A DNA stretch of 64,000 bases from Gemmatimonadota bacterium (GCA_016194585.1 JACQBG010000034.1:50147-114146); one strand, 5' to 3'. Shown: positions 1-64,000, counted from the stretch's first letter. Numbers and translations are program-made. The notes: generated from the letters alone by a model not told the origin.

Positions 1-133
1 AGCCCGGTGGAGTATCGCCGGGCACAGGAAATTGCGTCAGATTAGGCCAGCGAGTGTCTCGCGAACCGGGGAGCACTACCACTGCAGCCAGGTCGATCCC
101 ACAGGCCGTGAGGACTTCCGTTCTGTGATCCCG

Positions 134-1867
134 ATGTCGAAACCCCTCTTCAAGGTGCTGGACGACATCCTCTACGACAGCCCGGCACCCCGATACGTGA
201 TCTTGTTGGCGGACTCCGGCATGGGGAAGACGACCGCGCTCATCAACTACTATGCGCGGAATCTGAGACGGCAAATCCACAAGGACATCGTGCTGTTGTA
301 TCTCGGAACCCCGCGCCTGCTTTCGCGCATTTCGAGTGTCAAGCGCAAGGGCGAGAAGATGCTTTTCCTTGATGCCCTCGATGAAGACACGAAGGCCCTT
401 GCCGATCACCGCAGGCGCGTCTACGACGTGATGGATGCCGCCCGCGGGTTCGAGTGCGTCGTGATCTCTTGTCGCACTCAGTTCTTCCTACGGGACGAAG
501 AGATCGCGCGCGACACCGGCATCATGCGGTACGGGCCGCGAGCGGCCGGGGAGAGCGGCAATTACGACTTACTGAAGCTCTATCTCGTGCCGTTCACGAC
601 CCGGCAAGTCGATGCCTACGTACGCAAACGGTACCCGATTTGGCGGCAGCGGCAGCGCCGCTTGGCGCGCGAGGTGATCGCGCGCATCGCCGACCTGAGC
701 AGTCGACCGATGCTGTTGGCCTACATCGACGATCTCATCACCGGCAGCTTGGACCTGGCGCGCGTCACCGACGCCTACGAACGGATCGTCACGGCTTGGC
801 TCGAGCGGGAGCGCGCGCATGTGGGCAATGTGGAGGCCATGCGCACTTTCAGCGAACGGCTCGCCGTGGATCTGTATCTCAAGCGCTCGCAGCGGAGGGG
901 AGAGGCGATTGCTGCCGCCGAGATTGCCGAGCGCGCCGCCGAGTGGAACGTGCCAATCGACCGATGGAATCTCACGGGACGATCGCTCCTCACCCGCGAT
1001 GCCGCCGGGCAGTTCCGATTCGCGCATCGCTCCATCATGGAATACCTGTTCGTCGTGGCCGCGTTGGGCGGCGACGCGGCCAGCCTCAGCGCCGATTGGA
1101 CGGATCAGATGATTCGGTTTGGTTCGGAACTGCTATTGGCCCCGGAGGCACGTGCCAAACTCTTGCCGTACGTGGACGGCATACTGGCTGGGGGACCTGG
1201 CCCCGGCATGTCCTCCGCAACGGCGCCGGCTGGACTGCTCGCTTGCGTCCGAAATGCAATATGGCAGCGCCACAACGCTATGCCGCGATCACCTTGGAAG
1301 TCGGAGGACGAAAGAGCGTCCGAGAACGCTGAGCGCGTGCTGCGCGATATTGTGGACCTGATGTATCTCGGACTGCGCCTCGAAGGGCTTCCGCACGATG
1401 GGTTGTACGTGAGCATCACGATGCTGGGGCGCACACCCGCCGACGAGCCGCTTGCGGTGCATGCAACGGGCGCTGCTTCGATGCCGCGTACGTGGCTGGA
1501 CGCCGCGCGGCATCAACCAGGGCGCGCGGGCCTGGAGCGGCTCGCCAAAGTCCTGCAGAATGAACAAGAATCGGCGATCCTAGAGGAAACTCATCTCCCC
1601 CAGCTACCAGATCGTGTCATTGTGGAACGGGATTCACGCTGGGCGTTGGCTGCGAGCCTAATTGTCATGGGATTCGGAAATGCGGCGTGGATCCGCGTGG
1701 CACCGGCGTTTCTCGGATCGGCTTGCGTGGAAATTGTCGTCGAACTGACCGGCGGCGATGCCGCTACAATCAGGAGGCAAACCGTCGCTAAAGCGCTTCG
1801 CTTCATCAACCACGCGCAGTTCGCGTGGTGTGCGGAGAGCTACTCGTCGGCCGACTTCGATTTCTGA
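134..1867 (+). CDS. NACHT-type STAND P-loop NTPase with uncharacterised ~230-aa C-terminal region
   Basis: ORF 32..1867 starts at TTG; the likely start is ATG 134 (MSKPLFKVL). Motifs appear in NACHT order: Walker A LLADSGMGKTT, Walker B MLFLDALDE, ISCRTQFF, LYLVPFTTRQVDAYV, LSSRPMLL, FAHRSIMEYL. Only ~25 aa precede the P-loop region, so there is no N-terminal effector domain. The C-terminal third has no motif I recognise. Confidence 0.75.
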   Translation: MSKPLFKVLDDILYDSPAPRYVILLADSGMGKTTALINYYARNLRRQIHKDIVLLYLGTPRLLSRISSVKRKGEKMLFLDALDEDTKALADHRRRVYDVMDAARGFECVVISCRTQFFLRDEEIARDTGIMRYGPRAAGESGNYDLLKLYLVPFTTRQVDAYVRKRYPIWRQRQRRLAREVIARIADLSSRPMLLAYIDDLITGSLDLARVTDAYERIVTAWLERERAHVGNVEAMRTFSERLAVDLYLKRSQRRGEAIAAAEIAERAAEWNVPIDRWNLTGRSLLTRDAAGQFRFAHRSIMEYLFVVAALGGDAASLSADWTDQMIRFGSELLLAPEARAKLLPYVDGILAGGPGPGMSSATAPAGLLACVRNAIWQRHNAMPRSPWKSEDERASENAERVLRDIVDLMYLGLRLEGLPHDGLYVSITMLGRTPADEPLAVHATGAASMPRTWLDAARHQPGRAGLERLAKVLQNEQESAILEETHLPQLPDRVIVERDSRWALAASLIVMGFGNAAWIRVAPAFLGSACVEIVVELTGGDAATIRRQTVAKALRFINHAQFAWCAESYSSADFDF

Positions 1868-2388
1868 TAAGCGCGCGGGGATTCCTGAACACAACACAAC
1901 GTGCTAGGACTCCAGCGAGGCGATGTCGCCAGCGGAAGCACTCACGGCCTCGTCGCTCGCTGGTCGTCAGCCGATCAAGCGTGACTGAGGCTCGGCGTCG
2001 GCCTCGGACGCCGTCGGGTCCAAAGCCATGACGCTCCGCGTGCCTTCCGGCTCCACAGCACAGCCGATGGACGTGCGCGCGTCCCTTCATCGGCCACCCG
2101 ACGGCGTGGTGTCGACCGAGGGCTCGGTGCCAGCCACTGCCGATCCACCGCGCGAGCACCGGTCTCGCGGCGATTCGGGACGTACAAGCGACGGGAAGTT
2201 CCGGCCGAAGACATCACTGGCCGACGGAGGCAGTCGGCAAACACTAATTGTCGATGGGCGCCAAGCGATGCGCATAAGTGCTTGCGGGACAATGAGGCGA
2301 CGGTGTCCTATTTGTCAGACTTTGATTGTATGAGCCACTCCTGGCGCGGGCGATCGGCCCTCGCCCGGCCAACAATCCGAGCGGTCGG

Positions 2389-3093
2389 CTACAGCGCCGC
2401 GAGCGCCGCGAGTCGTGCGAGCGTCCCGCGGATCGCCGTCGTCGGGTCATCCGCGTTGTTCAAGTGCGCGGCGGCCACGACTTCGGCGAGACCGCTCTTG
2501 AGGAGTGTCGTGGCGAACGCGACGAGACGCGCTCGCACCGCGGCGCTCGCGACCGCTGTCTCCGCCGCCACGGTCGGACGCGAGGCGATCAGGGCGATGA
2601 TGTCTTCCATGTCGTGACTCGCCCGAAGGTCGTCTCCACCGCGGTCGGCGTAGGCCGCCAATTTCATCGCGAGGAACGCGGGGGCCGCGACGTGCCGGAA
2701 CGCGACGCCATCGATTGTCGCGACGACGGCGCTCGCGATGGCCTCGGCGTCCCACAGGTTGCCGCTGCCGCCGAGATGGGCGCCCGCCGGGACGAGATCG
2801 AACCGTACGCCGCTCGGTGCGTGCCATCGGTGCAGGTGCGCGGACACGGCGGTGTCGTGCCGGAAGCCGCGGGCGCGCAGCGCGTCGTGGAATGCGTGCG
2901 CGTGGTCGTAGCGTGTCGACGCGAGGACGCCGTCGACATCCTTCGTCGGACGGGCCTCCGGGAGCGGTGACGCGGTATGCAAGAGCGGAGCGACCGCACC
3001 ACCGATGAACACGACGTCGGTCGCGAGCGGCCCCAAGTCGCGGACGAGTGCGACGATGCGCGCGACCGACCGGTGCGTCACCTCCGAACTCAC
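2389..3093 (-). CDS. nucleotidyltransferase-fold protein, AbiEii/AbiGii-toxin-like
   Basis: 234-aa ORF with GTG start. FIGGAVAPLL...RPTKDVDGV resembles the GGxA...R-T-x-D-x-D motif of AbiEii-type NTases. GTGA start/stop overlap with the upstream wHTH gene. Confidence 0.6.
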   Translation of the reverse strand: MSSEVTHRSVARIVALVRDLGPLATDVVFIGGAVAPLLHTASPLPEARPTKDVDGVLASTRYDHAHAFHDALRARGFRHDTAVSAHLHRWHAPSGVRFDLVPAGAHLGGSGNLWDAEAIASAVVATIDGVAFRHVAAPAFLAMKLAAYADRGGDDLRASHDMEDIIALIASRPTVAAETAVASAAVRARLVAFATTLLKSGLAEVVAAAHLNNADDPTTAIRGTLARLAALAAL

Positions 3094-3608
3094 AGGTGGA
3101 CAGCGCCGGTGGGAGCGCCGAAACGCTGGCGCAGGGCGTGCAGCGCGAGCTGGCGCTCGCGCGCACGACCCGTGCGGAGCGAGTCGACGAGGGAGAGCGC
3201 GGCGTAGGTCCCCGGGGACCGGCGCGGGAGTTCGCTGGCTTTCGGCACGAGCGGTTCGATGGCGCGGCCACGCACGGGGCCTCCGGCGCAGGGCCAGACC
3301 AGGGGTTCGTCGCCTGCATCGAGGGCGTCAGCGATCACCGGCCCCGAGCGCCCCGTCGGGATCCCCTGACGAAGGACGCCGGGGCTGGCGGGGAAGACGT
3401 ACTGGAGGCCGTGCTCCAGGAATTCGATGAGCGCGAGACGATTGATCCGGCGGCCATCGGGGAATGCGATGCCGACCGCGATCAATCGCTTGACCGAATC
3501 GAACGCCTTGCTTGCGCTGATGCCGAGGGTTTGGGCGAGCGGTTCGAATTTCATGCCCGGGTGTTCGGCGAGAACGACAGCTACGGCCACATCGATAGGT
3601 GAACGCAT
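3090..3608 (-). CDS. winged-helix DNA-binding protein, AbiEi-antitoxin-like partner of the NTase
   Basis: 172-aa ORF with ATG start. N-terminal HTH-like segment (FEPLAQTLGISASKAFDSVKRLIAVGI). 4-nt overlap with the downstream NTase gene. AT-rich promoter region with a palindrome lies upstream. Confidence 0.5.
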   Translation of the reverse strand: MRSPIDVAVAVVLAEHPGMKFEPLAQTLGISASKAFDSVKRLIAVGIAFPDGRRINRLALIEFLEHGLQYVFPASPGVLRQGIPTGRSGPVIADALDAGDEPLVWPCAGGPVRGRAIEPLVPKASELPRRSPGTYAALSLVDSLRTGRARERQLALHALRQRFGAPTGAVHL

Positions 3609-3749
3609 ATAATTATCAATGAGTTACAGTATTCGCGAATGGCGAATATTATACCAGAAGAGGCTGAAACACAAGGTGGACATGCCCGGACCTGCCGCTA
3701 TCGTTCTCCCAGCACGTTGGACTCGCACCGCTCACCCCTCGAGGTCCCG

Positions 3750-4706
3750 ATGTCCACCCCCCGCGCGCGCCGCTGGCTCCGCGCACTCGCCGCCTCCATC
3801 GTCCTCCCCGCGCTCGCCGTCGCGCAGACGGGGTGGGTCACCACCTCCGACTCGGCGCAACTCTACTACCGTGTCATCGGCCACGCCGCCGACACCATCA
3901 TCGCCATCCACGGCGGGCCGGGGCTCGATCACGAGTCGATCTACGGCGACTTCGCGGTGCTGGGCGAACGCCACACCGTCATCTTCTACGACCAGCGCGG
4001 GGGCGGGAAGTCGACGCTCCCCACCGACACGACGACGCTCGTCGCCACGCGCCAGGTGCAGGACCTCGACGATCTCCGGCGGCACTTCAAGCTCGAGCGC
4101 GTGACCCTCGTCGCGCACTCGTACGGCCCGCTGCTCGCCGCGAGCTATGCGATCGCCCACCCGGCGAACGTGAAGCGGATGGTGTTCTTCGGGCCCGTGC
4201 CGCCGCGCCGCGGCGACTTCTGGCAGCGGTATGCGAAGAACCTGAACGCGCGGCTCGACAGCGCGCAGCGCGCGCAGATGGCGCGCTCGGCGCGCGAGAT
4301 GACGAGCGCCACGGGACACGTGCGGCAGGGGTGCCGCGACTACTGGGCGATCGCGACGCGGCCGCGGCTCGCGGAGCCCGATCGCACGATGCCGCTCGTG
4401 AAGTCCGACCTCTGCGCCACCGACCCGGCGGGGATCCGCTACGGGAACACGGTGAGCAACCGCGTCATCATGAATTCGTACGGCGACTGGGACCTGCGAG
4501 CGCAGCTGCGCACGCTCCGCATCCCGACGCTCGTCGTGCACGGCGAGGAGGAGACCATCCCGATGGACCTCGTCGAGGAGTGGGTCACGTCGCTGCCGAT
4601 GGCGCGGCTGTTCAAGGTGGCGCGCGCGGCGCACTTCACGTACGCCGAGCGGCCGGAGATCGTGTGGCCGGAGGTGGAGCGGTTCCTGGCGGGGAAGGGA
4701 AAGTAG
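3750..4706 (+). CDS. secreted alpha/beta hydrolase, prolyl aminopeptidase-like
   Basis: Internal ATG 3750 gives a signal peptide (MSTPRARRWLRALAASIVLPALAVAQ). IAIHGGPGLDHES and LVAHSYGP (GxSxG-like nucleophile elbow) fit the proline iminopeptidase family. Confidence 0.75.
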   Translation: MSTPRARRWLRALAASIVLPALAVAQTGWVTTSDSAQLYYRVIGHAADTIIAIHGGPGLDHESIYGDFAVLGERHTVIFYDQRGGGKSTLPTDTTTLVATRQVQDLDDLRRHFKLERVTLVAHSYGPLLAASYAIAHPANVKRMVFFGPVPPRRGDFWQRYAKNLNARLDSAQRAQMARSAREMTSATGHVRQGCRDYWAIATRPRLAEPDRTMPLVKSDLCATDPAGIRYGNTVSNRVIMNSYGDWDLRAQLRTLRIPTLVVHGEEETIPMDLVEEWVTSLPMARLFKVARAAHFTYAERPEIVWPEVERFLAGKGK

Positions 4707-4731
4707 GCGCGGCGCGCGCGGCTCGGCGCGC

Positions 4732-6168
4732 CTACCGCGTCCAGATCACGATCGACCCGCACCCCGTCGACGACGTCTTGTCGTACTGCGGCGGGATGGT
4801 GCCGACGGCGTTGTAGACCTCGATCCCCTTGATCGCCTCGGGCGTGACGAGCCCGGCCAGGTTGGCGAACGAGGCGCCGCCGGGCCCGGGACCGTCGACG
4901 GCGTACGGCGAGCCGTCGAGGAAGAAGTTGGGGATGCACGAGCCCTGCGCCCCGCCGCGCAGCATCGGCATGGGGTAGCCGCTCGTGCCGTACTCCACCT
5001 TCATGCCGCGGATGCTGGCGAGCACCTGGTTCAGGTCGGCGAAGGTCGACTTCCTGATGTCCTCGTCGGTGAGGAACGCCCCCATCCCCATCTGCTTGCG
5101 CTTGTCGAAGCCGTCGAGCGACATCAGCGAGGTGTTCTGCTGCCCCTTGATGGCGACCGCCTGCAGCTTCTGCGCCTGCCGGTCGACGGTGAGCGTGGTG
5201 TCGCGCACCACGCCCGTCGCGAGGTCGAACGTGAACGTCACCGGCGACGCGCCGATGGAGCGCACCTCGACGGTGCGCGTGCCGGCCGGCACGCGGTCGA
5301 TCCAGAACGCGCCGGTGGAATCGGTGCGCGACGTGCGCCGCGTGCCCAGCACGGTGAGCGTGGCGCCGCGGACCACGCCGCCCCCCTTCTCCTTGAGCGC
5401 GCCGCGCAGCGTCACCGTGCCGCGATGGCCGATGGCGATGCGCGGGGAGGCGTCGGCGACGATGTCGCGCGCCGCGCTGTCCTTGCGGCTCACCGCGAGG
5501 TCGACGCGGCGGAGCAGCTGGTCGTGCGCGGCGAGCGGCACGGGGCCGGCGATGAAGCCGCCGGCGTCGGCGTAGACGTCGAGCGCGAGGTCGGTGGGCA
5601 CGCCGCAGAGCAGGTAGGCGCCGTCGGCCTTGGTGTGCGTCTCGACCCCCACGGGGTGCCCCTGCGTGCGGCCGCCGACGAGCGTGTACTCCGTCCACGA
5701 CGTGCGCGCGGCGGCGCCGTTCACGGGAGAGCCGTCGTCGACGTCGCGCACGCGGCCGATCACCACCCCGGTCGCGGGCTCGTGCGCCCCGGGACACATC
5801 ATCGAATACGCCGTCGCTGCGCTCGGCGTCGACAGCCGCACGTTGACCCTCGTGCCGCCCACGTCGACGGGGACGACCGGCGCCTGCAGGTCGAGCGCGT
5901 CGAGCAGCGGGTGCATGAAGCCGAGCGTGTAGTGGCCGTTGGGGACGCTGTCGAACTGGAAGCGTCCGCGGGCGTCGGTCGTCGCGTATTTCGAGCGCTC
6001 GACGAGCACGACGGTCGCGCCCGCGAGCGGCGACTGCGCGCTCAGCGAATCGTACACCGTGCCGACGATCGTGCCCTGTGCCGCCTGTGTGGCCGGCGTG
6101 CCCTGTGCGGCGGCACGCACGGCGTGCAGCGCCACGGCGGCGCAGGCCATCGCTCCCCAGATCCTCAT
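4732..6168 (-). CDS. carboxypeptidase-regulatory-like domain protein with C-terminal TonB-receptor plug-like domain
   Basis: Signal peptide present. Repeated GTVxD...G.PL.GA.V...TD..G.F motifs (CarboxypepD_reg). C-terminal IKGIEVY...GSIVIWTR is plug-like. Confidence 0.65.
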   Translation of the reverse strand: MRIWGAMACAAVALHAVRAAAQGTPATQAAQGTIVGTVYDSLSAQSPLAGATVVLVERSKYATTDARGRFQFDSVPNGHYTLGFMHPLLDALDLQAPVVPVDVGGTRVNVRLSTPSAATAYSMMCPGAHEPATGVVIGRVRDVDDGSPVNGAAARTSWTEYTLVGGRTQGHPVGVETHTKADGAYLLCGVPTDLALDVYADAGGFIAGPVPLAAHDQLLRRVDLAVSRKDSAARDIVADASPRIAIGHRGTVTLRGALKEKGGGVVRGATLTVLGTRRTSRTDSTGAFWIDRVPAGTRTVEVRSIGASPVTFTFDLATGVVRDTTLTVDRQAQKLQAVAIKGQQNTSLMSLDGFDKRKQMGMGAFLTDEDIRKSTFADLNQVLASIRGMKVEYGTSGYPMPMLRGGAQGSCIPNFFLDGSPYAVDGPGPGGASFANLAGLVTPEAIKGIEVYNAVGTIPPQYDKTSSTGCGSIVIWTR

Positions 6169-6337
6169 CGTTCCCCCGCAGGTTCAGCCACGCCGTGCGA
6201 GGCTAGCCGCGGCTCAGGGCGTGCGCAAGTGCGCGCCGGAGCTCGCGCGCCCTCGGCGCGCCGAGGGTGGTACACCCTCGGCGGCCAAAAAGTGTCGGGA
6301 TGGCGCCGGGCTTACGCGACTGCCCGGCGTCGGGCGG

Positions 6338-7855
6338 TCAGAACGTGATGGTGGTGCCGGCGAACGAGAATCGCTGCACGCCGCCGCCGCCGGGGGTCTG
6401 CTTCATGAAGCGCCCCGGATCGACTTCGGCGATGCCGCCGAGGAGGCGCAGATTGCGGCCGAGCTTCACCGTCGCGGTGAAGTCGGTCTCGACGCCCACG
6501 TCACGCGCCGTGTTGCCGCTCGCGGCGCGGAAGAGCGTGTTCTGCTTGTTGTAGACGCCGTCGGCGAGCTCGACGCGCGAGAACGACCGCGTGACGAGCC
6601 CGAGGTCGAGCCACGACGCCGCGTCGGCGGTGACGCCGCCTCGCAGTTCGGCGAGGTTGCCGCGCCCGAAGACGTCGGCGATGCCGCCGTGCGAGTGCGC
6701 CGAGGCGTAGAGCGCCGTGAAGGTGCCGGCCTGCGTGTCGTTCGGGTCTTTGTCGCCGCTCGCCTTGTCGTAGCCGGCGATGAGCGTCGGCGCGCCGGGC
6801 GCGCGCCGGAAGACGACCTGCGCCTCGGTCGCGAAGAACCAGGCGTTGATCACCTTGTCGCCCTGCCAGCCGCGCTGCTCGGCGGCTTCGTATTCGAACG
6901 ATGCCTGCGCGCCGCTCGCGCCGAACACCGGCGCCTTCCACTGCGCGGTGCTGCCGTAGGTGGTGCGCTCGTGCCGCGGGCCGAGCACGGCGTCGAGCTG
7001 GAGCACGTACAGCTGCCACGTCGCCGGCACGAAGCTGCGGCGCGCCGTGGCGGTCTGCGCCGCGCCGACGGCGATGTAGCGGAAACGCGTCGTCGAGTCG
7101 GGGCGGTTGGGGAGGTCCATGCGAACGGCCATCACGTGCGCGTCGAGCACGTCGAACGCGAGCGGGCCGAGCACCGACTGCACGCGCAGCCCGTCGAACG
7201 AGCGGCGCGAGTTGGTCCAGTCGCTGATCCCGACGAGGCGTTCGCGGCCGAGGATGACGTCCTGCCGGCCGAGGCGGATGCCGGTGGCGCCCCACCCACC
7301 CTCGACGAAGGAATTCTGCCAGTCGTGGCGGTCCTCCTCGTTGCTGCGCACGCCGCCCGGGAGCCGGCGGTCGTAGCCCTGCGCGTCGCGCATCTCGGCG
7401 AAGCCGCGCAGGTACGGGCCCGTGGCGGTGCCCACGTGCAGGTCGCCGCTCAGCAGCGTGCGGCTCACGCCGAAATCGTTCTGCATGGTGGGCGCGGCGA
7501 AGAACTGGAAGTCGCGCACCGACTCCTCGCGCCATCGGAGCTGGCCGCCGAAGGTGACCCACGCGAGGTCGTGCGGAGCGAGCGGGATGTGCTTGAGGGC
7601 GTCGTTCCAACCCTGGCGAGCGCCCGAGAGGTCGGGCCACTGCTCGTCGAAGCGCAGGGGACGGAACTCCGGACGTTTCGGCGCGGGCGCCTTGCGGTCG
7701 GCACGCTTCGCAGCGGGATGAGCGGCCGAATCGACGGCGATGCTCGCCTCCTGCGGCGCGACGAAGCGACCGCCGGCCTTGGCCGTGGAAACGGCAAGCA
7801 GGCACGCACAGGCGATGCCGATCGCGCGTGCGGCGATTTTGCGTGAAGCGGACAT
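6338..7855 (-). CDS. outer-membrane beta-barrel, alginate-export (AlgE-like) family
   Basis: Signal peptide, alternating beta-strand pattern, FGGQLRWREE motif and C-terminal aromatic residue (…TTITF). Confidence 0.55.
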   Translation of the reverse strand: MSASRKIAARAIGIACACLLAVSTAKAGGRFVAPQEASIAVDSAAHPAAKRADRKAPAPKRPEFRPLRFDEQWPDLSGARQGWNDALKHIPLAPHDLAWVTFGGQLRWREESVRDFQFFAAPTMQNDFGVSRTLLSGDLHVGTATGPYLRGFAEMRDAQGYDRRLPGGVRSNEEDRHDWQNSFVEGGWGATGIRLGRQDVILGRERLVGISDWTNSRRSFDGLRVQSVLGPLAFDVLDAHVMAVRMDLPNRPDSTTRFRYIAVGAAQTATARRSFVPATWQLYVLQLDAVLGPRHERTTYGSTAQWKAPVFGASGAQASFEYEAAEQRGWQGDKVINAWFFATEAQVVFRRAPGAPTLIAGYDKASGDKDPNDTQAGTFTALYASAHSHGGIADVFGRGNLAELRGGVTADAASWLDLGLVTRSFSRVELADGVYNKQNTLFRAASGNTARDVGVETDFTATVKLGRNLRLLGGIAEVDPGRFMKQTPGGGGVQRFSFAGTTITF

Positions 7856-7951
7856 GACGGGGGGAGACGCGTTCGGGGCGGTCGAGTGGCGACTGCTGCT
7901 CCCCTATAGTATCGCCCCGCCCGGAGATTCCAGAGGTGCGGAGGTGGCGCG

Positions 7952-8065
7952 TCACTCCTTGCAGCTCAGCACCTCCTCGAAGTACGCGATCGCCCGCGCG
8001 TCGTGCGATTGCCCGAGCCAGAACACCGCCTGCTTGCGGATCTCCGGGTCCTTCGCGGTGCCTAG
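7952..8065 (-). pseudogene. possible 3' remnant of a HEAT-repeat protein gene
   Basis: Only the last ~37 codons of ORF 7952..9337 lie outside the kinase gene. They read LGTAKDPEIRKQAVFWLGQSHDARAIAYFEEVL, a HEAT-repeat-like motif. There is no in-frame start outside the kinase gene. Confidence 0.25.
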
Positions 8066-9993
8066 CGGTGGTCGAGGATCTCCCGCACCTTCGCCGCCAG
8101 GTCGGCCACGGCGAACGGCTTCTGGATGAAGCGCACCCCTTCCTCCAGGATGCCACGCGTGACGATCACCTCGGCCGGATAGCCCGACATGAACAGGGCC
8201 TCGAGTCGCGGGCGGTCGCGCAGCAACGCCGCGGCGAGGTCGCGGCCGTTCATCTCCGGCATCACCACGTCGGTGAGCAGCAGGTCGATCTCGCCCTCGT
8301 GCGCGGCCGCCCGTCGCAGCGCTTCGCCGGGGCTGCTCGTGCCGAGCACGGAGTAGCCGCGGCTCTCGAGCGCGCGCGTGGCCAGCCGCAGGATCGCCGG
8401 CTCGTCCTCGACCAGCAGGACGGTCTCCTTGCCGCGTCCCGCGGGTTTCGCGGCGAGCGCCGGCGCGGCGGATGTGGCCGGCCCTTCGTGTCGCGGCAGG
8501 TAGATGTCGAAGCTGGTGCCCTCGCCCGGCGCGCTCTGCACCGCGATGAACCCGTTGTTCTGCTTCACGATGCCGTACACCGTCGCCAGTCCGAGTCCCG
8601 TGCCGCGGCCGAGCTCCTTGGTCGTGAAGAAGGGTTCGAAGATGTGATCGAGCGTCTCGGGGTCGATGCCGGCGCCGTCGTCGCGCACGGTGAGCTTGGA
8701 GTACTCGCCCGGTACCGCGCCGGGATGCCGCGCGCAGAACGCGGCGTCGATGACGCTGTTGGCCGTCGCGATCTCGATCGTGCCCACGTCGACGATCGCG
8801 TCGCGGGCGTTGACGCACAGGTTGGTGAGCAGTTGATCGACCTGGGACGCATCCATCTCGATGGGCCAGGGGTTCGCCGTCGGTCGCCAGATGACCTGGA
8901 TATCCTCGCCGATCAGCCGCTGCAGCATCGTCAGCGAGTGCGCGACCGCGTCGTTCGGGTCGAGCACGGTCGGCGCGACGACCTGCTGCCGCGCGAACGC
9001 GAGCAGCTGCCGGGTGAGGGCGGCGGATCGCTCGGCCGCCCTCTGGATCTCGACGAGATCGGCGCGGAGCGGCTGCGCCGGGTCGACCTGGCCCATCGCC
9101 AACTCGGCGTGTCCCAGGATGACGCCGAGCATGTTGTTGAAGTCGTGGGCCACGCCGCCCGCGAGTCGACCCACCGACTCCATCTTCAGGGCCTGCTGAA
9201 GATGACTCTGCAGTCGTGCGGTCTCCTCCTCGGCCAGCTTGCGCGCGTGGATGTCGGAGTTGGTGCCGACGAACCGGGTGGGCTTGCCGGTCGCGTCGCG
9301 GCCGCTCACGCTGCCGCGACTCTGTACCCAGCGCCACGTGCCGTCGGAGCAGCGCATGCGCGCTTCCACCACGTACGTCTTCCCTTCGGCGATGGCGCCG
9401 AGCGCCGCCGCCGTCACCCGCCCGACGTCGTCAGGATGGACGCGGGCGCGCACGGCAGCGATGTCCTGCGTCGGCTCATCAGCCGCGTAGCCCAGCATCG
9501 TGAACCACCGCGGGCTGCAGAACACCGTACGCGAGTCGAGATCCCAGTCCCACATCGCGTCGCTCGTCGCCTCGAGCGCGAGGCGCAGCCGCTCCTCGCT
9601 CGTCGCCAGCGCCTCGTCGGCGCGCTTGAGCGCGGTGATGTCCTGCCGGGTCACGATGATGCCGATGATCTCGCCGCGCGCGTCCTTGAGCGGCCACGAG
9701 CTCGACAGGATGACCTGCTGGGGATCGGCCACGCCGGGCAGCTCGACGTTCACGTTGCTCGACCCGGTGTCGAGCACGCGCCGGAAGAACGGTTCGATGA
9801 TGGCCCACATCTCGGGTGGCGCGAGATCGCGAACGTGGCGACCGATGTGCGCCTGGGGCGTGCGACCGTTGAACGCCGCGGCGAGCGCGTTGATCCGGAG
9901 GTAGCGCAGTTCTCGGTCGAGCACGGCGATGCCGACCGGACTCACGTCCAGGAGGTTTTCGAGGATCAGGTCTTCGAGGCGGACGTCAGTCAC
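8062..9993 (-). CDS. PAS-domain hybrid sensor histidine kinase / response regulator
   Basis: Two PAS-like segments, HisKA H-box (GGVAHDFNNML), HATPase N/G boxes (DDGAGI, GTGLGLATVYG), and a C-terminal receiver (VLLVEDE...DLLLTDVVMPEMNG). Confidence 0.9.
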   Translation of the reverse strand: MTDVRLEDLILENLLDVSPVGIAVLDRELRYLRINALAAAFNGRTPQAHIGRHVRDLAPPEMWAIIEPFFRRVLDTGSSNVNVELPGVADPQQVILSSSWPLKDARGEIIGIIVTRQDITALKRADEALATSEERLRLALEATSDAMWDWDLDSRTVFCSPRWFTMLGYAADEPTQDIAAVRARVHPDDVGRVTAAALGAIAEGKTYVVEARMRCSDGTWRWVQSRGSVSGRDATGKPTRFVGTNSDIHARKLAEEETARLQSHLQQALKMESVGRLAGGVAHDFNNMLGVILGHAELAMGQVDPAQPLRADLVEIQRAAERSAALTRQLLAFARQQVVAPTVLDPNDAVAHSLTMLQRLIGEDIQVIWRPTANPWPIEMDASQVDQLLTNLCVNARDAIVDVGTIEIATANSVIDAAFCARHPGAVPGEYSKLTVRDDGAGIDPETLDHIFEPFFTTKELGRGTGLGLATVYGIVKQNNGFIAVQSAPGEGTSFDIYLPRHEGPATSAAPALAAKPAGRGKETVLLVEDEPAILRLATRALESRGYSVLGTSSPGEALRRAAAHEGEIDLLLTDVVMPEMNGRDLAAALLRDRPRLEALFMSGYPAEVIVTRGILEEGVRFIQKPFAVADLAAKVREILDHR

Positions 9994-10152
9994 GCGAGTA
10001 TCGAGGGCAGGTCACGAGGGGAACGGAGCGCGGCCGCTGGCAGGGCACGTCGCGCAGCGGATCGACACCGTCGCTGAGACGTTAGCTCCGGCGCGCACCG
10101 AGCGACAAGGTGCGGTCGCCCTACGGGGACTGCCCGAGGGCTGCCCCGCAGC

Positions 10153-11040
10153 ATGCCGGATACACGGTCGGGAGACGCGGCGCCGCCAGCGCCGCTTGAC
10201 GGCGCCCCGGTCAGCGCGCCGATTTGCTGCGTGTCTCCGAACATCCGCCTCGGCTGCCAGGGCTGGAACTACGCCGCGTGGGTCGGCCCACTGTACCCCG
10301 CGCGCACCCGGCCCGCCGATTTCCTCGCGACGTACGCGCGCGCCTTCGACACCGTCGAGGTCGACTCGACCTTCTACGCCATCCCGGCGGCGAACACGGT
10401 GCGCGGCTGGGCGGCGCGCACGCCGGCCGGGTTCAGCTTCGCGCTCAAGCTGCCGCAGGAGATCACGCATGAGCACCGGCTGCGCGACGTGGCCGACCCG
10501 CTCCAGCGCTTCGCCGACGTCGCGCGCGAGCTCGGCCCCAAACTCGGCCCCGTGCTCATCCAGATGGGTCCCGACTTCGCCCCCGCCGAGTTGCCGGCGC
10601 TCGCCGGCTTCCTGCCGACGCTGCCGCGCGACATCCGGTTCGCCATCGAGTTCCGCCAGCGCGGGTGGATCACCGACGGCATCCTCGCGCTGCTCGCCGA
10701 GCATCGCGTGTCGCTCGCGCTCACCGACGCGCGGTGGATTCCGCGCAAGACGATGCTGCAGCTCGCCGAGCGGCCGACGGGCGACGTGGCGTATGTGCGG
10801 TGGATGGGGCCTGACCGGAGCATCGTCGACTATTCGCGCGTGCAGGTCGACCGCACGAACGAGATCGAGAAGTGGGTCGCCGTGCTCCCCGCGCTCGCGG
10901 CGCGGGTGAAGACGGTGTACGGCTACGTGAACAATCATTTCGCGGGGCACAGCCCGGCGAGCGTGCGGGCGATGCAGCGGTTGCTCGGGCAGCCGGTGGT
11001 GGAGCCCGGGCAGATCGGGGAGCAGTTGCCCTTGTTCTGA
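10153..11040 (+). CDS. DUF72 family protein
   Basis: IRLGCQGWNY...FYPARTRPADFLATYARAFDTVEVDSTFY is typical of DUF72/UPF0759. An alternative GTG start at 10231 is possible. Confidence 0.8.
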   Translation: MPDTRSGDAAPPAPLDGAPVSAPICCVSPNIRLGCQGWNYAAWVGPLYPARTRPADFLATYARAFDTVEVDSTFYAIPAANTVRGWAARTPAGFSFALKLPQEITHEHRLRDVADPLQRFADVARELGPKLGPVLIQMGPDFAPAELPALAGFLPTLPRDIRFAIEFRQRGWITDGILALLAEHRVSLALTDARWIPRKTMLQLAERPTGDVAYVRWMGPDRSIVDYSRVQVDRTNEIEKWVAVLPALAARVKTVYGYVNNHFAGHSPASVRAMQRLLGQPVVEPGQIGEQLPLF

Positions 11041-11064
11041 GGCGGGCTCGCGATGGGATGAAAT

Positions 11065-11097
11065 GAAGCAGGCGCGCCGGAGTGGCGCGCCTGCTTC
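11065..11097. terminator. bidirectional terminator-like hairpin
   Basis: Perfect 14-bp stem GAAGCAGGCGCGCC / GGCGCGCCTGCTTC with 5-nt loop, between convergent genes ending at 11040 and 11128. Confidence 0.6.
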
Positions 11098-11127
11098 GTC
11101 GTTCGGATCCGGCGATCGCGCGGAATG

Positions 11128-14100
11128 CTAGGGCGCGTAGACCGGCCAGCTCACCGTGCCGCTGCCGAACGTGCGCCACCAATGCTGCCCGGCCTGCGTG
11201 GGGATGCCGTCGAGCGGTGACACGTTCGTCAGGCTGATGTTCGCGCTGCCGCGATTGAACAGGTACGCGCCCGAACTGGGGTTGAGCGCCCCGGTGAAGG
11301 TCAAGTTGCTGAACGAGATGCCGCCGGCGTCGCTCCGGGTGATGTCGAGGAACGCTCCGTTCTGGAACGTCGCGTGGCTGATGTACGGCGCGTAGCCCGA
11401 GGCTTCGCCGCTGTACTTCGTGTCGAGGATGACGAGCGGGACGTTGTCGAAGGTCACCGAGGTCGGGTAGCCGGTCACGTACGTGCCGTGCGACACCACC
11501 GCATGTCCACCGCCGCCGATGACCGAGTTGCCGTACGCCTCGATCTCGTCGAGCACGGCGAGGTCGCTCGCGAGCGAATAGGTGCCACCGTCGAACTCCA
11601 CTTCACCGAAGTGCGAGGTGTGCGGCCCCTCGCCGGAGTTCGAGAACGAGATGATCTGCGGCGTCGGGCTCATGTACGACCCGAAGTAGTTCCGCAGCCC
11701 CCCGCCCACCGAGACGATCCCTTCCGCTCCGGTCACGCTGCTCTGGCGGCCGAATCCAAGGCGCGGCGCGCGTGCGGCACGCTGCTGTGCCTGCACGAGG
11801 TACGCCTGCCGGCGCGCCGCGTTGCGGGCGTGGATCGCCGCCGACCGAGGCGACCGCGACGGCGACGCTGCCAGCAACGGCGACAACGGCGCGGCCGCGG
11901 TGCCGTAACTGCCGTGCTCGAACTCCACCTCGACGGTCGCGTCGGGGGCGAACGAATCGGGAGCGCCACTCTGCGTGAAGTGCCCGAGGAGATAGAGGTA
12001 CGCGCTGTTGGTGATCAGCCCGTCCGTGCTGCCGCCGGCGAACGTAGTGTTGCCGTAGACGTCGAGCCAGTTGCCGCCCGTCATCTTCACGACACCGCCG
12101 TCCTGCGTGGAGAAATCGCCGTGGGCGGTGAGCCCTTCCGTCCCGAAGTCGAGCGATGCGCCTCGGCCGGTGACCGTGATGCTCCCGGTGTACAGGCTGT
12201 GCGTCAGCGTCATCGAGCCGGTGATCGTCAGGTTCGAGTACATGTCATAGTTGCCTTCGAAGATCGTCTTGCCGACGCCGGTGAACACCGTGTTCGCCAC
12301 CTGCCACGTCGCCGAGCAGTCGCAGTAGTTGTCGGTGAAGTTGCCGCCGATGGTCACCGTGCCGGTACCCGTGACGGTGCCCGAATAGTTGCCCGTCACG
12401 ACGTCGCCGCTCACGGTCAGGTTGTAGCTGCCCAGCGTGAGCGACCCGTAGTTCGTGAACGTGAGCGACGCGATGGCGACGTTGCTGCTGAGCGTGGGCG
12501 AGTAGCACTCGCAGTTGCCGATCGTCACCGCGTCGGACGACGTCGGCACCGCCGCCGGCGTCCAGTTCGCCGGCGTGTTCCAATCGGAACTCACGCTGCC
12601 GTTCCACGCGCGGTTGAGGCCGAAGAGGTCGAACGGCGTGGAGAGCGCCGCGGTGAGTCCCGGAGAGGTCGCCCGCAGCACGAAGCCGGTGCCGCCATCG
12701 CTCATGGCGAGCGAGGTGAACGTCGCGATGCCGGCCACGGCGTTCACGGTGGTGAGGCCGCGGAGGCTCGCTCCACTCGACACCGCGAGCCCCAGCGTCA
12801 CCGGCCCGGTGAACGTCGTGACGAGGTTCCCGAAGGCATCCTGCACCGCCACCTTCGGGTTCGGCGTCAGCAACGCGCTGATCTCCGATCCGCTCGCCGG
12901 CGACTGCAGGAAGACTAGCTTCGCCGGCGGGCCGACGAGGATGTCGAACGCCGTCGACGTCGCGGCGGTGAGTCCCGCCGCCGCCGACGTGGCGGTGAGC
13001 GTGTACGCCTTGCCCGGCGCCGAGACGGCCAGCCCGCCGAACGTCGCGACGCCGGCCACCGCGTTCACGGTCACGGTGCCGCCGAGCGTCGCACCCGTCG
13101 TGCCGCCGCCGAGGGCGAGCGTGACCGCGCCCGTGAAGCCGGAGGCGAGATTCCCCGCGTTGTCCTGCGCCTGCACGACGACAGCGCCGGTGAGCCCGGT
13201 CACGGGCTGCGTCGTGAACACCAGCTTCTGCGGCACCGGGAGCGTGGCCGTCGCCGAGAACGTCGCCGGCGTGGCGATGCCCGCGGCGGTGGCCGTCACG
13301 CTCTGCGGGCCGGCGGTGGCGCCGAGCTTCCAGGTGGTCTGCGCGAGGCCGCCAGCGTCAGTCGTCGCGCTCGCCGAACCCACGCTGCCGCCTCCCGCGG
13401 TGACGGCGAACGTCACCGCGACGCCGCTCACCGGGAGGTTGTCGGTGCCGAGCACGCGCGCCACGATCGGCGCGGCGAGCGTGGCGTTCGTGAGCGCGCT
13501 CTGGCCGTCGCCCGACTGCGCGTTGATGGACTGCGGCTTCGCCGTGATGGAGACCGTGGCCGTGTCGGCCGGTCCGTTCAGCAGCTGCGCGACGATGCGG
13601 GCCGTGCCGCGCGCGACGGCCGCGCCGCTGCCGGTGGGCGTCATGCTGGCGATGGTCGGGTCGGCGCTGACCCACACGATCGGCGTTCCGGGGATGGGAT
13701 TCCCGGCGCCGTCGACGGCGTTGGCGGTGAAGGTGAAGGGGTCGCCGATGGTGAGCGCGCGGGTCTTGGGGGCCGCGATGCGCACGGCGGCGGCGTTGTA
13801 GCCCGGGCCGGTGTAGGTCACCGGGATGTTCACCGGCGGGGGAGGTGCGCCGCCGCCGAGTCCCGCCGGGACGGCGGTGATGTTCACCGGTCCGCCCGAG
13901 AACACGGTCTGGCCGGCGGCGTTGATGTAGCCGAGCGTGAGCGCCATCGTCTCGCCGGTGGCGGGAGAGTTGGCGAGGAGCGGGACCGAGAGACTGAGCG
14001 TGAGGGCGTCGCTGCCGGACGGGAAGTCGACGAGGGTGTCGAGGGCGGGCGAGCCGTCGGCATGATGCAGCACGACCCGCACCTTGGTGAACGCGACGAG

Positions 14101-14286
14101 TCCGGTGCTGGCGGCCTGCTGATAGACGGTGGGGAAGATCGTGTTGAACGAGATCCCGCGCGCGTACTGCACGAGGGAACTCACGGGGCCGGTGACCTCA
14201 CGGCCGCAGCTCCAGAGTGTCGCGATGAGGATCGCGCCTGTAAGGGCGAGGATACGGCGGGACGGCTTCATCGTCGGAGTCGGCAT
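11128..14286 (-). CDS. large surface lipoprotein: Ig-like (Big_1/invasin-like) repeats plus distinct C-terminal beta-rich domain
   Basis: ORF 11128..14370; the likely start is ATG 14286 or 14271 (MKPSRRILALTGAILIATLWSC, lipoprotein signal). The N-terminal ~560 aa are paralogous to the 14978..22135 protein. The C-terminal ~490 aa begin with a W.G..S.DW..P.NW motif. Confidence 0.85.
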   Translation of the reverse strand: MPTPTMKPSRRILALTGAILIATLWSCGREVTGPVSSLVQYARGISFNTIFPTVYQQAASTGLVAFTKVRVVLHHADGSPALDTLVDFPSGSDALTLSLSVPLLANSPATGETMALTLGYINAAGQTVFSGGPVNITAVPAGLGGGAPPPPVNIPVTYTGPGYNAAAVRIAAPKTRALTIGDPFTFTANAVDGAGNPIPGTPIVWVSADPTIASMTPTGSGAAVARGTARIVAQLLNGPADTATVSITAKPQSINAQSGDGQSALTNATLAAPIVARVLGTDNLPVSGVAVTFAVTAGGGSVGSASATTDAGGLAQTTWKLGATAGPQSVTATAAGIATPATFSATATLPVPQKLVFTTQPVTGLTGAVVVQAQDNAGNLASGFTGAVTLALGGGTTGATLGGTVTVNAVAGVATFGGLAVSAPGKAYTLTATSAAAGLTAATSTAFDILVGPPAKLVFLQSPASGSEISALLTPNPKVAVQDAFGNLVTTFTGPVTLGLAVSSGASLRGLTTVNAVAGIATFTSLAMSDGGTGFVLRATSPGLTAALSTPFDLFGLNRAWNGSVSSDWNTPANWTPAAVPTSSDAVTIGNCECYSPTLSSNVAIASLTFTNYGSLTLGSYNLTVSGDVVTGNYSGTVTGTGTVTIGGNFTDNYCDCSATWQVANTVFTGVGKTIFEGNYDMYSNLTITGSMTLTHSLYTGSITVTGRGASLDFGTEGLTAHGDFSTQDGGVVKMTGGNWLDVYGNTTFAGGSTDGLITNSAYLYLLGHFTQSGAPDSFAPDATVEVEFEHGSYGTAAAPLSPLLAASPSRSPRSAAIHARNAARRQAYLVQAQQRAARAPRLGFGRQSSVTGAEGIVSVGGGLRNYFGSYMSPTPQIISFSNSGEGPHTSHFGEVEFDGGTYSLASDLAVLDEIEAYGNSVIGGGGHAVVSHGTYVTGYPTSVTFDNVPLVILDTKYSGEASGYAPYISHATFQNGAFLDITRSDAGGISFSNLTFTGALNPSSGAYLFNRGSANISLTNVSPLDGIPTQAGQHWWRTFGSGTVSWPVYAP

Positions 14287-14419
14287 GTGTGTCACCCGGG
14301 CAGGGGCGGACCATCTACAAATGCCCAATCCCCCGATCGCGGGAGCGTTCGGGGAGGCGGACTCATCCAAGCTACGGTTGTTCGGCCGACGGCGACAAGG
14401 GAGCGGATACCGGCGCCGA

Positions 14420-14435
14420 TGTGACGCGGGTCACG
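14420..14435 (-). promoter_or_regulatory. CRP/FNR-family-type binding site TGTGA-CGCGGG-TCACg
   Basis: 15/16 match to the palindrome at 22272..22287. It lies ~135-150 nt upstream of the 1050-aa lipoprotein gene start. Confidence 0.5.
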
Positions 14436-14489
14436 GTGGGGCGCGCCCGGCGACCGACGCTCGGCGCGCGAGCGTCGGGTGACGTGCCG

Positions 14490-14981
14490 CTACGGGCGAG
14501 GAGGGCGGGGCGGCGGCGGAGCCGGCCGGCTGAAGGTCGCCGCGACGCCACCCTTGCCGGTGCAACTGTCCGCCGTGGGTGTGCCGAACAGGAAGGTGCC
14601 GTCCTTGCACTGTCCCGTCGCCCCGGCGGGAGGGGCCGTGGGCGTCGCGGCCGGAGCCGCCACGAGTGCGGCGCGCGCGGTCGCCACGGCGGGCGGCGTG
14701 GGGCGCGGCGGCATCGCGACGCGCAGTCCGCCGCGCTGGGCACAGTCGGTGGGGGCGCCGGGCGCGTAGATCCAGGTTCCGTTGTTGCAGAGCGCGACGG
14801 CGCTGTCGGCGGGCACCATGGCCGACGCGGGGACGACGAGCTTCGGCCCCGCGGGCGGCGGACTCGGCGGGGCGGGCGGCGCCGGCGGCGGGCCGGCGGT
14901 CTGCGCGCCGAGTCGCGGCGCGCCAAGCGCGATCACGATCGCCGCGGTGGCGAGGCGGAGGAGCATGGTGTGCCGGCTCAT
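14490..14981 (-). CDS. secreted proline-rich protein with two DUF3761-like C-x-[DN]-G-T...C...GG[VL] motifs
   Basis: Signal peptide (LGAPRLGAQ). Motifs ALCNNGTWIYAPGAPTDCAQRGGLRV and GQCKDGTFLFGTPTADSCTGKGGVAATF. ATGA overlap with the stop of the upstream giant gene. Confidence 0.65.
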   Translation of the reverse strand: MSRHTMLLRLATAAIVIALGAPRLGAQTAGPPPAPPAPPSPPPAGPKLVVPASAMVPADSAVALCNNGTWIYAPGAPTDCAQRGGLRVAMPPRPTPPAVATARAALVAAPAATPTAPPAGATGQCKDGTFLFGTPTADSCTGKGGVAATFSRPAPPPPRPPRP

Positions 14982-17900
14982 GGTGTCACCGTGATGGTCG
15001 GAGAGTAGGTGACGTAGTTCGCGTTCGCGATGGTGACGCTGCTCGTGCCCGCCGTGAGTCCCTTCACCCAGAACTGCGCGTAGTAGCCGTCGGCGGGGAT
15101 GGTGACGCTGGTGATCGGCGCGCTCGACGCGCCGCCCGAGACGAAGCCCACGTTCGCGCTCCCGGTGAGCGTGAAGGTCGTCGCCGCGGTCACGTAGTGC
15201 GTCGAGGAGTTGTTCGGGTCACGCGCGTACATCGTCACCAGCACCGAGTCGGTGCCGGCGAGACTGAGCGTGCTCGGCCAGCTGGAGATCTGGTCGATGC
15301 GGCCGGGGCCGACGATGACCGCGCCCTTGGCCGGGTTGTGGCCAAGCGCGGTCGCCGTGATCGTGTCGGTGCCGGTGGAGGCACCGGTGACGCGCACGAA
15401 GCCATAGTTCTGTCCCGCCGCGATGACGACGCTCGACGGCGACGTGCTGGCGGCATTGAAGTGCGAGAACGAAACGGTCAACGCGGTCGCCTGGTTGTCG
15501 GGCGTCTGCGCCGCGCGATCGTCGTACTGGCCGATGCCGAGGTACTCCGACGCGCCCCAGTTGAGCGACAGGCTCGGCGTGTTCACGGCCACGGTCTGCG
15601 TGCCGGCCGCATAGCGGTAGCTCGCCGAGGTCGTATCGGTCGCCGAGAGCTGCGTCGTGCCGGCCGTGAGCGGGATGAACTTCGCGTTGTTGTTGTAGTA
15701 GGCGCCGGCGAGGATGGTGACGAACGCCGAGTCGACCGTGCCCACGGCCGTGCTCGACGACGCCAGCGCCACCGCGAGGTTCTGGTTGACGTAGTGCGCC
15801 GTGCCGTTCGCGTCTTCGGCGTAAACGGTGATGCCCTGTCGCGGCGAGGTGGTATTCACCGACGAGTTGGCGCTGAGCACGAACTTCGGCGCCGTCACCT
15901 GCACCGTCGTGTTGGCGCCACCGTATCCCGAGGCCGTGGCGGTGACCTGGATGGTGCCGATCGTGTTCTGCGCCGTGATCTGGAAATAGGCGTAGGTGTA
16001 GCCGACAGGGATCGTGACCGTCGCGGGGACGGCGACGACGGTCGGGTCGCTGCTCGTGAGCGTGACGACGAGCGGCGATCCGGTGACGGCGTTCGCGACG
16101 TACACGTACGCGCTGTTCGGGCCGCCGTTCTGCCGCATGCCGAGCACGGTCGTGCCGTTGCTGATGCCGAGCGACGGCCCGGTGACGGTGACGGTGTTCG
16201 TCGTCACGGAGCCGTAGCCGGAGCCGAGCGAGTCGGCGTACGTCATCGAGGCGGTGCCGGGGCCGGTGTAGGCCACGGTCGGCTGCGTGTAGTAGCCGCC
16301 ACGGTAGATGCGCGAGCTGGGCGCCGTCGGCTGGATGACGGCGCCGTTGCTCGAGACGGCGCTCACCACGAGGGTGTCGAGGATGTAGTGTCCGCTGCCG
16401 AGGCTGTCCGTGGCGTACACGGTCACCGTCGACGGTGTGCTGGTGGTGAGCGCGGTCGAGGGCAATCCGCCGGTCGTGAGCTTGGGCGTGGTGACGGTGA
16501 CGATCGCTGACGTGCTCAGGTAGCCCGGCGCCGTGATCGCGAGTGTATCGCTGCCGACGGTGAGACCGGCGTAGTCGAAGTACAGATAGCTGGTGTTGGC
16601 CGGGATCACGAGCGTCGTCGCCGAGAGGGAGTCGACCGTCGGATGGCGCTGCGCCACCGTCACGGTGACCGGCGTCGGCCGGCTGTTCGGGATGTAGACG
16701 TAGCCGCCCGACGGTGCGTACTGCCGCCGGCCGATGATGGCGCGCGAGAAGTTCACCCCGAGCTGCGGGGTCTGCACCGTGTAGGAGACCGAATCGGCGG
16801 CGTGGCCGCTGGCCGTGACCTTGAGCCACGCGGTGCCGACGCCGACCGGCGTGACCTGCACGTGGTTCGCGTAGTATAGCCCGGTCTGGATCGTGTCAGC
16901 AGAGCTCGTGACCGTGAACACGGTCGGGTCGCTCGACGTGTACGTCACGACGAGCGGCGTATGACGGTAGTGCGCGGAGCGCAGCGAGTCGGCGCTATAG
17001 ACCGTGAAGCCGGAGTTCGGGCCGAAGTTGTTCATCGTGCCGCCGCCCGAGAGCGACAGCCGCGGCGACGTCACCGTATAGAAGGCGGTGTCGGGTTGAT
17101 AGCCCGGTGCGCTGGCGATGAAGGTGTCGGTGCCGACCGCCTTGCCGCGGACATTGAAGTAGACGTAGCTCGATCCGACCGGGATCGTCACCGAGGTCGG
17201 CAGCCCGACGATGTTCGAATCGGCGTTGGCGATCGACACGGTGAGCGTCGACGTCACGTTGTTCGGCGTGTAGACGTAGAGGTTGTAGTCGTCCTGCCCG
17301 GCGGCGGTGCGGTTGGAATACCAGCTGAAGTTCAGTTTCGGCCCGACGACGGTGTACTGCGTCGAGTCGGCGGCGTGGCCGCTCGCCGTGACCTTGACCC
17401 ACGCGGTGCCGCCGGCGCCGCCCGGGATCACCTGCGCGCTGTTCACGTAGTACTGTCCCGCGGGGATGGAGACGCTCGGGTTGATCACCTTGAGCACGGT
17501 GGTGTCGCTCGACGCCAGCTGCACGGCGAGCGCGTTCGTGCGGTAGTGCGCGGCGGAGAGCGAGTCTTCCGCGTAGATGGTGACGTTCTGCGCGGGCGAC
17601 GTCGTGTTCAGCGTCGTGCCACCCGAGATGCCGAGCTTCGGCGACGTCACCAGCACCGACATCGTGCCGCTCGTCCAGTTCGTGGCGCTGGCCGTCACCG
17701 TCGCCACGCCGGGCAGCTTGCCCGTGGTGTTGAAGTACGCGTAGTTGTAGCCGGTCGCGATCGTCAGCGGCGTCGGCACCGTGACCTTGCTCGTGTCGGA
17801 GCTCGTCAGCGGCACGGACAACGGCGCGAAGATGTTCTGCGGCACCCACGCGTACTGGTTGTACTCGAACTGCCCCGCGCCGAGGCGCAACGAGCTCGGC

Positions 17901-20900
17901 TGGATCGTCAAGACCGGCGCCGATGTCGTCACCGTCGACGACGAGCCGTTCACCCCCGTCGCCGCGGGCGTGATGGTCGTGTTCCCCGCGCCCGTCGCGA
18001 GGATGACGACGTTCGCGGCGAGCTGTCCGGCGGGGATGAACGCTGGGTCGGGGGAGACGGCGGCGCGTCCGGCCGTGCCGTAGCCGAACGTCACGTACGT
18101 CCCGCCGGCCGGCGACGGATCGGAGAGCAGCACCTGCGTCGACAACTGGTCGTTGACGTTCAGGTAGTAGTTCGTCGTCGAGAGCTTCACCGTCGCCTGC
18201 ACCGCCAGCACCGCGGTGTCGGGGGTGTAGCCGAGGGCGCTGCCGTCGCTCGCGTAGATGAGAGTCGTGCCGGCGTTGTGTCCGTTGAGCGTCGCGTTCG
18301 CCGACGTGCTGCCGGCCGGGATGACCACGGTCGACGGGGCGGTGAAGAACGCGAACGTGTCCTTCACCGCGAGGTTGATCGTGATCGGACTCAGGCTGGG
18401 CTTGCTGAGGTAGACGGGCACCGACGCGCTTCCTGACCGACCGACCGTCAGCGTGTCGCGGCCGAACGAGATGATCGCCGGCACGGCGCCGCCGACGGTG
18501 ATCGTCGAGGCGTTCGAGGTGATCGTGCCGGTCGCCGAGTCCTTGGCCGTGATGAGCGCCGTGCCGTTCGCGACGCCGGTGACGACGCCGGTGGTCGCGG
18601 TGACCGTCGCGAACGACGTCGCCGACGACGAGAAGGTGAAGGCGCCGCCGGAGATGAAGAAGCCGTTCGCGTCCTTGCCGCGCGCGAGGAGCGCCGTCGA
18701 GCCGGTGGGCGCGATCGTGACGGCCGTCGGCGAGAGGTCGATCGCCGTGAGCACCTGCTTCACGTTGAGCAGCGCGGCGCCGGACACGCCCTGGGCCGAC
18801 GCCGAGATGCTCGTGGAGCCGTTCGCCGCCGCCGTCGCGCGCGCCGTCGTCGTGCCGGTGGAGTCGATCGCCGCCACCGATGCGTTCGACGTCGCGAAGG
18901 TGAAGGTGATGCCGGTCATCACGTTGTTGAGCGTGTCGTACGCGGTCGCCTTGAACGACCGCGACCGCCCGAGCGCCGCGAGCGTGAAGGTGTCGCTCTT
19001 CGTCGTCGCGAAGCCGGCCGAGTCGCGCGACACGAAGATCTTCGTGATCGGGGTGAGGACGTTGAGCGTGGCGATGCCGGTAACCGCGCCGGCCGTGGCC
19101 CGCACCTGCGTGGAGCCGAGCCCGACGCCGGTGGCGACGCCGAGCGTCGTGACGGACGCGACCGCCGACGAGGCCGTGCTCCACGTGAACGACGGTTGCA
19201 CCGCGAGCGCGACGCCGAGCCCGTCTACCGCGCTCGCGGCGAACGCGTACGACGCGCCGAGATAGACGTTGCGCGCGTTGGGCGTGACGTTGATCGTCGC
19301 CAGCCGCTGCTGCACGACGACCTTCGCCGAGTCCTTCGTGCCTCCACTCTCCGTCGCGACCACCCACGTCGTGCCGTTCGTCACGGCGGTGACCGTGCCC
19401 GACGCGTTCACCGTCGCGACGGCGGGGGTGCGACTGACCCAGACGAAGGTGCCCGCGACGTTGTTGCTGCTCGCGTCCTTGGCCTGCGCCGCGAGGCCGA
19501 ACGTGGCGCCGATCGCCGTCAACGTGTCGAGGTGCGGCGTGACCACGGTCGACGCGACGGTCGCGGCGCCGCTGTTCGCCGTCGCCGTGAGCGGCGATCC
19601 GGTGAGCCCCGCGCTCGTGATCGTCAGCGTCTGCGGCGACACGCTCGCGCCGAGCGTCCACGTGGTCTGCGCGTTGCCGGCCGCGTTCGTCGTCGCGCTC
19701 ACCGGGTTGACCGAGCCGCCGCCGGTCGCGACGGCGAAGTTCACCGTCTTGCCGGCGACGCCGTTGCCGAACGCGTCGACCGTCTGCACGACGACGGGGT
19801 TCGGCAGCACCGTGCTGACGGCGGCCGTCTGGAAGTTGCCGGCCGTGATGACGACCGACGTCGCCGCGCCGGCGGTGATCGCGAATGCCGTCGTCGTCGC
19901 GCTCGTGAGGCCGCTCGATGAGGCGACGAGCGTGTAGCCCGTGCCGCTCTTGTTGAGGCTGAGCCCGCTGAAGGTGGCGACGCCGGCCACGGCGTTCACC
20001 GACGCCGTGCCGCTGAGCGTCGACGTGCCGGGGTTCGTCCCGATGGCGAGGCTCACCGGACCGGTGAACGACGTCACGCGCAGGTTCGACGCGTCACGCG
20101 CCTCGACGGTGATCGCCGGCGAGATGCTTACGCCGGCGGCGTACGTCGCGCCGGGCTGCGTCGTGATGACGAGTTGCGTCGGCGTGCTGCTCGCGTTGTT
20201 CGCGGTGGCGGTGGCCGTCTTCGCGAACGCGGCGAGGCGCGGCCCGGAGATCGCGAGCGACTGCGCGCCGGTCGAGGCGCCGAGCGTCCAGGTGGTCTGC
20301 GCGTGCCCGGTGGCATCCGTCGTCGCCGACGCCGGCGCGGCGCTGCCGCCGTTCGCCGCGGCGAAGGTCACGGTCTCGCCCGGCACCGGATTCCCGGCCG
20401 CGTCGGTGACGCGGACGATCACCGGCTGCGCGAGCGCCGCGCCGGTGGCGCCGGTCTGTCCCGAACCGCTCACGATGACGAGGGCGGCCGGCGCGCCGGC
20501 GGTCATGTCGAACGCGGACGAGGTGCCGCTCGTGAGTCCCGGCGCGCTCGCGATGAGCGTGAACCCCTTGCCGGCCGTGCTGATGGCGAGACCGGGGAAG
20601 GTCGCGACGCCGGCGACGGCGGCCACGCTGGTCGCCCCCTTCAGCGAGCCGCCCCCAGACACCGCGAGCGAGATCGTGCCGGTGAAGCTCGTCGCGACGT
20701 TGCCGTGCGAATCCTGCACCGTCACGACGGGCGCCGGCGTGAGCACGGCGTCGATCGAGCCGCCGGTGGGCGACTGCGTGAAGACGAGCGTCGCCGCCGG
20801 ACCGGCCGTGATGTCGAAGGGGTTCGACGTCGCGCTGGTGAGTCCGCCCGCCGCGGCCGTGAGCGTGTAGCCGGTGCCCGGCGCCGAGACGCTGAGCCCG

Positions 20901-22135
20901 GTGAAGGTCGCCACGCCGCCGACGGCGTTCACCGTCGCCGTTCCCCCGAGCGTGGCACTCGCGGTGCCGCCGGCGAGGGCGATCGTCACCGGGCCCGTGA
21001 ACGTCGTCGCGAGGTTCCCGAGGTTGTCCTGCGCCTGCACGACGACGGCGCTCGTGAGTCCGGTCACCGGCTGCGTCGTGAACGCGAGCTTCGCCGGCAC
21101 GGGGAGGGTCGCGGTCGCCGTGAAGGTCGCCGGGGTCGAGACGCCGGCGGCCGTCGCCGTGACGCTCTGCGCCACGGTCGTCGGGCCGAGGCGCCAGGTC
21201 GTCTGCGCGAGGCCGTTGCCGTCGGAGGTCACGACCGTCGTGCCGACGCTGCCGCCGCCGGACGTCACGGCGAAGGTGACGGCGATGCCGCCGAGCGGGA
21301 GGTTGTCGGTGCCGAGCACGCGCGCGACGAGCGGGGCGGGGAGCGTCGAGTTGATGACGGCGCTCTGCCCGCTCCCCGACTGCGCGCTGATCGACTGCGG
21401 GTTGGCCGTGACGGTGACGATCGCCGTGTCGGCCTTGTTGGTGAGGAGCTGCGCGACGATGCGGGCCGTGCCGCGCGCGACGGCCGCGCCGGCGCCCGAG
21501 GTGCTCATCGACGCGACGGCCGGATCGAGGCTGGCCCAGATGATGGGCGTGCCGGCGATGGGATTCCCCGCGCCGTCGACGGCGTTGGCCGTGAAGCTGA
21601 ACGGGTCGCCGATGCCCAGCGAACGCGTCTTGGGTGCCGCGATGCGGACGGCGGTCGCGTTGGCGCCGGGTCCCGTGTAGGCGACGGGGACGTTCACCGG
21701 CGGCGGCTTCGAGCCGCCGACGGTCGCCGGGACGGCCGTGATCGACACGGGGCCGCCGCTGAAGACCACGACGCCGGCCGCGTTGACGTAGGCGAGGTCG
21801 AGCGTCATCGGCTCGCCGCCGACGGGCGCGTTGGCCAGGAGCGGCACCGAGAGCGAGAGGTCGAGCTCGGTGGCGGTCGAGGGGAAGTCGACGAGCGTAT
21901 CGAGCGCGAGCGTGCCGTCGGAGTGGTGCAGGACGACGCGCACCTTGGTGAACGACACGAGTCCGGCGCTGGCCGCCTGCTGGTACACGGTCGGGAACAC
22001 CGTGTTGAACGACACCCCGCGCGCGATCCGGACGACGGAGTCCTTGAGTCCCGTCACCTCACGGCCGCAACTCCACAACGCCGCGACGAGGATCGCGACA
22101 GCGAAGAGAGGAGATCGACGGGGGGGCTTCGTCAC
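14978..22135 (-). CDS. giant (~2385 aa) surface lipoprotein with Ig-like domains and alternating uncharacterised repeats
   Basis: A single ORF 14978..22204 with high GC3 throughout. GTG 22135 gives MTKPPRRSPLFAVAILVAALWSC, which aligns with the paralogue's signal peptide. The protein contains Big_1/Big_2-like modules and is very poor in charged residues. Confidence 0.85.
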   Translation of the reverse strand: MTKPPRRSPLFAVAILVAALWSCGREVTGLKDSVVRIARGVSFNTVFPTVYQQAASAGLVSFTKVRVVLHHSDGTLALDTLVDFPSTATELDLSLSVPLLANAPVGGEPMTLDLAYVNAAGVVVFSGGPVSITAVPATVGGSKPPPVNVPVAYTGPGANATAVRIAAPKTRSLGIGDPFSFTANAVDGAGNPIAGTPIIWASLDPAVASMSTSGAGAAVARGTARIVAQLLTNKADTAIVTVTANPQSISAQSGSGQSAVINSTLPAPLVARVLGTDNLPLGGIAVTFAVTSGGGSVGTTVVTSDGNGLAQTTWRLGPTTVAQSVTATAAGVSTPATFTATATLPVPAKLAFTTQPVTGLTSAVVVQAQDNLGNLATTFTGPVTIALAGGTASATLGGTATVNAVGGVATFTGLSVSAPGTGYTLTAAAGGLTSATSNPFDITAGPAATLVFTQSPTGGSIDAVLTPAPVVTVQDSHGNVATSFTGTISLAVSGGGSLKGATSVAAVAGVATFPGLAISTAGKGFTLIASAPGLTSGTSSAFDMTAGAPAALVIVSGSGQTGATGAALAQPVIVRVTDAAGNPVPGETVTFAAANGGSAAPASATTDATGHAQTTWTLGASTGAQSLAISGPRLAAFAKTATATANNASSTPTQLVITTQPGATYAAGVSISPAITVEARDASNLRVTSFTGPVSLAIGTNPGTSTLSGTASVNAVAGVATFSGLSLNKSGTGYTLVASSSGLTSATTTAFAITAGAATSVVITAGNFQTAAVSTVLPNPVVVQTVDAFGNGVAGKTVNFAVATGGGSVNPVSATTNAAGNAQTTWTLGASVSPQTLTITSAGLTGSPLTATANSGAATVASTVVTPHLDTLTAIGATFGLAAQAKDASSNNVAGTFVWVSRTPAVATVNASGTVTAVTNGTTWVVATESGGTKDSAKVVVQQRLATINVTPNARNVYLGASYAFAASAVDGLGVALAVQPSFTWSTASSAVASVTTLGVATGVGLGSTQVRATAGAVTGIATLNVLTPITKIFVSRDSAGFATTKSDTFTLAALGRSRSFKATAYDTLNNVMTGITFTFATSNASVAAIDSTGTTTARATAAANGSTSISASAQGVSGAALLNVKQVLTAIDLSPTAVTIAPTGSTALLARGKDANGFFISGGAFTFSSSATSFATVTATTGVVTGVANGTALITAKDSATGTITSNASTITVGGAVPAIISFGRDTLTVGRSGSASVPVYLSKPSLSPITINLAVKDTFAFFTAPSTVVIPAGSTSANATLNGHNAGTTLIYASDGSALGYTPDTAVLAVQATVKLSTTNYYLNVNDQLSTQVLLSDPSPAGGTYVTFGYGTAGRAAVSPDPAFIPAGQLAANVVILATGAGNTTITPAATGVNGSSSTVTTSAPVLTIQPSSLRLGAGQFEYNQYAWVPQNIFAPLSVPLTSSDTSKVTVPTPLTIATGYNYAYFNTTGKLPGVATVTASATNWTSGTMSVLVTSPKLGISGGTTLNTTSPAQNVTIYAEDSLSAAHYRTNALAVQLASSDTTVLKVINPSVSIPAGQYYVNSAQVIPGGAGGTAWVKVTASGHAADSTQYTVVGPKLNFSWYSNRTAAGQDDYNLYVYTPNNVTSTLTVSIANADSNIVGLPTSVTIPVGSSYVYFNVRGKAVGTDTFIASAPGYQPDTAFYTVTSPRLSLSGGGTMNNFGPNSGFTVYSADSLRSAHYRHTPLVVTYTSSDPTVFTVTSSADTIQTGLYYANHVQVTPVGVGTAWLKVTASGHAADSVSYTVQTPQLGVNFSRAIIGRRQYAPSGGYVYIPNSRPTPVTVTVAQRHPTVDSLSATTLVIPANTSYLYFDYAGLTVGSDTLAITAPGYLSTSAIVTVTTPKLTTGGLPSTALTTSTPSTVTVYATDSLGSGHYILDTLVVSAVSSNGAVIQPTAPSSRIYRGGYYTQPTVAYTGPGTASMTYADSLGSGYGSVTTNTVTVTGPSLGISNGTTVLGMRQNGGPNSAYVYVANAVTGSPLVVTLTSSDPTVVAVPATVTIPVGYTYAYFQITAQNTIGTIQVTATASGYGGANTTVQVTAPKFVLSANSSVNTTSPRQGITVYAEDANGTAHYVNQNLAVALASSSTAVGTVDSAFVTILAGAYYNNNAKFIPLTAGTTQLSATDTTSASYRYAAGTQTVAVNTPSLSLNWGASEYLGIGQYDDRAAQTPDNQATALTVSFSHFNAASTSPSSVVIAAGQNYGFVRVTGASTGTDTITATALGHNPAKGAVIVGPGRIDQISSWPSTLSLAGTDSVLVTMYARDPNNSSTHYVTAATTFTLTGSANVGFVSGGASSAPITSVTIPADGYYAQFWVKGLTAGTSSVTIANANYVTYSPTITVTP

Positions 22136-22271
22136 GTGTTGCGCGATGTCGCTCGGTGGGACACGGGCGGGTGGGCCACTGAACCCAGCCCTCCGCGGCT
22201 GCACAGTTCCTCGGGCTGATAACGTACGGTCAACTACCTAGGCGCAACAAGGGACTGGAACGCCACAATAA

Positions 22272-22287
22272 TGTGACGCGGGTCACA
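22272..22287 (-). promoter_or_regulatory. perfect CRP-consensus palindrome TGTGA-CGCGGG-TCACA
   Basis: Exact match to the TGTGA-N6-TCACA core. It lies ~137-152 nt upstream of GTG 22135, in the divergent intergenic region shared with the SURF1 gene. Confidence 0.55.
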
Positions 22288-22432
22288 TAAGGTGAACGGC
22301 CCTCACCTTGGCGGCCGGCCCCTCATTCTTCGTGCGCTGATGGGGCGGCCGCCCAAGCGACGCAATACGTTTCAAAGTCGTCGCGGCCGCCGCGACGCAC
22401 GTCACAGTCCCCCTCCGCACCGTCCCCCGCCG

Positions 22433-23149
22433 ATGTCACGACGCCTCGCCGGCCTCCTCATCCCCCTCGCCTGCGCCGCCCTCTTCGTGCGGCTCGGGAT
22501 CTGGCAGCTCGACCGCCTGGCACAGCGCCGCGCCTTCAACGCGACGCTCGTCGCCCGCATGAGCGCGCCTCCCGTCGACGCCGGCTCCATCGGCGGCGAC
22601 ACGGCGAGCAGTCACTACCGCCGCGTCTCGGCGCACGGGTCGTACCTGTTCGATCGCGAGGTGGTGCTGGGCGGCCGTTCGCACGAGGGATCGCCCGGGG
22701 TGTACATCCTCACGCCGCTCAAGCTCGAGGGGCGCGACACGGTGGTGATGGTCAACCGCGGTTGGGCCTACTCCGAGGACGCGGGGACCGTCGACCTCGG
22801 GCGATGGCGCGAGCGCGACACCGCGACGGTGACGGGTTACCTCGAGACCTACCCGGGCACCGACCCGGTGCCGCTCAAGCCGGGCGCGCGCCTCGTGCAC
22901 CGCCTCGACCATGCGCGCGTCGCGTCGCTCGTCGGGCTTCCGGTGTCGCCGATGCTCATCGTGCAGACATCCGACAGCTCCGCGCACGGCGACTCCGTGC
23001 CCGTGCGGCTGCCGACCCCGTCACTCGACGAGGGACCGCACAAGAGCTACGCCATCCAGTGGTTCAGCTTCGCGACGATCGCCGTGCTTGGCGGCATCGC
23101 GCTGTACGTGCGTGGCGGGGCGAAGCGGGAGCCGGGCGCGGCGGCCTAA
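22433..23149 (+). CDS. SURF1 family cytochrome oxidase biogenesis protein
   Basis: Internal ATG 22433. LGIWQLDRLAQRRAFN at the N-terminal TM helix and EGPHKSYAIQWFSFATIAVLG at the C-terminal TM helix are SURF1 hallmarks. Confidence 0.85.
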   Translation: MSRRLAGLLIPLACAALFVRLGIWQLDRLAQRRAFNATLVARMSAPPVDAGSIGGDTASSHYRRVSAHGSYLFDREVVLGGRSHEGSPGVYILTPLKLEGRDTVVMVNRGWAYSEDAGTVDLGRWRERDTATVTGYLETYPGTDPVPLKPGARLVHRLDHARVASLVGLPVSPMLIVQTSDSSAHGDSVPVRLPTPSLDEGPHKSYAIQWFSFATIAVLGGIALYVRGGAKREPGAAA

Positions 23150-24108
23150 GCCACGCGCTCCCGGCGGAACTGCAGCAGCACCACGGCCGCGACGATCATC
23201 GCGCCGCCGGCGATGAGACGAGGCGTCACGGGTTGGTGCAGCACGAGCGCGCCGAGCATCGCGGTGAGGAACGGCTCCACCGTCGACACGATCGCCGTGC
23301 GCACCGGGCCGAGCCGCATCAGCCCCATGAGGAAGAACACGGACGGCATCACGGTGCTGAACAGCGTGAGCGCGACGATCGCGCCCCAGGCGGTGGTGCT
23401 CATCGACGTCGTGAAGCTCCGGTCGCCGACGGCGAGGATGAGGAAACAGAGCGCAGAGCCGATCTTGCCGTAGGCGCTCGTCACCGAGACCTTGTGGTCC
23501 TTCTGCATCCAGCCCATGAGGGGGATGTAGAGGCCGTAGACGATCGCCGCGCCGAGGGCGAGGGCGACCCCGCGCAGCGCGCCGTCGGCGACGCTGAGAC
23601 CGACGGTGACGCTCGTGAGCGTGCCCGACGCGCCGGTCGCCTTGTCGAGCACCGGCGCGATGACGATCACCACGATGCCGCCGAACGAGAGCGCGAGCGC
23701 CAGCACGCGCCGCCACGTGAGCCGCTCGGCGCCGCGCACCGCCTGCACGAGCGTTACCCAGGCGGGGTAGGTGTAGAACAGGAAGGCAAGCGTCGCGGCG
23801 CTGATGTAGCGCAGCGACGAGAGCGCCATCCCCACGAGCAGCGCCTGCCCGCCGCCGCCGAGCACGATGAAGCGGGCGGCTTCGCGCCAGGGCATGCGCG
23901 GGTAGTTGCGCGTGCCGATCCAGCTCACCATCACGATCGCGCCGAGCACGTAGCGCCAGGTGAGCACCGTGTAGAGTGAGACGTGCTCGGCGAGCGCGAG
24001 GCTCGTGAGCGTGCTCACCGCGGCGAAGCCGAGCGCGGCGAGGAGGGTGTACGCGGTGCCGGAGCCGATGAGGGCGGCCTGCGGCTCGGTGCGGCGTGCG
24101 GCGGTCAT
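23146..24108 (-). CDS. EamA/DMT-family transporter
   Basis: 320 aa, ~10 hydrophobic helices in two EamA-like halves. Confidence 0.75.
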   Translation of the reverse strand: MTAARRTEPQAALIGSGTAYTLLAALGFAAVSTLTSLALAEHVSLYTVLTWRYVLGAIVMVSWIGTRNYPRMPWREAARFIVLGGGGQALLVGMALSSLRYISAATLAFLFYTYPAWVTLVQAVRGAERLTWRRVLALALSFGGIVVIVIAPVLDKATGASGTLTSVTVGLSVADGALRGVALALGAAIVYGLYIPLMGWMQKDHKVSVTSAYGKIGSALCFLILAVGDRSFTTSMSTTAWGAIVALTLFSTVMPSVFFLMGLMRLGPVRTAIVSTVEPFLTAMLGALVLHQPVTPRLIAGGAMIVAAVVLLQFRRERVA

Positions 24109-24126
24109 CAGTGCGTGGGGTGGGTG

Positions 24127-25554
24127 TCAGCCCATGTACTTGCCGAGGATCGTGAGCGCCACGGTGAAGTAGATGATGAGTCCGGTGACGTCGACGAGCG
24201 TCGCCACGAAGGGCGCCGACGAGCTGGCGGGGTCGAATCCAAGGCGGCGGAGGACGAAGGGGAGCATCGAGCCGGCGAGGGAGCCGAACATGACGATGCC
24301 GATGAGCGAGAAGAAGGTGTTGAGCGCGACGAGCATGTAGGGCACGCCGTCCTGCCCATAATCATATAGATGGAGCCGCTGCCAGACGATCACGCGGATG
24401 AAGCCGATGACGCCGAGCACGGCGCCGAGCGTCGCCCCGGTGGGGAGTTCGCGCGCGGCGACGCGCCACCAGTCGCGGAGCTGCACTTCCTTGAGCGCCA
24501 TCGCGCGGGTGATGAGCGACGTCGCCTGCGATCCCGAGTTGCCCCCCGAGCTCATGACGAGGGGGATGAAGAGCGTGAGCACGGGGAGCTTCTTGAGCTC
24601 GCCGTCGAAGTACTGCAGCGCCGACGTGGTGAACATCTCGCTCAGCATGAGGATGGAGAGCCAGCCGGCGCGCTTCTTGAGCATGCCGAGGATGCTCATC
24701 TGCATGTAGGGCTCGTCGAGCGCCTCCATGCCGCCGAGTTTCTGGATGTCCTCGGTCTGCTCTTCCTGGATGGCGTCGATGACGTCGTCGACCGTGACGA
24801 CGCCGAGGAGGCGGTTGTCGTCGTCGACGACGGGGACGGCGACGAGGTCGTACTCGGTCGTGACGCGCGCGACCTCCTCGCGGTCGGCGCCCGGGTGCAC
24901 GTGGCGCACCTCGCTCCACGCGACGTCGGCGACCCTGGCGCCTTCGGGCGCGGCGAGGAGTTCGCGGAGCGAGAGCACGCCGGTGAGCGCGCCGTGGTCG
25001 TTCACGGCGTAGACGGTGTTCATCGCCTCGCGGTTGCCGGCGCGCGCCATCTCGCGCACGCGGGTGAGCGCCGCCTCGACGGTGTCGGCGTCGGGGACCG
25101 AGACGAACTGCGTCGTCATCAGTCCGCCGGCGGAGTCGGTGGCGTACTCGAGCAGCCGCTCGGTCTCGACGCGCGTCGCCGCCGGCAGCGCCTCGACGAT
25201 GTCCTCGGCGTGGTCCTCGTCGATCTCGTCGAGGGCGTCGGCGCGATCGTCGGGGGTCATGAGCGCGATGAGCTGCGCGGCCTGCTCGGGGCTCATCGCC
25301 TCGAAGAGCGCGGTGCGGATGTCCTCGTCGAGGTACTCGAGGAGCGACGCGGCGCGCGCGGTGGGGAGCGCGGCGAGGAACTGCGGCACGGAAGCGACCG
25401 GCAACTGCTCGGCGACGTCGGCGAGGTCGGCCGGGTGCAGCTCCTCGGTCTCGGCGACGATCGCGCCCGGATCGGACTCGAGCAGGTCGAGGATGTCGGG
25501 CGCGAGCAGCGCCGCGACGGCGCGCGAGTCGTGATGCTCTGGATGTGGCCGCAT
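24127..25554 (-). CDS. mgtE: magnesium transporter MgtE
   Basis: Internal ATG 25554 preceded by GGGAGG. Contains an MgtE N-domain, a CBS pair (VVDDDNRLLGVVTVDDVID) and a C-terminal TM domain (PLVMSSGGNSGSQ). Confidence 0.9.
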   Translation of the reverse strand: MRPHPEHHDSRAVAALLAPDILDLLESDPGAIVAETEELHPADLADVAEQLPVASVPQFLAALPTARAASLLEYLDEDIRTALFEAMSPEQAAQLIALMTPDDRADALDEIDEDHAEDIVEALPAATRVETERLLEYATDSAGGLMTTQFVSVPDADTVEAALTRVREMARAGNREAMNTVYAVNDHGALTGVLSLRELLAAPEGARVADVAWSEVRHVHPGADREEVARVTTEYDLVAVPVVDDDNRLLGVVTVDDVIDAIQEEQTEDIQKLGGMEALDEPYMQMSILGMLKKRAGWLSILMLSEMFTTSALQYFDGELKKLPVLTLFIPLVMSSGGNSGSQATSLITRAMALKEVQLRDWWRVAARELPTGATLGAVLGVIGFIRVIVWQRLHLYDYGQDGVPYMLVALNTFFSLIGIVMFGSLAGSMLPFVLRRLGFDPASSSAPFVATLVDVTGLIIYFTVALTILGKYMG

Positions 25555-25800
25555 GCGGACGCCTCCCGGATGGCGCGGTCGCCTGCGCCACCGCCCGTGC
25601 GGTCGCGGTGCGCCGTCGCGCCCCGAAGGTAACCGGCGGGCGCGGAGGCGAACACCCCTCGGCGCGAGAGGCCGAGAAGCCGCGTACAACCCTTTTGGCG
25701 GATCGAGTGTCGAATCTTCCGGTCAGCAGGTTCCGTACTCGACGATGTGCCGACGCATCCGCGCCTCCGCGGATGTCACGCGCCACCCCCGCGCCAAGAC

Positions 25801-28347
25801 ATGTTCCCGACGTTTCTGCTGGCATTCCAAGCCGTGACCGCGGTCGAGGCCACCACGCCCGCTCGTCCGCGCGCGGCGGTCGTCGCCGAACCGTCGGCGG
25901 CGCGCGCCACGGCGTCGCTCGCCACGACGCCGCCCGTGATCGACGGGCGCGACGACGACGCGGTATGGCGCACGGCGGCGCCGATCACGGCGTTCCGGCA
26001 GTTCGATCCCGTCGAGGACGGCGAGCCGCCGATGGCGACCGAGGCGAAGGTCGCCTACGACGAGAAGTACCTGTATGTGTTCGTGCGCGCCTTCGACCCG
26101 CACCCCGACAGCATCCGCTCGTACCTGTCGCGGCGCGACACGCACACGCCGTCGGACCAGATCAAGGTGATGATCGACTCGTATCACGACCGCCGCACGG
26201 GCTACGAGTTCGCCGTGAACCCGGCGGGGGTGAAGCGCGACTATTCGATGGACGGCGACGCCAACGAAGACGACTCGTGGGACGGCGTGTGGGACGTCGC
26301 GACGCGCATCGACGACAAGGGGTGGACGGCGGAGTTCCGCATCCCGTTGAGCCAGATGCGTTATGCGAAGTCGCCGGACCAGGTGTTCGGCTTCGCCATC
26401 TGGCGCGACATCGCGCGCACCAACGTGCGGGTGAGCTGGCCCGTGTACCGCCGGACGAAGACGGGGCTGGTGTCGCAGCTCGGCGAGGTGACCGGGCTCG
26501 ACCAGCTCGGCGCGCCGCGCCGCCTCGAGGTCACGCCCTACACGGTCGCGAAGGATCTGACCAACATCCGCAACGACGGCACGTTCGCCGGCCGCGCGCA
26601 GAAGATGACGGGCGGCGCCGACATCAAGTACGGCGTGACGTCGAACCTCACGGTCGACGCGACGATCAACCCCGACTTCGGCCAGGTGGAGGCCGACCCG
26701 TCGGTGCTCAACCTCACGTCGTTCGAGCAGTACTATCAGGAGCGGCGGCCGTTCTTCCTCGAGGGCGCGGGGATCTTCCGCTACGACCTCGACTGCAACG
26801 ACGGTCAGTGCACCGGACTGTTCTACTCGCGCCGCATCGGGCGCGCGCCCCAGCTCAGCTACCTGTACGGCGACGCGTCGACCAAACAGAGCACGAACAT
26901 CATCGCGGCGGCCAAGCTCACGGGGCGGCTCGCGAACGGCCTCTCCATCGGCGTGCTCGACGCGGCGACGGAGCAGGTGAAGGGGCCGAACGGCGAGACG
27001 GTGGAGCCGCAGACGAACTACGCGGTGGCCCGCCTCAACAAGGACTTCCGCGGCGGCAACAGCGTGATCGGCCTGATGTTCACGGGAGTGAACCGCCAGC
27101 TCGACCGGTGGAGCCAGGACTCGCTGCGGCGCAGCGGGTACGTGCTCGGTCTCGACGGGCGGCACCGGTTCGCCGGCAACAATTATGAAGTGAGCGGATA
27201 TCTCGCCGAGAGCTACGTCGAGGGGTCGGCGTCGTCGATCGCGTCGACGGAGGCGAGCAGCGTCCACAACTTCCAGCGCCCCGGTTCGGGGCTCGACTTC
27301 GACACCACGCGCACCAGCCTCGGCGGCTACACGGCGCAGCTCGCGCTCGCCAAGACCGGGGGCGGCATCGTGCGGTTCTTCACGTCGCTCAAGCGCACCT
27401 CGCCCGGCTTCGAGATCAACGACGCCGGGTTCCAGACGCGGGCCGACGCGCAGAACTGGAGCGGATGGATGGGACTCCAGTACAACGAGCCCACGTCGTG
27501 GTACCTGAAGGCCCGCGTGAACTTCAACGGCTGGTCGCAGTGGAGCACGAACGGGCTCAACACCGATCTCGGCGGCAACATCAACGCGCACGTGCAGCTC
27601 AACAACCAGTGGTGGCTGCACGCCGGCTACAACGTGTTCAACATGGGCCACACGTGGGACGACCGTGGCGCGCGCGGCGGGCCGGCGATGCCGTGGCTGC
27701 CGACCGCGGCGGCGTGGGCCGGGGTGGAGACCGACCAGCGGTGGGCGGTGTCGCCGGGGATCTTCTTCAACGCCCGCATGAAGGACGCGGCGGGCACGTG
27801 GAGCTACGGCATCGACCAGCAGACCACGCTGCGGCTCTCCTCGCGGATGCAGGCGGTGGTCGGCGGTTCGTTCTTCCGGCAGGCGAACGACGCGCAGTGG
27901 AACGGCAACTTCGCCGACGCCACGGGCACGCACTACACGTTCGCGCACCTCGAACAGACGCTCACGAGCCTCACGACGCGCCTCGACTTCACGGCGACGC
28001 CGACGCTCTCGCTGCAGCTGTATGCGTCGCCCTTCATCACGAGCGGCCAGTACACGAACTGGCGCGAGATCGCCGACCCGAACGCGGCCCGCTACGAGGA
28101 CCGGTACCGCCCGTTCACGAGCCAGGGCGACCCGGGGGGCTTCAACTTCAAGCAGTTCCGGTCGAACACCGTCATCCGCTGGGAATACCGGCCGGGATCG
28201 ACGCTGTTCATCGTCTGGACGCAGGGACGCACGCAGGACGGCGTGGACGTGGGGACGTTCCAGTTCAACCGCGACGCGCAGAACCTCTTTCGCGCCGTCC
28301 CCGACAACTCGCTGCTGATCAAGAGTTCGTACTGGTTCAATTGGTAG
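25801..28347 (+). CDS. DUF5916 / carbohydrate-binding-family-9-like domain protein (paralogue 1)
   Basis: Internal ATG 25801 with signal peptide. IDGRDDDAVWRTAAPITAFRQFDPVEDGEP...YLYVFVRAFD is CBM9/DOMON-like. The long C-terminal region is beta-rich. Paralogous to 51755..54085. Confidence 0.75.
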   Translation: MFPTFLLAFQAVTAVEATTPARPRAAVVAEPSAARATASLATTPPVIDGRDDDAVWRTAAPITAFRQFDPVEDGEPPMATEAKVAYDEKYLYVFVRAFDPHPDSIRSYLSRRDTHTPSDQIKVMIDSYHDRRTGYEFAVNPAGVKRDYSMDGDANEDDSWDGVWDVATRIDDKGWTAEFRIPLSQMRYAKSPDQVFGFAIWRDIARTNVRVSWPVYRRTKTGLVSQLGEVTGLDQLGAPRRLEVTPYTVAKDLTNIRNDGTFAGRAQKMTGGADIKYGVTSNLTVDATINPDFGQVEADPSVLNLTSFEQYYQERRPFFLEGAGIFRYDLDCNDGQCTGLFYSRRIGRAPQLSYLYGDASTKQSTNIIAAAKLTGRLANGLSIGVLDAATEQVKGPNGETVEPQTNYAVARLNKDFRGGNSVIGLMFTGVNRQLDRWSQDSLRRSGYVLGLDGRHRFAGNNYEVSGYLAESYVEGSASSIASTEASSVHNFQRPGSGLDFDTTRTSLGGYTAQLALAKTGGGIVRFFTSLKRTSPGFEINDAGFQTRADAQNWSGWMGLQYNEPTSWYLKARVNFNGWSQWSTNGLNTDLGGNINAHVQLNNQWWLHAGYNVFNMGHTWDDRGARGGPAMPWLPTAAAWAGVETDQRWAVSPGIFFNARMKDAAGTWSYGIDQQTTLRLSSRMQAVVGGSFFRQANDAQWNGNFADATGTHYTFAHLEQTLTSLTTRLDFTATPTLSLQLYASPFITSGQYTNWREIADPNAARYEDRYRPFTSQGDPGGFNFKQFRSNTVIRWEYRPGSTLFIVWTQGRTQDGVDVGTFQFNRDAQNLFRAVPDNSLLIKSSYWFNW

Positions 28348-28353
28348 CTGAAA

Positions 28354-28381
28354 CCTCCCGCGGACTTCCCGCGTAGGGAGG
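28354..28381 (+). terminator. terminator-like hairpin after the DUF5916 gene
   Basis: CCTCCC-GCGG-loop-CCGC-GTA-GGGAGG, 7 nt after the stop codon. No U-tract. Confidence 0.4.
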
Positions 28382-28434
28382 GCAACCTTCCGGAGCCCTG
28401 CGGGGTCTAACCGGATGAGAGTGGAAGAACGAAA

Positions 28435-28511
28435 CTCGACGGGCAGCAGGTAGCGGGTGTCGGCCGGTGCTGGTGGGGGGCCGGCCTCATCCCTACGGGC
28501 TGCCCGTCGAG
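28435..28511. other. 77-nt extended imperfect hairpin (terminator or small structured RNA)
   Basis: Outer 13-bp perfect stem CTCGACGGGCAGC / GCTGCCCGTCGAG encloses GTAG(C)GGG/CCCTAC and GGCCGG/CCGGCC helices. Confidence 0.4.
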
Positions 28512-28530
28512 TCGTTCTACCGCGCCGCGC

Positions 28531-28752
28531 TCAGGCGAGCGGGAGCTCGCGCTGCACTGAGGCGAGGGCGAGCCCGGTCGCGGCCACCACGGCGCGCAGC
28601 ACGCCCTCGTCCACCGGGCCGTCGCACTCGAGCAGCGCGCCGCCCATCTCGACGTCGGCCGATCGCACGCCGGGCACGCCGGCGAGCGCGGTCCACAACG
28701 CGCGCTTGGCGTGGACCGACTGCATTCCCGAGATGACGAGGCGGAGTCGCAC
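28531..28752 (-). CDS. small HMA-fold (heavy-metal-associated-like) protein lacking the CxxC motif
   Basis: Only the last 73 codons of ORF 28531..30090 are plausible. VRLRLVISGMQSVHAKRALWTALAGVPGVRSADVEM... follows the HMA beta-alpha-beta-beta-alpha-beta pattern. GTG start at 28752, no clear SD. Confidence 0.4.
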   Translation of the reverse strand: MRLRLVISGMQSVHAKRALWTALAGVPGVRSADVEMGGALLECDGPVDEGVLRAVVAATGLALASVQRELPLA

Positions 28753-28854
28753 GCTGGGAAGATCGCGCCGCGCCGGCGCGAGGGGTAGCGTGGCGTCCGG
28801 AGAGCGGAGAGCTTTCAACTCGTTCGCCGTCCCGCTCTCCCGAACCTCCGCCCC

Positions 28855-29748
28855 ATGACCACCGTCGCATTCCTCGGACTCGGCGCCATCGGCACGCCGA
28901 TGGCGCGCCACCTCGTGGCCCCCGAGTTCTCGCTCGCCGTCTGGAACCGCACCGCCAGCAAGGCGGCCGCCTTCGCCGCCGAACACAAGGTGCGCCACGC
29001 CGCGACCCCCGCCGACGCCGCGCGCGGCGCCGACGTCGTCATCACCTGCCTGCCGACGTCGCACGACGTCGCGGCGCTGCTCGACGGGCCCGACGGCCTC
29101 CTCGCCGGCATGGCGAAGGGCACCGTGCTCGTCGACTGCACGTCGGGCGATCCGGCGACGTCGCGGCAGATCGCGGCGCGGCTGGCGTCGAAGGGGATCG
29201 CCTTCCTCGACGCGCCGGTGAGCGGCGGCGTGGCCGGCGCCGAGATCGGCACGCTTACCGTGCAGGTGGGGGGCGATGAGGCGGTGCTGGCGCGCGTGCT
29301 CCCCGTGATCGACGCCTTCGGCGAGAAGATCGTGCACTGCGGGCCGGTGGGCTCGGCCCACGCGCTCAAGGCGGTGAACAACGCCATGCTCGCCGTGCAC
29401 ATCTGGAGTCTCGCCGAGGGGATGGCGGCGCTCACGAAGGCGGGGGTGAAGCCGTCCGTGGCGCTCGACGTCATCAACGCGTCGAGCGGACGGTCGAACA
29501 CGTCGATGAACCTGTTCGGGCAGCGGGCGCTCACGCGCGCGTGGCCGCGGACGTTCCGGCTCGCCCTGCTCGACAAGGACATCGGCATCGCGGCGCAGGT
29601 CGCCCGCGAGCAGAAGGTGCCGAGTCCGCTCATCCAGCTGACAGCGGAGCTGTTCGCCGCCGCGCACCGCGAACTGGGCGAGGAGGCCGATCACGTCGAA
29701 GCGGCGAAGATCGTCGAGCGGCAGGCTGGCGTGGAGATCAAGGGATGA
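28855..29748 (+). CDS. NAD(P)-dependent oxidoreductase, 3-hydroxyisobutyrate/6-phosphogluconate dehydrogenase-like
   Basis: N-terminal Rossmann motif VAFLGLGAIGTPMARHL. The family-typical GDP...AKG..FLDAPVSGG segment is present. Confidence 0.85.
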   Translation: MTTVAFLGLGAIGTPMARHLVAPEFSLAVWNRTASKAAAFAAEHKVRHAATPADAARGADVVITCLPTSHDVAALLDGPDGLLAGMAKGTVLVDCTSGDPATSRQIAARLASKGIAFLDAPVSGGVAGAEIGTLTVQVGGDEAVLARVLPVIDAFGEKIVHCGPVGSAHALKAVNNAMLAVHIWSLAEGMAALTKAGVKPSVALDVINASSGRSNTSMNLFGQRALTRAWPRTFRLALLDKDIGIAAQVAREQKVPSPLIQLTAELFAAAHRELGEEADHVEAAKIVERQAGVEIKG

Positions 29749-30995
29749 CGACGATCCCCGCACCGCAGCCGCTCGTCGCGTCGACCGAGGCGATCCGCGA
29801 CCGGTTCCCCGCGCTCGCGCGCACGCACGCGGGGCATCCCGTGGCGTACTTCGACGGTCCGGGGGGCACGCAGGTGCCGGCCGACGTCGCCGGCGCGGTG
29901 AGCGACTACCTGCTGCACCACAACGCGAACACGCACTGGGAGTACCCGACGAGCCACGAGACCGACGCGATGATCGACGCGTCGCGCGCCGCGCTCGCCG
30001 ACTTCCTGAATGCCACGCCGCAGGAGATCGCGTTCGGCAACAACATGACGACGCTGACGTTCCATCTCGCGCGCGGCCTCGGCGCGGCATGGGGGCCGGG
30101 CGACGAGATCGTCATCACCGACCTCGACCACCACGCCAACCAGGCGCCGTGGGTGCGGCTCGCGCAGGAGCGGGGCGTGACGATCCGCCGGGCGGCCGTG
30201 CGCTTGCCGAGCGCGCAACTCGACTGGGGAAGCCTCGAACGGGCGATCTCGCCCGCCACGAAGCTCGTCGCGATCGGCGCGGGGTCGAACGCCGTGGGGG
30301 CGATCAACGACGTGGCCGCCGCGACCCGCCTCGCCCACGCCGTGGGGGCGCTCTCGTTCGTCGACGCGGTGCACTACGCGCCGCACGTGCTCGTCGACGT
30401 GCGCGCCATCGACTGCGACTTCCTCGCCTGCAGCGCCTACAAGTTCTACGGGCCGCACGTGGGCGTGCTGTACGGGCGCAAGGCGCTGCTCGAGCGGGTG
30501 GACGTGCCGCGGCTCCAGCCGGCGCCGCAGTACGCGCCCGACCGGCTCGAGACGGGGACGCTCAACCACGAGGGGATCGTCGGCGCGGGCGCGGCGGTGG
30601 ACTTCCTCGCCTCGCTCGCCGAAGGGGGCTCGCGGCGCGAGCGGCTCGTGACCGCGTTCGACGAGCTGCACGAGCGGGGGCAGGCGCTGCTCGAACGCCT
30701 CTGGACCGGACTCGGCGCCATCCCCGGCGTCACGCTCTACGGGCCGACCCCCGACCAGCCGCGCACGCCGACCTTGGCGTTCACCCTCCGCGGCCACGAC
30801 TCGACCGCGGTCGCGCGCTTCCTCGCCGACCGCGCGCTGTTCGTCTCCAACGGCGATTTCTACGCGTCGACGGTCATCGAGCAACTCGGCCACGCGAAGG
30901 ACGGCGTCGTGCGGGTGGGGGCGGCGTGCTACACGACGGCGGACGAGGTCGAGCGATTGATCGACGCGGTCTCTGAACTGAGCCGGCGTGGCTGA
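29745..30995 (+). CDS. class-V aminotransferase-fold PLP enzyme (cysteine desulfurase-like)
   Basis: Internal ATG 29745 overlaps the upstream stop (ATGA). Motifs DLDHHANQAPW and SAYKFYGPHVG (PLP lysine). Confidence 0.8.
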   Translation: MTTIPAPQPLVASTEAIRDRFPALARTHAGHPVAYFDGPGGTQVPADVAGAVSDYLLHHNANTHWEYPTSHETDAMIDASRAALADFLNATPQEIAFGNNMTTLTFHLARGLGAAWGPGDEIVITDLDHHANQAPWVRLAQERGVTIRRAAVRLPSAQLDWGSLERAISPATKLVAIGAGSNAVGAINDVAAATRLAHAVGALSFVDAVHYAPHVLVDVRAIDCDFLACSAYKFYGPHVGVLYGRKALLERVDVPRLQPAPQYAPDRLETGTLNHEGIVGAGAAVDFLASLAEGGSRRERLVTAFDELHERGQALLERLWTGLGAIPGVTLYGPTPDQPRTPTLAFTLRGHDSTAVARFLADRALFVSNGDFYASTVIEQLGHAKDGVVRVGAACYTTADEVERLIDAVSELSRRG

Positions 30996-31030
30996 CGCAC
31001 GCTGAACGGCGGGTCGAACCGGCGTCCTGC

Positions 31031-31102
31031 GCCGGCGAATTCTTGAGGGGATCCGTGCTGATCACGAATGATCAGAACGGATCCCCTCTGAATTTCGCCG
31101 GC
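31031..31102. repeat. 72-bp imperfect palindromic intergenic element (REP/MITE-like), copy A
   Basis: GCCGGCGAATTCTTGAGGGGATCCGTGCTGATCA-CGAA-TGATCAGAACGGATCCCCTCTGAATTTCGCCGGC. A second copy lies in inverse orientation at 55107..55179. Confidence 0.8.
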
Positions 31103-31105
31103 TCC

Positions 31106-32239
31106 TCAGTCGCCCCTCGTCGCCTTCCCGGCCGCCGGTGTCGGCACGGCGAAGCTCCGCTTGTGCGACACGGTCGTCTTCTCCAGCGCCGGGACGAACG
31201 GCTCGTACTTCGACCCCGGGCTCCAGAGCACCCAGCCGTCGAAGCCGGCGTCGTAGACGGCGCGCTTCTGCTCGCGGATCTCCGCCGCCGTATAGGGCGG
31301 CTGCCCGAGGGAGAACGCCTGCAGCCACGGACGCACGCGCTCGCCGGTGAGGCCGAGGCGCAGGTTGCGCTCGTGCGCCTTCTCGATGGCGATGTTCACC
31401 GTGCGGTAGGGTTCGGCGTTCGGGCGCTTGATGCCGAACGAGCCCGGCGGATAGTGCGAGGGATACACCATCGGCAGCAGCACGTCGGCGACCGGGGAGA
31501 GCAGCTCCCACCGCTGCCCCACCTCGAGCGCGCCGGGGACCGTCGTCACGAGTCCGAAGATGTCGGCGGTGGTGCGCACCCCCAGCCTGCTGAGGCGCGC
31601 GTGCGCCATCTTGAGGAATTCGGCGAGCGCCTGCTCCTTCGACAGCGATCCCTGCCCCGGGAAGACCTGCGGAGGGAGCGACTTGTACGGCTCGGGGAAC
31701 CGGATGTAGTCGAACTGCACTTCGCCGAATCCGAGACGCACCGCCTCCTCGGCGACGCGGATGTTGTATTCCCAGAGCTCGCGATGGTACGGGTTGACCC
31801 ACGCGAGCCCCTTCTTGTCGCGCCACACCGAGTTGTCCTGCCGCCGGATGGTCCACTCCGGGTTCACGCGCGCCGTCACGGAATCCTTGAAGACGACGAT
31901 GCGCGCCACGGCGAGGATGTGGTGCGCCTTGAGCGTGTCGAGCAACGCCTTCACGTTGGGGATGACCCCCGACCGCCCGGCGTTGCGCTCGAGCATCGGG
32001 TCGGCGGATGGGAGGTTGAGCCCGAACTCGTCCTTCACGTCGATGACGAGCGCGTTCACCTCGGTCGAGTCGGCGATCGCGATGAGCTGCCGCATGCGCT
32101 TGGCGCTCTGGGCGGCGAACCGGTTCACGTAGAGGCCGCGCACGATGGCCGTGTCGGCGGCCGGCGCGGCGGCGGGCCTCGCCGGCGACTGCGCGAAGAC
32201 GGGGGCCGCGAGGAGCAGGAGCAGGGGGGAGTATCTCAC
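31106..32239 (-). CDS. secreted putative glycoside hydrolase (DUF4015/GHL-type TIM barrel)
   Basis: Signal peptide MRYSPLLLLLAAPVFAQ. EVNALVIDVKDEFG, FDYIRFP and WLQAF motifs are typical of the DUF4015 family. GTG start. Confidence 0.65.
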   Translation of the reverse strand: MRYSPLLLLLAAPVFAQSPARPAAAPAADTAIVRGLYVNRFAAQSAKRMRQLIAIADSTEVNALVIDVKDEFGLNLPSADPMLERNAGRSGVIPNVKALLDTLKAHHILAVARIVVFKDSVTARVNPEWTIRRQDNSVWRDKKGLAWVNPYHRELWEYNIRVAEEAVRLGFGEVQFDYIRFPEPYKSLPPQVFPGQGSLSKEQALAEFLKMAHARLSRLGVRTTADIFGLVTTVPGALEVGQRWELLSPVADVLLPMVYPSHYPPGSFGIKRPNAEPYRTVNIAIEKAHERNLRLGLTGERVRPWLQAFSLGQPPYTAAEIREQKRAVYDAGFDGWVLWSPGSKYEPFVPALEKTTVSHKRSFAVPTPAAGKATRGD

Positions 32240-32256
32240 ACGTTATAATTAGCGTC

Positions 32257-33486
32257 GTGACGCGCCCCGATTGCACTGCCATCCGCTGGTTCGCGCTCGC
32301 GCTGCTCGCCGGCGCGTGCGCGGCGCCGCGCAAGAATCCCGCTCCCAACGCCGACCTGCTCGTGAGCGCGGGCGATTCGACGTACTGGGTGACGAGCGAC
32401 GCGTCGGGGGTGCGGCTGCGCGGCGTGCCGATGGTGATCGCGCGGGTCGACGGGCGATTCCACGAGCTCTACGTCGCCGACGACGACCGCTCCTTCCCCG
32501 ACGCGCTCTTCGTCGGCCAGCGGCTCTACTCGCGCGACCTCGTGCGCGGCGATTCCGTCGAGTTGATGGCCGATACCGTCGTGCCGCGCCTCGCGACCGA
32601 GTACGCCAACGCACACCCGCGCGTCGCGCCGCTCGCCCCCGACGAGGACGCGAGCGACGACCCGAGCATCAACGCCACCGCCGACATCGAATTGCTCGAC
32701 GTGCATGGTCCGTACGTGAGCTTCGAATACCACAGCGACGTCGAGACGCACGACGGCGCCCGCCGTTCGGCCGTGCATCGCGTGCGCCGCGGGGTGCTCG
32801 ACAGCCGCACCGCCGCCCCCATCCGCCTCGCCGCGCTCGTCGGCGAGGCCGAGGGCGCCCGTGCCGAGAGCGTCGCGGCGCGCCGTTGGGCGCTCGTCCG
32901 CGACTCGCTCGCCGCGACGGCGCCCGCCGGGGCACGCTCGCGCCTCGCGGCGATCGCCTTCGATCCGCGGAGCTTCTCGATCGAAGTGGCGGATCGCGCC
33001 CCGCAGGCGGTGTTCGCCATCCCGAGCGAATCGCGGGGCGAGTCGCCGTCGAGCGCGCCGACGCTCTCGCCCCAGCCGATGCGGGAGGGCGCCTGGTGGT
33101 CGGCGCTCAGGCCACAGCTCCCCGCGGGACCGGACTCGCTGCGGCGGTGGTCGCACGACTCGACGACCCTCGTCGCGCAGATCGAGAACGAGTCGGCCCG
33201 GCTCATCCTGCGCGACGCGACGGGTCGCGAGTGGAAGGTCGGCGTGATCGCGGCGCCCGTGCAGCGCGTGGTGTGGCTCGACGCCACCGTCGACGCGGCC
33301 ACTCGGAAGGCGCTGCAGCGCGCGTTCAGCGACGCATCGCTCTACTCCGAATCGACGCGCATCGCCGCGTCGCCGGCGCCCGCGCGCGGACGTGCCGTGC
33401 GCGCGGCGCTCGCCACTCGTGGGCCGTCGCCGCGCCACGAGCATCGGCGGGCGCGAGTCCCACGGCGGCAGCGGATGGCCTCGTGA
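32257..33486 (+). CDS. hypothetical lipoprotein
   Basis: GTG start with lipobox ALLAGAC. 409 aa with normal GC3. No recognisable domain. Confidence 0.6.
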   Translation: MTRPDCTAIRWFALALLAGACAAPRKNPAPNADLLVSAGDSTYWVTSDASGVRLRGVPMVIARVDGRFHELYVADDDRSFPDALFVGQRLYSRDLVRGDSVELMADTVVPRLATEYANAHPRVAPLAPDEDASDDPSINATADIELLDVHGPYVSFEYHSDVETHDGARRSAVHRVRRGVLDSRTAAPIRLAALVGEAEGARAESVAARRWALVRDSLAATAPAGARSRLAAIAFDPRSFSIEVADRAPQAVFAIPSESRGESPSSAPTLSPQPMREGAWWSALRPQLPAGPDSLRRWSHDSTTLVAQIENESARLILRDATGREWKVGVIAAPVQRVVWLDATVDAATRKALQRAFSDASLYSESTRIAASPAPARGRAVRAALATRGPSPRHEHRRARVPRRQRMAS

Positions 33487-33971
33487 CGCCGTTCGCGCAT
33501 CGCCCCCGCGGCGCGGCGCGCGTGCCGCTCCCCTTCAGCGCCGAGCAGGCCGACCGCACGCTCCCGCTCGTGCGCCGCATCGTGCGCGACCTCACCGAGC
33601 ACCACGCGCGCTGGCAGGATGCGGTGACGGGGTTCGAGTACGCCACGGTCGCGAGCGTCGCCGACGCGCCTGACGCGGACGCCGAGCGCTACCAGGCCGA
33701 TGCGCAGCGCCTCGCGCGCGAGATCGAGGGGTTCCTCGCGGAACTCGACGCGCTCGGCGTCGAGTGCCGCGACCCGGCGCGCGGTCTCGTCGCGTTCCCC
33801 GGGGAACGCGAGGGCAGTCCCGTCTACTTCACCTGGGAGCCGGGCGCCGCGGCCGTGTCGTCGCCCGCGTCCGCGAACGGCACGTCGAACTCCGAGCCGT
33901 CGCGCCCGCACGACGTGGCCGGGAACAGCTCTCTCGCTTCGCGCTCCAGGTCCGACGGGTCGCGCGAGTAA
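33483..33971 (+). CDS. DUF2203 family protein
   Basis: This is the 3' part of ORF 32271..33971. GTG 33483 overlaps the upstream stop (GTGA). FSAEQADRTLPLVRRIVRDL...LDALGVECRDPARGLVAFP matches my memory of DUF2203. The non-conserved tail overlaps rnz. Confidence 0.55.
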   Translation: MTPFAHRPRGAARVPLPFSAEQADRTLPLVRRIVRDLTEHHARWQDAVTGFEYATVASVADAPDADAERYQADAQRLAREIEGFLAELDALGVECRDPARGLVAFPGEREGSPVYFTWEPGAAAVSSPASANGTSNSEPSRPHDVAGNSSLASRSRSDGSRE

Positions 33972-34786
33972 CGCGCCGAGAAGTGCGTGAGCACGAGCCG
34001 GCGCACGCCGGCCCGCGCGGCGATCGCTGCCGCCTCGCGCGCCGTCGAGTGACCCGTCTCCACCGCGCGCGCCGCCTCTTCCTCGCCGAACGTCGCCTCG
34101 TGCACCAGCAGGTCGGCGCCGGCGCTCGCCGCGGCCGTCGCTTCGCACGGACGCGTGTCGCCCGTGATCACGACGCGGCGGCCGACCCGCGTCGGACCGA
34201 CGAGCGCGGCCGGATCGACGACCCGGCCATCGTCGAGCGTCACCACCTCGCCCTTGTGCAGCTTACCCCACAGCGGCCCCTCGGGGATGCCGAGCGCGCG
34301 CGCCATGTCGGGATGGAACCGCCCGCGGCGCTCCTCCTCGACGAGCGCGTAGCCCACCGCCGACTGCCCGCGATGGTCCACCGCGAACGGGAGCACGTGA
34401 TACTCCCTTCGCGCGATCGGCGTGCCGGGCTCGATCTCCGTCGCCTCGAGCGGGAACGACAGCCGCTCGATGCCGAGCCCCTCGCACTTCTTGAGCATCG
34501 CGTGCAGCCCCTTCGGGCCCCAGAGACGCAGCGGCTCGGCGCGCACCTGCAGCGTCATCGTCCGCAGCAGGCCGAGCAGGCCGAGGAAGTGGTCGGTGTG
34601 GAAATGCGTGAAGAAGAGGTCGCCGAAGGAGAACGACACGCCGTAGCGCATCATCTGGCGCTGCGTCCCCTCGCCGCAGTCGAACAGCATCGTCTCCCCC
34701 TCGCGCACCAGGGCGAGCGCGGAGACCCCCCGCTCGATGGTGGGGCGGGAGGCACTGGTGCCGAGGAGGCGGAGGGAGAGGGTCAC
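33824..34786 (-). CDS. rnz: ribonuclease Z
   Basis: LLGTSASRP...LFDCGEGTQRQM...FTHFHTDHFLGLLGLL (HxHxDH metallo-beta-lactamase motif) in RNase Z order. GTG start. Confidence 0.9.
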   Translation of the reverse strand: MTLSLRLLGTSASRPTIERGVSALALVREGETMLFDCGEGTQRQMMRYGVSFSFGDLFFTHFHTDHFLGLLGLLRTMTLQVRAEPLRLWGPKGLHAMLKKCEGLGIERLSFPLEATEIEPGTPIARREYHVLPFAVDHRGQSAVGYALVEEERRGRFHPDMARALGIPEGPLWGKLHKGEVVTLDDGRVVDPAALVGPTRVGRRVVITGDTRPCEATAAASAGADLLVHEATFGEEEAARAVETGHSTAREAAAIAARAGVRRLVLTHFSARYSRDPSDLEREARELFPATSCGRDGSEFDVPFADAGDDTAAAPGSQVK

Positions 34787-34852
34787 GTGGTCAAAGATAA
34801 CCCGGATGAACCGCAGCGAACGATGAACGGTTCACAATAAACGGTTCACCGT

Positions 34853-35830
34853 TCACAGGCTGTCGTAGTGTCCCTCGAGGACCGCCTCGTGCACCGCCGC
34901 GTCGATGTTCCCCCCGCTCAGCACCACCGCCACCGGGAACCTCGTCGGCAGGATCTCCCCGCTGATCAGCGCGGCCACCCCCACCGCGCCGGCGCCCTCG
35001 ACCTTCAGCCCTTCCTCGATCCAGAGGAACGCGATCGCCTCGGCGATGGCGCGCTCGGTGACGGTCGCGATGCCGTCGAGCGCGGCCTTCCCTTGCGCGA
35101 GCATATCGGCGTCGACGAGCCCGGCGAGCCCGTCGGCGAGCGTCGGACGGTCGGGGATGTCGGTCGGCTCCCCCGAGGCCAGCGCGAGCGCCATGGCGTT
35201 GGTGCGCTCGCTTTGCGCGCCGAGGATGCGCACGTGCGGCGCCTCGTCGCGCAGGAAGCCGCCGATGCCGCCGATGAGGCCGCCGCCACCGACGCCGGCG
35301 ATGATCGTCGTGAGCTCGGGCAGCTCGTCGAGGATCTCGAGCGCGACGGTGCCCTGACCGGCGAGGAGGTCGTACCCCGTGCACGGACTCACGAACGTCG
35401 CGCCGCGGCGCGCCGCGTCGGCGCGGGCGAGCGCCTCGGCGGCGTCGTAGTGCTCCGCGGTCGCGTCGATCGTCGCGCCGGCGGCGGCGATCTTGTCGCG
35501 CTTCACGCCGGGCGACGAGCGCGGCACGTACACGGTGGCGGCGATGCCGAGCGCGGCCGCGGCGGTGGCGAGCCCGAGCCCGTGGTTCCCCGCGCTCGCC
35601 GTGACGACGCCCGCGGCGCGGCGTTCGGCGGGGAGCGTCGCGATGACGTTCGTCGCGCCACGCAGCTTGAACGAGCCGGTGCGCTGCTCGCACTCGAGCT
35701 TGAGGTACACCTCGCCGCCCAGGTACGTGCTGAGCGCGTCGGAGCGGCGGAGCTCGGTGCGCACGACCGACGGCGCGATGCGGGCCGCGGCGGCGCGGAC
35801 GTCGAGGGCGGAAGGGAGGGGGCGGGGCAC
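34853..35830 (-). CDS. PLP-dependent threonine/serine dehydratase-like enzyme
   Basis: LKLECEQRTGSFKLRGA (PLP lysine), SAGNHG and GVGGGGLIGG motifs. Confidence 0.85.
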   Translation of the reverse strand: MPRPLPSALDVRAAAARIAPSVVRTELRRSDALSTYLGGEVYLKLECEQRTGSFKLRGATNVIATLPAERRAAGVVTASAGNHGLGLATAAAALGIAATVYVPRSSPGVKRDKIAAAGATIDATAEHYDAAEALARADAARRGATFVSPCTGYDLLAGQGTVALEILDELPELTTIIAGVGGGGLIGGIGGFLRDEAPHVRILGAQSERTNAMALALASGEPTDIPDRPTLADGLAGLVDADMLAQGKAALDGIATVTERAIAEAIAFLWIEEGLKVEGAGAVGVAALISGEILPTRFPVAVVLSGGNIDAAVHEAVLEGHYDSL

Positions 35831-35963
35831 GAGGGAAAGGAAGCGCGAACCCGACGTTCGCGGAAGTCGCGGGCGACCGCCGCGTTCGGTGCGCCGCGAA
35901 GGCGATCAATGCGCCGCGAAGGCGTACGGCGCGCCGCCGCCGGATCGTGCCGCCGCCGATCAC

Positions 35964-36006
35964 CGTCGATCGTTGACCGTTCACCGTGCACGCGCAACGA
36001 TCGACG
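35964..36006 (-). terminator. hairpin immediately downstream of the photolyase gene
   Basis: Perfect 12-bp stem CGTCGATCGTTG / CAACGATCGACG with a 19-nt loop, starting 9 nt after the stop at 36015. Confidence 0.5.
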
Positions 36007-36014
36007 ACACAACG

Positions 36015-37487
36015 TCAGCTCGCTCGTTCCTCCCACTGCCGTATGTACCCGGCCGCATCCCACTTGTCGTATGCCCGTGCGATCGACATCGGCCGGATCA
36101 CCCCCCACACCGGCTTGTCGAACCAGGGGCGGTCGAATTTCCCGAAACACCACTGGATGCCGCCGTAGCTCGACGGGTCGCGGCCGTCGAGCGCCCATTT
36201 GTCGTTCAGCACGATGAGGTGCTCGAGCGCGTGCTTGTAGCGTTTCGTCCAGAGGATCACCGACTTCCCCCAGAGCATGCGCACGACGTTGTGGATCGTC
36301 CCGGTGGCGCGCAGTTCGCGCTGCGCCGCGTTCCACAGCGGATCATGCGTGCGCGCCTCCTCGAACTCGGCGAGCGAGTAGTGCGCCTCGCGCGGGTCGT
36401 CCTTGTGCGCCTCCATCGTGCGGTGCACCCAGTCGGGGAGGGCGCGGAGCTGGCGGTGGCGCGGATTGCGCAGGCAGAAGTTCAGCGCGAGCTCGCGCCA
36501 GGTGACGAGTTCGTCGAGGAACTTCTCCACGTTCGCCGCCGGCCCCGCGTCGCGCGCCGCGCGCGCGACCTCGGCGGCGCTGATCTGCCCGAAGTGCAGG
36601 TACGGCGAGAGCCGGCTCGAACCTGCGCGGTCGGTGGGGTCGGCGCGCCGGCGTTCGTAGTCGCCGAGCGCACCGTCGCAGAAGGCGCGCAGGCGCGCGA
36701 GCGCGGCGTCACGTCCACTCGTGACGAACTCGCGGGGCACCGGCGGCACCGCATGGTCGATCTCGCAGCGCGCGATCTCGCGAGTGATCGCCGCGTCGTC
36801 GAGCGTCGCGATGGGGAGGCGGTCGACGTCGAGCGAGCGCCAGAGCGCGTCGGGGAGCGCGCGCCGCGCCGCCCGATCCTCCGCCGGCTCGAGCGACGCG
36901 TCGAGCAGCTTCATGATCTTCGGCCGGAGAGTGCGCGCGGCGTACTCCTCTTTCGCGAAATGTGCCGCCGGCACGATCGCGTGCGATTCGACGGCGACCA
37001 CGCGGCATGGCGCGCGCGCCGCGAAGCGCGCCGTGCGCTCGGCGATGCCCGCGGTCGGGAAGCGGTCGGTGACGACGAGGCAGGCGCGCGCCGCCAGCCG
37101 GTCGACGACGCGCCGGTCGTCGTCGCGGCGGCGGCGGAGCGCGAACTGGTACGCGAATCCCGCCGATGCGGCGCGGCGAGCCAGCTCGCGCGCATTCTCG
37201 AGGATGAACGCATGGATGCGGTCGTTCGCGTGCTCGTACGTCGGGTCGAGCCCCTGGTGCACGAGCAGCGGCCGGTTCAGCCGGTCGGACTCGAGCACCG
37301 CGAAGCGGAGCGCCCAGTTGTCCTCGAACCGGTGCGTGCTCTGCATCCAGTAGAGCACGAACTCCCCTTCCGGTTGCAGCCGGACGTCGTTCAGGCGCTC
37401 GGCGCGCAGGGCGAGCTGGGAGGCGACGAAGGGGGAAGTGAGCGAGTGCACGAGTGCGAGACAGGAGGAAAAGCTGTTGACGGTCAA
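36015..37487 (-). CDS. phr: class II CPD deoxyribodipyrimidine photolyase
   Basis: VLYWMQSTHRFEDNWAL near the N-terminus. C-terminal NVVRMLWGKSVILWT...GRDPSSYGGIQWCFGKFDRPW is typical of class II photolyases. The annotated start is TTG and the true start is uncertain. Confidence 0.85.
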   Translation of the reverse strand: MTVNSFSSCLALVHSLTSPFVASQLALRAERLNDVRLQPEGEFVLYWMQSTHRFEDNWALRFAVLESDRLNRPLLVHQGLDPTYEHANDRIHAFILENARELARRAASAGFAYQFALRRRRDDDRRVVDRLAARACLVVTDRFPTAGIAERTARFAARAPCRVVAVESHAIVPAAHFAKEEYAARTLRPKIMKLLDASLEPAEDRAARRALPDALWRSLDVDRLPIATLDDAAITREIARCEIDHAVPPVPREFVTSGRDAALARLRAFCDGALGDYERRRADPTDRAGSSRLSPYLHFGQISAAEVARAARDAGPAANVEKFLDELVTWRELALNFCLRNPRHRQLRALPDWVHRTMEAHKDDPREAHYSLAEFEEARTHDPLWNAAQRELRATGTIHNVVRMLWGKSVILWTKRYKHALEHLIVLNDKWALDGRDPSSYGGIQWCFGKFDRPWFDKPVWGVIRPMSIARAYDKWDAAGYIRQWEERAS

Positions 37488-37541
37488 TCGTTTACCGTGA
37501 ACGGTTAACCGTGTACCCGCGGCAGTCGTTCACCCCGCGCC

Positions 37542-37569
37542 TTGACTTCCGTGCGCGCCGGACTATCAT
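37542..37569 (+). promoter_or_regulatory. sigma70-like promoter candidate TTGACT-N16-TATCAT
   Basis: This is the best -35/-10 match upstream of tRNA-Ala, about 95 nt upstream of the mature 5' end. Confidence 0.35.
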
Positions 37570-37668
37570 TATGGGAGTGACGTCGGCCCCGCCCGATCCT
37601 AGGCGGGGTTGATGCGTTACGGGACCGGGTGCGACCGGCCGCTGCACGCCACCGCACCAGTTCCACGC

Positions 37669-37741
37669 GGGGCTGTAGCTCAGCTGGGAGAGCGCTGCAA
37701 TCGCACTGCAGAGGTCAGGGGTTCGATCCCCCTCAGCTCCA
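37669..37741 (+). tRNA. tRNA-Ala (anticodon CGC)
   Basis: Hand-folded cloverleaf: acceptor GGGGCTG/CAGCTCC with the G3:U70 Ala identity pair, anticodon loop ATCGCAC, T-arm AGGGG-TTCGATC-CCCCT, discriminator A. No encoded CCA. Confidence 0.9.
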
Positions 37742-37887
37742 TACGATGTTTGAGATGTCGGTGGTCTTGCACGATACGCCCGCCGCCGCGCGGTAGGACG
37801 GAGAGTTCCAATGCCGGCGTGCGTGGCTCCTGCGAGACCCCCGATGAATCAGCGCCGCGAGCCTTCTGGCTTCGCGGCGCTCGTGTT

Positions 37888-40272
<2,385 letters not shown>

Positions 40273-40291
40273 CGTGCGGGCGCGGCCGTCG

Positions 40292-40819
40292 TCACCAGCC
40301 GCTACGGGCGCGCAGTCCGGTGACGTGCGCGACGTGATGGCGCGAGTGCCACGCGTAGAGCGCGGCGAGCATGTCGATGGACATCTGGCCGTTCTCGGGG
40401 TGCGTCATGGTGCGCGCGAAGTCGGCGGCGGGGAGGGCGCGCAGGAGCGCGACCCAGCGGGTGTGGATGCCGTCGAGGATGCCGAGCGAGACGTCGATGG
40501 GGAGCGAATTCGCGTCGGGGAGCTCGGCCCACTTCGCCTCGAGGTACGGCTTGATGGTGGGGTTGTCCTCGGTGAGCGCGAGGCGCAGCCGGATGTAGGC
40601 GTTCACGTGGGAGTCGGCCACGTGGTGCACGAGCTGGCGAACGGTCCAGCCGCCGGGGCGGTAGGGGGTGTCGAGCTGGGCATCGGAGAGCCCGCGGACG
40701 GCGTCGCGGAGGGCGCGGGGCAAGTCGGCGATGGCGTCGATGGCGGCCGCGCGGTCGGCGGCGGAGAACGACGCGGGGCGGCTGAACTTGCCGGTGGGGA
40801 ATCGGAGGTCGGTTTCCAT
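40292..40819 (-). CDS. DinB/YfiT-family metal-dependent hydrolase-like protein
   Basis: GKF...DAQLDTPYRPGGWTVRQLVHHVADSHVNAYIRL...YAWHSRHH follows the YfiT/DinB His-triad pattern. AAGG lies upstream of the ATG. Confidence 0.8.
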   Translation of the reverse strand: METDLRFPTGKFSRPASFSAADRAAAIDAIADLPRALRDAVRGLSDAQLDTPYRPGGWTVRQLVHHVADSHVNAYIRLRLALTEDNPTIKPYLEAKWAELPDANSLPIDVSLGILDGIHTRWVALLRALPAADFARTMTHPENGQMSIDMLAALYAWHSRHHVAHVTGLRARSGW

Positions 40820-40939
40820 CCTTAAAGGATAGCCGTACCGGCGGTTCGGGGCATCGGGGCAGTTGCCCGCGAGGGGGTGAACCCGCTAAAATTCGGGTTC
40901 CAGATCGGCACGCGACGTGCCGATAGTACGGTGGGTCAC

Positions 40940-41012
40940 TGCCCCTTGGTGTAACTGGCAACACGCCTGACTCTGGATCAGGAGAGTCCTGGTTCGATCC
41001 CAGGAGGGGCAA
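40940..41012 (+). tRNA. tRNA-Gln (anticodon CUG)
   Basis: Hand-folded: acceptor TGCCCCT/AGGGGCA (U1:A72), D-arm GTGT/ACAC, anticodon loop CTCTGGA, T-arm CCTGG-TTCGATC-CCAGG. Confidence 0.85.
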
Positions 41013-41032
41013 CTTCAAAAGCTGTTCGTGCC

Positions 41033-41082
41033 AAACGACTTGACGGTCGGCCATCGCGAGATGGCCGACCGTCAAGTCGTTT
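41033..41082. terminator. perfect 23-bp inverted repeat with GCGA tetraloop
   Basis: AAACGACTTGACGGTCGGCCATC-GCGA-GATGGCCGACCGTCAAGTCGTTT, between convergent tRNA-Gln and the gene ending at 41121. Confidence 0.55.
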
Positions 41083-41120
41083 ACGCTAGAGTCTCGATTG
41101 ATCGGTTGACTCGAGGTCGA

Positions 41121-41813
41121 TCAGGGCGCCGTGACCGTCACCGTCACCCCGCCGAGCTGTCCGTAGCGCGCTCCCTGCACGCGAACGGTGGCCTGACCGG
41201 CGCGGAGCCCGGTGGTCGTCCCACTGAGCGAGTCGACGCGCACGACCGTGCCATCGCTCGCACTCCACCGGAAGGTGTCGGTCGGCGAGAGGTGCCCGCC
41301 GCACGTGTACAGCTTGATGGTGGGGGTGAAGCTCGCGCCGACGGCGAGCGTCTGCGAGCGAGGGGTGAGGGCGGCCACGAGTTCCGCCGTGCAGACAACG
41401 GCGACGTCAGTTGAGTCGACCAGCCGTTGGCCTGCCGTGTCGAGCGACGCGACGAGCCAGGTCGAACCCGTTCTCATCGACTCGATCGTCGTGCCGCCCG
41501 CGATACGGATCACGGTGGAATCCCTCGAGACCAGCGCGAGGCGGGGCGGCGCCGGCGCGATGTCTCCCGCCGAACTCACGACCATGATCGGAAGCTCGAG
41601 GGTGCCGCCGAGCGTCATGCCGAACGAAGTGAACGCGAACCGGAGATGCAGCACTGCAGGCGCCGCTGGCGGCGTGGGTGCCTCGCCGCGGCAGCTGGCG
41701 AGCAGCGTGAGCAGGGCGAGCGCGGCGATCGTCGTCACCGTGAGCCGTCGGCCATTAAGGACGCTCACATTGACGGCAGGGGTGACGCTGCGGCGCTCGG
41801 ATGCGGCGTGCAT
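41121..41813 (-). CDS. Big_2 (Ig-like) domain lipoprotein
   Basis: Internal ATG 41813 gives the lipobox LLASC. The C-terminal part (...WSASDGTVVRVDSLSGTTTGLRAGQATVRV...) is Big_2-like. Confidence 0.7.
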   Translation of the reverse strand: MHAASERRSVTPAVNVSVLNGRRLTVTTIAALALLTLLASCRGEAPTPPAAPAVLHLRFAFTSFGMTLGGTLELPIMVVSSAGDIAPAPPRLALVSRDSTVIRIAGGTTIESMRTGSTWLVASLDTAGQRLVDSTDVAVVCTAELVAALTPRSQTLAVGASFTPTIKLYTCGGHLSPTDTFRWSASDGTVVRVDSLSGTTTGLRAGQATVRVQGARYGQLGGVTVTVTAP

Positions 41814-42015
41814 TGATGCACGTTGCGAGCGCACGCAGGCGCTTGCAAGTGAGACGTCATTATTCGGACAGGGAGCGCGCACGCGAAGGGCGGTCCGATT
41901 AGCGTGCAGAGAGGGGAAGGCGCACGACGCGCGCGATTCGATCCGCTGATACGAGTTGTCGTGGACTTCGGCTTGCCCCGATGCCGCAGGCGTGGGTTCC
42001 TTCATCGAGGTCCTG

Positions 42016-42588
42016 ATGAACCTGATCCGTTCGACCCGGCCGTTCGCGCATGTCGTCATCGGACTGGCCGTCACGCTCATCGGAGCGGCGCCCCTCCGGG
42101 CCCAATCATTCGTCGAGTTCGGCGGTGGCTGGAATTACTTCGCCCTCGGGCCCGACGGCGGAAAGTTCGCCAACGGGTACAATGTCCGAGCCTCTGTCGG
42201 CCAGGTGGCCGCGCCGCACGTGAGCGTGCGACTCGATCTCTTCACCGTCGAGTTCGATCGGAAGATGCAGCTCTATCCGCCCTGCGCGTACCCGGGGTGC
42301 ACCCATCCCTTCTACGACACGCAATCCATGGGCGCCGCCGGACTGACCGCGAACGTCATCTGGAACGTCGACTCCCGCGGGATCCTCTACGCCATCGGCG
42401 GAGCGGGGTTCTACGACCTCCACGGCGCCGTCAGCGAACTCCGGCCGGGCGTCTCGGCGGGCGCGGGGATCGCGGTGCCCGTCGGCGTGAGGCTGCGGGC
42501 GATCGTGGAGGCGCGCTGGCACGGGCTGATCAGTACCACCGCGGGACCATCCTCGATCGTGCCGATCACCCTCGGCTTCCGCTACTGA
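42016..42588 (+). CDS. small outer-membrane beta-barrel protein
   Basis: Internal ATG 42016. Signal peptide ending APLRAQ, alternating strands, terminal ITLGFRY. Confidence 0.65.
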   Translation: MNLIRSTRPFAHVVIGLAVTLIGAAPLRAQSFVEFGGGWNYFALGPDGGKFANGYNVRASVGQVAAPHVSVRLDLFTVEFDRKMQLYPPCAYPGCTHPFYDTQSMGAAGLTANVIWNVDSRGILYAIGGAGFYDLHGAVSELRPGVSAGAGIAVPVGVRLRAIVEARWHGLISTTAGPSSIVPITLGFRY

Positions 42589-42632
42589 TCGCAGTCCGCG
42601 CATCGCGGCGCTCAATGCCCGCCCTGGAACGA

Positions 42633-42663
42633 GAACGGCACCTCCATCGCGGAGGTGCCGTTC
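42633..42663. terminator. bidirectional terminator-like hairpin
   Basis: Perfect 13-bp stem GAACGGCACCTCC / GGAGGTGCCGTTC with 5-nt loop, between convergent genes ending at 42588 and 42688. Confidence 0.6.
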
Positions 42664-42687
42664 CCAAATCGATAGCGACGACCGCCC

Positions 42688-44667
42688 TCAGTGCGTCGGC
42701 CCCGTCTTCACCATCTTCAGCTCCGGCAGGTTGCGCAGGTCGTTCACCCGCGCCGCCGGATACCCGAGCTCCTCGAACGGCATCACGCCCTTCTCCTTCG
42801 ACGTGTGGCACGAGGTGCACTGCATCGCGTCGCGCGTGATCGAGTGATTCACCATCAGCGTCGCGTCCTGCCGCATCCACCGTGCCGCGACCTTGCCGCT
42901 GAATGGGATCGTCCATCCCTTCTCGATCCCCATGTAGTGCATGAAGTCGTCCATCATGTATTTCTTGAACACCTCGCCGTACATGAGCTTGATGATCGGG
43001 TCCTCGGTGGCCTTCATCACCGCGGCCTTGGGGTCACCCTTCTCGTAGTAGACGTTGTAGTCGAACGGCAGCAGCATGCCGCCGAACGGGCCCTGGTTGC
43101 CGAGGTCCTCGTTCATCTTGGCGTTGAACCGCTTGAACGGCGTGATCTTCGACTTCCCCAGCTTGCCGAGCGGACGGAACGTCTTCTCGTAGTACGCCTT
43201 GTAGTCGAAGTTCGCGTACGCCGAGTCGGGCGTGGTCGTGAACGCGGTGTAGAGGTTCTGGCCGTTCGGGTTGTCGCCGAGCGCGCCGGCCATGAACGAA
43301 CCGTCGCCGTTGTGCCAGCGGTACACGAGTGCCTCGCCGGGCTTCCCGGAGCGGAGCAGGTCGCGGTAGATCCAGATCCCTTCCTCCTTCACGAAGATGG
43401 GATCGGTCCAGTCGCGGAGCACGACGTTGTCGTCGGTGAGGTGCGTGATGTGGCACGTCTCACAGGCGAGCTTGTCGGTATGCGCGTTCAGGAAGGCGCG
43501 CGTGCTGGTGTTCTGCACGTGCGGCGTCGACGAGTGGCACCGCTCGCAGCTCACCTCCACGCCGGGGAGGTCGTTCGACACGAGATCGGTGCCGCGCGTG
43601 CCGCGGGCGATCAGGTGCCCGTGCGACTCGTGGCAGTCGAGGCACTGCAGTCCCGCCATGTAGTGCAGGTCGGCGCCGCGCGTGGGGTTCCCGCGCTTCG
43701 CCCCGGGGTGCAGGATGCGCGGGTTCTTGTAGCCACGGTTCTGCGCGGCGAGGTTCTCGGGATACATGTCGCCGCCGTGGTTGTGCTCGTGGCAGCGCAG
43801 GCAGTTGTCGCTCGTCGGTCGCACCACGGCCATCGCCGCCTTCAGGCTCCGGTCCTGGTTCCACCGCGTCTTCCCGTTCGGGTCCTGCACGACGTACTTC
43901 TCGTTCATGTCGTACGCCTTCGAGTGGCACATCAGGCAATCGCTCGAGGCGAACTCGGCGTCGACGGGCTTGTAGCCGGGGAACATCGTGCCGGTCATGG
44001 GGCCGTACTGGCCGCCCGGATGGCATTGACCGCAGCCGTCGCTGTAGGTCTTGCCGTCGGCGCTCTTCACGAGCACGGCCCACGCCGTCCAGGTGAACGA
44101 GCCGGGGATGCCGCAGGCGCGGTCGATCTTCCCCATCGGGATGCCGTCCACCTTCTGGCCGTTGAAGCCGTACGTGTTGAAGCCGGTGAACTTGTTCAGC
44201 CCGAAGTGCACGCTCTGCTGCAGGTTCTGCCGCAGGTCGACGGTCTCGTAGCCGCCCTTGCCGTCCTTGATCTTGATCTGCTTGTGGCACTGGAGGCAGG
44301 TCTCGGGACCGCGGTACTCGCGGATGCCCGCCTTGCGGAACCGCTCGATGTGCGTGAGCCCCACCCGTCGGTCGAACGACGCCACGTGGCCGGCGACCTG
44401 CGCCGCCACGGCCTTGTACACGGCGGGGTTCTTCGCCGCGGTGTCGACGGAGACGTACGGCCGCTGCTCGTCCTCGAGCTGCTTGGCGACGCGCTCGAAC
44501 TCGACGTCGCTCAGGCGCTGCACCGGGTAGTCGATGCGCCCGGGGCGGTGCTGCCACGGCACGACGAGGTTGACGAGGTTCGAATAGTTCCAGACGAGCA
44601 ACACCACCGCGACCACCGCGACGGCGCCGCCACGCAGGAACCAGCGCTGCTTCTTCGAGAGAGTCAT
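42688..44667 (-). CDS. membrane-anchored octahaem c-type cytochrome (659 aa)
   Basis: Internal ATG 44667 (MTLSKKQRWFLRGGAVAVVAVVLLVW, N-terminal TM helix). Eight CxxCH motifs: CLQCH, CGQCH, CLMCH, CLRCH, CLDCH, CERCH, CETCH, CTSCH. ATGA overlap with the cytochrome b gene. Confidence 0.85.
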   Translation of the reverse strand: MTLSKKQRWFLRGGAVAVVAVVLLVWNYSNLVNLVVPWQHRPGRIDYPVQRLSDVEFERVAKQLEDEQRPYVSVDTAAKNPAVYKAVAAQVAGHVASFDRRVGLTHIERFRKAGIREYRGPETCLQCHKQIKIKDGKGGYETVDLRQNLQQSVHFGLNKFTGFNTYGFNGQKVDGIPMGKIDRACGIPGSFTWTAWAVLVKSADGKTYSDGCGQCHPGGQYGPMTGTMFPGYKPVDAEFASSDCLMCHSKAYDMNEKYVVQDPNGKTRWNQDRSLKAAMAVVRPTSDNCLRCHEHNHGGDMYPENLAAQNRGYKNPRILHPGAKRGNPTRGADLHYMAGLQCLDCHESHGHLIARGTRGTDLVSNDLPGVEVSCERCHSSTPHVQNTSTRAFLNAHTDKLACETCHITHLTDDNVVLRDWTDPIFVKEEGIWIYRDLLRSGKPGEALVYRWHNGDGSFMAGALGDNPNGQNLYTAFTTTPDSAYANFDYKAYYEKTFRPLGKLGKSKITPFKRFNAKMNEDLGNQGPFGGMLLPFDYNVYYEKGDPKAAVMKATEDPIIKLMYGEVFKKYMMDDFMHYMGIEKGWTIPFSGKVAARWMRQDATLMVNHSITRDAMQCTSCHTSKEKGVMPFEELGYPAARVNDLRNLPELKMVKTGPTH

Positions 44668-45434
44668 CTGTCCACTCCGGGATCTTCGATCGGGTCGTTC
44701 GATGTCGACGGGGTCGCCGGTGCGGCGCCCGCCGTCGCTTGCTGCTCCTGCAAGAGACGTTCGTACTCCAGCGGATGCTCCTTGCGGATCTCGCTCTCCG
44801 AGATGCGGCCGTCCCACCACACCCAGCTCATCGGGAACTTGTCGGGGTTGTAGTGCACGTTGTAGAAGTGCCACACCACGATCGCCGAGATGGCGAGGAT
44901 GGCCTCGTCGCTGTGCATGACGTAGGCGATGCCGATCGTGAGGTCGGGGAGCGCGTTGCCGAAGAACACGGGGAACCAGAGCACGAGCCCCGAGAACATC
45001 ATCACCGGCAATCCCCAGAACACGGCGAAGTAGTCGAACTTCTCGCGGAAGCTGAACCGGTCGTAGGGGGGCAGGTCGGGGCGGAGCCCCCAGTAGTAGC
45101 GCGACGTCTGCCACCAGTCGCTCGCGTCCTTCAGCGTCGGGATGATGGGCCACGCCTTGCGCACGTCGTAGCCGCTCTTCCGCAGCAGGTGGAAGAGGTA
45201 GCCGAGGTGCAGTACGCCGTCGAGGATCATGACGACGGCCGAGACGCGGTGGATGGTGCGCGCCACGGCGAGTCCGCCCACGAGCGTGTACACCACGCCC
45301 AGCCAGTGCGTCTCGGGGAAGCGCATGGGCAGGCCCGTGATGGCGAGCGCCAGGAAGCTGCCCAGCATGAGCCAGTGCTGCACGCGCTGGAAGAGCGAGA
45401 GGCGGATGAAGTGGCGCTCGGCGTGGTCGGTCAT
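44664..45434 (-). CDS. b-type cytochrome membrane subunit (FdnI/PhsC/Ni_hydr_CYTB-like)
   Basis: RVQHWLMLGSFLALAITG motif, 4-5 TM helices with conserved His residues. ATG 45434 is preceded by GGAG and avoids the 17-nt overlap implied by the longest ORF (start 45461). Confidence 0.75.
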   Translation of the reverse strand: MTDHAERHFIRLSLFQRVQHWLMLGSFLALAITGLPMRFPETHWLGVVYTLVGGLAVARTIHRVSAVVMILDGVLHLGYLFHLLRKSGYDVRKAWPIIPTLKDASDWWQTSRYYWGLRPDLPPYDRFSFREKFDYFAVFWGLPVMMFSGLVLWFPVFFGNALPDLTIGIAYVMHSDEAILAISAIVVWHFYNVHYNPDKFPMSWVWWDGRISESEIRKEHPLEYERLLQEQQATAGAAPATPSTSNDPIEDPGVDR

Positions 45435-45444
45435 CGGAGCTCCG

Positions 45445-46473
45445 TCAGTCGACGAGGACACGGCGGACCGCGCCCCACACGAGAGTGAGCGGGCGCCGCA
45501 GCGAGAGGAGCTGGCGGCCGAGCCAGGCGAGCGCGCGACGCAACAGCGCGACCCACCGGTACTTCACCTGCACGTCGAGCACGATGCCGGCCACGAGCAG
45601 CGCCATCGTGCCGAGGGTGAGCACCTTGAAGAACAGCTCGAGGAAGGCGAGGATCGGCTCGCGGTCGATGCGCAGCGCGAGGTGGTTGGCGCCCGACATG
45701 GCGAAGTTGAGCTTCGCGCCGCGGTGGCAGCCGGACTGGCCACAAGTCTTGGCGATGTTCCCGACGGCGATCGACGAGGCGGTGCTGTCGTGCGGCAGCG
45801 GGCGGTGCGCGGTGTGGCAGTCCTGGCAGACCGCGGCCGTGGTGGAGCCGAACGTGATCGCCTTGTAATGGAAGCTGCGGCGATAGGAGCTCACGGCGTC
45901 CGGCGTGACCTTGTGCTGCGTCATCAGCGCGCGGTCGTCGTGGCAGGTGACGCACTGCGCCATCTTCTGGCGTGACGTCAGGGTGTGCGGCGACTTCGGC
46001 ACGGCGTGCGGGTCGCCGCCGCCGTGACAGGTGGTGCAGCGCGGGCTCCCGGAGGTCGCGTCGGTGAGTCCCTTGCGGTGGGCGCTCGACTCGAAGTCGG
46101 TGAGGGCGCGCTGGTGCGTGTACGGCTTGCCGGCGGCGTCGGTGGCGTGGCAGTCGGCGCCGCACGATACCGGGCGGCGAGGTGTCGTGAACTCGTGCGG
46201 GTAGCCCTGCACGTCGGCGTGGCACTGCCGGCACTCGAGCCTGGCGTGCGCGGAGGCGGCCAGCGTGTCGGGCGACACGGTGTAGCGGTGCACCGCCAGG
46301 GTGGCGGAGTCGCGCACGGCGAGGTTGGGGAGGGCGTGGCAGCGGAGGCAGGGCGCAGAGCCGTTCGCGCCGGAGACAGGAGAGGGAAGGGGGGCCGCGC
46401 CGCGCTGCGACTGCGCCGGCGACGCCATCAGCAGCGCCGCCGCCACCCCCGCGATCCCCGACCGGAATGCCAT
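45445..46473 (-). CDS. multihaem c-type cytochrome (5 CxxCH + CX3CH + CX4CH) with C-terminal TM anchor
   Basis: Signal peptide. Motifs CLRCH, CRQCH, CGADCH, CTTCH, CVTCH, CQDCH, CGQSGCH. C-terminal hydrophobic helix ILAFLELFFKVLTLGTMALLVAGIVL. Confidence 0.85.
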   Translation of the reverse strand: MAFRSGIAGVAAALLMASPAQSQRGAAPLPSPVSGANGSAPCLRCHALPNLAVRDSATLAVHRYTVSPDTLAASAHARLECRQCHADVQGYPHEFTTPRRPVSCGADCHATDAAGKPYTHQRALTDFESSAHRKGLTDATSGSPRCTTCHGGGDPHAVPKSPHTLTSRQKMAQCVTCHDDRALMTQHKVTPDAVSSYRRSFHYKAITFGSTTAAVCQDCHTAHRPLPHDSTASSIAVGNIAKTCGQSGCHRGAKLNFAMSGANHLALRIDREPILAFLELFFKVLTLGTMALLVAGIVLDVQVKYRWVALLRRALAWLGRQLLSLRRPLTLVWGAVRRVLVD

Positions 46474-46676
46474 CACGTTCGCACGTGCTCCTGAGCCGTT
46501 GCGCCGCTCGTCGCGGGCGTCGCCCGGGTGGGCGACGAAACGTTTACAGGCTCACCTGCATCCTAGGAGTCATCGCAGGTACGGGACATCAGGGAAGTAG
46601 ACATATATCTGTAAGGAAATATGTCGATATGGTTGACCATCACGCCGGATACGGGGGGGGCGGTCGCATCCCGGGC

Positions 46677-48401
46677 ATGCCGCACGCGCCGGTGCGTCGC
46701 GCGGACCGCGCGACGGCCCTGTATCGTTCAACAGCGTTCCGTATCGCTTCGAGCCCCTCGCCGACCCGAACCCGAGCCCCGACGCCCGTGTCCGAGCACC
46801 CGCGTGCCGCACGCCGCCCTACCGACGCCTGGCTGGGGATGCTCCTCCTCGCCTTGCTCGTGGTGGCGTACGCCCCGGCGCTGAACGGCGGCTACGTGTG
46901 GGACGACGACGCCCACGTCACGAGGACCGCGCTCCGCTCCCTCGACGGCCTGCGCCGCATCTGGTTCGACCTCGGCGCCACGCAGCAGTATTACCCACTG
47001 TTGCACTCGGCATTCTGGCTCGAGGCGCAGCTCTGGGGCGACGTCACGCTCGGCTACCACCTCACGAACGTCGTGCTCCAGTTCGCCGATGCGTCGCTCA
47101 TCGTGGTGCTGGCGCAGCGGCTCGGCATCCGCGGCGCGTGGCTCGCCGGCTTCCTCTTCGCGCTGCACCCCGTGCACGTGGAGTCGGTGGCCTGGATCTC
47201 GGAACAGAAGAACACGCTCTCGCTGCTCTTCTACCTCGCCGCCGCGCTCGCGTACCTCCGCTTCGACGAACGGCGCGCCGGGCGCGACTACGCGATCGCA
47301 TCGGCCCTCTTCCTCTGCGCGCTCCTCACGAAGACGGTGACGGCCACGTTGCCGGCCGCGCTGCTCGTGCTGTTCTGGTGGCAGCGCGGGCGGCTCAGCT
47401 GGCGGCGCGACGCGCGGCCGCTCCTGCCCTGGTTCGCCGTCGCCGCGGCAAGCGGGTTGTTCACCGCCTGGGTCGAGCGGCACATCATCGGCGCGGAGGG
47501 TTCGGAGTACGCGCTCGACGCCCTGCAACGCGCGCTGCTCGCGGCGCGCGTCATCTGCTTCTACCTGGGCAAGCTGTTCTGGCCGGCGGATCTCATCTTC
47601 ACGTATCCACACTGGACGATCGATCCGGGCTCGCCGGCCACGTGGGGATGGGTGGGGCTGCTCGTGGCGATCGCCGCCGCGCTGTGGGCGGTGCGAGGGC
47701 GCTCGCGCGCGCCGCTCGCCGCGCTGCTCCTCTTCTGCGGTTCGCTCTTCCCGGTGCTCGGGTTCCTCGACATCTACCCGTTCCGCTACTCGTACGTGGC
47801 CGATCACTTCCAGTACCTCCCGAGCGTCGGCATCATGGTGGCGGTCGCGGCAGGGCTCGCGTGGATCGCCGATCGGGTGCAGCTCCCGCGCGGCGCGCGG
47901 CTGGCGGCGGCAGGCGCGCTCGTCGTCACGCTCGGCGCGCTCACCTGGCGGCAGAGCGGCATGTACGCCGACGCGGAGACGCTCGACCGCGCGACGCTCG
48001 AGCGCAATCCCGACAGTTGGAAGGAGCAGAACAACCTCGGTCGCCTGCTGGCCCGTTCGCAGCGGCGGATGCCGGAGGCGATCCCGCACTACGAGGCGGC
48101 GATCCGCCTCAAGCCGGATCACGTGCTGGCGCACTACAGTCTCGGGGTGGCATTGTACGTCACGGGGCGACGCCCCGAGGCGGTCGAGCATTTCCGGCGC
48201 GTGCTGCGACTCGCTCGCGGGAATGGGTTGCTGGTCGCCAATTCGCACTTCTTCCTCGGCGCGATCCTGATGGACGAACCCGGGCGGTTGGACGAAGCGA
48301 TCGCGGAACTGGAGGAGGCGTTGCGCATGAAGCCCGGCGATGCCGAAGTCACGGGACGACTCGATGAGGCGCGCGCGTTGCGATTGCGCGGTGGGCGATA
48401 G
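46677..48401 (+). CDS. GT-C-fold membrane protein with C-terminal TPR repeats (TMTC/PMT_2/DUF1736-like)
   Basis: ~10 TM helices. First-loop motif NGGYVWDDDAHV, then HPVHVESVAWISEQKN. C-terminal TPRs (NNLGRLL...YEAAIRLKPDHVLAHYSLG...). The start is uncertain: 46629, 46677 or 46839. Confidence 0.75.
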   Translation: MPHAPVRRADRATALYRSTAFRIASSPSPTRTRAPTPVSEHPRAARRPTDAWLGMLLLALLVVAYAPALNGGYVWDDDAHVTRTALRSLDGLRRIWFDLGATQQYYPLLHSAFWLEAQLWGDVTLGYHLTNVVLQFADASLIVVLAQRLGIRGAWLAGFLFALHPVHVESVAWISEQKNTLSLLFYLAAALAYLRFDERRAGRDYAIASALFLCALLTKTVTATLPAALLVLFWWQRGRLSWRRDARPLLPWFAVAAASGLFTAWVERHIIGAEGSEYALDALQRALLAARVICFYLGKLFWPADLIFTYPHWTIDPGSPATWGWVGLLVAIAAALWAVRGRSRAPLAALLLFCGSLFPVLGFLDIYPFRYSYVADHFQYLPSVGIMVAVAAGLAWIADRVQLPRGARLAAAGALVVTLGALTWRQSGMYADAETLDRATLERNPDSWKEQNNLGRLLARSQRRMPEAIPHYEAAIRLKPDHVLAHYSLGVALYVTGRRPEAVEHFRRVLRLARGNGLLVANSHFFLGAILMDEPGRLDEAIAELEEALRMKPGDAEVTGRLDEARALRLRGGR

Positions 48402-49698
48402 GCGTTCGACGCGGCCGTTGACGCACCGTTTCGCCGCGGGCGGCCGGGCGCCGCGACGCCTGTGGGTCGGCGTGCTGCTCACGCTCGCCGCGTGCGGCGG
48501 TGGCGGGAGCGGCGATGCCGGCAGCATCGGCGGACTGGCGACGGTGACCGGCGGCCCCAAGGTGCTGAGTCGCGTGCTGGTCATCATGCCGGCGACGACG
48601 ATGCTCGTGGGCGAGACGATGACGGCCACGGCGGCGGGCTTCGATCAGCACGGTGCGCCGATCGCCATCGGCCCGCCCGCCTGGTCGACGAGTGCGCCGG
48701 ACATCGCCACCGCGACCGCCGCCGGTGCGGTATCGGGCCTCGCGCCCGGGACCACCTCGGTGATCGCGACCGTCGACGGACAGCACGGGGAGGTGGTGCT
48801 CGGCGTCCTCCCGGTGCCGATCTCGCGGGTGACGCTGTCGCCGGCGCTGCTCCCGCTCGCCGTCGGTCAGCTGCAGCCGCTGACCGCGACCGTCGTCGAC
48901 GTGCGTGGCAACGTCGTCACCGGACATCCGATCGCGTGGAGCAGCTCCGCTCCCTCGGTCGCGACGGTGAGCGCGACCGGCGTCGTCACCGCCGCGGCCG
49001 CCGGTACGGCGACGGTCACCGCGACGTGCGACGGCGTGGCGCAGACGGCGCTCGTGACGGTGACGCTCCGTCTCGCGAGCGTCGCGAGCATCTCCGTGAC
49101 GCCCGCGGCATCGGCGCTCTCGATGGGGCGCACGTCGCCGCTCGTCGCCGAGTTGCGCGACTCGTCGGGAGCGGTGGTGACCGGCCGCGCGATCGGTTGG
49201 TCGACCGACGCGCCGGCGGTCGCCACCGTCAACCCGACGGGGGTCGTCACCGCCGTGGCGCCGGGCACGGCGACCATCTCCGCGACGAGCGAGGGACACA
49301 GCGCCGCGGCGACCGTGACGGTGACGAACGACGTCGTGGTGGAGTTGGTGAATCCGCAGACGACGACCGTCTCGGGCGACACGGTGTTCGTGGCCGCCAT
49401 CGTGAAGGCGGCGCGTCCGCTCGCGTCGGTGTTCGCCGACGTCGGGCGTCATCACGTGCAGCTCCTGCTCATCCACATCGGCGCGCTGGGCGGGGTGCCG
49501 GCGTGGGGCGCACACATCGACATCTCCGACGCCTACTGGGGGCCCACGACGGTCACGGTCACCGCCACCGACGCGAGCGGGTCGACCGGTTCGGGATCGG
49601 TGCGATTCACCTACAACCCATCGCACGTCACGGGCGGCATCATCCCGCCGACGAAGGACCGGGCGCTCGTGCCGGCCGTGAGGAAGCGCATTCCGTAG
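48364..49698 (+). CDS. lipoprotein with ~3 tandem Big_2 Ig-like domains
   Basis: Lipobox LLTLAAC followed by a Gly-rich linker. Repeated ...VTLSP..L.L.VGQ...L.ATV.D..GN.V.G..I.WSS....VATV...GVVTA...GTATVTAT modules. The start is uncertain (48340, 48364 or 48391), and every option overlaps the upstream gene. Confidence 0.8.
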   Translation: MRRARCDCAVGDRRSTRPLTHRFAAGGRAPRRLWVGVLLTLAACGGGGSGDAGSIGGLATVTGGPKVLSRVLVIMPATTMLVGETMTATAAGFDQHGAPIAIGPPAWSTSAPDIATATAAGAVSGLAPGTTSVIATVDGQHGEVVLGVLPVPISRVTLSPALLPLAVGQLQPLTATVVDVRGNVVTGHPIAWSSSAPSVATVSATGVVTAAAAGTATVTATCDGVAQTALVTVTLRLASVASISVTPAASALSMGRTSPLVAELRDSSGAVVTGRAIGWSTDAPAVATVNPTGVVTAVAPGTATISATSEGHSAAATVTVTNDVVVELVNPQTTTVSGDTVFVAAIVKAARPLASVFADVGRHHVQLLLIHIGALGGVPAWGAHIDISDAYWGPTTVTVTATDASGSTGSGSVRFTYNPSHVTGGIIPPTKDRALVPAVRKRIP

Positions 49699-49752
49699 CG
49701 AACGGCGTCGCGGCGCGCCGCGCGCACCGATCGGCGCGGCGCGCGCGGCGAC

Positions 49753-51750
<1,998 letters not shown>

Positions 51751-51754
51751 GCCG

Positions 51755-54085
51755 CTACTGGGCTCCCACGGTCTGGCTGAACACCCAGCTCAGCTTCACG
51801 AAGAAGCCGTCGGTCGACCGGCGCAGTTGCTGGAAGGCGAGCGGATCGGCCTCGACGAGACTGTTGCCGTAGCCGGCGAAGAACACGGTGCCTGGCGACG
51901 GCCGGTACGAGATGAGGAAGTCGGCGCGCAACAGGTTCGACTGCTGTTCCGTGGCCGGGACGAAGGTGCCGTCGCCGGCGGCGACCAACAGGATGCGCCC
52001 GGTCGACGGGTCGACGAGCGGCTCGCGCAGGGTGGCCGTGTACTGCGACACGATGCGCACGAACAACGGGCGCGCGATCTGGTACTCCACCTTGAGGCGC
52101 GGGATGCGCGTCGTCGCGGTGCGCACGCCGTCGCCGAGCCGCGTGAAGGTCGAGCTCACATATGTCGCGCTCACGCGCAACTGGTTGCTCGGACGCAGGT
52201 CGAGCGAGGCGTTGTAGTCGGTGCGCCGCACCGCCGACGTCTCGAAGAAGTCGACGTCCTGGCCGAACGTGCCGCCGACGGAGGCGGTGAAGCCGGGGAA
52301 TTGCGGCGTCGCGAGACTCACCGCCACGACCGATGTGTTCTTGCGCCCGAGCGGCACGAAGGCGCGCGCCGAGCCGTCGGCGGCCGTCGTCCGCACGTTC
52401 GCATACGCCGCGGAGTCGAACGCGTAGCTCGACAACGTCGGCGAGACGTTGAGGTTCCAGCCGCCGCGAAGCGTGAACTGCGTGTTCGCGTTGGCGAAAT
52501 CCTCGAGCACGTGCTGGCCGTTGTAGAAGTCGTCGTACTTCCAGGTGCCGCCCTGACGGAAGTACACGTTGAACCGCTCGAGGAAGGCCCCCGGCGCGCC
52601 GTACCATGTGTACCGATTCGCGATGCTCGGCTGCACGACGCCGGTGCGCGTGACGAAGCCGTTGTCGGTGGCGAAATCGGGGTGGATGGCGAGGATGTTG
52701 TAGTGGAAGCCGAAGGTGCGCCCCGTGCGGTCGACGAGCGCCTCCCACATCGGTCCGCTGCGCGCGCCGGCGGCATCGCTCGTGCCGCTCATCACCGCCT
52801 GGAACTGGGCGTAGTACAGCTTGCCGAACACGTAGTGCAGGTCGGCCCCGCCGACGCGGTTCGTGCGCCCGCCGCCCACGCGGTCGCTGTAGAAGACGCC
52901 GGTGGTCGACTGCCCCCCGAGGTCGCGCTGCAGGCGGACGACGTCGACGAGCGGCCGCTGGCCGTTGGGCGTCGTGGAGCCGTCGTCGAGCGCCGAGAGC
53001 ACGGCGACGTCGTTGTCGCCGAGTTTGCCGGTGAGCTTCATGGCGGCGTCGGGCTGCACGATGCGCCGCGTGTAGATCATCGTGTTGGGGACGTTGAACA
53101 GGTCGCTCCCCTCGACGAAGAACGGCCGTTTCTCCGGATAGAACAGCGCGAACCGCGCGTCGGCGGCGATCTGCGTCGCGTCGGCCTCGACCTGCGAGAA
53201 GTCGGGCTTGATGGTGCCGTTGAGGACGAAGTTGCTGCCGAGCCCCCAGCGGATGTTGCCGCCGAGCTGCGGGTGCGACGTGTAGCCCCAGCCGGCGCCG
53301 GTGGCGCCCGTGGGCGCACCGGTGATCGTGCTCGTGAGCTCGGGGTTCAGGTCGATCGTCTGGCCGTGCGTGATGCCGGCGATGCCGCGCAGCTCCCCTT
53401 CCTGCGCGATGAAGCTCGCCGAGCCCTTGAGGGCGCGGGTCCACGTCTCCTCGTAGCCCGAGTGCTGCACGTGGCGGTCGATCTGGATCCCCCAGCGCTG
53501 CTCGTGCGTGGCCGGATAACGCAGGCTGCTGAAGGGGATGCGGATCTCGACTTCGTAGCCGTAGTCGGTGAGCCGCCCCTTCGAGTCCCAGAGGTAGTCG
53601 GCGCTGAGGTCGGTCTGCCCCGGCATGATGTTGGAGCCCGGGATGTAGCCACCGCTCTCGTTCTTGGTGCCGTCGGCCTGCACGCCGAAGGGATTGACGA
53701 TGAACACGAAGGCGCGGCGCCCCTCGTGGAAGGTGTCGAGGTGGATCTCGACGTTGTCGTCGGCGGAGATCTTGTCGCGGTCGGCGAGCGTGGCGCGCAC
53801 GACGCCGTGTGGCTCGAAGGCGCGGATGCCGAAGTAGATCGCCGTCGGCGTGTACCAGACGAGCACCTCGGTGGAATCCGGGGCGGGGCGCTGGTCGGCG
53901 GGCTGGTACTCGGAGAAGCCGGTGAGGAGCGCGGCGCGGCGCCAGACGGGCTCGTCGAGCTTGCCGTCGATGACGATCGGCGACTCGAGCATGGGCGCCG
54001 TGGCGATGGTCTGCCCCTTGAGCGCGTGGTAGACGTCAGGCTGCCCGGCGGCGAGCTGGAATGCGGCGAGGAAGGGTAGGAGCAT
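51755..54085 (-). CDS. DUF5916 / CBM9-like domain protein (paralogue 2)
   Basis: Internal ATG 54085 (MLLPFLAAFQLAAG). IDGKLDEPVWRRAALLTGFSEYQP...IYFGIRAFEP parallels 25801..28347. The stop lies 4 nt upstream of the kinase start. Confidence 0.75.
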   Translation of the reverse strand: MLLPFLAAFQLAAGQPDVYHALKGQTIATAPMLESPIVIDGKLDEPVWRRAALLTGFSEYQPADQRPAPDSTEVLVWYTPTAIYFGIRAFEPHGVVRATLADRDKISADDNVEIHLDTFHEGRRAFVFIVNPFGVQADGTKNESGGYIPGSNIMPGQTDLSADYLWDSKGRLTDYGYEVEIRIPFSSLRYPATHEQRWGIQIDRHVQHSGYEETWTRALKGSASFIAQEGELRGIAGITHGQTIDLNPELTSTITGAPTGATGAGWGYTSHPQLGGNIRWGLGSNFVLNGTIKPDFSQVEADATQIAADARFALFYPEKRPFFVEGSDLFNVPNTMIYTRRIVQPDAAMKLTGKLGDNDVAVLSALDDGSTTPNGQRPLVDVVRLQRDLGGQSTTGVFYSDRVGGGRTNRVGGADLHYVFGKLYYAQFQAVMSGTSDAAGARSGPMWEALVDRTGRTFGFHYNILAIHPDFATDNGFVTRTGVVQPSIANRYTWYGAPGAFLERFNVYFRQGGTWKYDDFYNGQHVLEDFANANTQFTLRGGWNLNVSPTLSSYAFDSAAYANVRTTAADGSARAFVPLGRKNTSVVAVSLATPQFPGFTASVGGTFGQDVDFFETSAVRRTDYNASLDLRPSNQLRVSATYVSSTFTRLGDGVRTATTRIPRLKVEYQIARPLFVRIVSQYTATLREPLVDPSTGRILLVAAGDGTFVPATEQQSNLLRADFLISYRPSPGTVFFAGYGNSLVEADPLAFQQLRRSTDGFFVKLSWVFSQTVGAQ

Positions 54086-54201
54086 GGCCCGTGGAATATA
54101 GCGCCGAGGGTTTCGCCCCACTGTCGAAAGCGCTAACGTGATTTCCTCCCCCTCTTCCCTGCAGCCAACCCCTCCTCCTCCCCCTTTCCCTCCCCCTGCT
54201 C

Positions 54202-54483
54202 GTGCGCCGCGCCTTCGTCAACGAAGACCACGAGGAGTACAAGCCGAAGCGCAACCACCACCTCCCGCCGCGCGACGATCCGTCGTACGACGCGGCGGCC
54301 GCGGCGGCGTTGCTCGAGGGCGCGCGCGTGAGCGAAGTGCTGGATGCGGAAGACGCGACGGGGTACAAGTGGGGCGATCCGCAGCTGCGCGCGCACGTCG
54401 AGGCGCTGCTCGCACAGGCGCGCGCATTGGGCGACGACCGGCTCGAGCAGGTCGCGGAGCGGTACCTCAAGCACCGCGCCTGA
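54202..54483 (+). CDS. small hypothetical protein (93 aa)
   Basis: GTG start, high GC3, N-terminal RRAFVNEDHEE. No domain assignable. Confidence 0.5.
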   Translation: MRRAFVNEDHEEYKPKRNHHLPPRDDPSYDAAAAAALLEGARVSEVLDAEDATGYKWGDPQLRAHVEALLAQARALGDDRLEQVAERYLKHRA

Positions 54484-54498
54484 ACGGTACGATCCGCC

Positions 54499-54957
54499 TC
54501 ACCGGCCGAACCGCATCAGCACCCCGTGCCCCATCGCCACGTCGGGGACGACCACCTCGATGATGCCGTCGTGCCACGAGGCCTGCAGCTGGTCGGAGTA
54601 GTACGAGCCCGGGAGGTCGTAGCTCAGGTAGAGCATGTTGCCGTCGGTGTCGTAGCCGCCGGCGTATGCATGCGTGACGTCGGCGCTCAGTCCGTTCGTC
54701 GTCTCCCGCGCGTGCACGATGAGCTCGTACGAGCCGTCGCCGTGCAGGGTGATCCAGCCGTCGACGACGTCCACGGCGTCGACATGCCCGGGGCCCGCCG
54801 CGACATAGACGTTGGAAGGGACGTAGCGGCCGTTCGCCGCGACGAGCTCGTAGGTGCCGCGATCCCAATATGGACTGAAGGGACCGTCGTGGCACGCCGT
54901 GATCGTGACCAGCCCGAGCGCCAACAGTGCGCCACGCAACATCGCGGACGGTGACAT
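54499..54957 (-). CDS. hypothetical lipoprotein (152 aa)
   Basis: Lipobox LVTITAC with normal codon bias. Confidence 0.6.
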   Translation of the reverse strand: MSPSAMLRGALLALGLVTITACHDGPFSPYWDRGTYELVAANGRYVPSNVYVAAGPGHVDAVDVVDGWITLHGDGSYELIVHARETTNGLSADVTHAYAGGYDTDGNMLYLSYDLPGSYYSDQLQASWHDGIIEVVVPDVAMGHGVLMRFGR

Positions 54958-55106
54958 CGGATCCTCCGGTCGGGTTCACCGGAGAAGAGGGCAAGGACGG
55001 TGCCAGCCGAATTGCCCATGTTCGAGGGCGCACACGCGCGAAAGCGTCCCTAACTGACGACAGTCCTGTCGCGGTTTGAAACAACGCCACATCCACTGGT
55101 CCGTGC

Positions 55107-55179
55107 GCCGGCGAATTTCAGAGGGGATCAGTACTGATCGCTTTCCGATCAGATCTGATCCCCCCAAGAATTCGCCGGC
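55107..55179. repeat. 73-bp imperfect palindromic intergenic element, copy B (inverse orientation)
   Basis: GCCGGCGAATTTCAGAGGGGATCAGTACTGATCG-CTTTC-CGATCAGATCTGATCCCCCCAAGAATTCGCCGGC. Same termini and GAGGGGATC core as copy A. Confidence 0.8.
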
Positions 55180-55208
55180 ACCGATCGATCCGCCCCGGTT
55201 CGACGCCC

Positions 55209-56684
55209 TCACCCCTCCAGCTCGAACCACCCCTTCACGCGCGCCTTGAGCACATCGTCGCCGCTCCGGTGGACGTACTCGTTCGTCACGTTCGAGTACG
55301 CATAGTCCTTCGACCACTGCGGCGCGTTCGCCACGCACTCGGCGACGGCGCGGATCGCATGGTCGATGTCGGCCATCGTCGTGCTCGGATGGAACGAGAG
55401 GCGCACCCATCCCGGCTTCTCCGAGAGGTCGCCGCGGTCGATGCGGTCGGTGATCGCCTTCGACCGCGAGGGATCGACATGGAGCAGGTAGTGCCCGTAC
55501 GTGCCCGCGCACGAGCAGCCGCCGCGCGACTGCACGCCGAACCGGTCGTTGAGCAGCCGCACCATCAGGTTGTAGTGCACGTCCTCCACCCAGAACGAGA
55601 GCATGGCGAGGCGGTCGCGTCCGCCCGGCGCCAGGAGGTGCACCCCGGGGATGCGCTGCAGCGCGTCCATCGCATGAGGAACGATCTGTTCCTCGCGCTC
55701 GCGCATCGCCGCGACGGTCATGGCGTCCTTCACCTTCACGGCCAGCGCGGCCTTGATCGTCTGCAGGAAGGCCGGCGTGCCCGCGTCCTCGCGGGCCTCG
55801 ATGTCGTCGAGGAAGGCGTACTGTCCCCACGGGTTGGTCCAGCTCACGGTGCCGCCGCCGGCTTCGTCGGGGACGGTGTTCGTGTACAGCTTGCGGTCGA
55901 ACACCATCACGCCCGGGGTGCCCGGGCCGCCGAGGAATTTGTGCGGCGAGAAGAGCACCGCGTCGAGCCGCTCTTCGGGGTCGGCGGGGTGCATGTCGAT
56001 AGCCACGTACGGCGCCGACGCGGCGAAGTCGATGAGCGCGATCCCGCCCGCACGGTGCATCAGCTTCGCCATCGCGTGGTACGGGGTGAAGATCCCCGTG
56101 ACGTTGGAGCACGCCGTGAACGCGCCGATCTTCACCGGGCGGTCGCGGTACTCGTGCAACTGCGCCTCGAGCGCGGCGAGGCTCACCACGCCGCGGTCGT
56201 CGGGTGGCACCACGACGACGTCGGCGTGGGTCTCGTACCACGAGGTGTGGTTGGAGTGGTGCTCCATGTGCGTCACGAACACCACCGGGCGCTCGCGCTC
56301 GGGGATGTCGATGAAGTGGCGCAGTCCCTGCGGCGCCTTGAGGCCGAGGATGCGCTGGAGCTTGTTCACGGCGCCGGTCATCCCGGCGCCCGCCGTGATG
56401 ATCAGGTCGTCCGGGCCGGCGTGGACGTGCCGTCGCAGGATGTCGTGCGCTTCATGGTAGGCGACGGTCATCGCCGAGCCCGTCACGCTCGACTCCGAGT
56501 GCGTGTTGCCGACGAAGGGGCCGAATCGGTCGCGGAGGGCGTCCTCGATGGGGCGGTAGAGACGCCCGCTCGCGGTCCAGTCGGCGTAAACGATGCGCTG
56601 CTCGCCGTAGGGGGAGCGGAACGTCTGGTCGTGACCGATGGTGTTGGCGCGGAAGGGGGCGAAGTGCTGTTCGAGGGTGCTCAC
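55209..56684 (-). CDS. class-V aminotransferase-fold PLP enzyme
   Basis: GNTHSESS, HHSNHTSW and SPHKFLGGPGTPG (PLP lysine) motifs. GTG 56684 is preceded by AGGAGA; the longest ORF extends to 56732. Confidence 0.8.
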   Translation of the reverse strand: MSTLEQHFAPFRANTIGHDQTFRSPYGEQRIVYADWTASGRLYRPIEDALRDRFGPFVGNTHSESSVTGSAMTVAYHEAHDILRRHVHAGPDDLIITAGAGMTGAVNKLQRILGLKAPQGLRHFIDIPERERPVVFVTHMEHHSNHTSWYETHADVVVVPPDDRGVVSLAALEAQLHEYRDRPVKIGAFTACSNVTGIFTPYHAMAKLMHRAGGIALIDFAASAPYVAIDMHPADPEERLDAVLFSPHKFLGGPGTPGVMVFDRKLYTNTVPDEAGGGTVSWTNPWGQYAFLDDIEAREDAGTPAFLQTIKAALAVKVKDAMTVAAMREREEQIVPHAMDALQRIPGVHLLAPGGRDRLAMLSFWVEDVHYNLMVRLLNDRFGVQSRGGCSCAGTYGHYLLHVDPSRSKAITDRIDRGDLSEKPGWVRLSFHPSTTMADIDHAIRAVAECVANAPQWSKDYAYSNVTNEYVHRSGDDVLKARVKGWFELEG

Positions 56685-56917
56685 GGGCGTCTCCTGGTCG
56701 TCGCGGCGCGGGCCGTGGCGGAACTTAACCACTCGGCGGGTGACGGGTGCTGTCGTTGGCGCGGGGGTGCAGCCGTCAATATATAACTACATGCGACTGC
56801 AGTAATGTAAGGGGATTCCCGATGGCGACCGCGACCGGGGACCGTAGGTTACGAACATGCCCGTCCGCGGCGCACGCGTCCCGCGCGCCGCCCCCTCCAA
56901 CCCCACCGGAGTCCTCC

Positions 56918-57127
56918 ATGGCCAGCAAGCTCCTCCCCATCAACGAAGGCGGCGCCGACCGCGCCGTTCGCATCATCGCCGGACTCGTCCTCATCTCGCT
57001 CGCCTTCGTCGGCCCGAAGACGCCGTGGGGCTACCTCGGCATCATCCCCCTCGTCACGGGGTTCATCGGCAGCTGCCCGCTCTACACGGTGTTCGGCATC
57101 AACACCTGCGGCACCAAGCAGTCATAG
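56918..57127 (+). CDS. DUF2892 (YgaP-like) small membrane protein
   Basis: ATG 56918 preceded by GGAG. ADRAVRIIAGLVLISLAF...IPLVTGFIGSCPLYTVFGINTC is typical of DUF2892. Confidence 0.75.
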   Translation: MASKLLPINEGGADRAVRIIAGLVLISLAFVGPKTPWGYLGIIPLVTGFIGSCPLYTVFGINTCGTKQS

Positions 57128-57149
57128 CGCGCTCGCGCGGCGCGCCGCG

Positions 57150-58799
57150 TCAGGCGAGCGTCGGCAGGAACTTCGGCGATCGCCTGGCCTTCGTCGCCTG
57201 CTCGAACGCGAACGCGTAGCCGAGCAGCGCCGCTTCGCTCCACGCCGCGCCGATGAACGAGAGTCCGACCGGGAGCTCGTGCACGAGCCCCATCGGCACC
57301 GTCACGCACGGATAGCCGGCGACGGCGGCGAACGACGTGTCGCCCCCGGTCACGTGATCGCCGTTCAGGTGGTCGGTGGGCCACGCCGGCGCGTTCGACG
57401 GTGCCACGAGCGCCGTGAGCCGGTGCTTCTGCATCGCCGCGTCCAACCCCTGCGTGCGCGCCAACCGCACGCACTTCGCGCGCGCCTCCCGGTACTTCTT
57501 GTCGGTGAGCGGCCCGCACTTCTCCGCGCGGATGAACGTCTCCTGTCCGAACCAGGGCATCTCGCGTGCCTTCTCGCGCTCGTTGAACGCGATCAGCTCG
57601 GCGAGTGACTTCACCGGCGCGTTCGCGCCGAGCGAGGCGAGATACGCGTTGAGGCCGGCCTTGAACTCGTAGTCGAGCACGACGCCCTCGGCGTCGCCGT
57701 ACTTGCCGGCGGTGGCGAGCTTCACCGGGTCGACGATCACGGCGCCGGCGTCGCGCAGCGCGGCGATGGCGCGGTCGAACGTGGCGTCGACGTCGGGGTT
57801 GAAGCCGGCGAGGTTGCGCGCCACGCCGATGCGCGCCCCCTTGAGCGCGCCGGCGTCGAGCTTCGACGTGTAGTCCGTCGCCGCCTTGCCGCGGCTCGCC
57901 GTCGTCGCCGCGTCGCGCGGGTCGACGCCGGTGAGGGCGCCGAGCAGCGCGGCGGCGTCGGCGACGGTGCGCGCCATCGGGCCGGCCGTGTCCTGCGACG
58001 CCGAGATGGGGATGATGCCGCCGCGGCTCCACAGTCCGACCGTCGGCTTCACGCCGACGAGCCCGTTGATCGACGATGGGCAGATGATCGAGCCGTCGGT
58101 CTCGGTGCCGATGCCGACGGTGGCGAAGTCGGACGCGATCGCGGCGCCGGTGCCCGAACTCGAGCCGCACGGATTGCGGTCGAGCACGTACGGATTGCGC
58201 GTCTGCCCGCCGCGTCCGCTCCAGCCGCTCGACGAGCGCGTCGACCGGTAGTTGGCCCACTCGCTGAGGTTCGTCTTGCCGAGGAGCACGGCGCCGGCCT
58301 CGCGGAGCCGCTCGACGATGAACGCGTCCTTCGGCGGCGTGCTCGTCGCGAGCGCGAGCGAGCCGGCCGTGGTGCGCATGGCGTCGGCGCTGTCGATGTT
58401 GTCCTTCACGAGCACGGGGATGCCGTGCAGCGGGCCGCGCACCGTGCCGGCCTTGCGCTCGGCGTCGCGCGCGTCGGCGATGGCGAGGGCGTCGGGGTTG
58501 AGCTCGATGACGGCGTTGACGGCGGGGCCGTTCTTGTCCATGCGCGCGATGCGCACGAGGTAGCGCTGGGTGAGGGCGCGCGAGGTGAGCGTGCCGCGCT
58601 GCATCATGGCGCCGAGCTCGGCGATGGAGCGCTCGAAGAGCTCGTCCTCGGCCGGCCGCTCCGCCGCCGGGGCCGTGGCGCTTGCCGCGGCGAACGCGGA
58701 GGCTCGCGCCGTGCGTGGCATGAGGGCGGCGGCCCCGGCGGCGAGCGAGGCGCCGACGAAGCCGCGGCGGTCGAGCGAGGAACGGTCGGCGTCGGGCAT
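57150..58799 (-). CDS. Tat-exported amidase (amidase-signature family)
   Basis: Twin-arginine signal SLDRRGFVGASLAAGAA. GGSSSG-type signature (PCGSSSGTGAAIA). Confidence 0.85.
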   Translation of the reverse strand: MPDADRSSLDRRGFVGASLAAGAAALMPRTARASAFAAASATAPAAERPAEDELFERSIAELGAMMQRGTLTSRALTQRYLVRIARMDKNGPAVNAVIELNPDALAIADARDAERKAGTVRGPLHGIPVLVKDNIDSADAMRTTAGSLALATSTPPKDAFIVERLREAGAVLLGKTNLSEWANYRSTRSSSGWSGRGGQTRNPYVLDRNPCGSSSGTGAAIASDFATVGIGTETDGSIICPSSINGLVGVKPTVGLWSRGGIIPISASQDTAGPMARTVADAAALLGALTGVDPRDAATTASRGKAATDYTSKLDAGALKGARIGVARNLAGFNPDVDATFDRAIAALRDAGAVIVDPVKLATAGKYGDAEGVVLDYEFKAGLNAYLASLGANAPVKSLAELIAFNEREKAREMPWFGQETFIRAEKCGPLTDKKYREARAKCVRLARTQGLDAAMQKHRLTALVAPSNAPAWPTDHLNGDHVTGGDTSFAAVAGYPCVTVPMGLVHELPVGLSFIGAAWSEAALLGYAFAFEQATKARRSPKFLPTLA

Positions 58800-58915
58800 G
58801 GCGGGTCTCCGGTTGGGGTGCCAGCCGGAAAAGCTACCCGCGCGCGCTCAGGGGCGCAGCGGCGCGCTCCTCGGCGCGGCGGTCCGCTCCGCGGCGCAGC
58901 GGTGCAGCAGCGTGC

Positions 58916-60139
58916 TCAGGCGGCGATGCTCGCGTCGCTCGATCGCGTGCCGGCCCACTCGAGGGCGGCCCGGTAGAGTCGCGGAAGCTCCTCGGTCTCG
59001 ATCCCGACCTCGTACGAGCGGTTCAGCACCTCCGGCCAGTCGGCGTTCTCCCACGCCTCGACGAGCGCGAGCGTGGCGCCGAACCAGTCGGCGCGGGTGA
59101 GGATCGCCTCGCGCACGTCGGCCGCGGGCTCGATCTGCCGCATCAGCTCGTCGATCGGCACGCCGGTGATGACGTCGAGCAGCGAGAACAGCCCCACGAG
59201 GAAGAGCGACGGGGCGGCGCGCGGCACGCCGGCGGCCTCGGCGAGGAGTTCGCACCAGCGCGCCCGCACGAGCGCGGCGCGCTGCAGTTCCTCGGTGACC
59301 CCTTGGCCGCTCGACGAGGCGAGCAGGCACATCGAGAGCCAGCGGTAGAGCGCCACGCGGCCGAGGAGCCGCACCGCGTGGCCGATGGACCAGATCTCGG
59401 TGCCGCCGACGGCGGCCGAGTTGACGATGCGCAGCAGCCGGTAGGAGAGACTCACGTCGCGCGCGAACGCCGCCTCCACCTCCCGGTCGCTCACCGTGTG
59501 GTCGAGCAGGTCGCGCATCGTGCGGAAGATCGCGAGGTGGTTCATGTCGAGGTCGCGTCGCACGACCGTCTCGGGGCGGGTGAAGCGGTACCCCTGGAAG
59601 TACCGGAACCCGAGCGCGACGCACCGGTCGCGCTCGGCGCGGTCGTTCACGCGCTCGGCGATGAGGATGCGTCCGCCGCCGGCGGCCGCGGTGGCCGCCG
59701 CCTGGAGGGCGCCGCCGCGCACGGCGTGCGCGTCGATCTTCACGACGTGCACGAACGGCACGAGCTCGCGTGCGCGCGCGTCCGCGTGGAAGCCGGCGAG
59801 CGCGAGCTTGTGCCCGGCGTCGCGGAGCGCGGCGCACGCGTGCCGCAGCGCGTCGTCGCAGGGCGCGTCGGCGTCGAGCTCGAAGACGAGCGTGCCGGGC
59901 GAGAGGAGCCGCACGGTCTCGCTGGCGATCACGTCGCTCGAGACCTTCACGAACACGGGACGCCCCTCGCCGACGCGGTCGAGCCCGGCGCCCATGATGG
60001 CGTCGACGAGCACCTGCACCGTCGCGTCGAAGGCACTGGACTCCGGCGCCTCGCCCCCGGCGGCGCGGTGCGCGAGTTCGTAGCCCACGACACGTTCGGC
60101 GACGTCGAAGATCGGCTGTCGCGCGAAGAAGAGTTCCAT
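58916..60139 (-). CDS. EAL-HDOD signalling protein (COG3434-like c-di-GMP phosphodiesterase family)
   Basis: Internal ATG 60139 (MELFFARQPIFD...VVGYELAHR). KID and QGY motifs, then an HDOD-like C-terminal half (SYRLLRIVNSAA...GLFSLLD). Confidence 0.75.
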   Translation of the reverse strand: MELFFARQPIFDVAERVVGYELAHRAAGGEAPESSAFDATVQVLVDAIMGAGLDRVGEGRPVFVKVSSDVIASETVRLLSPGTLVFELDADAPCDDALRHACAALRDAGHKLALAGFHADARARELVPFVHVVKIDAHAVRGGALQAAATAAAGGGRILIAERVNDRAERDRCVALGFRYFQGYRFTRPETVVRRDLDMNHLAIFRTMRDLLDHTVSDREVEAAFARDVSLSYRLLRIVNSAAVGGTEIWSIGHAVRLLGRVALYRWLSMCLLASSSGQGVTEELQRAALVRARWCELLAEAAGVPRAAPSLFLVGLFSLLDVITGVPIDELMRQIEPAADVREAILTRADWFGATLALVEAWENADWPEVLNRSYEVGIETEELPRLYRAALEWAGTRSSDASIAA

Positions 60140-60559
60140 ATGCCGGGAGTATCGGCGTGAGCGGGCGCCCGCTCTACAGTGGGAGGAACTGATGTGCCAC
60201 GGATCTCCACGGATCCGTGGGGGACGGGTCCGGGCCGCGGCCGGGATCCGTCGGGTCGAGGGATAAGGACGGATACGGCACGACAATGGGGAACTGCGTG
60301 TGGGGCCGTCGGTTACGCGCACTATTCGCATGGGCGGTCGTGCCGTATCTGCGTAGACCCTCGCCGCAGGGAAGCATCGGTTCCGCGCAGCCCTCGAACG
60401 CACGGCTCTGCGTCAATCTGCGCCCCCCTGTCGGGCATTCTCCACTGTCCGGGGTCGCGGCCATCACCCACGTTGGAGGTACGGCGAAGTGGCGGTCCGT
60501 GCCTCGTGCTGCGCGGCGGAGGCGTTCCGCCGTCCCTCGGTTTCCAGCCTGAGTCGACG

Positions 60560-61123
60560 ATGTCGAAACGCGCGTACTCCCTGCTCCTGATCGCCACGTG
60601 CACGGTGGCGTGCGGCCCCGCCGTCACGATCAGCCGTGACCCGTTGCTTCCCATCGCGCCGGGCGCGACCTACGCGTGGGGGCTTGCCGACGGCGCCCGC
60701 GGCGCTGCCGAGCGCGACCCCAAGTTCGAGGCCGACAGCGTGCGCCGCCGCATCGAGCGCGCCGTCGACGACGAACTCGCGGCGCGCGGCTTCCACAAGA
60801 TCGCGTTCGCCGACGCGCAGCTCATCGTGCACTATCACGTCGGCGCGCAGCATATGGTCGACACGGTGCGCACGGCCACGCCCTGCGGCGGGCGCCCGTG
60901 CGGCGATCCACAGATGGAGTGGGGCTACTGGGGCGCGCCGGAAGCGTACGCGCGCGAGGAGCCGTATACGCAGGGGACGCTGATGCTCGACTTCCTCGCG
61001 CGCCCGTCGCTGAAGGTCGCCTGGCGGGGCACGATCGTCGGCGAGGTGACCGCCAAGTCCTCCAGCGACGCATCGATCCGCAAAGGCGTCGCCCGGCTGC
61101 TCAAGGACTTCCCGGGTTCCTGA
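60560..61123 (+). CDS. DUF4136-like lipoprotein
   Basis: Internal ATG 60560 with lipobox TVAC. Size and pattern fit DUF4136 from memory only. Confidence 0.55.
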   Translation: MSKRAYSLLLIATCTVACGPAVTISRDPLLPIAPGATYAWGLADGARGAAERDPKFEADSVRRRIERAVDDELAARGFHKIAFADAQLIVHYHVGAQHMVDTVRTATPCGGRPCGDPQMEWGYWGAPEAYAREEPYTQGTLMLDFLARPSLKVAWRGTIVGEVTAKSSSDASIRKGVARLLKDFPGS

Positions 61124-61153
61124 ACGCGCGGGCGACGCTGGTCGCCGCCCGCG

Positions 61154-63487
61154 TCAGCGCGCCGACTCTGCCTTCGCCGGTGGGGTGTACTCGGGGATCC
61201 ACCGCTCGAGCACGGTCTTGAGGCCGAGGAGCTCGATCGGCTTCGGGGCGAAGTCGTTCATCCCCGACTCGAGGGCGCGCTGGCGATCCTCGGCGAACGC
61301 ACTCGCCGAGAGCGCGACGATGGGGGTGTCGCGGTTCACGCCGCCCGTCGCGCGCACGCGGCGCGTGACCTCGTAGCCGTCGATCTCGGGCATGTGGCAG
61401 TCCATGAACACGAGCGCGAACTTCTGGGCCGCGAGCAGGTCGAGCGCCGGGGGCCCGCCGTTCGCCGACACGACGTTCGCGCCGAGCGAGCCCAGCATCG
61501 CGCGGGCGACCATCAGGTTGAGTTCGACGTCGTCGACGACGAGCACGCGCGGCTTGCCGTCGACGATGGCGTCGCTGGCCTCTCGCGAGAGCGCGGGCGG
61601 CGCGGGTGGCGCGGCCGCGTCCTCCGCGGTCAGCGCCACGAGGCGGCCCGCCGCGACCTCGGCGAGCAGCGCGTGCAGGTGGTCCTCGCGCACCGGATAG
61701 CGGAGCTGGGCCGCAGCGCCGAGTGCGGAGAGCTGCGAGTTGTTGAGCGGCTGGTGCAGCTGGGTGAGCAGCACGAGGGGAGGGAGGGCGCCGAAGCCGG
61801 CGAAGAACGGCGGCGCGCCGTCGGGATCGGCCGGCGCGTTCGCGATCACGAACGCGAACCGGCGTCCACTCTTGATCGCGGCGCGCATGGCGTCGAGATC
61901 GGGCACGATGTCGACGCCGATCCCCTCGCGGCCCAGCATCTCGGTGATCGCCTCGCGCGTGAGCGTCGAGTTCGCGCACACGAGCACCCGCGACGACGTC
62001 GGCAGCCGCGACGCGAAGCCCTGTTCACGCGCGGTCGGCGCCGCCGGCAGCTGCAGGTCGACGGTGAACTCCGTGCCGCTCCCCGCGGTGCTGCGCACGG
62101 AGAGCGTGCCGCCCATGAGGATGATCAGTTGGCGCGAGATGGCGAGCCCGAGCCCCGTGCCGCCGAACCGGCGCGCCGTGCTCGCCTCGCCCTGCTGGAA
62201 CTGCTCGAACAGCCGCTGCTGCACCTCGGGCGCGATGCCGATGCCCGTGTCCTTCACGTTGACGCGCAACGCGATCGTCTGCCGCCCGATCATCACCGTC
62301 TCGAGGTCGACGCGCACGGAGCCCTGCTCGGTGAACTTGACCGCGTTCCCCACGAGGTTGAGCAGCACCTGCTTCAGGCGCGCGGCGTCGCCCACCGGCC
62401 ACCGCTCGGCGCGGATCGTCTCGCGCACGGCGATCTCGAGCCCCTTCTCCTCGGCCTTCACGGCGAACAGGTCGGTGACGTCGTCGAGGAGGGCGCGCGG
62501 GTCGAACGGCGCGTCGACGAGGTCGACGCGCCCCGCCTCGAGCTTCGAGTAGTCGAGGATGTCGTTGAGGATGCCGAGCAGCGACGAGGCCGACTTGTTG
62601 ATCACCTCGAGTGAGCGGCGATCGGCCTCGGTGTGCGCCGAGGCGAGGAGCGCCTCGCTCATGCCGAGCACGCCGTGCAGCGGCGTGCGGATCTCGTGGC
62701 TCATGTTGGCGAGGAACTCGCCCTTGGCGCGCGCGCTCGCCTCGGCGGCCGCCTTCGCCGCCTTCAGTTCGATCTCCGCCTCGACGCGCGAGCGCTCGAC
62801 GCGATACGCCGCGTAGCCGCTGATGAGTGCGAGGAGGACGCCGAGCAACGCGCCGATGGTGACGATCTGGTCGATCTTCGCGATGCGGCTGTTGAGGCGG
62901 TCGACGCCGAGCGTCACGCCGACGAAGCCGGTGATCCGGCCATCCTTCGCGAGGATCGGCGCGTTGGCGCGCACCCCCGGCCCCCACTGCGTCGTGGAGG
63001 GCGTGTCCTCGACCACCGTCTGCTTGTCGCGCCACATCTGACGCAGCAGCGGCGGAGCCAGCACCGCCTGGCCGATGTCGGCGTGCTCAGGGACGCCGCT
63101 CGCCGTCACCTTGCCGCGCGGCGACGCATCGAGGACGAAGCGCAGCGAGTCGCCGTCGACGATGCCGGTGTAGACGAAGCGGATGTCCGGATTGCCGTCG
63201 AGCAGTTTCTGCAGCGGGCGCACCGCGTCCGCGTACTCGACGCTGTTCTCCTGCTCGGGCGTCTTGAACGTCTCGTGCCGGTCACCGTCGATGAGCGAGG
63301 CGGCGGTCTCCGCGGTGGAGCGGAGGTACTCCTGCGTGTCCTGGAAGAGCACGCGCCGCGTGCTGTAGAGCACGCTCCCCACGATGAGCGCCGTCGTGCT
63401 GAGCACGACGAGCCCGTAGGCGACCCCGATCCAGAAGGGGCGTCGGCCGGTCGCGAGCCGGTTCGTGGGATTCGCCGGGGCGGGCAT
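61154..63487 (-). CDS. hybrid sensor histidine kinase with periplasmic sensor domain and C-terminal receiver(s)
   Basis: TM helix, ~180-aa periplasmic region, second TM helix, H-box ([15 protein letters not shown]), HATPase ([15 protein letters not shown]), and a receiver ([10 protein letters not shown]...[12 protein letters not shown]). Confidence 0.9.
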
Positions 63488-63534
63488 GTCGCTTTAAAGA
63501 TGGCGGTCGTGCGCAGGGTGCGCCATAATGAGAC

Positions 63535-64000
63535 ATGCCGACGATCACCCTGAACGGCGTGGCGGTCCACGTCGAGGACAGCGGCGGCGATGGCGAGCCC
63601 GTGGTCTTCTGCCATGGGCTGCTCATGTCATCGCGCATGTTCGAGGGGCAGGTCGCGGCGCTGGCGCCGCGCTACCGGTGCGTCGCGTACGACCTGCCGG
63701 GACATGGACGGAGCGGCGATGCGACCGGCCGGTCCTATCCCATCGAACAGGCGTACGACGACACCGTCGCGCTCATCGAGCGTCTCGGGCTTGGGCCGTG
63801 CCATTTCGTCGGACTGTCGATGGGTGGATTCGTCGGCCTCCGCATCGCCGCGCGCCGCCGGGAGCTGTTCCGTACGCTCACCCTGCTCGAGACGTCGGCC
63901 GACGCCGAGGCGCCGGGGAACGTGCCGAAGTACCGCCGGCTCGCGTTCGTGGCGCGCCTGTTCGGCCCGGGCGCCGTGGTGGCGCCCGTGATGCCGATCA
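63535..64000 (+). CDS. alpha/beta hydrolase (3'-truncated by window end)
   Basis: Not in the ORF track because there is no stop before the window edge. My translation from ATG 63535 reads MPTITLNGVAVHVEDSGGDGEPVVFCHGLL...DLPGHGRS...HFVGLSMGGFVG (GxSxG). Confidence 0.75.
   Translation, partial: MPTITLNGVAVHVEDSGGDGEPVVFCHGLLMSSRMFEGQVAALAPRYRCVAYDLPGHGRSGDATGRSYPIEQAYDDTVALIERLGLGPCHFVGLSMGGFVGLRIAARRRELFRTLTLLETSADAEAPGNVPKYRRLAFVARLFGPGAVVAPVMPI

Follow-up and report, generated by a model that had tools for sequence, protein, structure and literature searches.

Three coupled genes on the minus strand of a Gemmatimonadota genome, here called A, B and C, form one operon (46473-42688) that probably encodes an inner-membrane oxidoreductase of three subunits and 17 haems, which would use quinol to reduce a small N- or S-oxyanion in the periplasm. 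The product of gene C is related to Otr, the octahaem tetrathionate reductase of Shewanella oneidensis. All positions refer to the window, i.e., the complete stretch of 64,000 nucleotides that was analysed (Table 1). The gene coupling, the cofactor motifs, the topology signals, the homologies of B to FdnI and of C to Otr, the conservation of the module and natural A-B fusions are described below; the physical assembly of A, B and C, the substrate and the direction in which the electrons move are what we infer.

Table 1. Features of the cytochrome operon and its surroundings, ordered by position in the window.
Feature	Position	Strand	Description or basis
Outer-membrane barrel ORF	42016-42588	+	OMP-like end ...LGFRY
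Inverted repeat	42633..42663	-	perfect 13 bp, 5-nt loop, 25 nt 3' of the gene C stop codon
Gene C	42688..44667	-	Otr-like octahaem cytochrome c, membrane-anchored, 659 aa, presumed catalytic subunit
Predicted active-site segment of C, G179-K180-I-D-R183-A-C185-G186	44110..44133	-	invariance and Otr alignment
N-terminal signal-anchor helix of C	44557..44649	-	residues 7-37, hydropathy
B-C ATGA overlap	44664..44667	-	B stop codon shares bases with C start codon (translational coupling)
Gene B	44664..45434	-	FdnI-type dihaem cytochrome b, 256 aa, 4 TM helices
A-B spacer	45435..45444	-	10 nt, cggagctccg, with GGAG ribosome-binding site
Gene A	45445..46473	-	heptahaem cytochrome c, 342 aa
C-terminal TM helix of A	45565..45657	-	residues 273-303, hydropathy, sole hydrophobic helix besides the signal region
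Upstream intergenic region, divergent	46474..46860	.	presumed promoter site

The sequence features named in the original prediction were all confirmed. It regarded the three genes as a single unit, and both junctions bear this out. The TGA stop codon of gene A, the GGAG-containing spacer and the ATG of gene B follow directly upon one another, and B and C are joined by the ATGA overlap. The inverted repeat located 3' of gene C is likely a bidirectional terminator ending the operon; the hairpin was not called by a simple terminator scan because it lacks a strong T-run. The promoter is presumed to lie within the intergenic region 5' of gene A, where a promoter scan found no sigma-70 consensus. 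At 46600-46625 within this region lies the palindrome GACATATATC-N6-GAAATATGTC, which is AT-rich against a genomic GC content of approximately 70%.

Gene B encodes the FdnI-type dihaem cytochrome b that had been predicted. The protein matched PF01292 (Ni_hydr_CYTB) with 54.6 bits (E 1.5e-14, gathering cut-off 30.1) and FdnI of the E. coli formate dehydrogenase-N (1KQF, chain 1kqf_C) with an E value of 1.6e-5. H20, H62, H174, and H189 of B align with His18, His57, His155, and His169, the four haem ligands of FdnI, numbered as in the Fdn-N structure. These residues, located in TM1, TM2, and TM4, are kept in 94-99% of 68 orthologues. B differs from FdnI in staying under the curated cut-off of TIGR01583, the model for the formate dehydrogenase gamma subunit (57.2 vs 115.85 bits), and the operon contains no gene for a Mo enzyme.

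The product of gene A carries seven haem-binding motifs, five of the CxxCH type (CLRCH42, CRQCH81, CTTCH146, CVTCH174, CQDCH216), one CX3CH (CGADCH104) and one CX4CH (CGQSGCH244). Its N-terminus has a signal-like h-region, with a signal peptide comprising residues ~1-22, and the AlphaFold2 model shows a single long helix at 273-305. All seven motifs and the distal His residues H76, H93, H132, H156, H202, and H223 are kept in at least 97% of 71 orthologues; whereas six distal His are conserved family-wide, the close subfamily has eight, and from this pattern the haems of A appear to be His/His-ligated. The TM helix itself contains no His, and H264 just before it is conserved in the close subfamily only. 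Matches of A in Pfam and NCBIfam were weak or marginal and concerned generic multihaem domains; no family-specific model of either database matched, and no PDB counterpart was found by sequence or by fold search. In several natural fusion proteins of 550-600 aa with a PF01292 domain (P0278, P0288, P0308, P0335, P0342, P0351, P0352), the cytochrome b domain comes straight after the TM helix of A.

The pair of A and B had been likened to CbcBA of Geobacter sulfurreducens, and a comparison with the published description supports this in outline, CbcBA being composed of a dihaem cytochrome b and a 7-haem cytochrome c with a C-terminal TM anchor (bioRxiv 10.1101/2021.04.15.440034). Fused forms occur on both sides, namely the A-B fusions here and CbcL in Geobacter. 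For CbcB, three b-haem His residues were reported, the fourth being supplied by the TM helix of CbcA (bioRxiv 10.1101/2021.04.15.440034), whereas all four lie within B in our case, following the FdnI pattern. A further difference is that the pair described here is coupled to a third, octahaem subunit, presumably the catalytic one, and has no link to extracellular acceptors. With FdnH of formate dehydrogenase-N, A shares the design of a periplasmic electron-wire subunit on a single C-terminal TM helix; however, the wire consists of seven c-haems instead of four Fe-S clusters, and the presumed catalytic subunit is a haem protein and not a Mo enzyme.

The product of gene C contains exactly eight CxxCH motifs (at 124, 212, 244, 289, 342, 374, 402, and 617) and one extra Cys. 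Eight such motifs in one ORF, each invariant in 57 homologues, are far beyond chance. As in the original prediction, there is an N-terminal TM helix, and a motif scan of C found neither a CX15CH motif of the MccA haem 8 type nor a CxxCK motif of the NrfA/ONR type. The anchor helix is preceded by the positive charges KKQR and contains neither a Cys nor an A-x-A cleavage site; in the AlphaFold2 model, which is without haems (pLDDT 82.9), helices are located at 5-26 and 28-35.

C had been considered an octahaem cytochrome of unassigned family, which does not hold in view of its homology to Otr. When the model was compared with the PDB by Foldseek, the only significant neighbour was Shewanella Otr (1SP3; E 4.6e-17, probability 1.00, TM-score by target 0.55, 516 columns), the next match having an E value of 0.75. 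The 1SP3 sequence was matched with E 8.4e-11 by phmmer and with 4.7e-18 by a profile search. Alignment by hhalign to 56 aligned Otr sequences (Prob 100, E 7.5e-41) covered the whole Otr length and placed all eight haem motifs in equal order, together with K180 and C185. TIGR04315 was the top NCBIfam match (E 1.8e-17), but it covered residues 209-414 only and stayed far below its cut-off (63.5 vs 375 bits); the score for Pfam PF11783 was also below the cut-off (17.3 vs 22.1). The catalytic properties of Otr are not simply transferable to C. The core identity of C and Otr is 24-35%, and C forms a clean separate clade. In the clustering suggested along with the original prediction, C was thus allied to a characterised family, but as a sister clade and not nested inside it. 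C is a divergent, membrane-anchored relative of Shewanella Otr.

With 659 aa, C is longer than Otr (~440-480 aa). Several insertions account for the difference, and much of the Lys/Tyr/Phe-rich region belongs to them. This region had seemed foreign to the known octahaem families; it is mostly an insertion between two Otr-homologous blocks, '...KI.PFK...' and the C-terminal 'VNH...C..CH...LGY', which recurs in Otr as 'NH...C..CH...LGY'. Whereas Otr is a soluble periplasmic protein, C has the membrane anchor followed by a helical linker of ~80 aa, and its operon also encodes a cytochrome b and a heptahaem cytochrome as partners of its own.

In the predicted active-site segment of C, G179, K180, R183, A184, C185, and G186 are invariant in the 57 homologues. 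In the hhalign comparison, K180 pairs with the Lys and C185 with the Cys of GK.N..NNFC, an Otr motif; in both proteins the two residues lie upstream of the haem-2 motif, with a K-to-C spacing of 5 residues in C versus 8 in Otr. Some Otr genes encode this Cys by an in-frame TGA. We take the Lys of Otr to be Lys56, which was reportedly described as the catalytic-haem ligand by Mowat in 2004. From the alignment, K180 is predicted to be the proximal ligand of the catalytic haem 2 in C, and this Lys ligation is inferred by analogy to Otr, whose catalytic haem has as its ligand a Lys located outside the CXXCH motif (PMC13562315). Haem 2 of C would then be five-coordinate, with K180 in place of a motif His as in Otr, and the invariant residues C185 and R183 would be positioned beside it.

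A multihaem relay ending in a five-coordinate catalytic haem, as predicted for C, is likewise found in NrfA, ONR, MccA, and HAO. An assignment of C to NrfA or ONR was rejected, as CxxCK is absent and the Foldseek E values were at least 0.75; weak profile matches of NrfA to C were confined to haems 5-6. MccA and HAO were also rejected, as neither was found by Foldseek and the CX15CH motif of MccA is missing.

The three-gene module is widespread and highly conserved. Among 82 non-duplicate related loci, an A-like gene is present directly upstream of C in 71 and a B-like gene in 68, and the order A-B-C recurs in 68-71 of these loci from more than 10 phyla, with 70-80% identity across phyla. The carriers include Gemmatimonadota, Bacteroidota/Ignavibacteria, Acidobacteriota, Leptospiraceae, Chromatiaceae, Beggiatoaceae, Achromatium, Magnetococcales, Zixibacteria, and others; a cultured carrier is Rhabdochromatium marinum DSM 5261. 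To our knowledge, the module has been characterised by nobody so far. The related loci show no consistent linkage of the module to a substrate-specific partner gene, which makes any substrate a guess. Directly upstream of A, 15 related loci contain a gene for a MerR-type regulator whose C-terminal domain is rich in Cys, and a sigma54-type regulator is encoded near the module in some loci, a feature in common with CbcBA. One locus has genes for DsrC-like and DsrE-like proteins nearby, another one a rhodanese gene.

The chain proposed originally, from the quinol pool via cytochrome b and the heptahaem cytochrome to the octahaem protein, is also the most economical reading of our data. B would exchange electrons with quinol or quinone, and A would serve as a periplasmic heptahaem wire kept against B by its C-terminal TM helix, corresponding to the FdnH-on-FdnI design with c-haems replacing the Fe-S clusters. 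C would be tethered to the membrane via its N-terminal signal anchor, and seven of its haems would relay electrons to the catalytic haem 2. Most likely, the complex uses quinol to reduce a small N- or S-oxyanion in the periplasm; the candidate substrates are nitrite or hydroxylamine on the one hand and tetrathionate, sulfite, or a similar sulfur compound on the other. In vitro, reduction of nitrite, hydroxylamine, and tetrathionate has been shown for purified enzymes of the Otr type (PMC6449678; PMC12949373). For nitrite and tetrathionate, this holds true for BOGUAY_2386 from an orange Guaymas Beggiatoaceae, a protein of 582 aa reported to be a close relative of canonical Otr (PMC6449678). According to the published description, its gene resembles gene C in adjoining a gene for a 'thiosulfate reductase cytochrome b', and the host is a sulfur oxidiser. 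According to a 2026 study, Shewanella sp. ANA-3 does not need Otr for respiring tetrathionate, and the physiological role of canonical Otr is still to be established.

Three other explanations were weighed against a quinol-linked reductase. The original prediction pointed to a small outer-membrane barrel gene adjoining the module, and this ORF does exist; its link to the module fails, since it is convergent with gene C at a distance of 99 bp, with the hairpin in between, and none of the 86 related loci has a barrel gene next to the module. The ORF had no family match in Pfam or NCBIfam. The barrel gene has no relation to the module, which leaves an extracellular electron-transfer role without support. 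A conduit passing electrons through the barrel to an insoluble acceptor is suggested by the proximity of the OMP-like ORF and by the resemblance of A and B to CbcBA, which serves extracellular metal reduction, but we consider it very improbable, as the window contains no porin-cytochrome genes and C is anchored in the inner membrane with an enzyme-type Lys/Cys site that it appears to share with Otr. Detoxification instead of respiration, in which a mainly aerobic host would use quinol to clear its periplasm of nitrite, hydroxylamine, NO, or reactive sulfur species, is rather doubtful. It would agree with the rest of the window, which lacks anaerobic respiration genes and contains a gene for SURF1, an assembly factor of aerobic cytochrome oxidase, with the Cys-rich MerR-type regulator and with the detoxification of NO and hydroxylamine by NrfA. 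However, stress-response genes are not consistently linked to the module, and the high identity across phyla of a 17-haem, three-subunit machine points to strong selection of the kind that core energy metabolism typically experiences.

Electrons might also flow in the opposite direction, with C oxidising hydroxylamine, a sulfur species, or another reduced compound of the periplasm and passing the electrons via A to B, where quinone would be reduced at the cytoplasmic side. B matches FdnI, a quinone reductase, ligand for ligand, and in FdnI electrons run into the quinone pool. HAO sets the precedent of an octahaem oxidase. Sulfur oxidisers are enriched among the carriers (Chromatiaceae, Thiohalocapsa, Lamprocystis, Achromatium, Thiomargarita, Parabeggiatoa, Ectothiorhodospiraceae, Magnetococcales), and the DsrC-like, DsrE-like, and rhodanese genes mentioned above would fit. 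The flow known for FdnI and the many sulfur-oxidising hosts make this direction a live option, albeit an unlikely one, because all Otr-type enzymes assayed so far perform best as reductases and the Lys-ligated catalytic haems of NrfA, ONR, and Otr are reductase sites. Moreover, many carriers are heterotrophic (Gemmatimonadota, Bacteroidota, Acidobacteriota), and PF01292 subunits also occur in quinol-oxidising enzymes, e.g., PhsC, CbcB, and CbcL. We therefore favour the quinol-linked reductase; if the opposite direction were true, the complex would represent the pmf-generating half of a redox loop, as in formate dehydrogenase-N.

The three minus-strand genes of the window encode a heptahaem cytochrome c (A, 342 aa), an FdnI-type cytochrome b (B, 256 aa) and an octahaem cytochrome (C, 659 aa). 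The three-gene organization, the haem motif counts and the hydropathy profiles agreed with the original prediction. Downstream of C, an inverted-repeat search revealed a hairpin inside the 99-bp gap between C and a convergent ORF, which indicates that A, B and C form a closed transcription unit. This hairpin was absent from the results of the terminator scan, whose three terminator-like hits were all intragenic, and the promoter scan gave no sigma-70 match. The divergent promoter region contains a candidate operator about 125–150 nt 5′ of gene A, an AT-rich palindrome (GACATATATC-N6-GAAATATGTC) in a genome of ~70% GC. The listed start of the divergent ORF overlaps the start of gene A; its initial ~130 residues look non-coding, and the true start probably lies further downstream. 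The GC content of the module (0.674, compared to 0.704 for the surroundings) could suggest a recent lateral transfer, a reading that was rejected because the three genes have the same GC3 (0.945–0.956) as host genes. The dip is thus a consequence of amino-acid composition.

Positions of the module and of further features in the window and in related genome loci (L-numbers)
Feature	Position	Strand	Remarks
Gene A	46473 to 45445	minus	heptahaem cytochrome c
A-B spacer			TGA of A, then cggagctccg (10 nt, GGAG inside), then ATG of B
Gene B	45434 to 44664	minus	FdnI-type cytochrome b
B-C junction			B ends with ...AGATGA; ATG of C overlaps TGA of B
Gene C	44667 to 42688	minus	octahaem cytochrome
Inverted repeat	42633-42663		perfect, 13 bp, 5-nt loop, 25 nt past C stop
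AT-rich palindrome	46598-46625		candidate operator
PMT_2 (glycosyltransferase 39-like) + TPR membrane protein	46467-48401	plus	divergent from operon
Very large ORF	14978-22204	minus	2408 aa; GC3 0.95, coding-like
DUF5916 outer-membrane-type protein	25747-28347	plus	also has CBM9 domain; paralogue of the following
DUF5916 outer-membrane-type protein	51755-54121	minus	second paralogue in the 64-kb window
MerR-type regulators, examples	L056:575-1030; L021:3726-4170; L004:5681-6158 and 10282-10783
NiFe-hydrogenase small subunit and Fe-S protein	L074:1532-3901		adjoin module, Rhabdochromatium marinum DSM 5261
Pyr_redox_2 protein, DsrC-like and DsrE-like genes	L004:10820-13585		adjoin module
Extra multihaem cytochrome and rhodanese	L001:13604-15985		adjoin module
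683-aa protein with PF01292 domain	L088:8049-10100		near canonical Otr gene; followed by Sulf_transp and rhodanese genes
In-frame TGA	L087:5998-6000		canonical Otr gene

Other genes around the module encode an OMP-like ORF, Big_2 proteins, DinB, a PAS hybrid kinase, the PMT_2/TPR protein and a Ser/Thr kinase; SURF1 aside, the rest of the window contained no other respiratory genes. In a tblastn comparison of 86 loci, the outer-membrane barrel, PMT_2/TPR and Big_2 genes were not found beside the module, except for a weak PMT/TPR match in L058 and a TMEM260/TPR gene in L001, both probably coincidental. A functional link to these neighbours was therefore rejected. An extracellular electron-transfer role of the module is not supported.

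The octahaem protein had been considered to belong to no known family, which proved wrong, as C is a relative of Otr, the octahaem tetrathionate reductase of Shewanella. Motif count and hydropathy give C exactly eight CxxCH motifs, a further Cys and a helix at the N-terminus (residues 7–37). As predicted, CX15CH and CxxCK motifs are absent from C. Its best NCBIfam match was TIGR04315, the tetrathionate reductase family octahaem model (E 1.8e-17), with a score of 63.5 bits, which is under the cut-off of 375. A phmmer search of C against the PDB yielded Shewanella Otr (1SP3, E 8.4e-11), and with a 57-sequence profile the match improved to E 4.7e-18 and gained the C-terminal haem-8 block. An AlphaFold2 model of C based on the 57-sequence alignment (pLDDT 82.9, pTM 0.82) had 1SP3 as its sole significant PDB neighbour (E 4.6e-17, probability 1.0, 516 aligned columns), followed by NrfA and ONR with E ≥ 0.75. 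For a profile comparison by hhalign, 56 canonical Otr-family sequences were gathered with a 216-aa fragment of 1SP3 as query; these proteins have ≤ 378 aa and many are partial, which is enough for this purpose. The C family and the Otr alignment matched with 100% probability (E 7.5e-41, 380 aligned columns); the match covered residues 122–640 of C and almost all of the Otr profile, and all eight haem motifs paired. The aligned blocks (C/Otr) were SVHF/HW.W, NCLRCHEHNHGGD/NCG.CHF.GGGGD, LNAHT..ACETCHI/LN.HT..ACQTCHIP, RDW/WDW, YRWHNG/Y.WYNG, KITPFK/KI.PFK and VNH...C..CH...F.ELGY/INH...C..CH...F.ALGY. The Lys/Tyr/Phe-rich stretch, which had been regarded as foreign to known octahaem families, lies between Otr-homologous blocks and is largely an insertion.

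For the core region between haem 3 and Y.W.NG, sequences were 49–93% identical inside the window family, 40–90% inside Otr and 24–35% between the families, and a neighbour-joining tree split the two cleanly. Judged from these sequence comparisons, C represents a clade separate from Otr. In contrast to Otr, C is about 200 residues longer with several insertions, and carries an N-terminal signal anchor and a helical linker. An identical copy of C from a Gemmatimonadetes MAG carries the annotation "cytochrome c3 family protein"; databases list members of the clade under this name, as "hypothetical protein" or, with nothing to back it, as "nitrite reductase". A full-text literature search revealed no published description of the C clade or of the three-gene module. 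The "octaheme complex" of a Ferrigenium preprint was rejected as the same module, since it is a different system with a bd-like subunit.

B scored above the Pfam gathering score for PF01292; the models for true subunits of formate dehydrogenase or hydrogenase have cut-offs that it does not reach. Its alignment with E. coli FdnI (1kqf_C, E 1.6e-5) paired H20, H62, H174 and H189 with His18, His57, His155 and His169, the four haem b ligands of FdnI. These four residues are kept in 94–99% of 68 B orthologues and the remaining His residues of B are unconserved, and B is therefore a complete FdnI-type dihaem cytochrome b.

A is annotated as "hypothetical protein" and has a signal-like N-terminus and one C-terminal helix (residues 273–303, hydropathy); its motifs comprise five CxxCH, one CX3CH and one CX4CH. 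No family-specific model for A was found, generic multihaem domains matched weakly or marginally, and a sequence search of the PDB gave no match. Its AlphaFold2 model (pLDDT 80.4) had no significant PDB neighbour, the best being HAO (E 1.2). In a set of 71 A orthologues, conservation is ≥ 97% for each of the seven haem motifs, the two non-canonical ones among them, and for six further His residues (H76, H93, H132, H156, H202, H223); H120 and H264 are also invariant in the close subfamily. Such conservation is consistent with an electron wire whose haems are mostly His/His-ligated. Nine cluster representatives of 550–600 aa are natural fusions of an A-like protein with PF01292 (P0278, P0288, P0308, P0335, P0342, P0351, P0352, P0354, P0355), which suggests, as Rosetta-stone evidence, that the C-terminal helix of A sits against B. 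Long ORFs in L027, L057 and L085 likewise encode A-type heptahaem–PF01292 fusions. Architecturally, these fusion proteins are analogous to Geobacter CbcL. A and B have the same design as FdnH/FdnI, with c-haems in place of Fe-S clusters. The likeness to Geobacter CbcBA noted in the original prediction holds for the outline, a dihaem b subunit plus a 7-haem c subunit with a C-terminal anchor (bioRxiv 10.1101/2021.04.15.440034), but not for the fourth b-haem His, which in CbcBA is reportedly provided by the transmembrane domain of the c subunit, a feature not present in the window module.

A homology search with C returned 757 relatives, and those in Bacteroidota, Ignavibacteria, Vicinamibacterales and Eisenbacteria were 70–83% identical to the Gemmatimonadetes protein. 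When each GTDB species was represented by a single genome, at least 380 places encoding C were found, the best 80 of which covered more than ten phyla. Among these 80 were Gemmatimonadota, Acidobacteriota, Leptospiraceae, Zixibacteria, Eisenbacteria, Poribacteria, Myxococcales, Alphaproteobacteria and Bacteroidota/Ignavibacteria/Kapaibacteria/Melioribacteraceae, as well as many sulfur oxidisers and magnetotactic cocci (Achromatium, Thiomargarita, Parabeggiatoa, Thiohalocapsa, Lamprocystis, R. marinum DSM 5261, Ectothiorhodospiraceae and Magnetococcales). These carriers include Gemmatimonadota and Acidobacteriota from soil as well as giant and purple sulfur bacteria. An exhaustive profile search of 1.84 billion cluster representatives gave 1065 proteins with E ≤ 1e-3, of which 109 reached E ≤ 1e-30; full-length, high-scoring representatives are few because the C family is so conserved.

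Of 82 non-duplicate loci whose flanks were searched with iterated HMMs, 71 had an A-like gene and 68 a B-like one, and the order was A-B-C throughout, as in R. marinum (c, 353 aa with C-terminal TM; b, 214 aa; octahaem, 747 aa). In a minority of loci, C occurs alone or A and C without B. Beyond A, B and C, no further gene was consistently linked in the related loci. Recurrent neighbours were a MerR-type regulator directly upstream of A in 15 Bacteroidota/Ignavibacteria loci, absent from the window, a sigma54 NtrC-type regulator in ten loci and an ankyrin protein in ten Magnetococcales loci. The MerR-type protein, whose Cys-rich C-terminal domain has the pattern CW..TKC...C...C.....C...C..C..., may regulate the module in response to metals or redox state. 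The recurrent neighbours were rejected as a clue to the substrate; the other clusters were antisense ORF artefacts. The neighbours in L074, L004 and L001 hint at sulfur or hydrogen metabolism, none of them being consistent across loci. A PF01292 protein near a canonical Otr gene (L088) indicates that the association of cytochrome b with Otr is not confined to the window clade.

The catalytic haem of Otr has an ordinary CXXCH motif and a Lys of a neighbouring helix as proximal ligand (PMC13562315). The motif GK.N..NN(F/Y)C was found about ten residues ahead of the haem-2 motif in each of the 30 Otr sequences with an N-terminus present. Its Lys and Cys presumably correspond to Lys56 and Cys64 of 1SP3. 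In the hhalign alignment, G179-K180 and C185 of C fall exactly on the Lys and Cys of this motif, and G179, K180, R183, A184, C185 and G186 are invariant in 57 of 57 C homologues. In a Desulfobacterota Otr gene (L087, a 3.39-Mb metagenome contig, ENA ERZ21862645), the Cys codon is replaced by an in-frame TGA, resulting in two gene calls (...GKRKLINNF*MSPISNWCRCTSCH). About 20 nt downstream of the TGA there is a 7-bp hairpin with a GU-containing loop, the overall fold energy being unexceptional. Exactly one residue past the active-site Cys position is also where 16 of 120 Otr cluster representatives start, and the NaphS2 protein P0160 has a start identical to that of the L087 Otr. The TGA probably marks an Otr subclade with selenocysteine at the conserved Cys site, which argues for a redox-active Cys and, with a mild lean and no proof, for sulfur-type chemistry.

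Attachment of c-type haem requires a periplasmic location, and topology signals predict that the haem domains of A and C are periplasmic and that B resides in the membrane. In the simplest mechanism, quinol would be oxidised at B and electrons would pass via the two b haems of B and the seven haems of A to the relay haems of C, ending at haem 2, which is predicted to be Lys-ligated and would reduce a small oxyanion; this agrees with the electron path of the original prediction. In FdnI, the prototype of the B type, the quinone site faces the cytoplasmic side, and quinol oxidation by PhsABC is proposed to be driven by, and to consume, membrane potential. By analogy, a quinol-oxidising complex of the FdnI type would be driven by and consume membrane potential, which would suit acceptors of low potential; in reverse, the complex would conserve energy. 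This point and the many sulfur-oxidising hosts make operation in the oxidative direction the main rival to quinol-driven reduction. For quinol-driven reduction, candidate substrates are those of the Otr-type enzymes, which in purified form act in vitro on nitrite, hydroxylamine and tetrathionate as reductases (PMC6449678). However, a 2026 genetic study showed that Shewanella sp. ANA-3 respires tetrathionate without Otr, for which it proposed sulfite reduction (PMC12949373).

In summary, the module is uncharacterised and widely distributed and joins an octahaem enzyme of the Otr type to a quinol module that resembles FdnI/CbcBA, which extends known designs and introduces neither a new principle nor a new category of system. 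Structures of Otr-type octahaem cytochromes have been available since 2004, and their physiological function is still disputed (PMC12949373). We tentatively entertain the rather unlikely reading that A-B-C is a phylogenetically widespread, previously unrecognised, quinone-coupled membrane-bound Otr-type complex with a physiological reaction unlike any assigned, one example being sulfur-compound chemistry via the haem-adjacent Cys, which is probably selenocysteine in some Otr relatives. If this were true, solving the reaction would provide the first firm physiological role for the 20-year-old Otr superfamily. The membrane-anchored Otr clade, conserved at 70–80% identity across phyla, is tied to a cytochrome b and heptahaem quinol module of its own, and this fixed partnership makes the question of the electron donor tractable, unlike for soluble Otr. 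If the complex is a nitrite/hydroxylamine or sulfur-oxyanion reductase, metagenomic surveys of the N and S cycles would currently be overlooking a marker gene.
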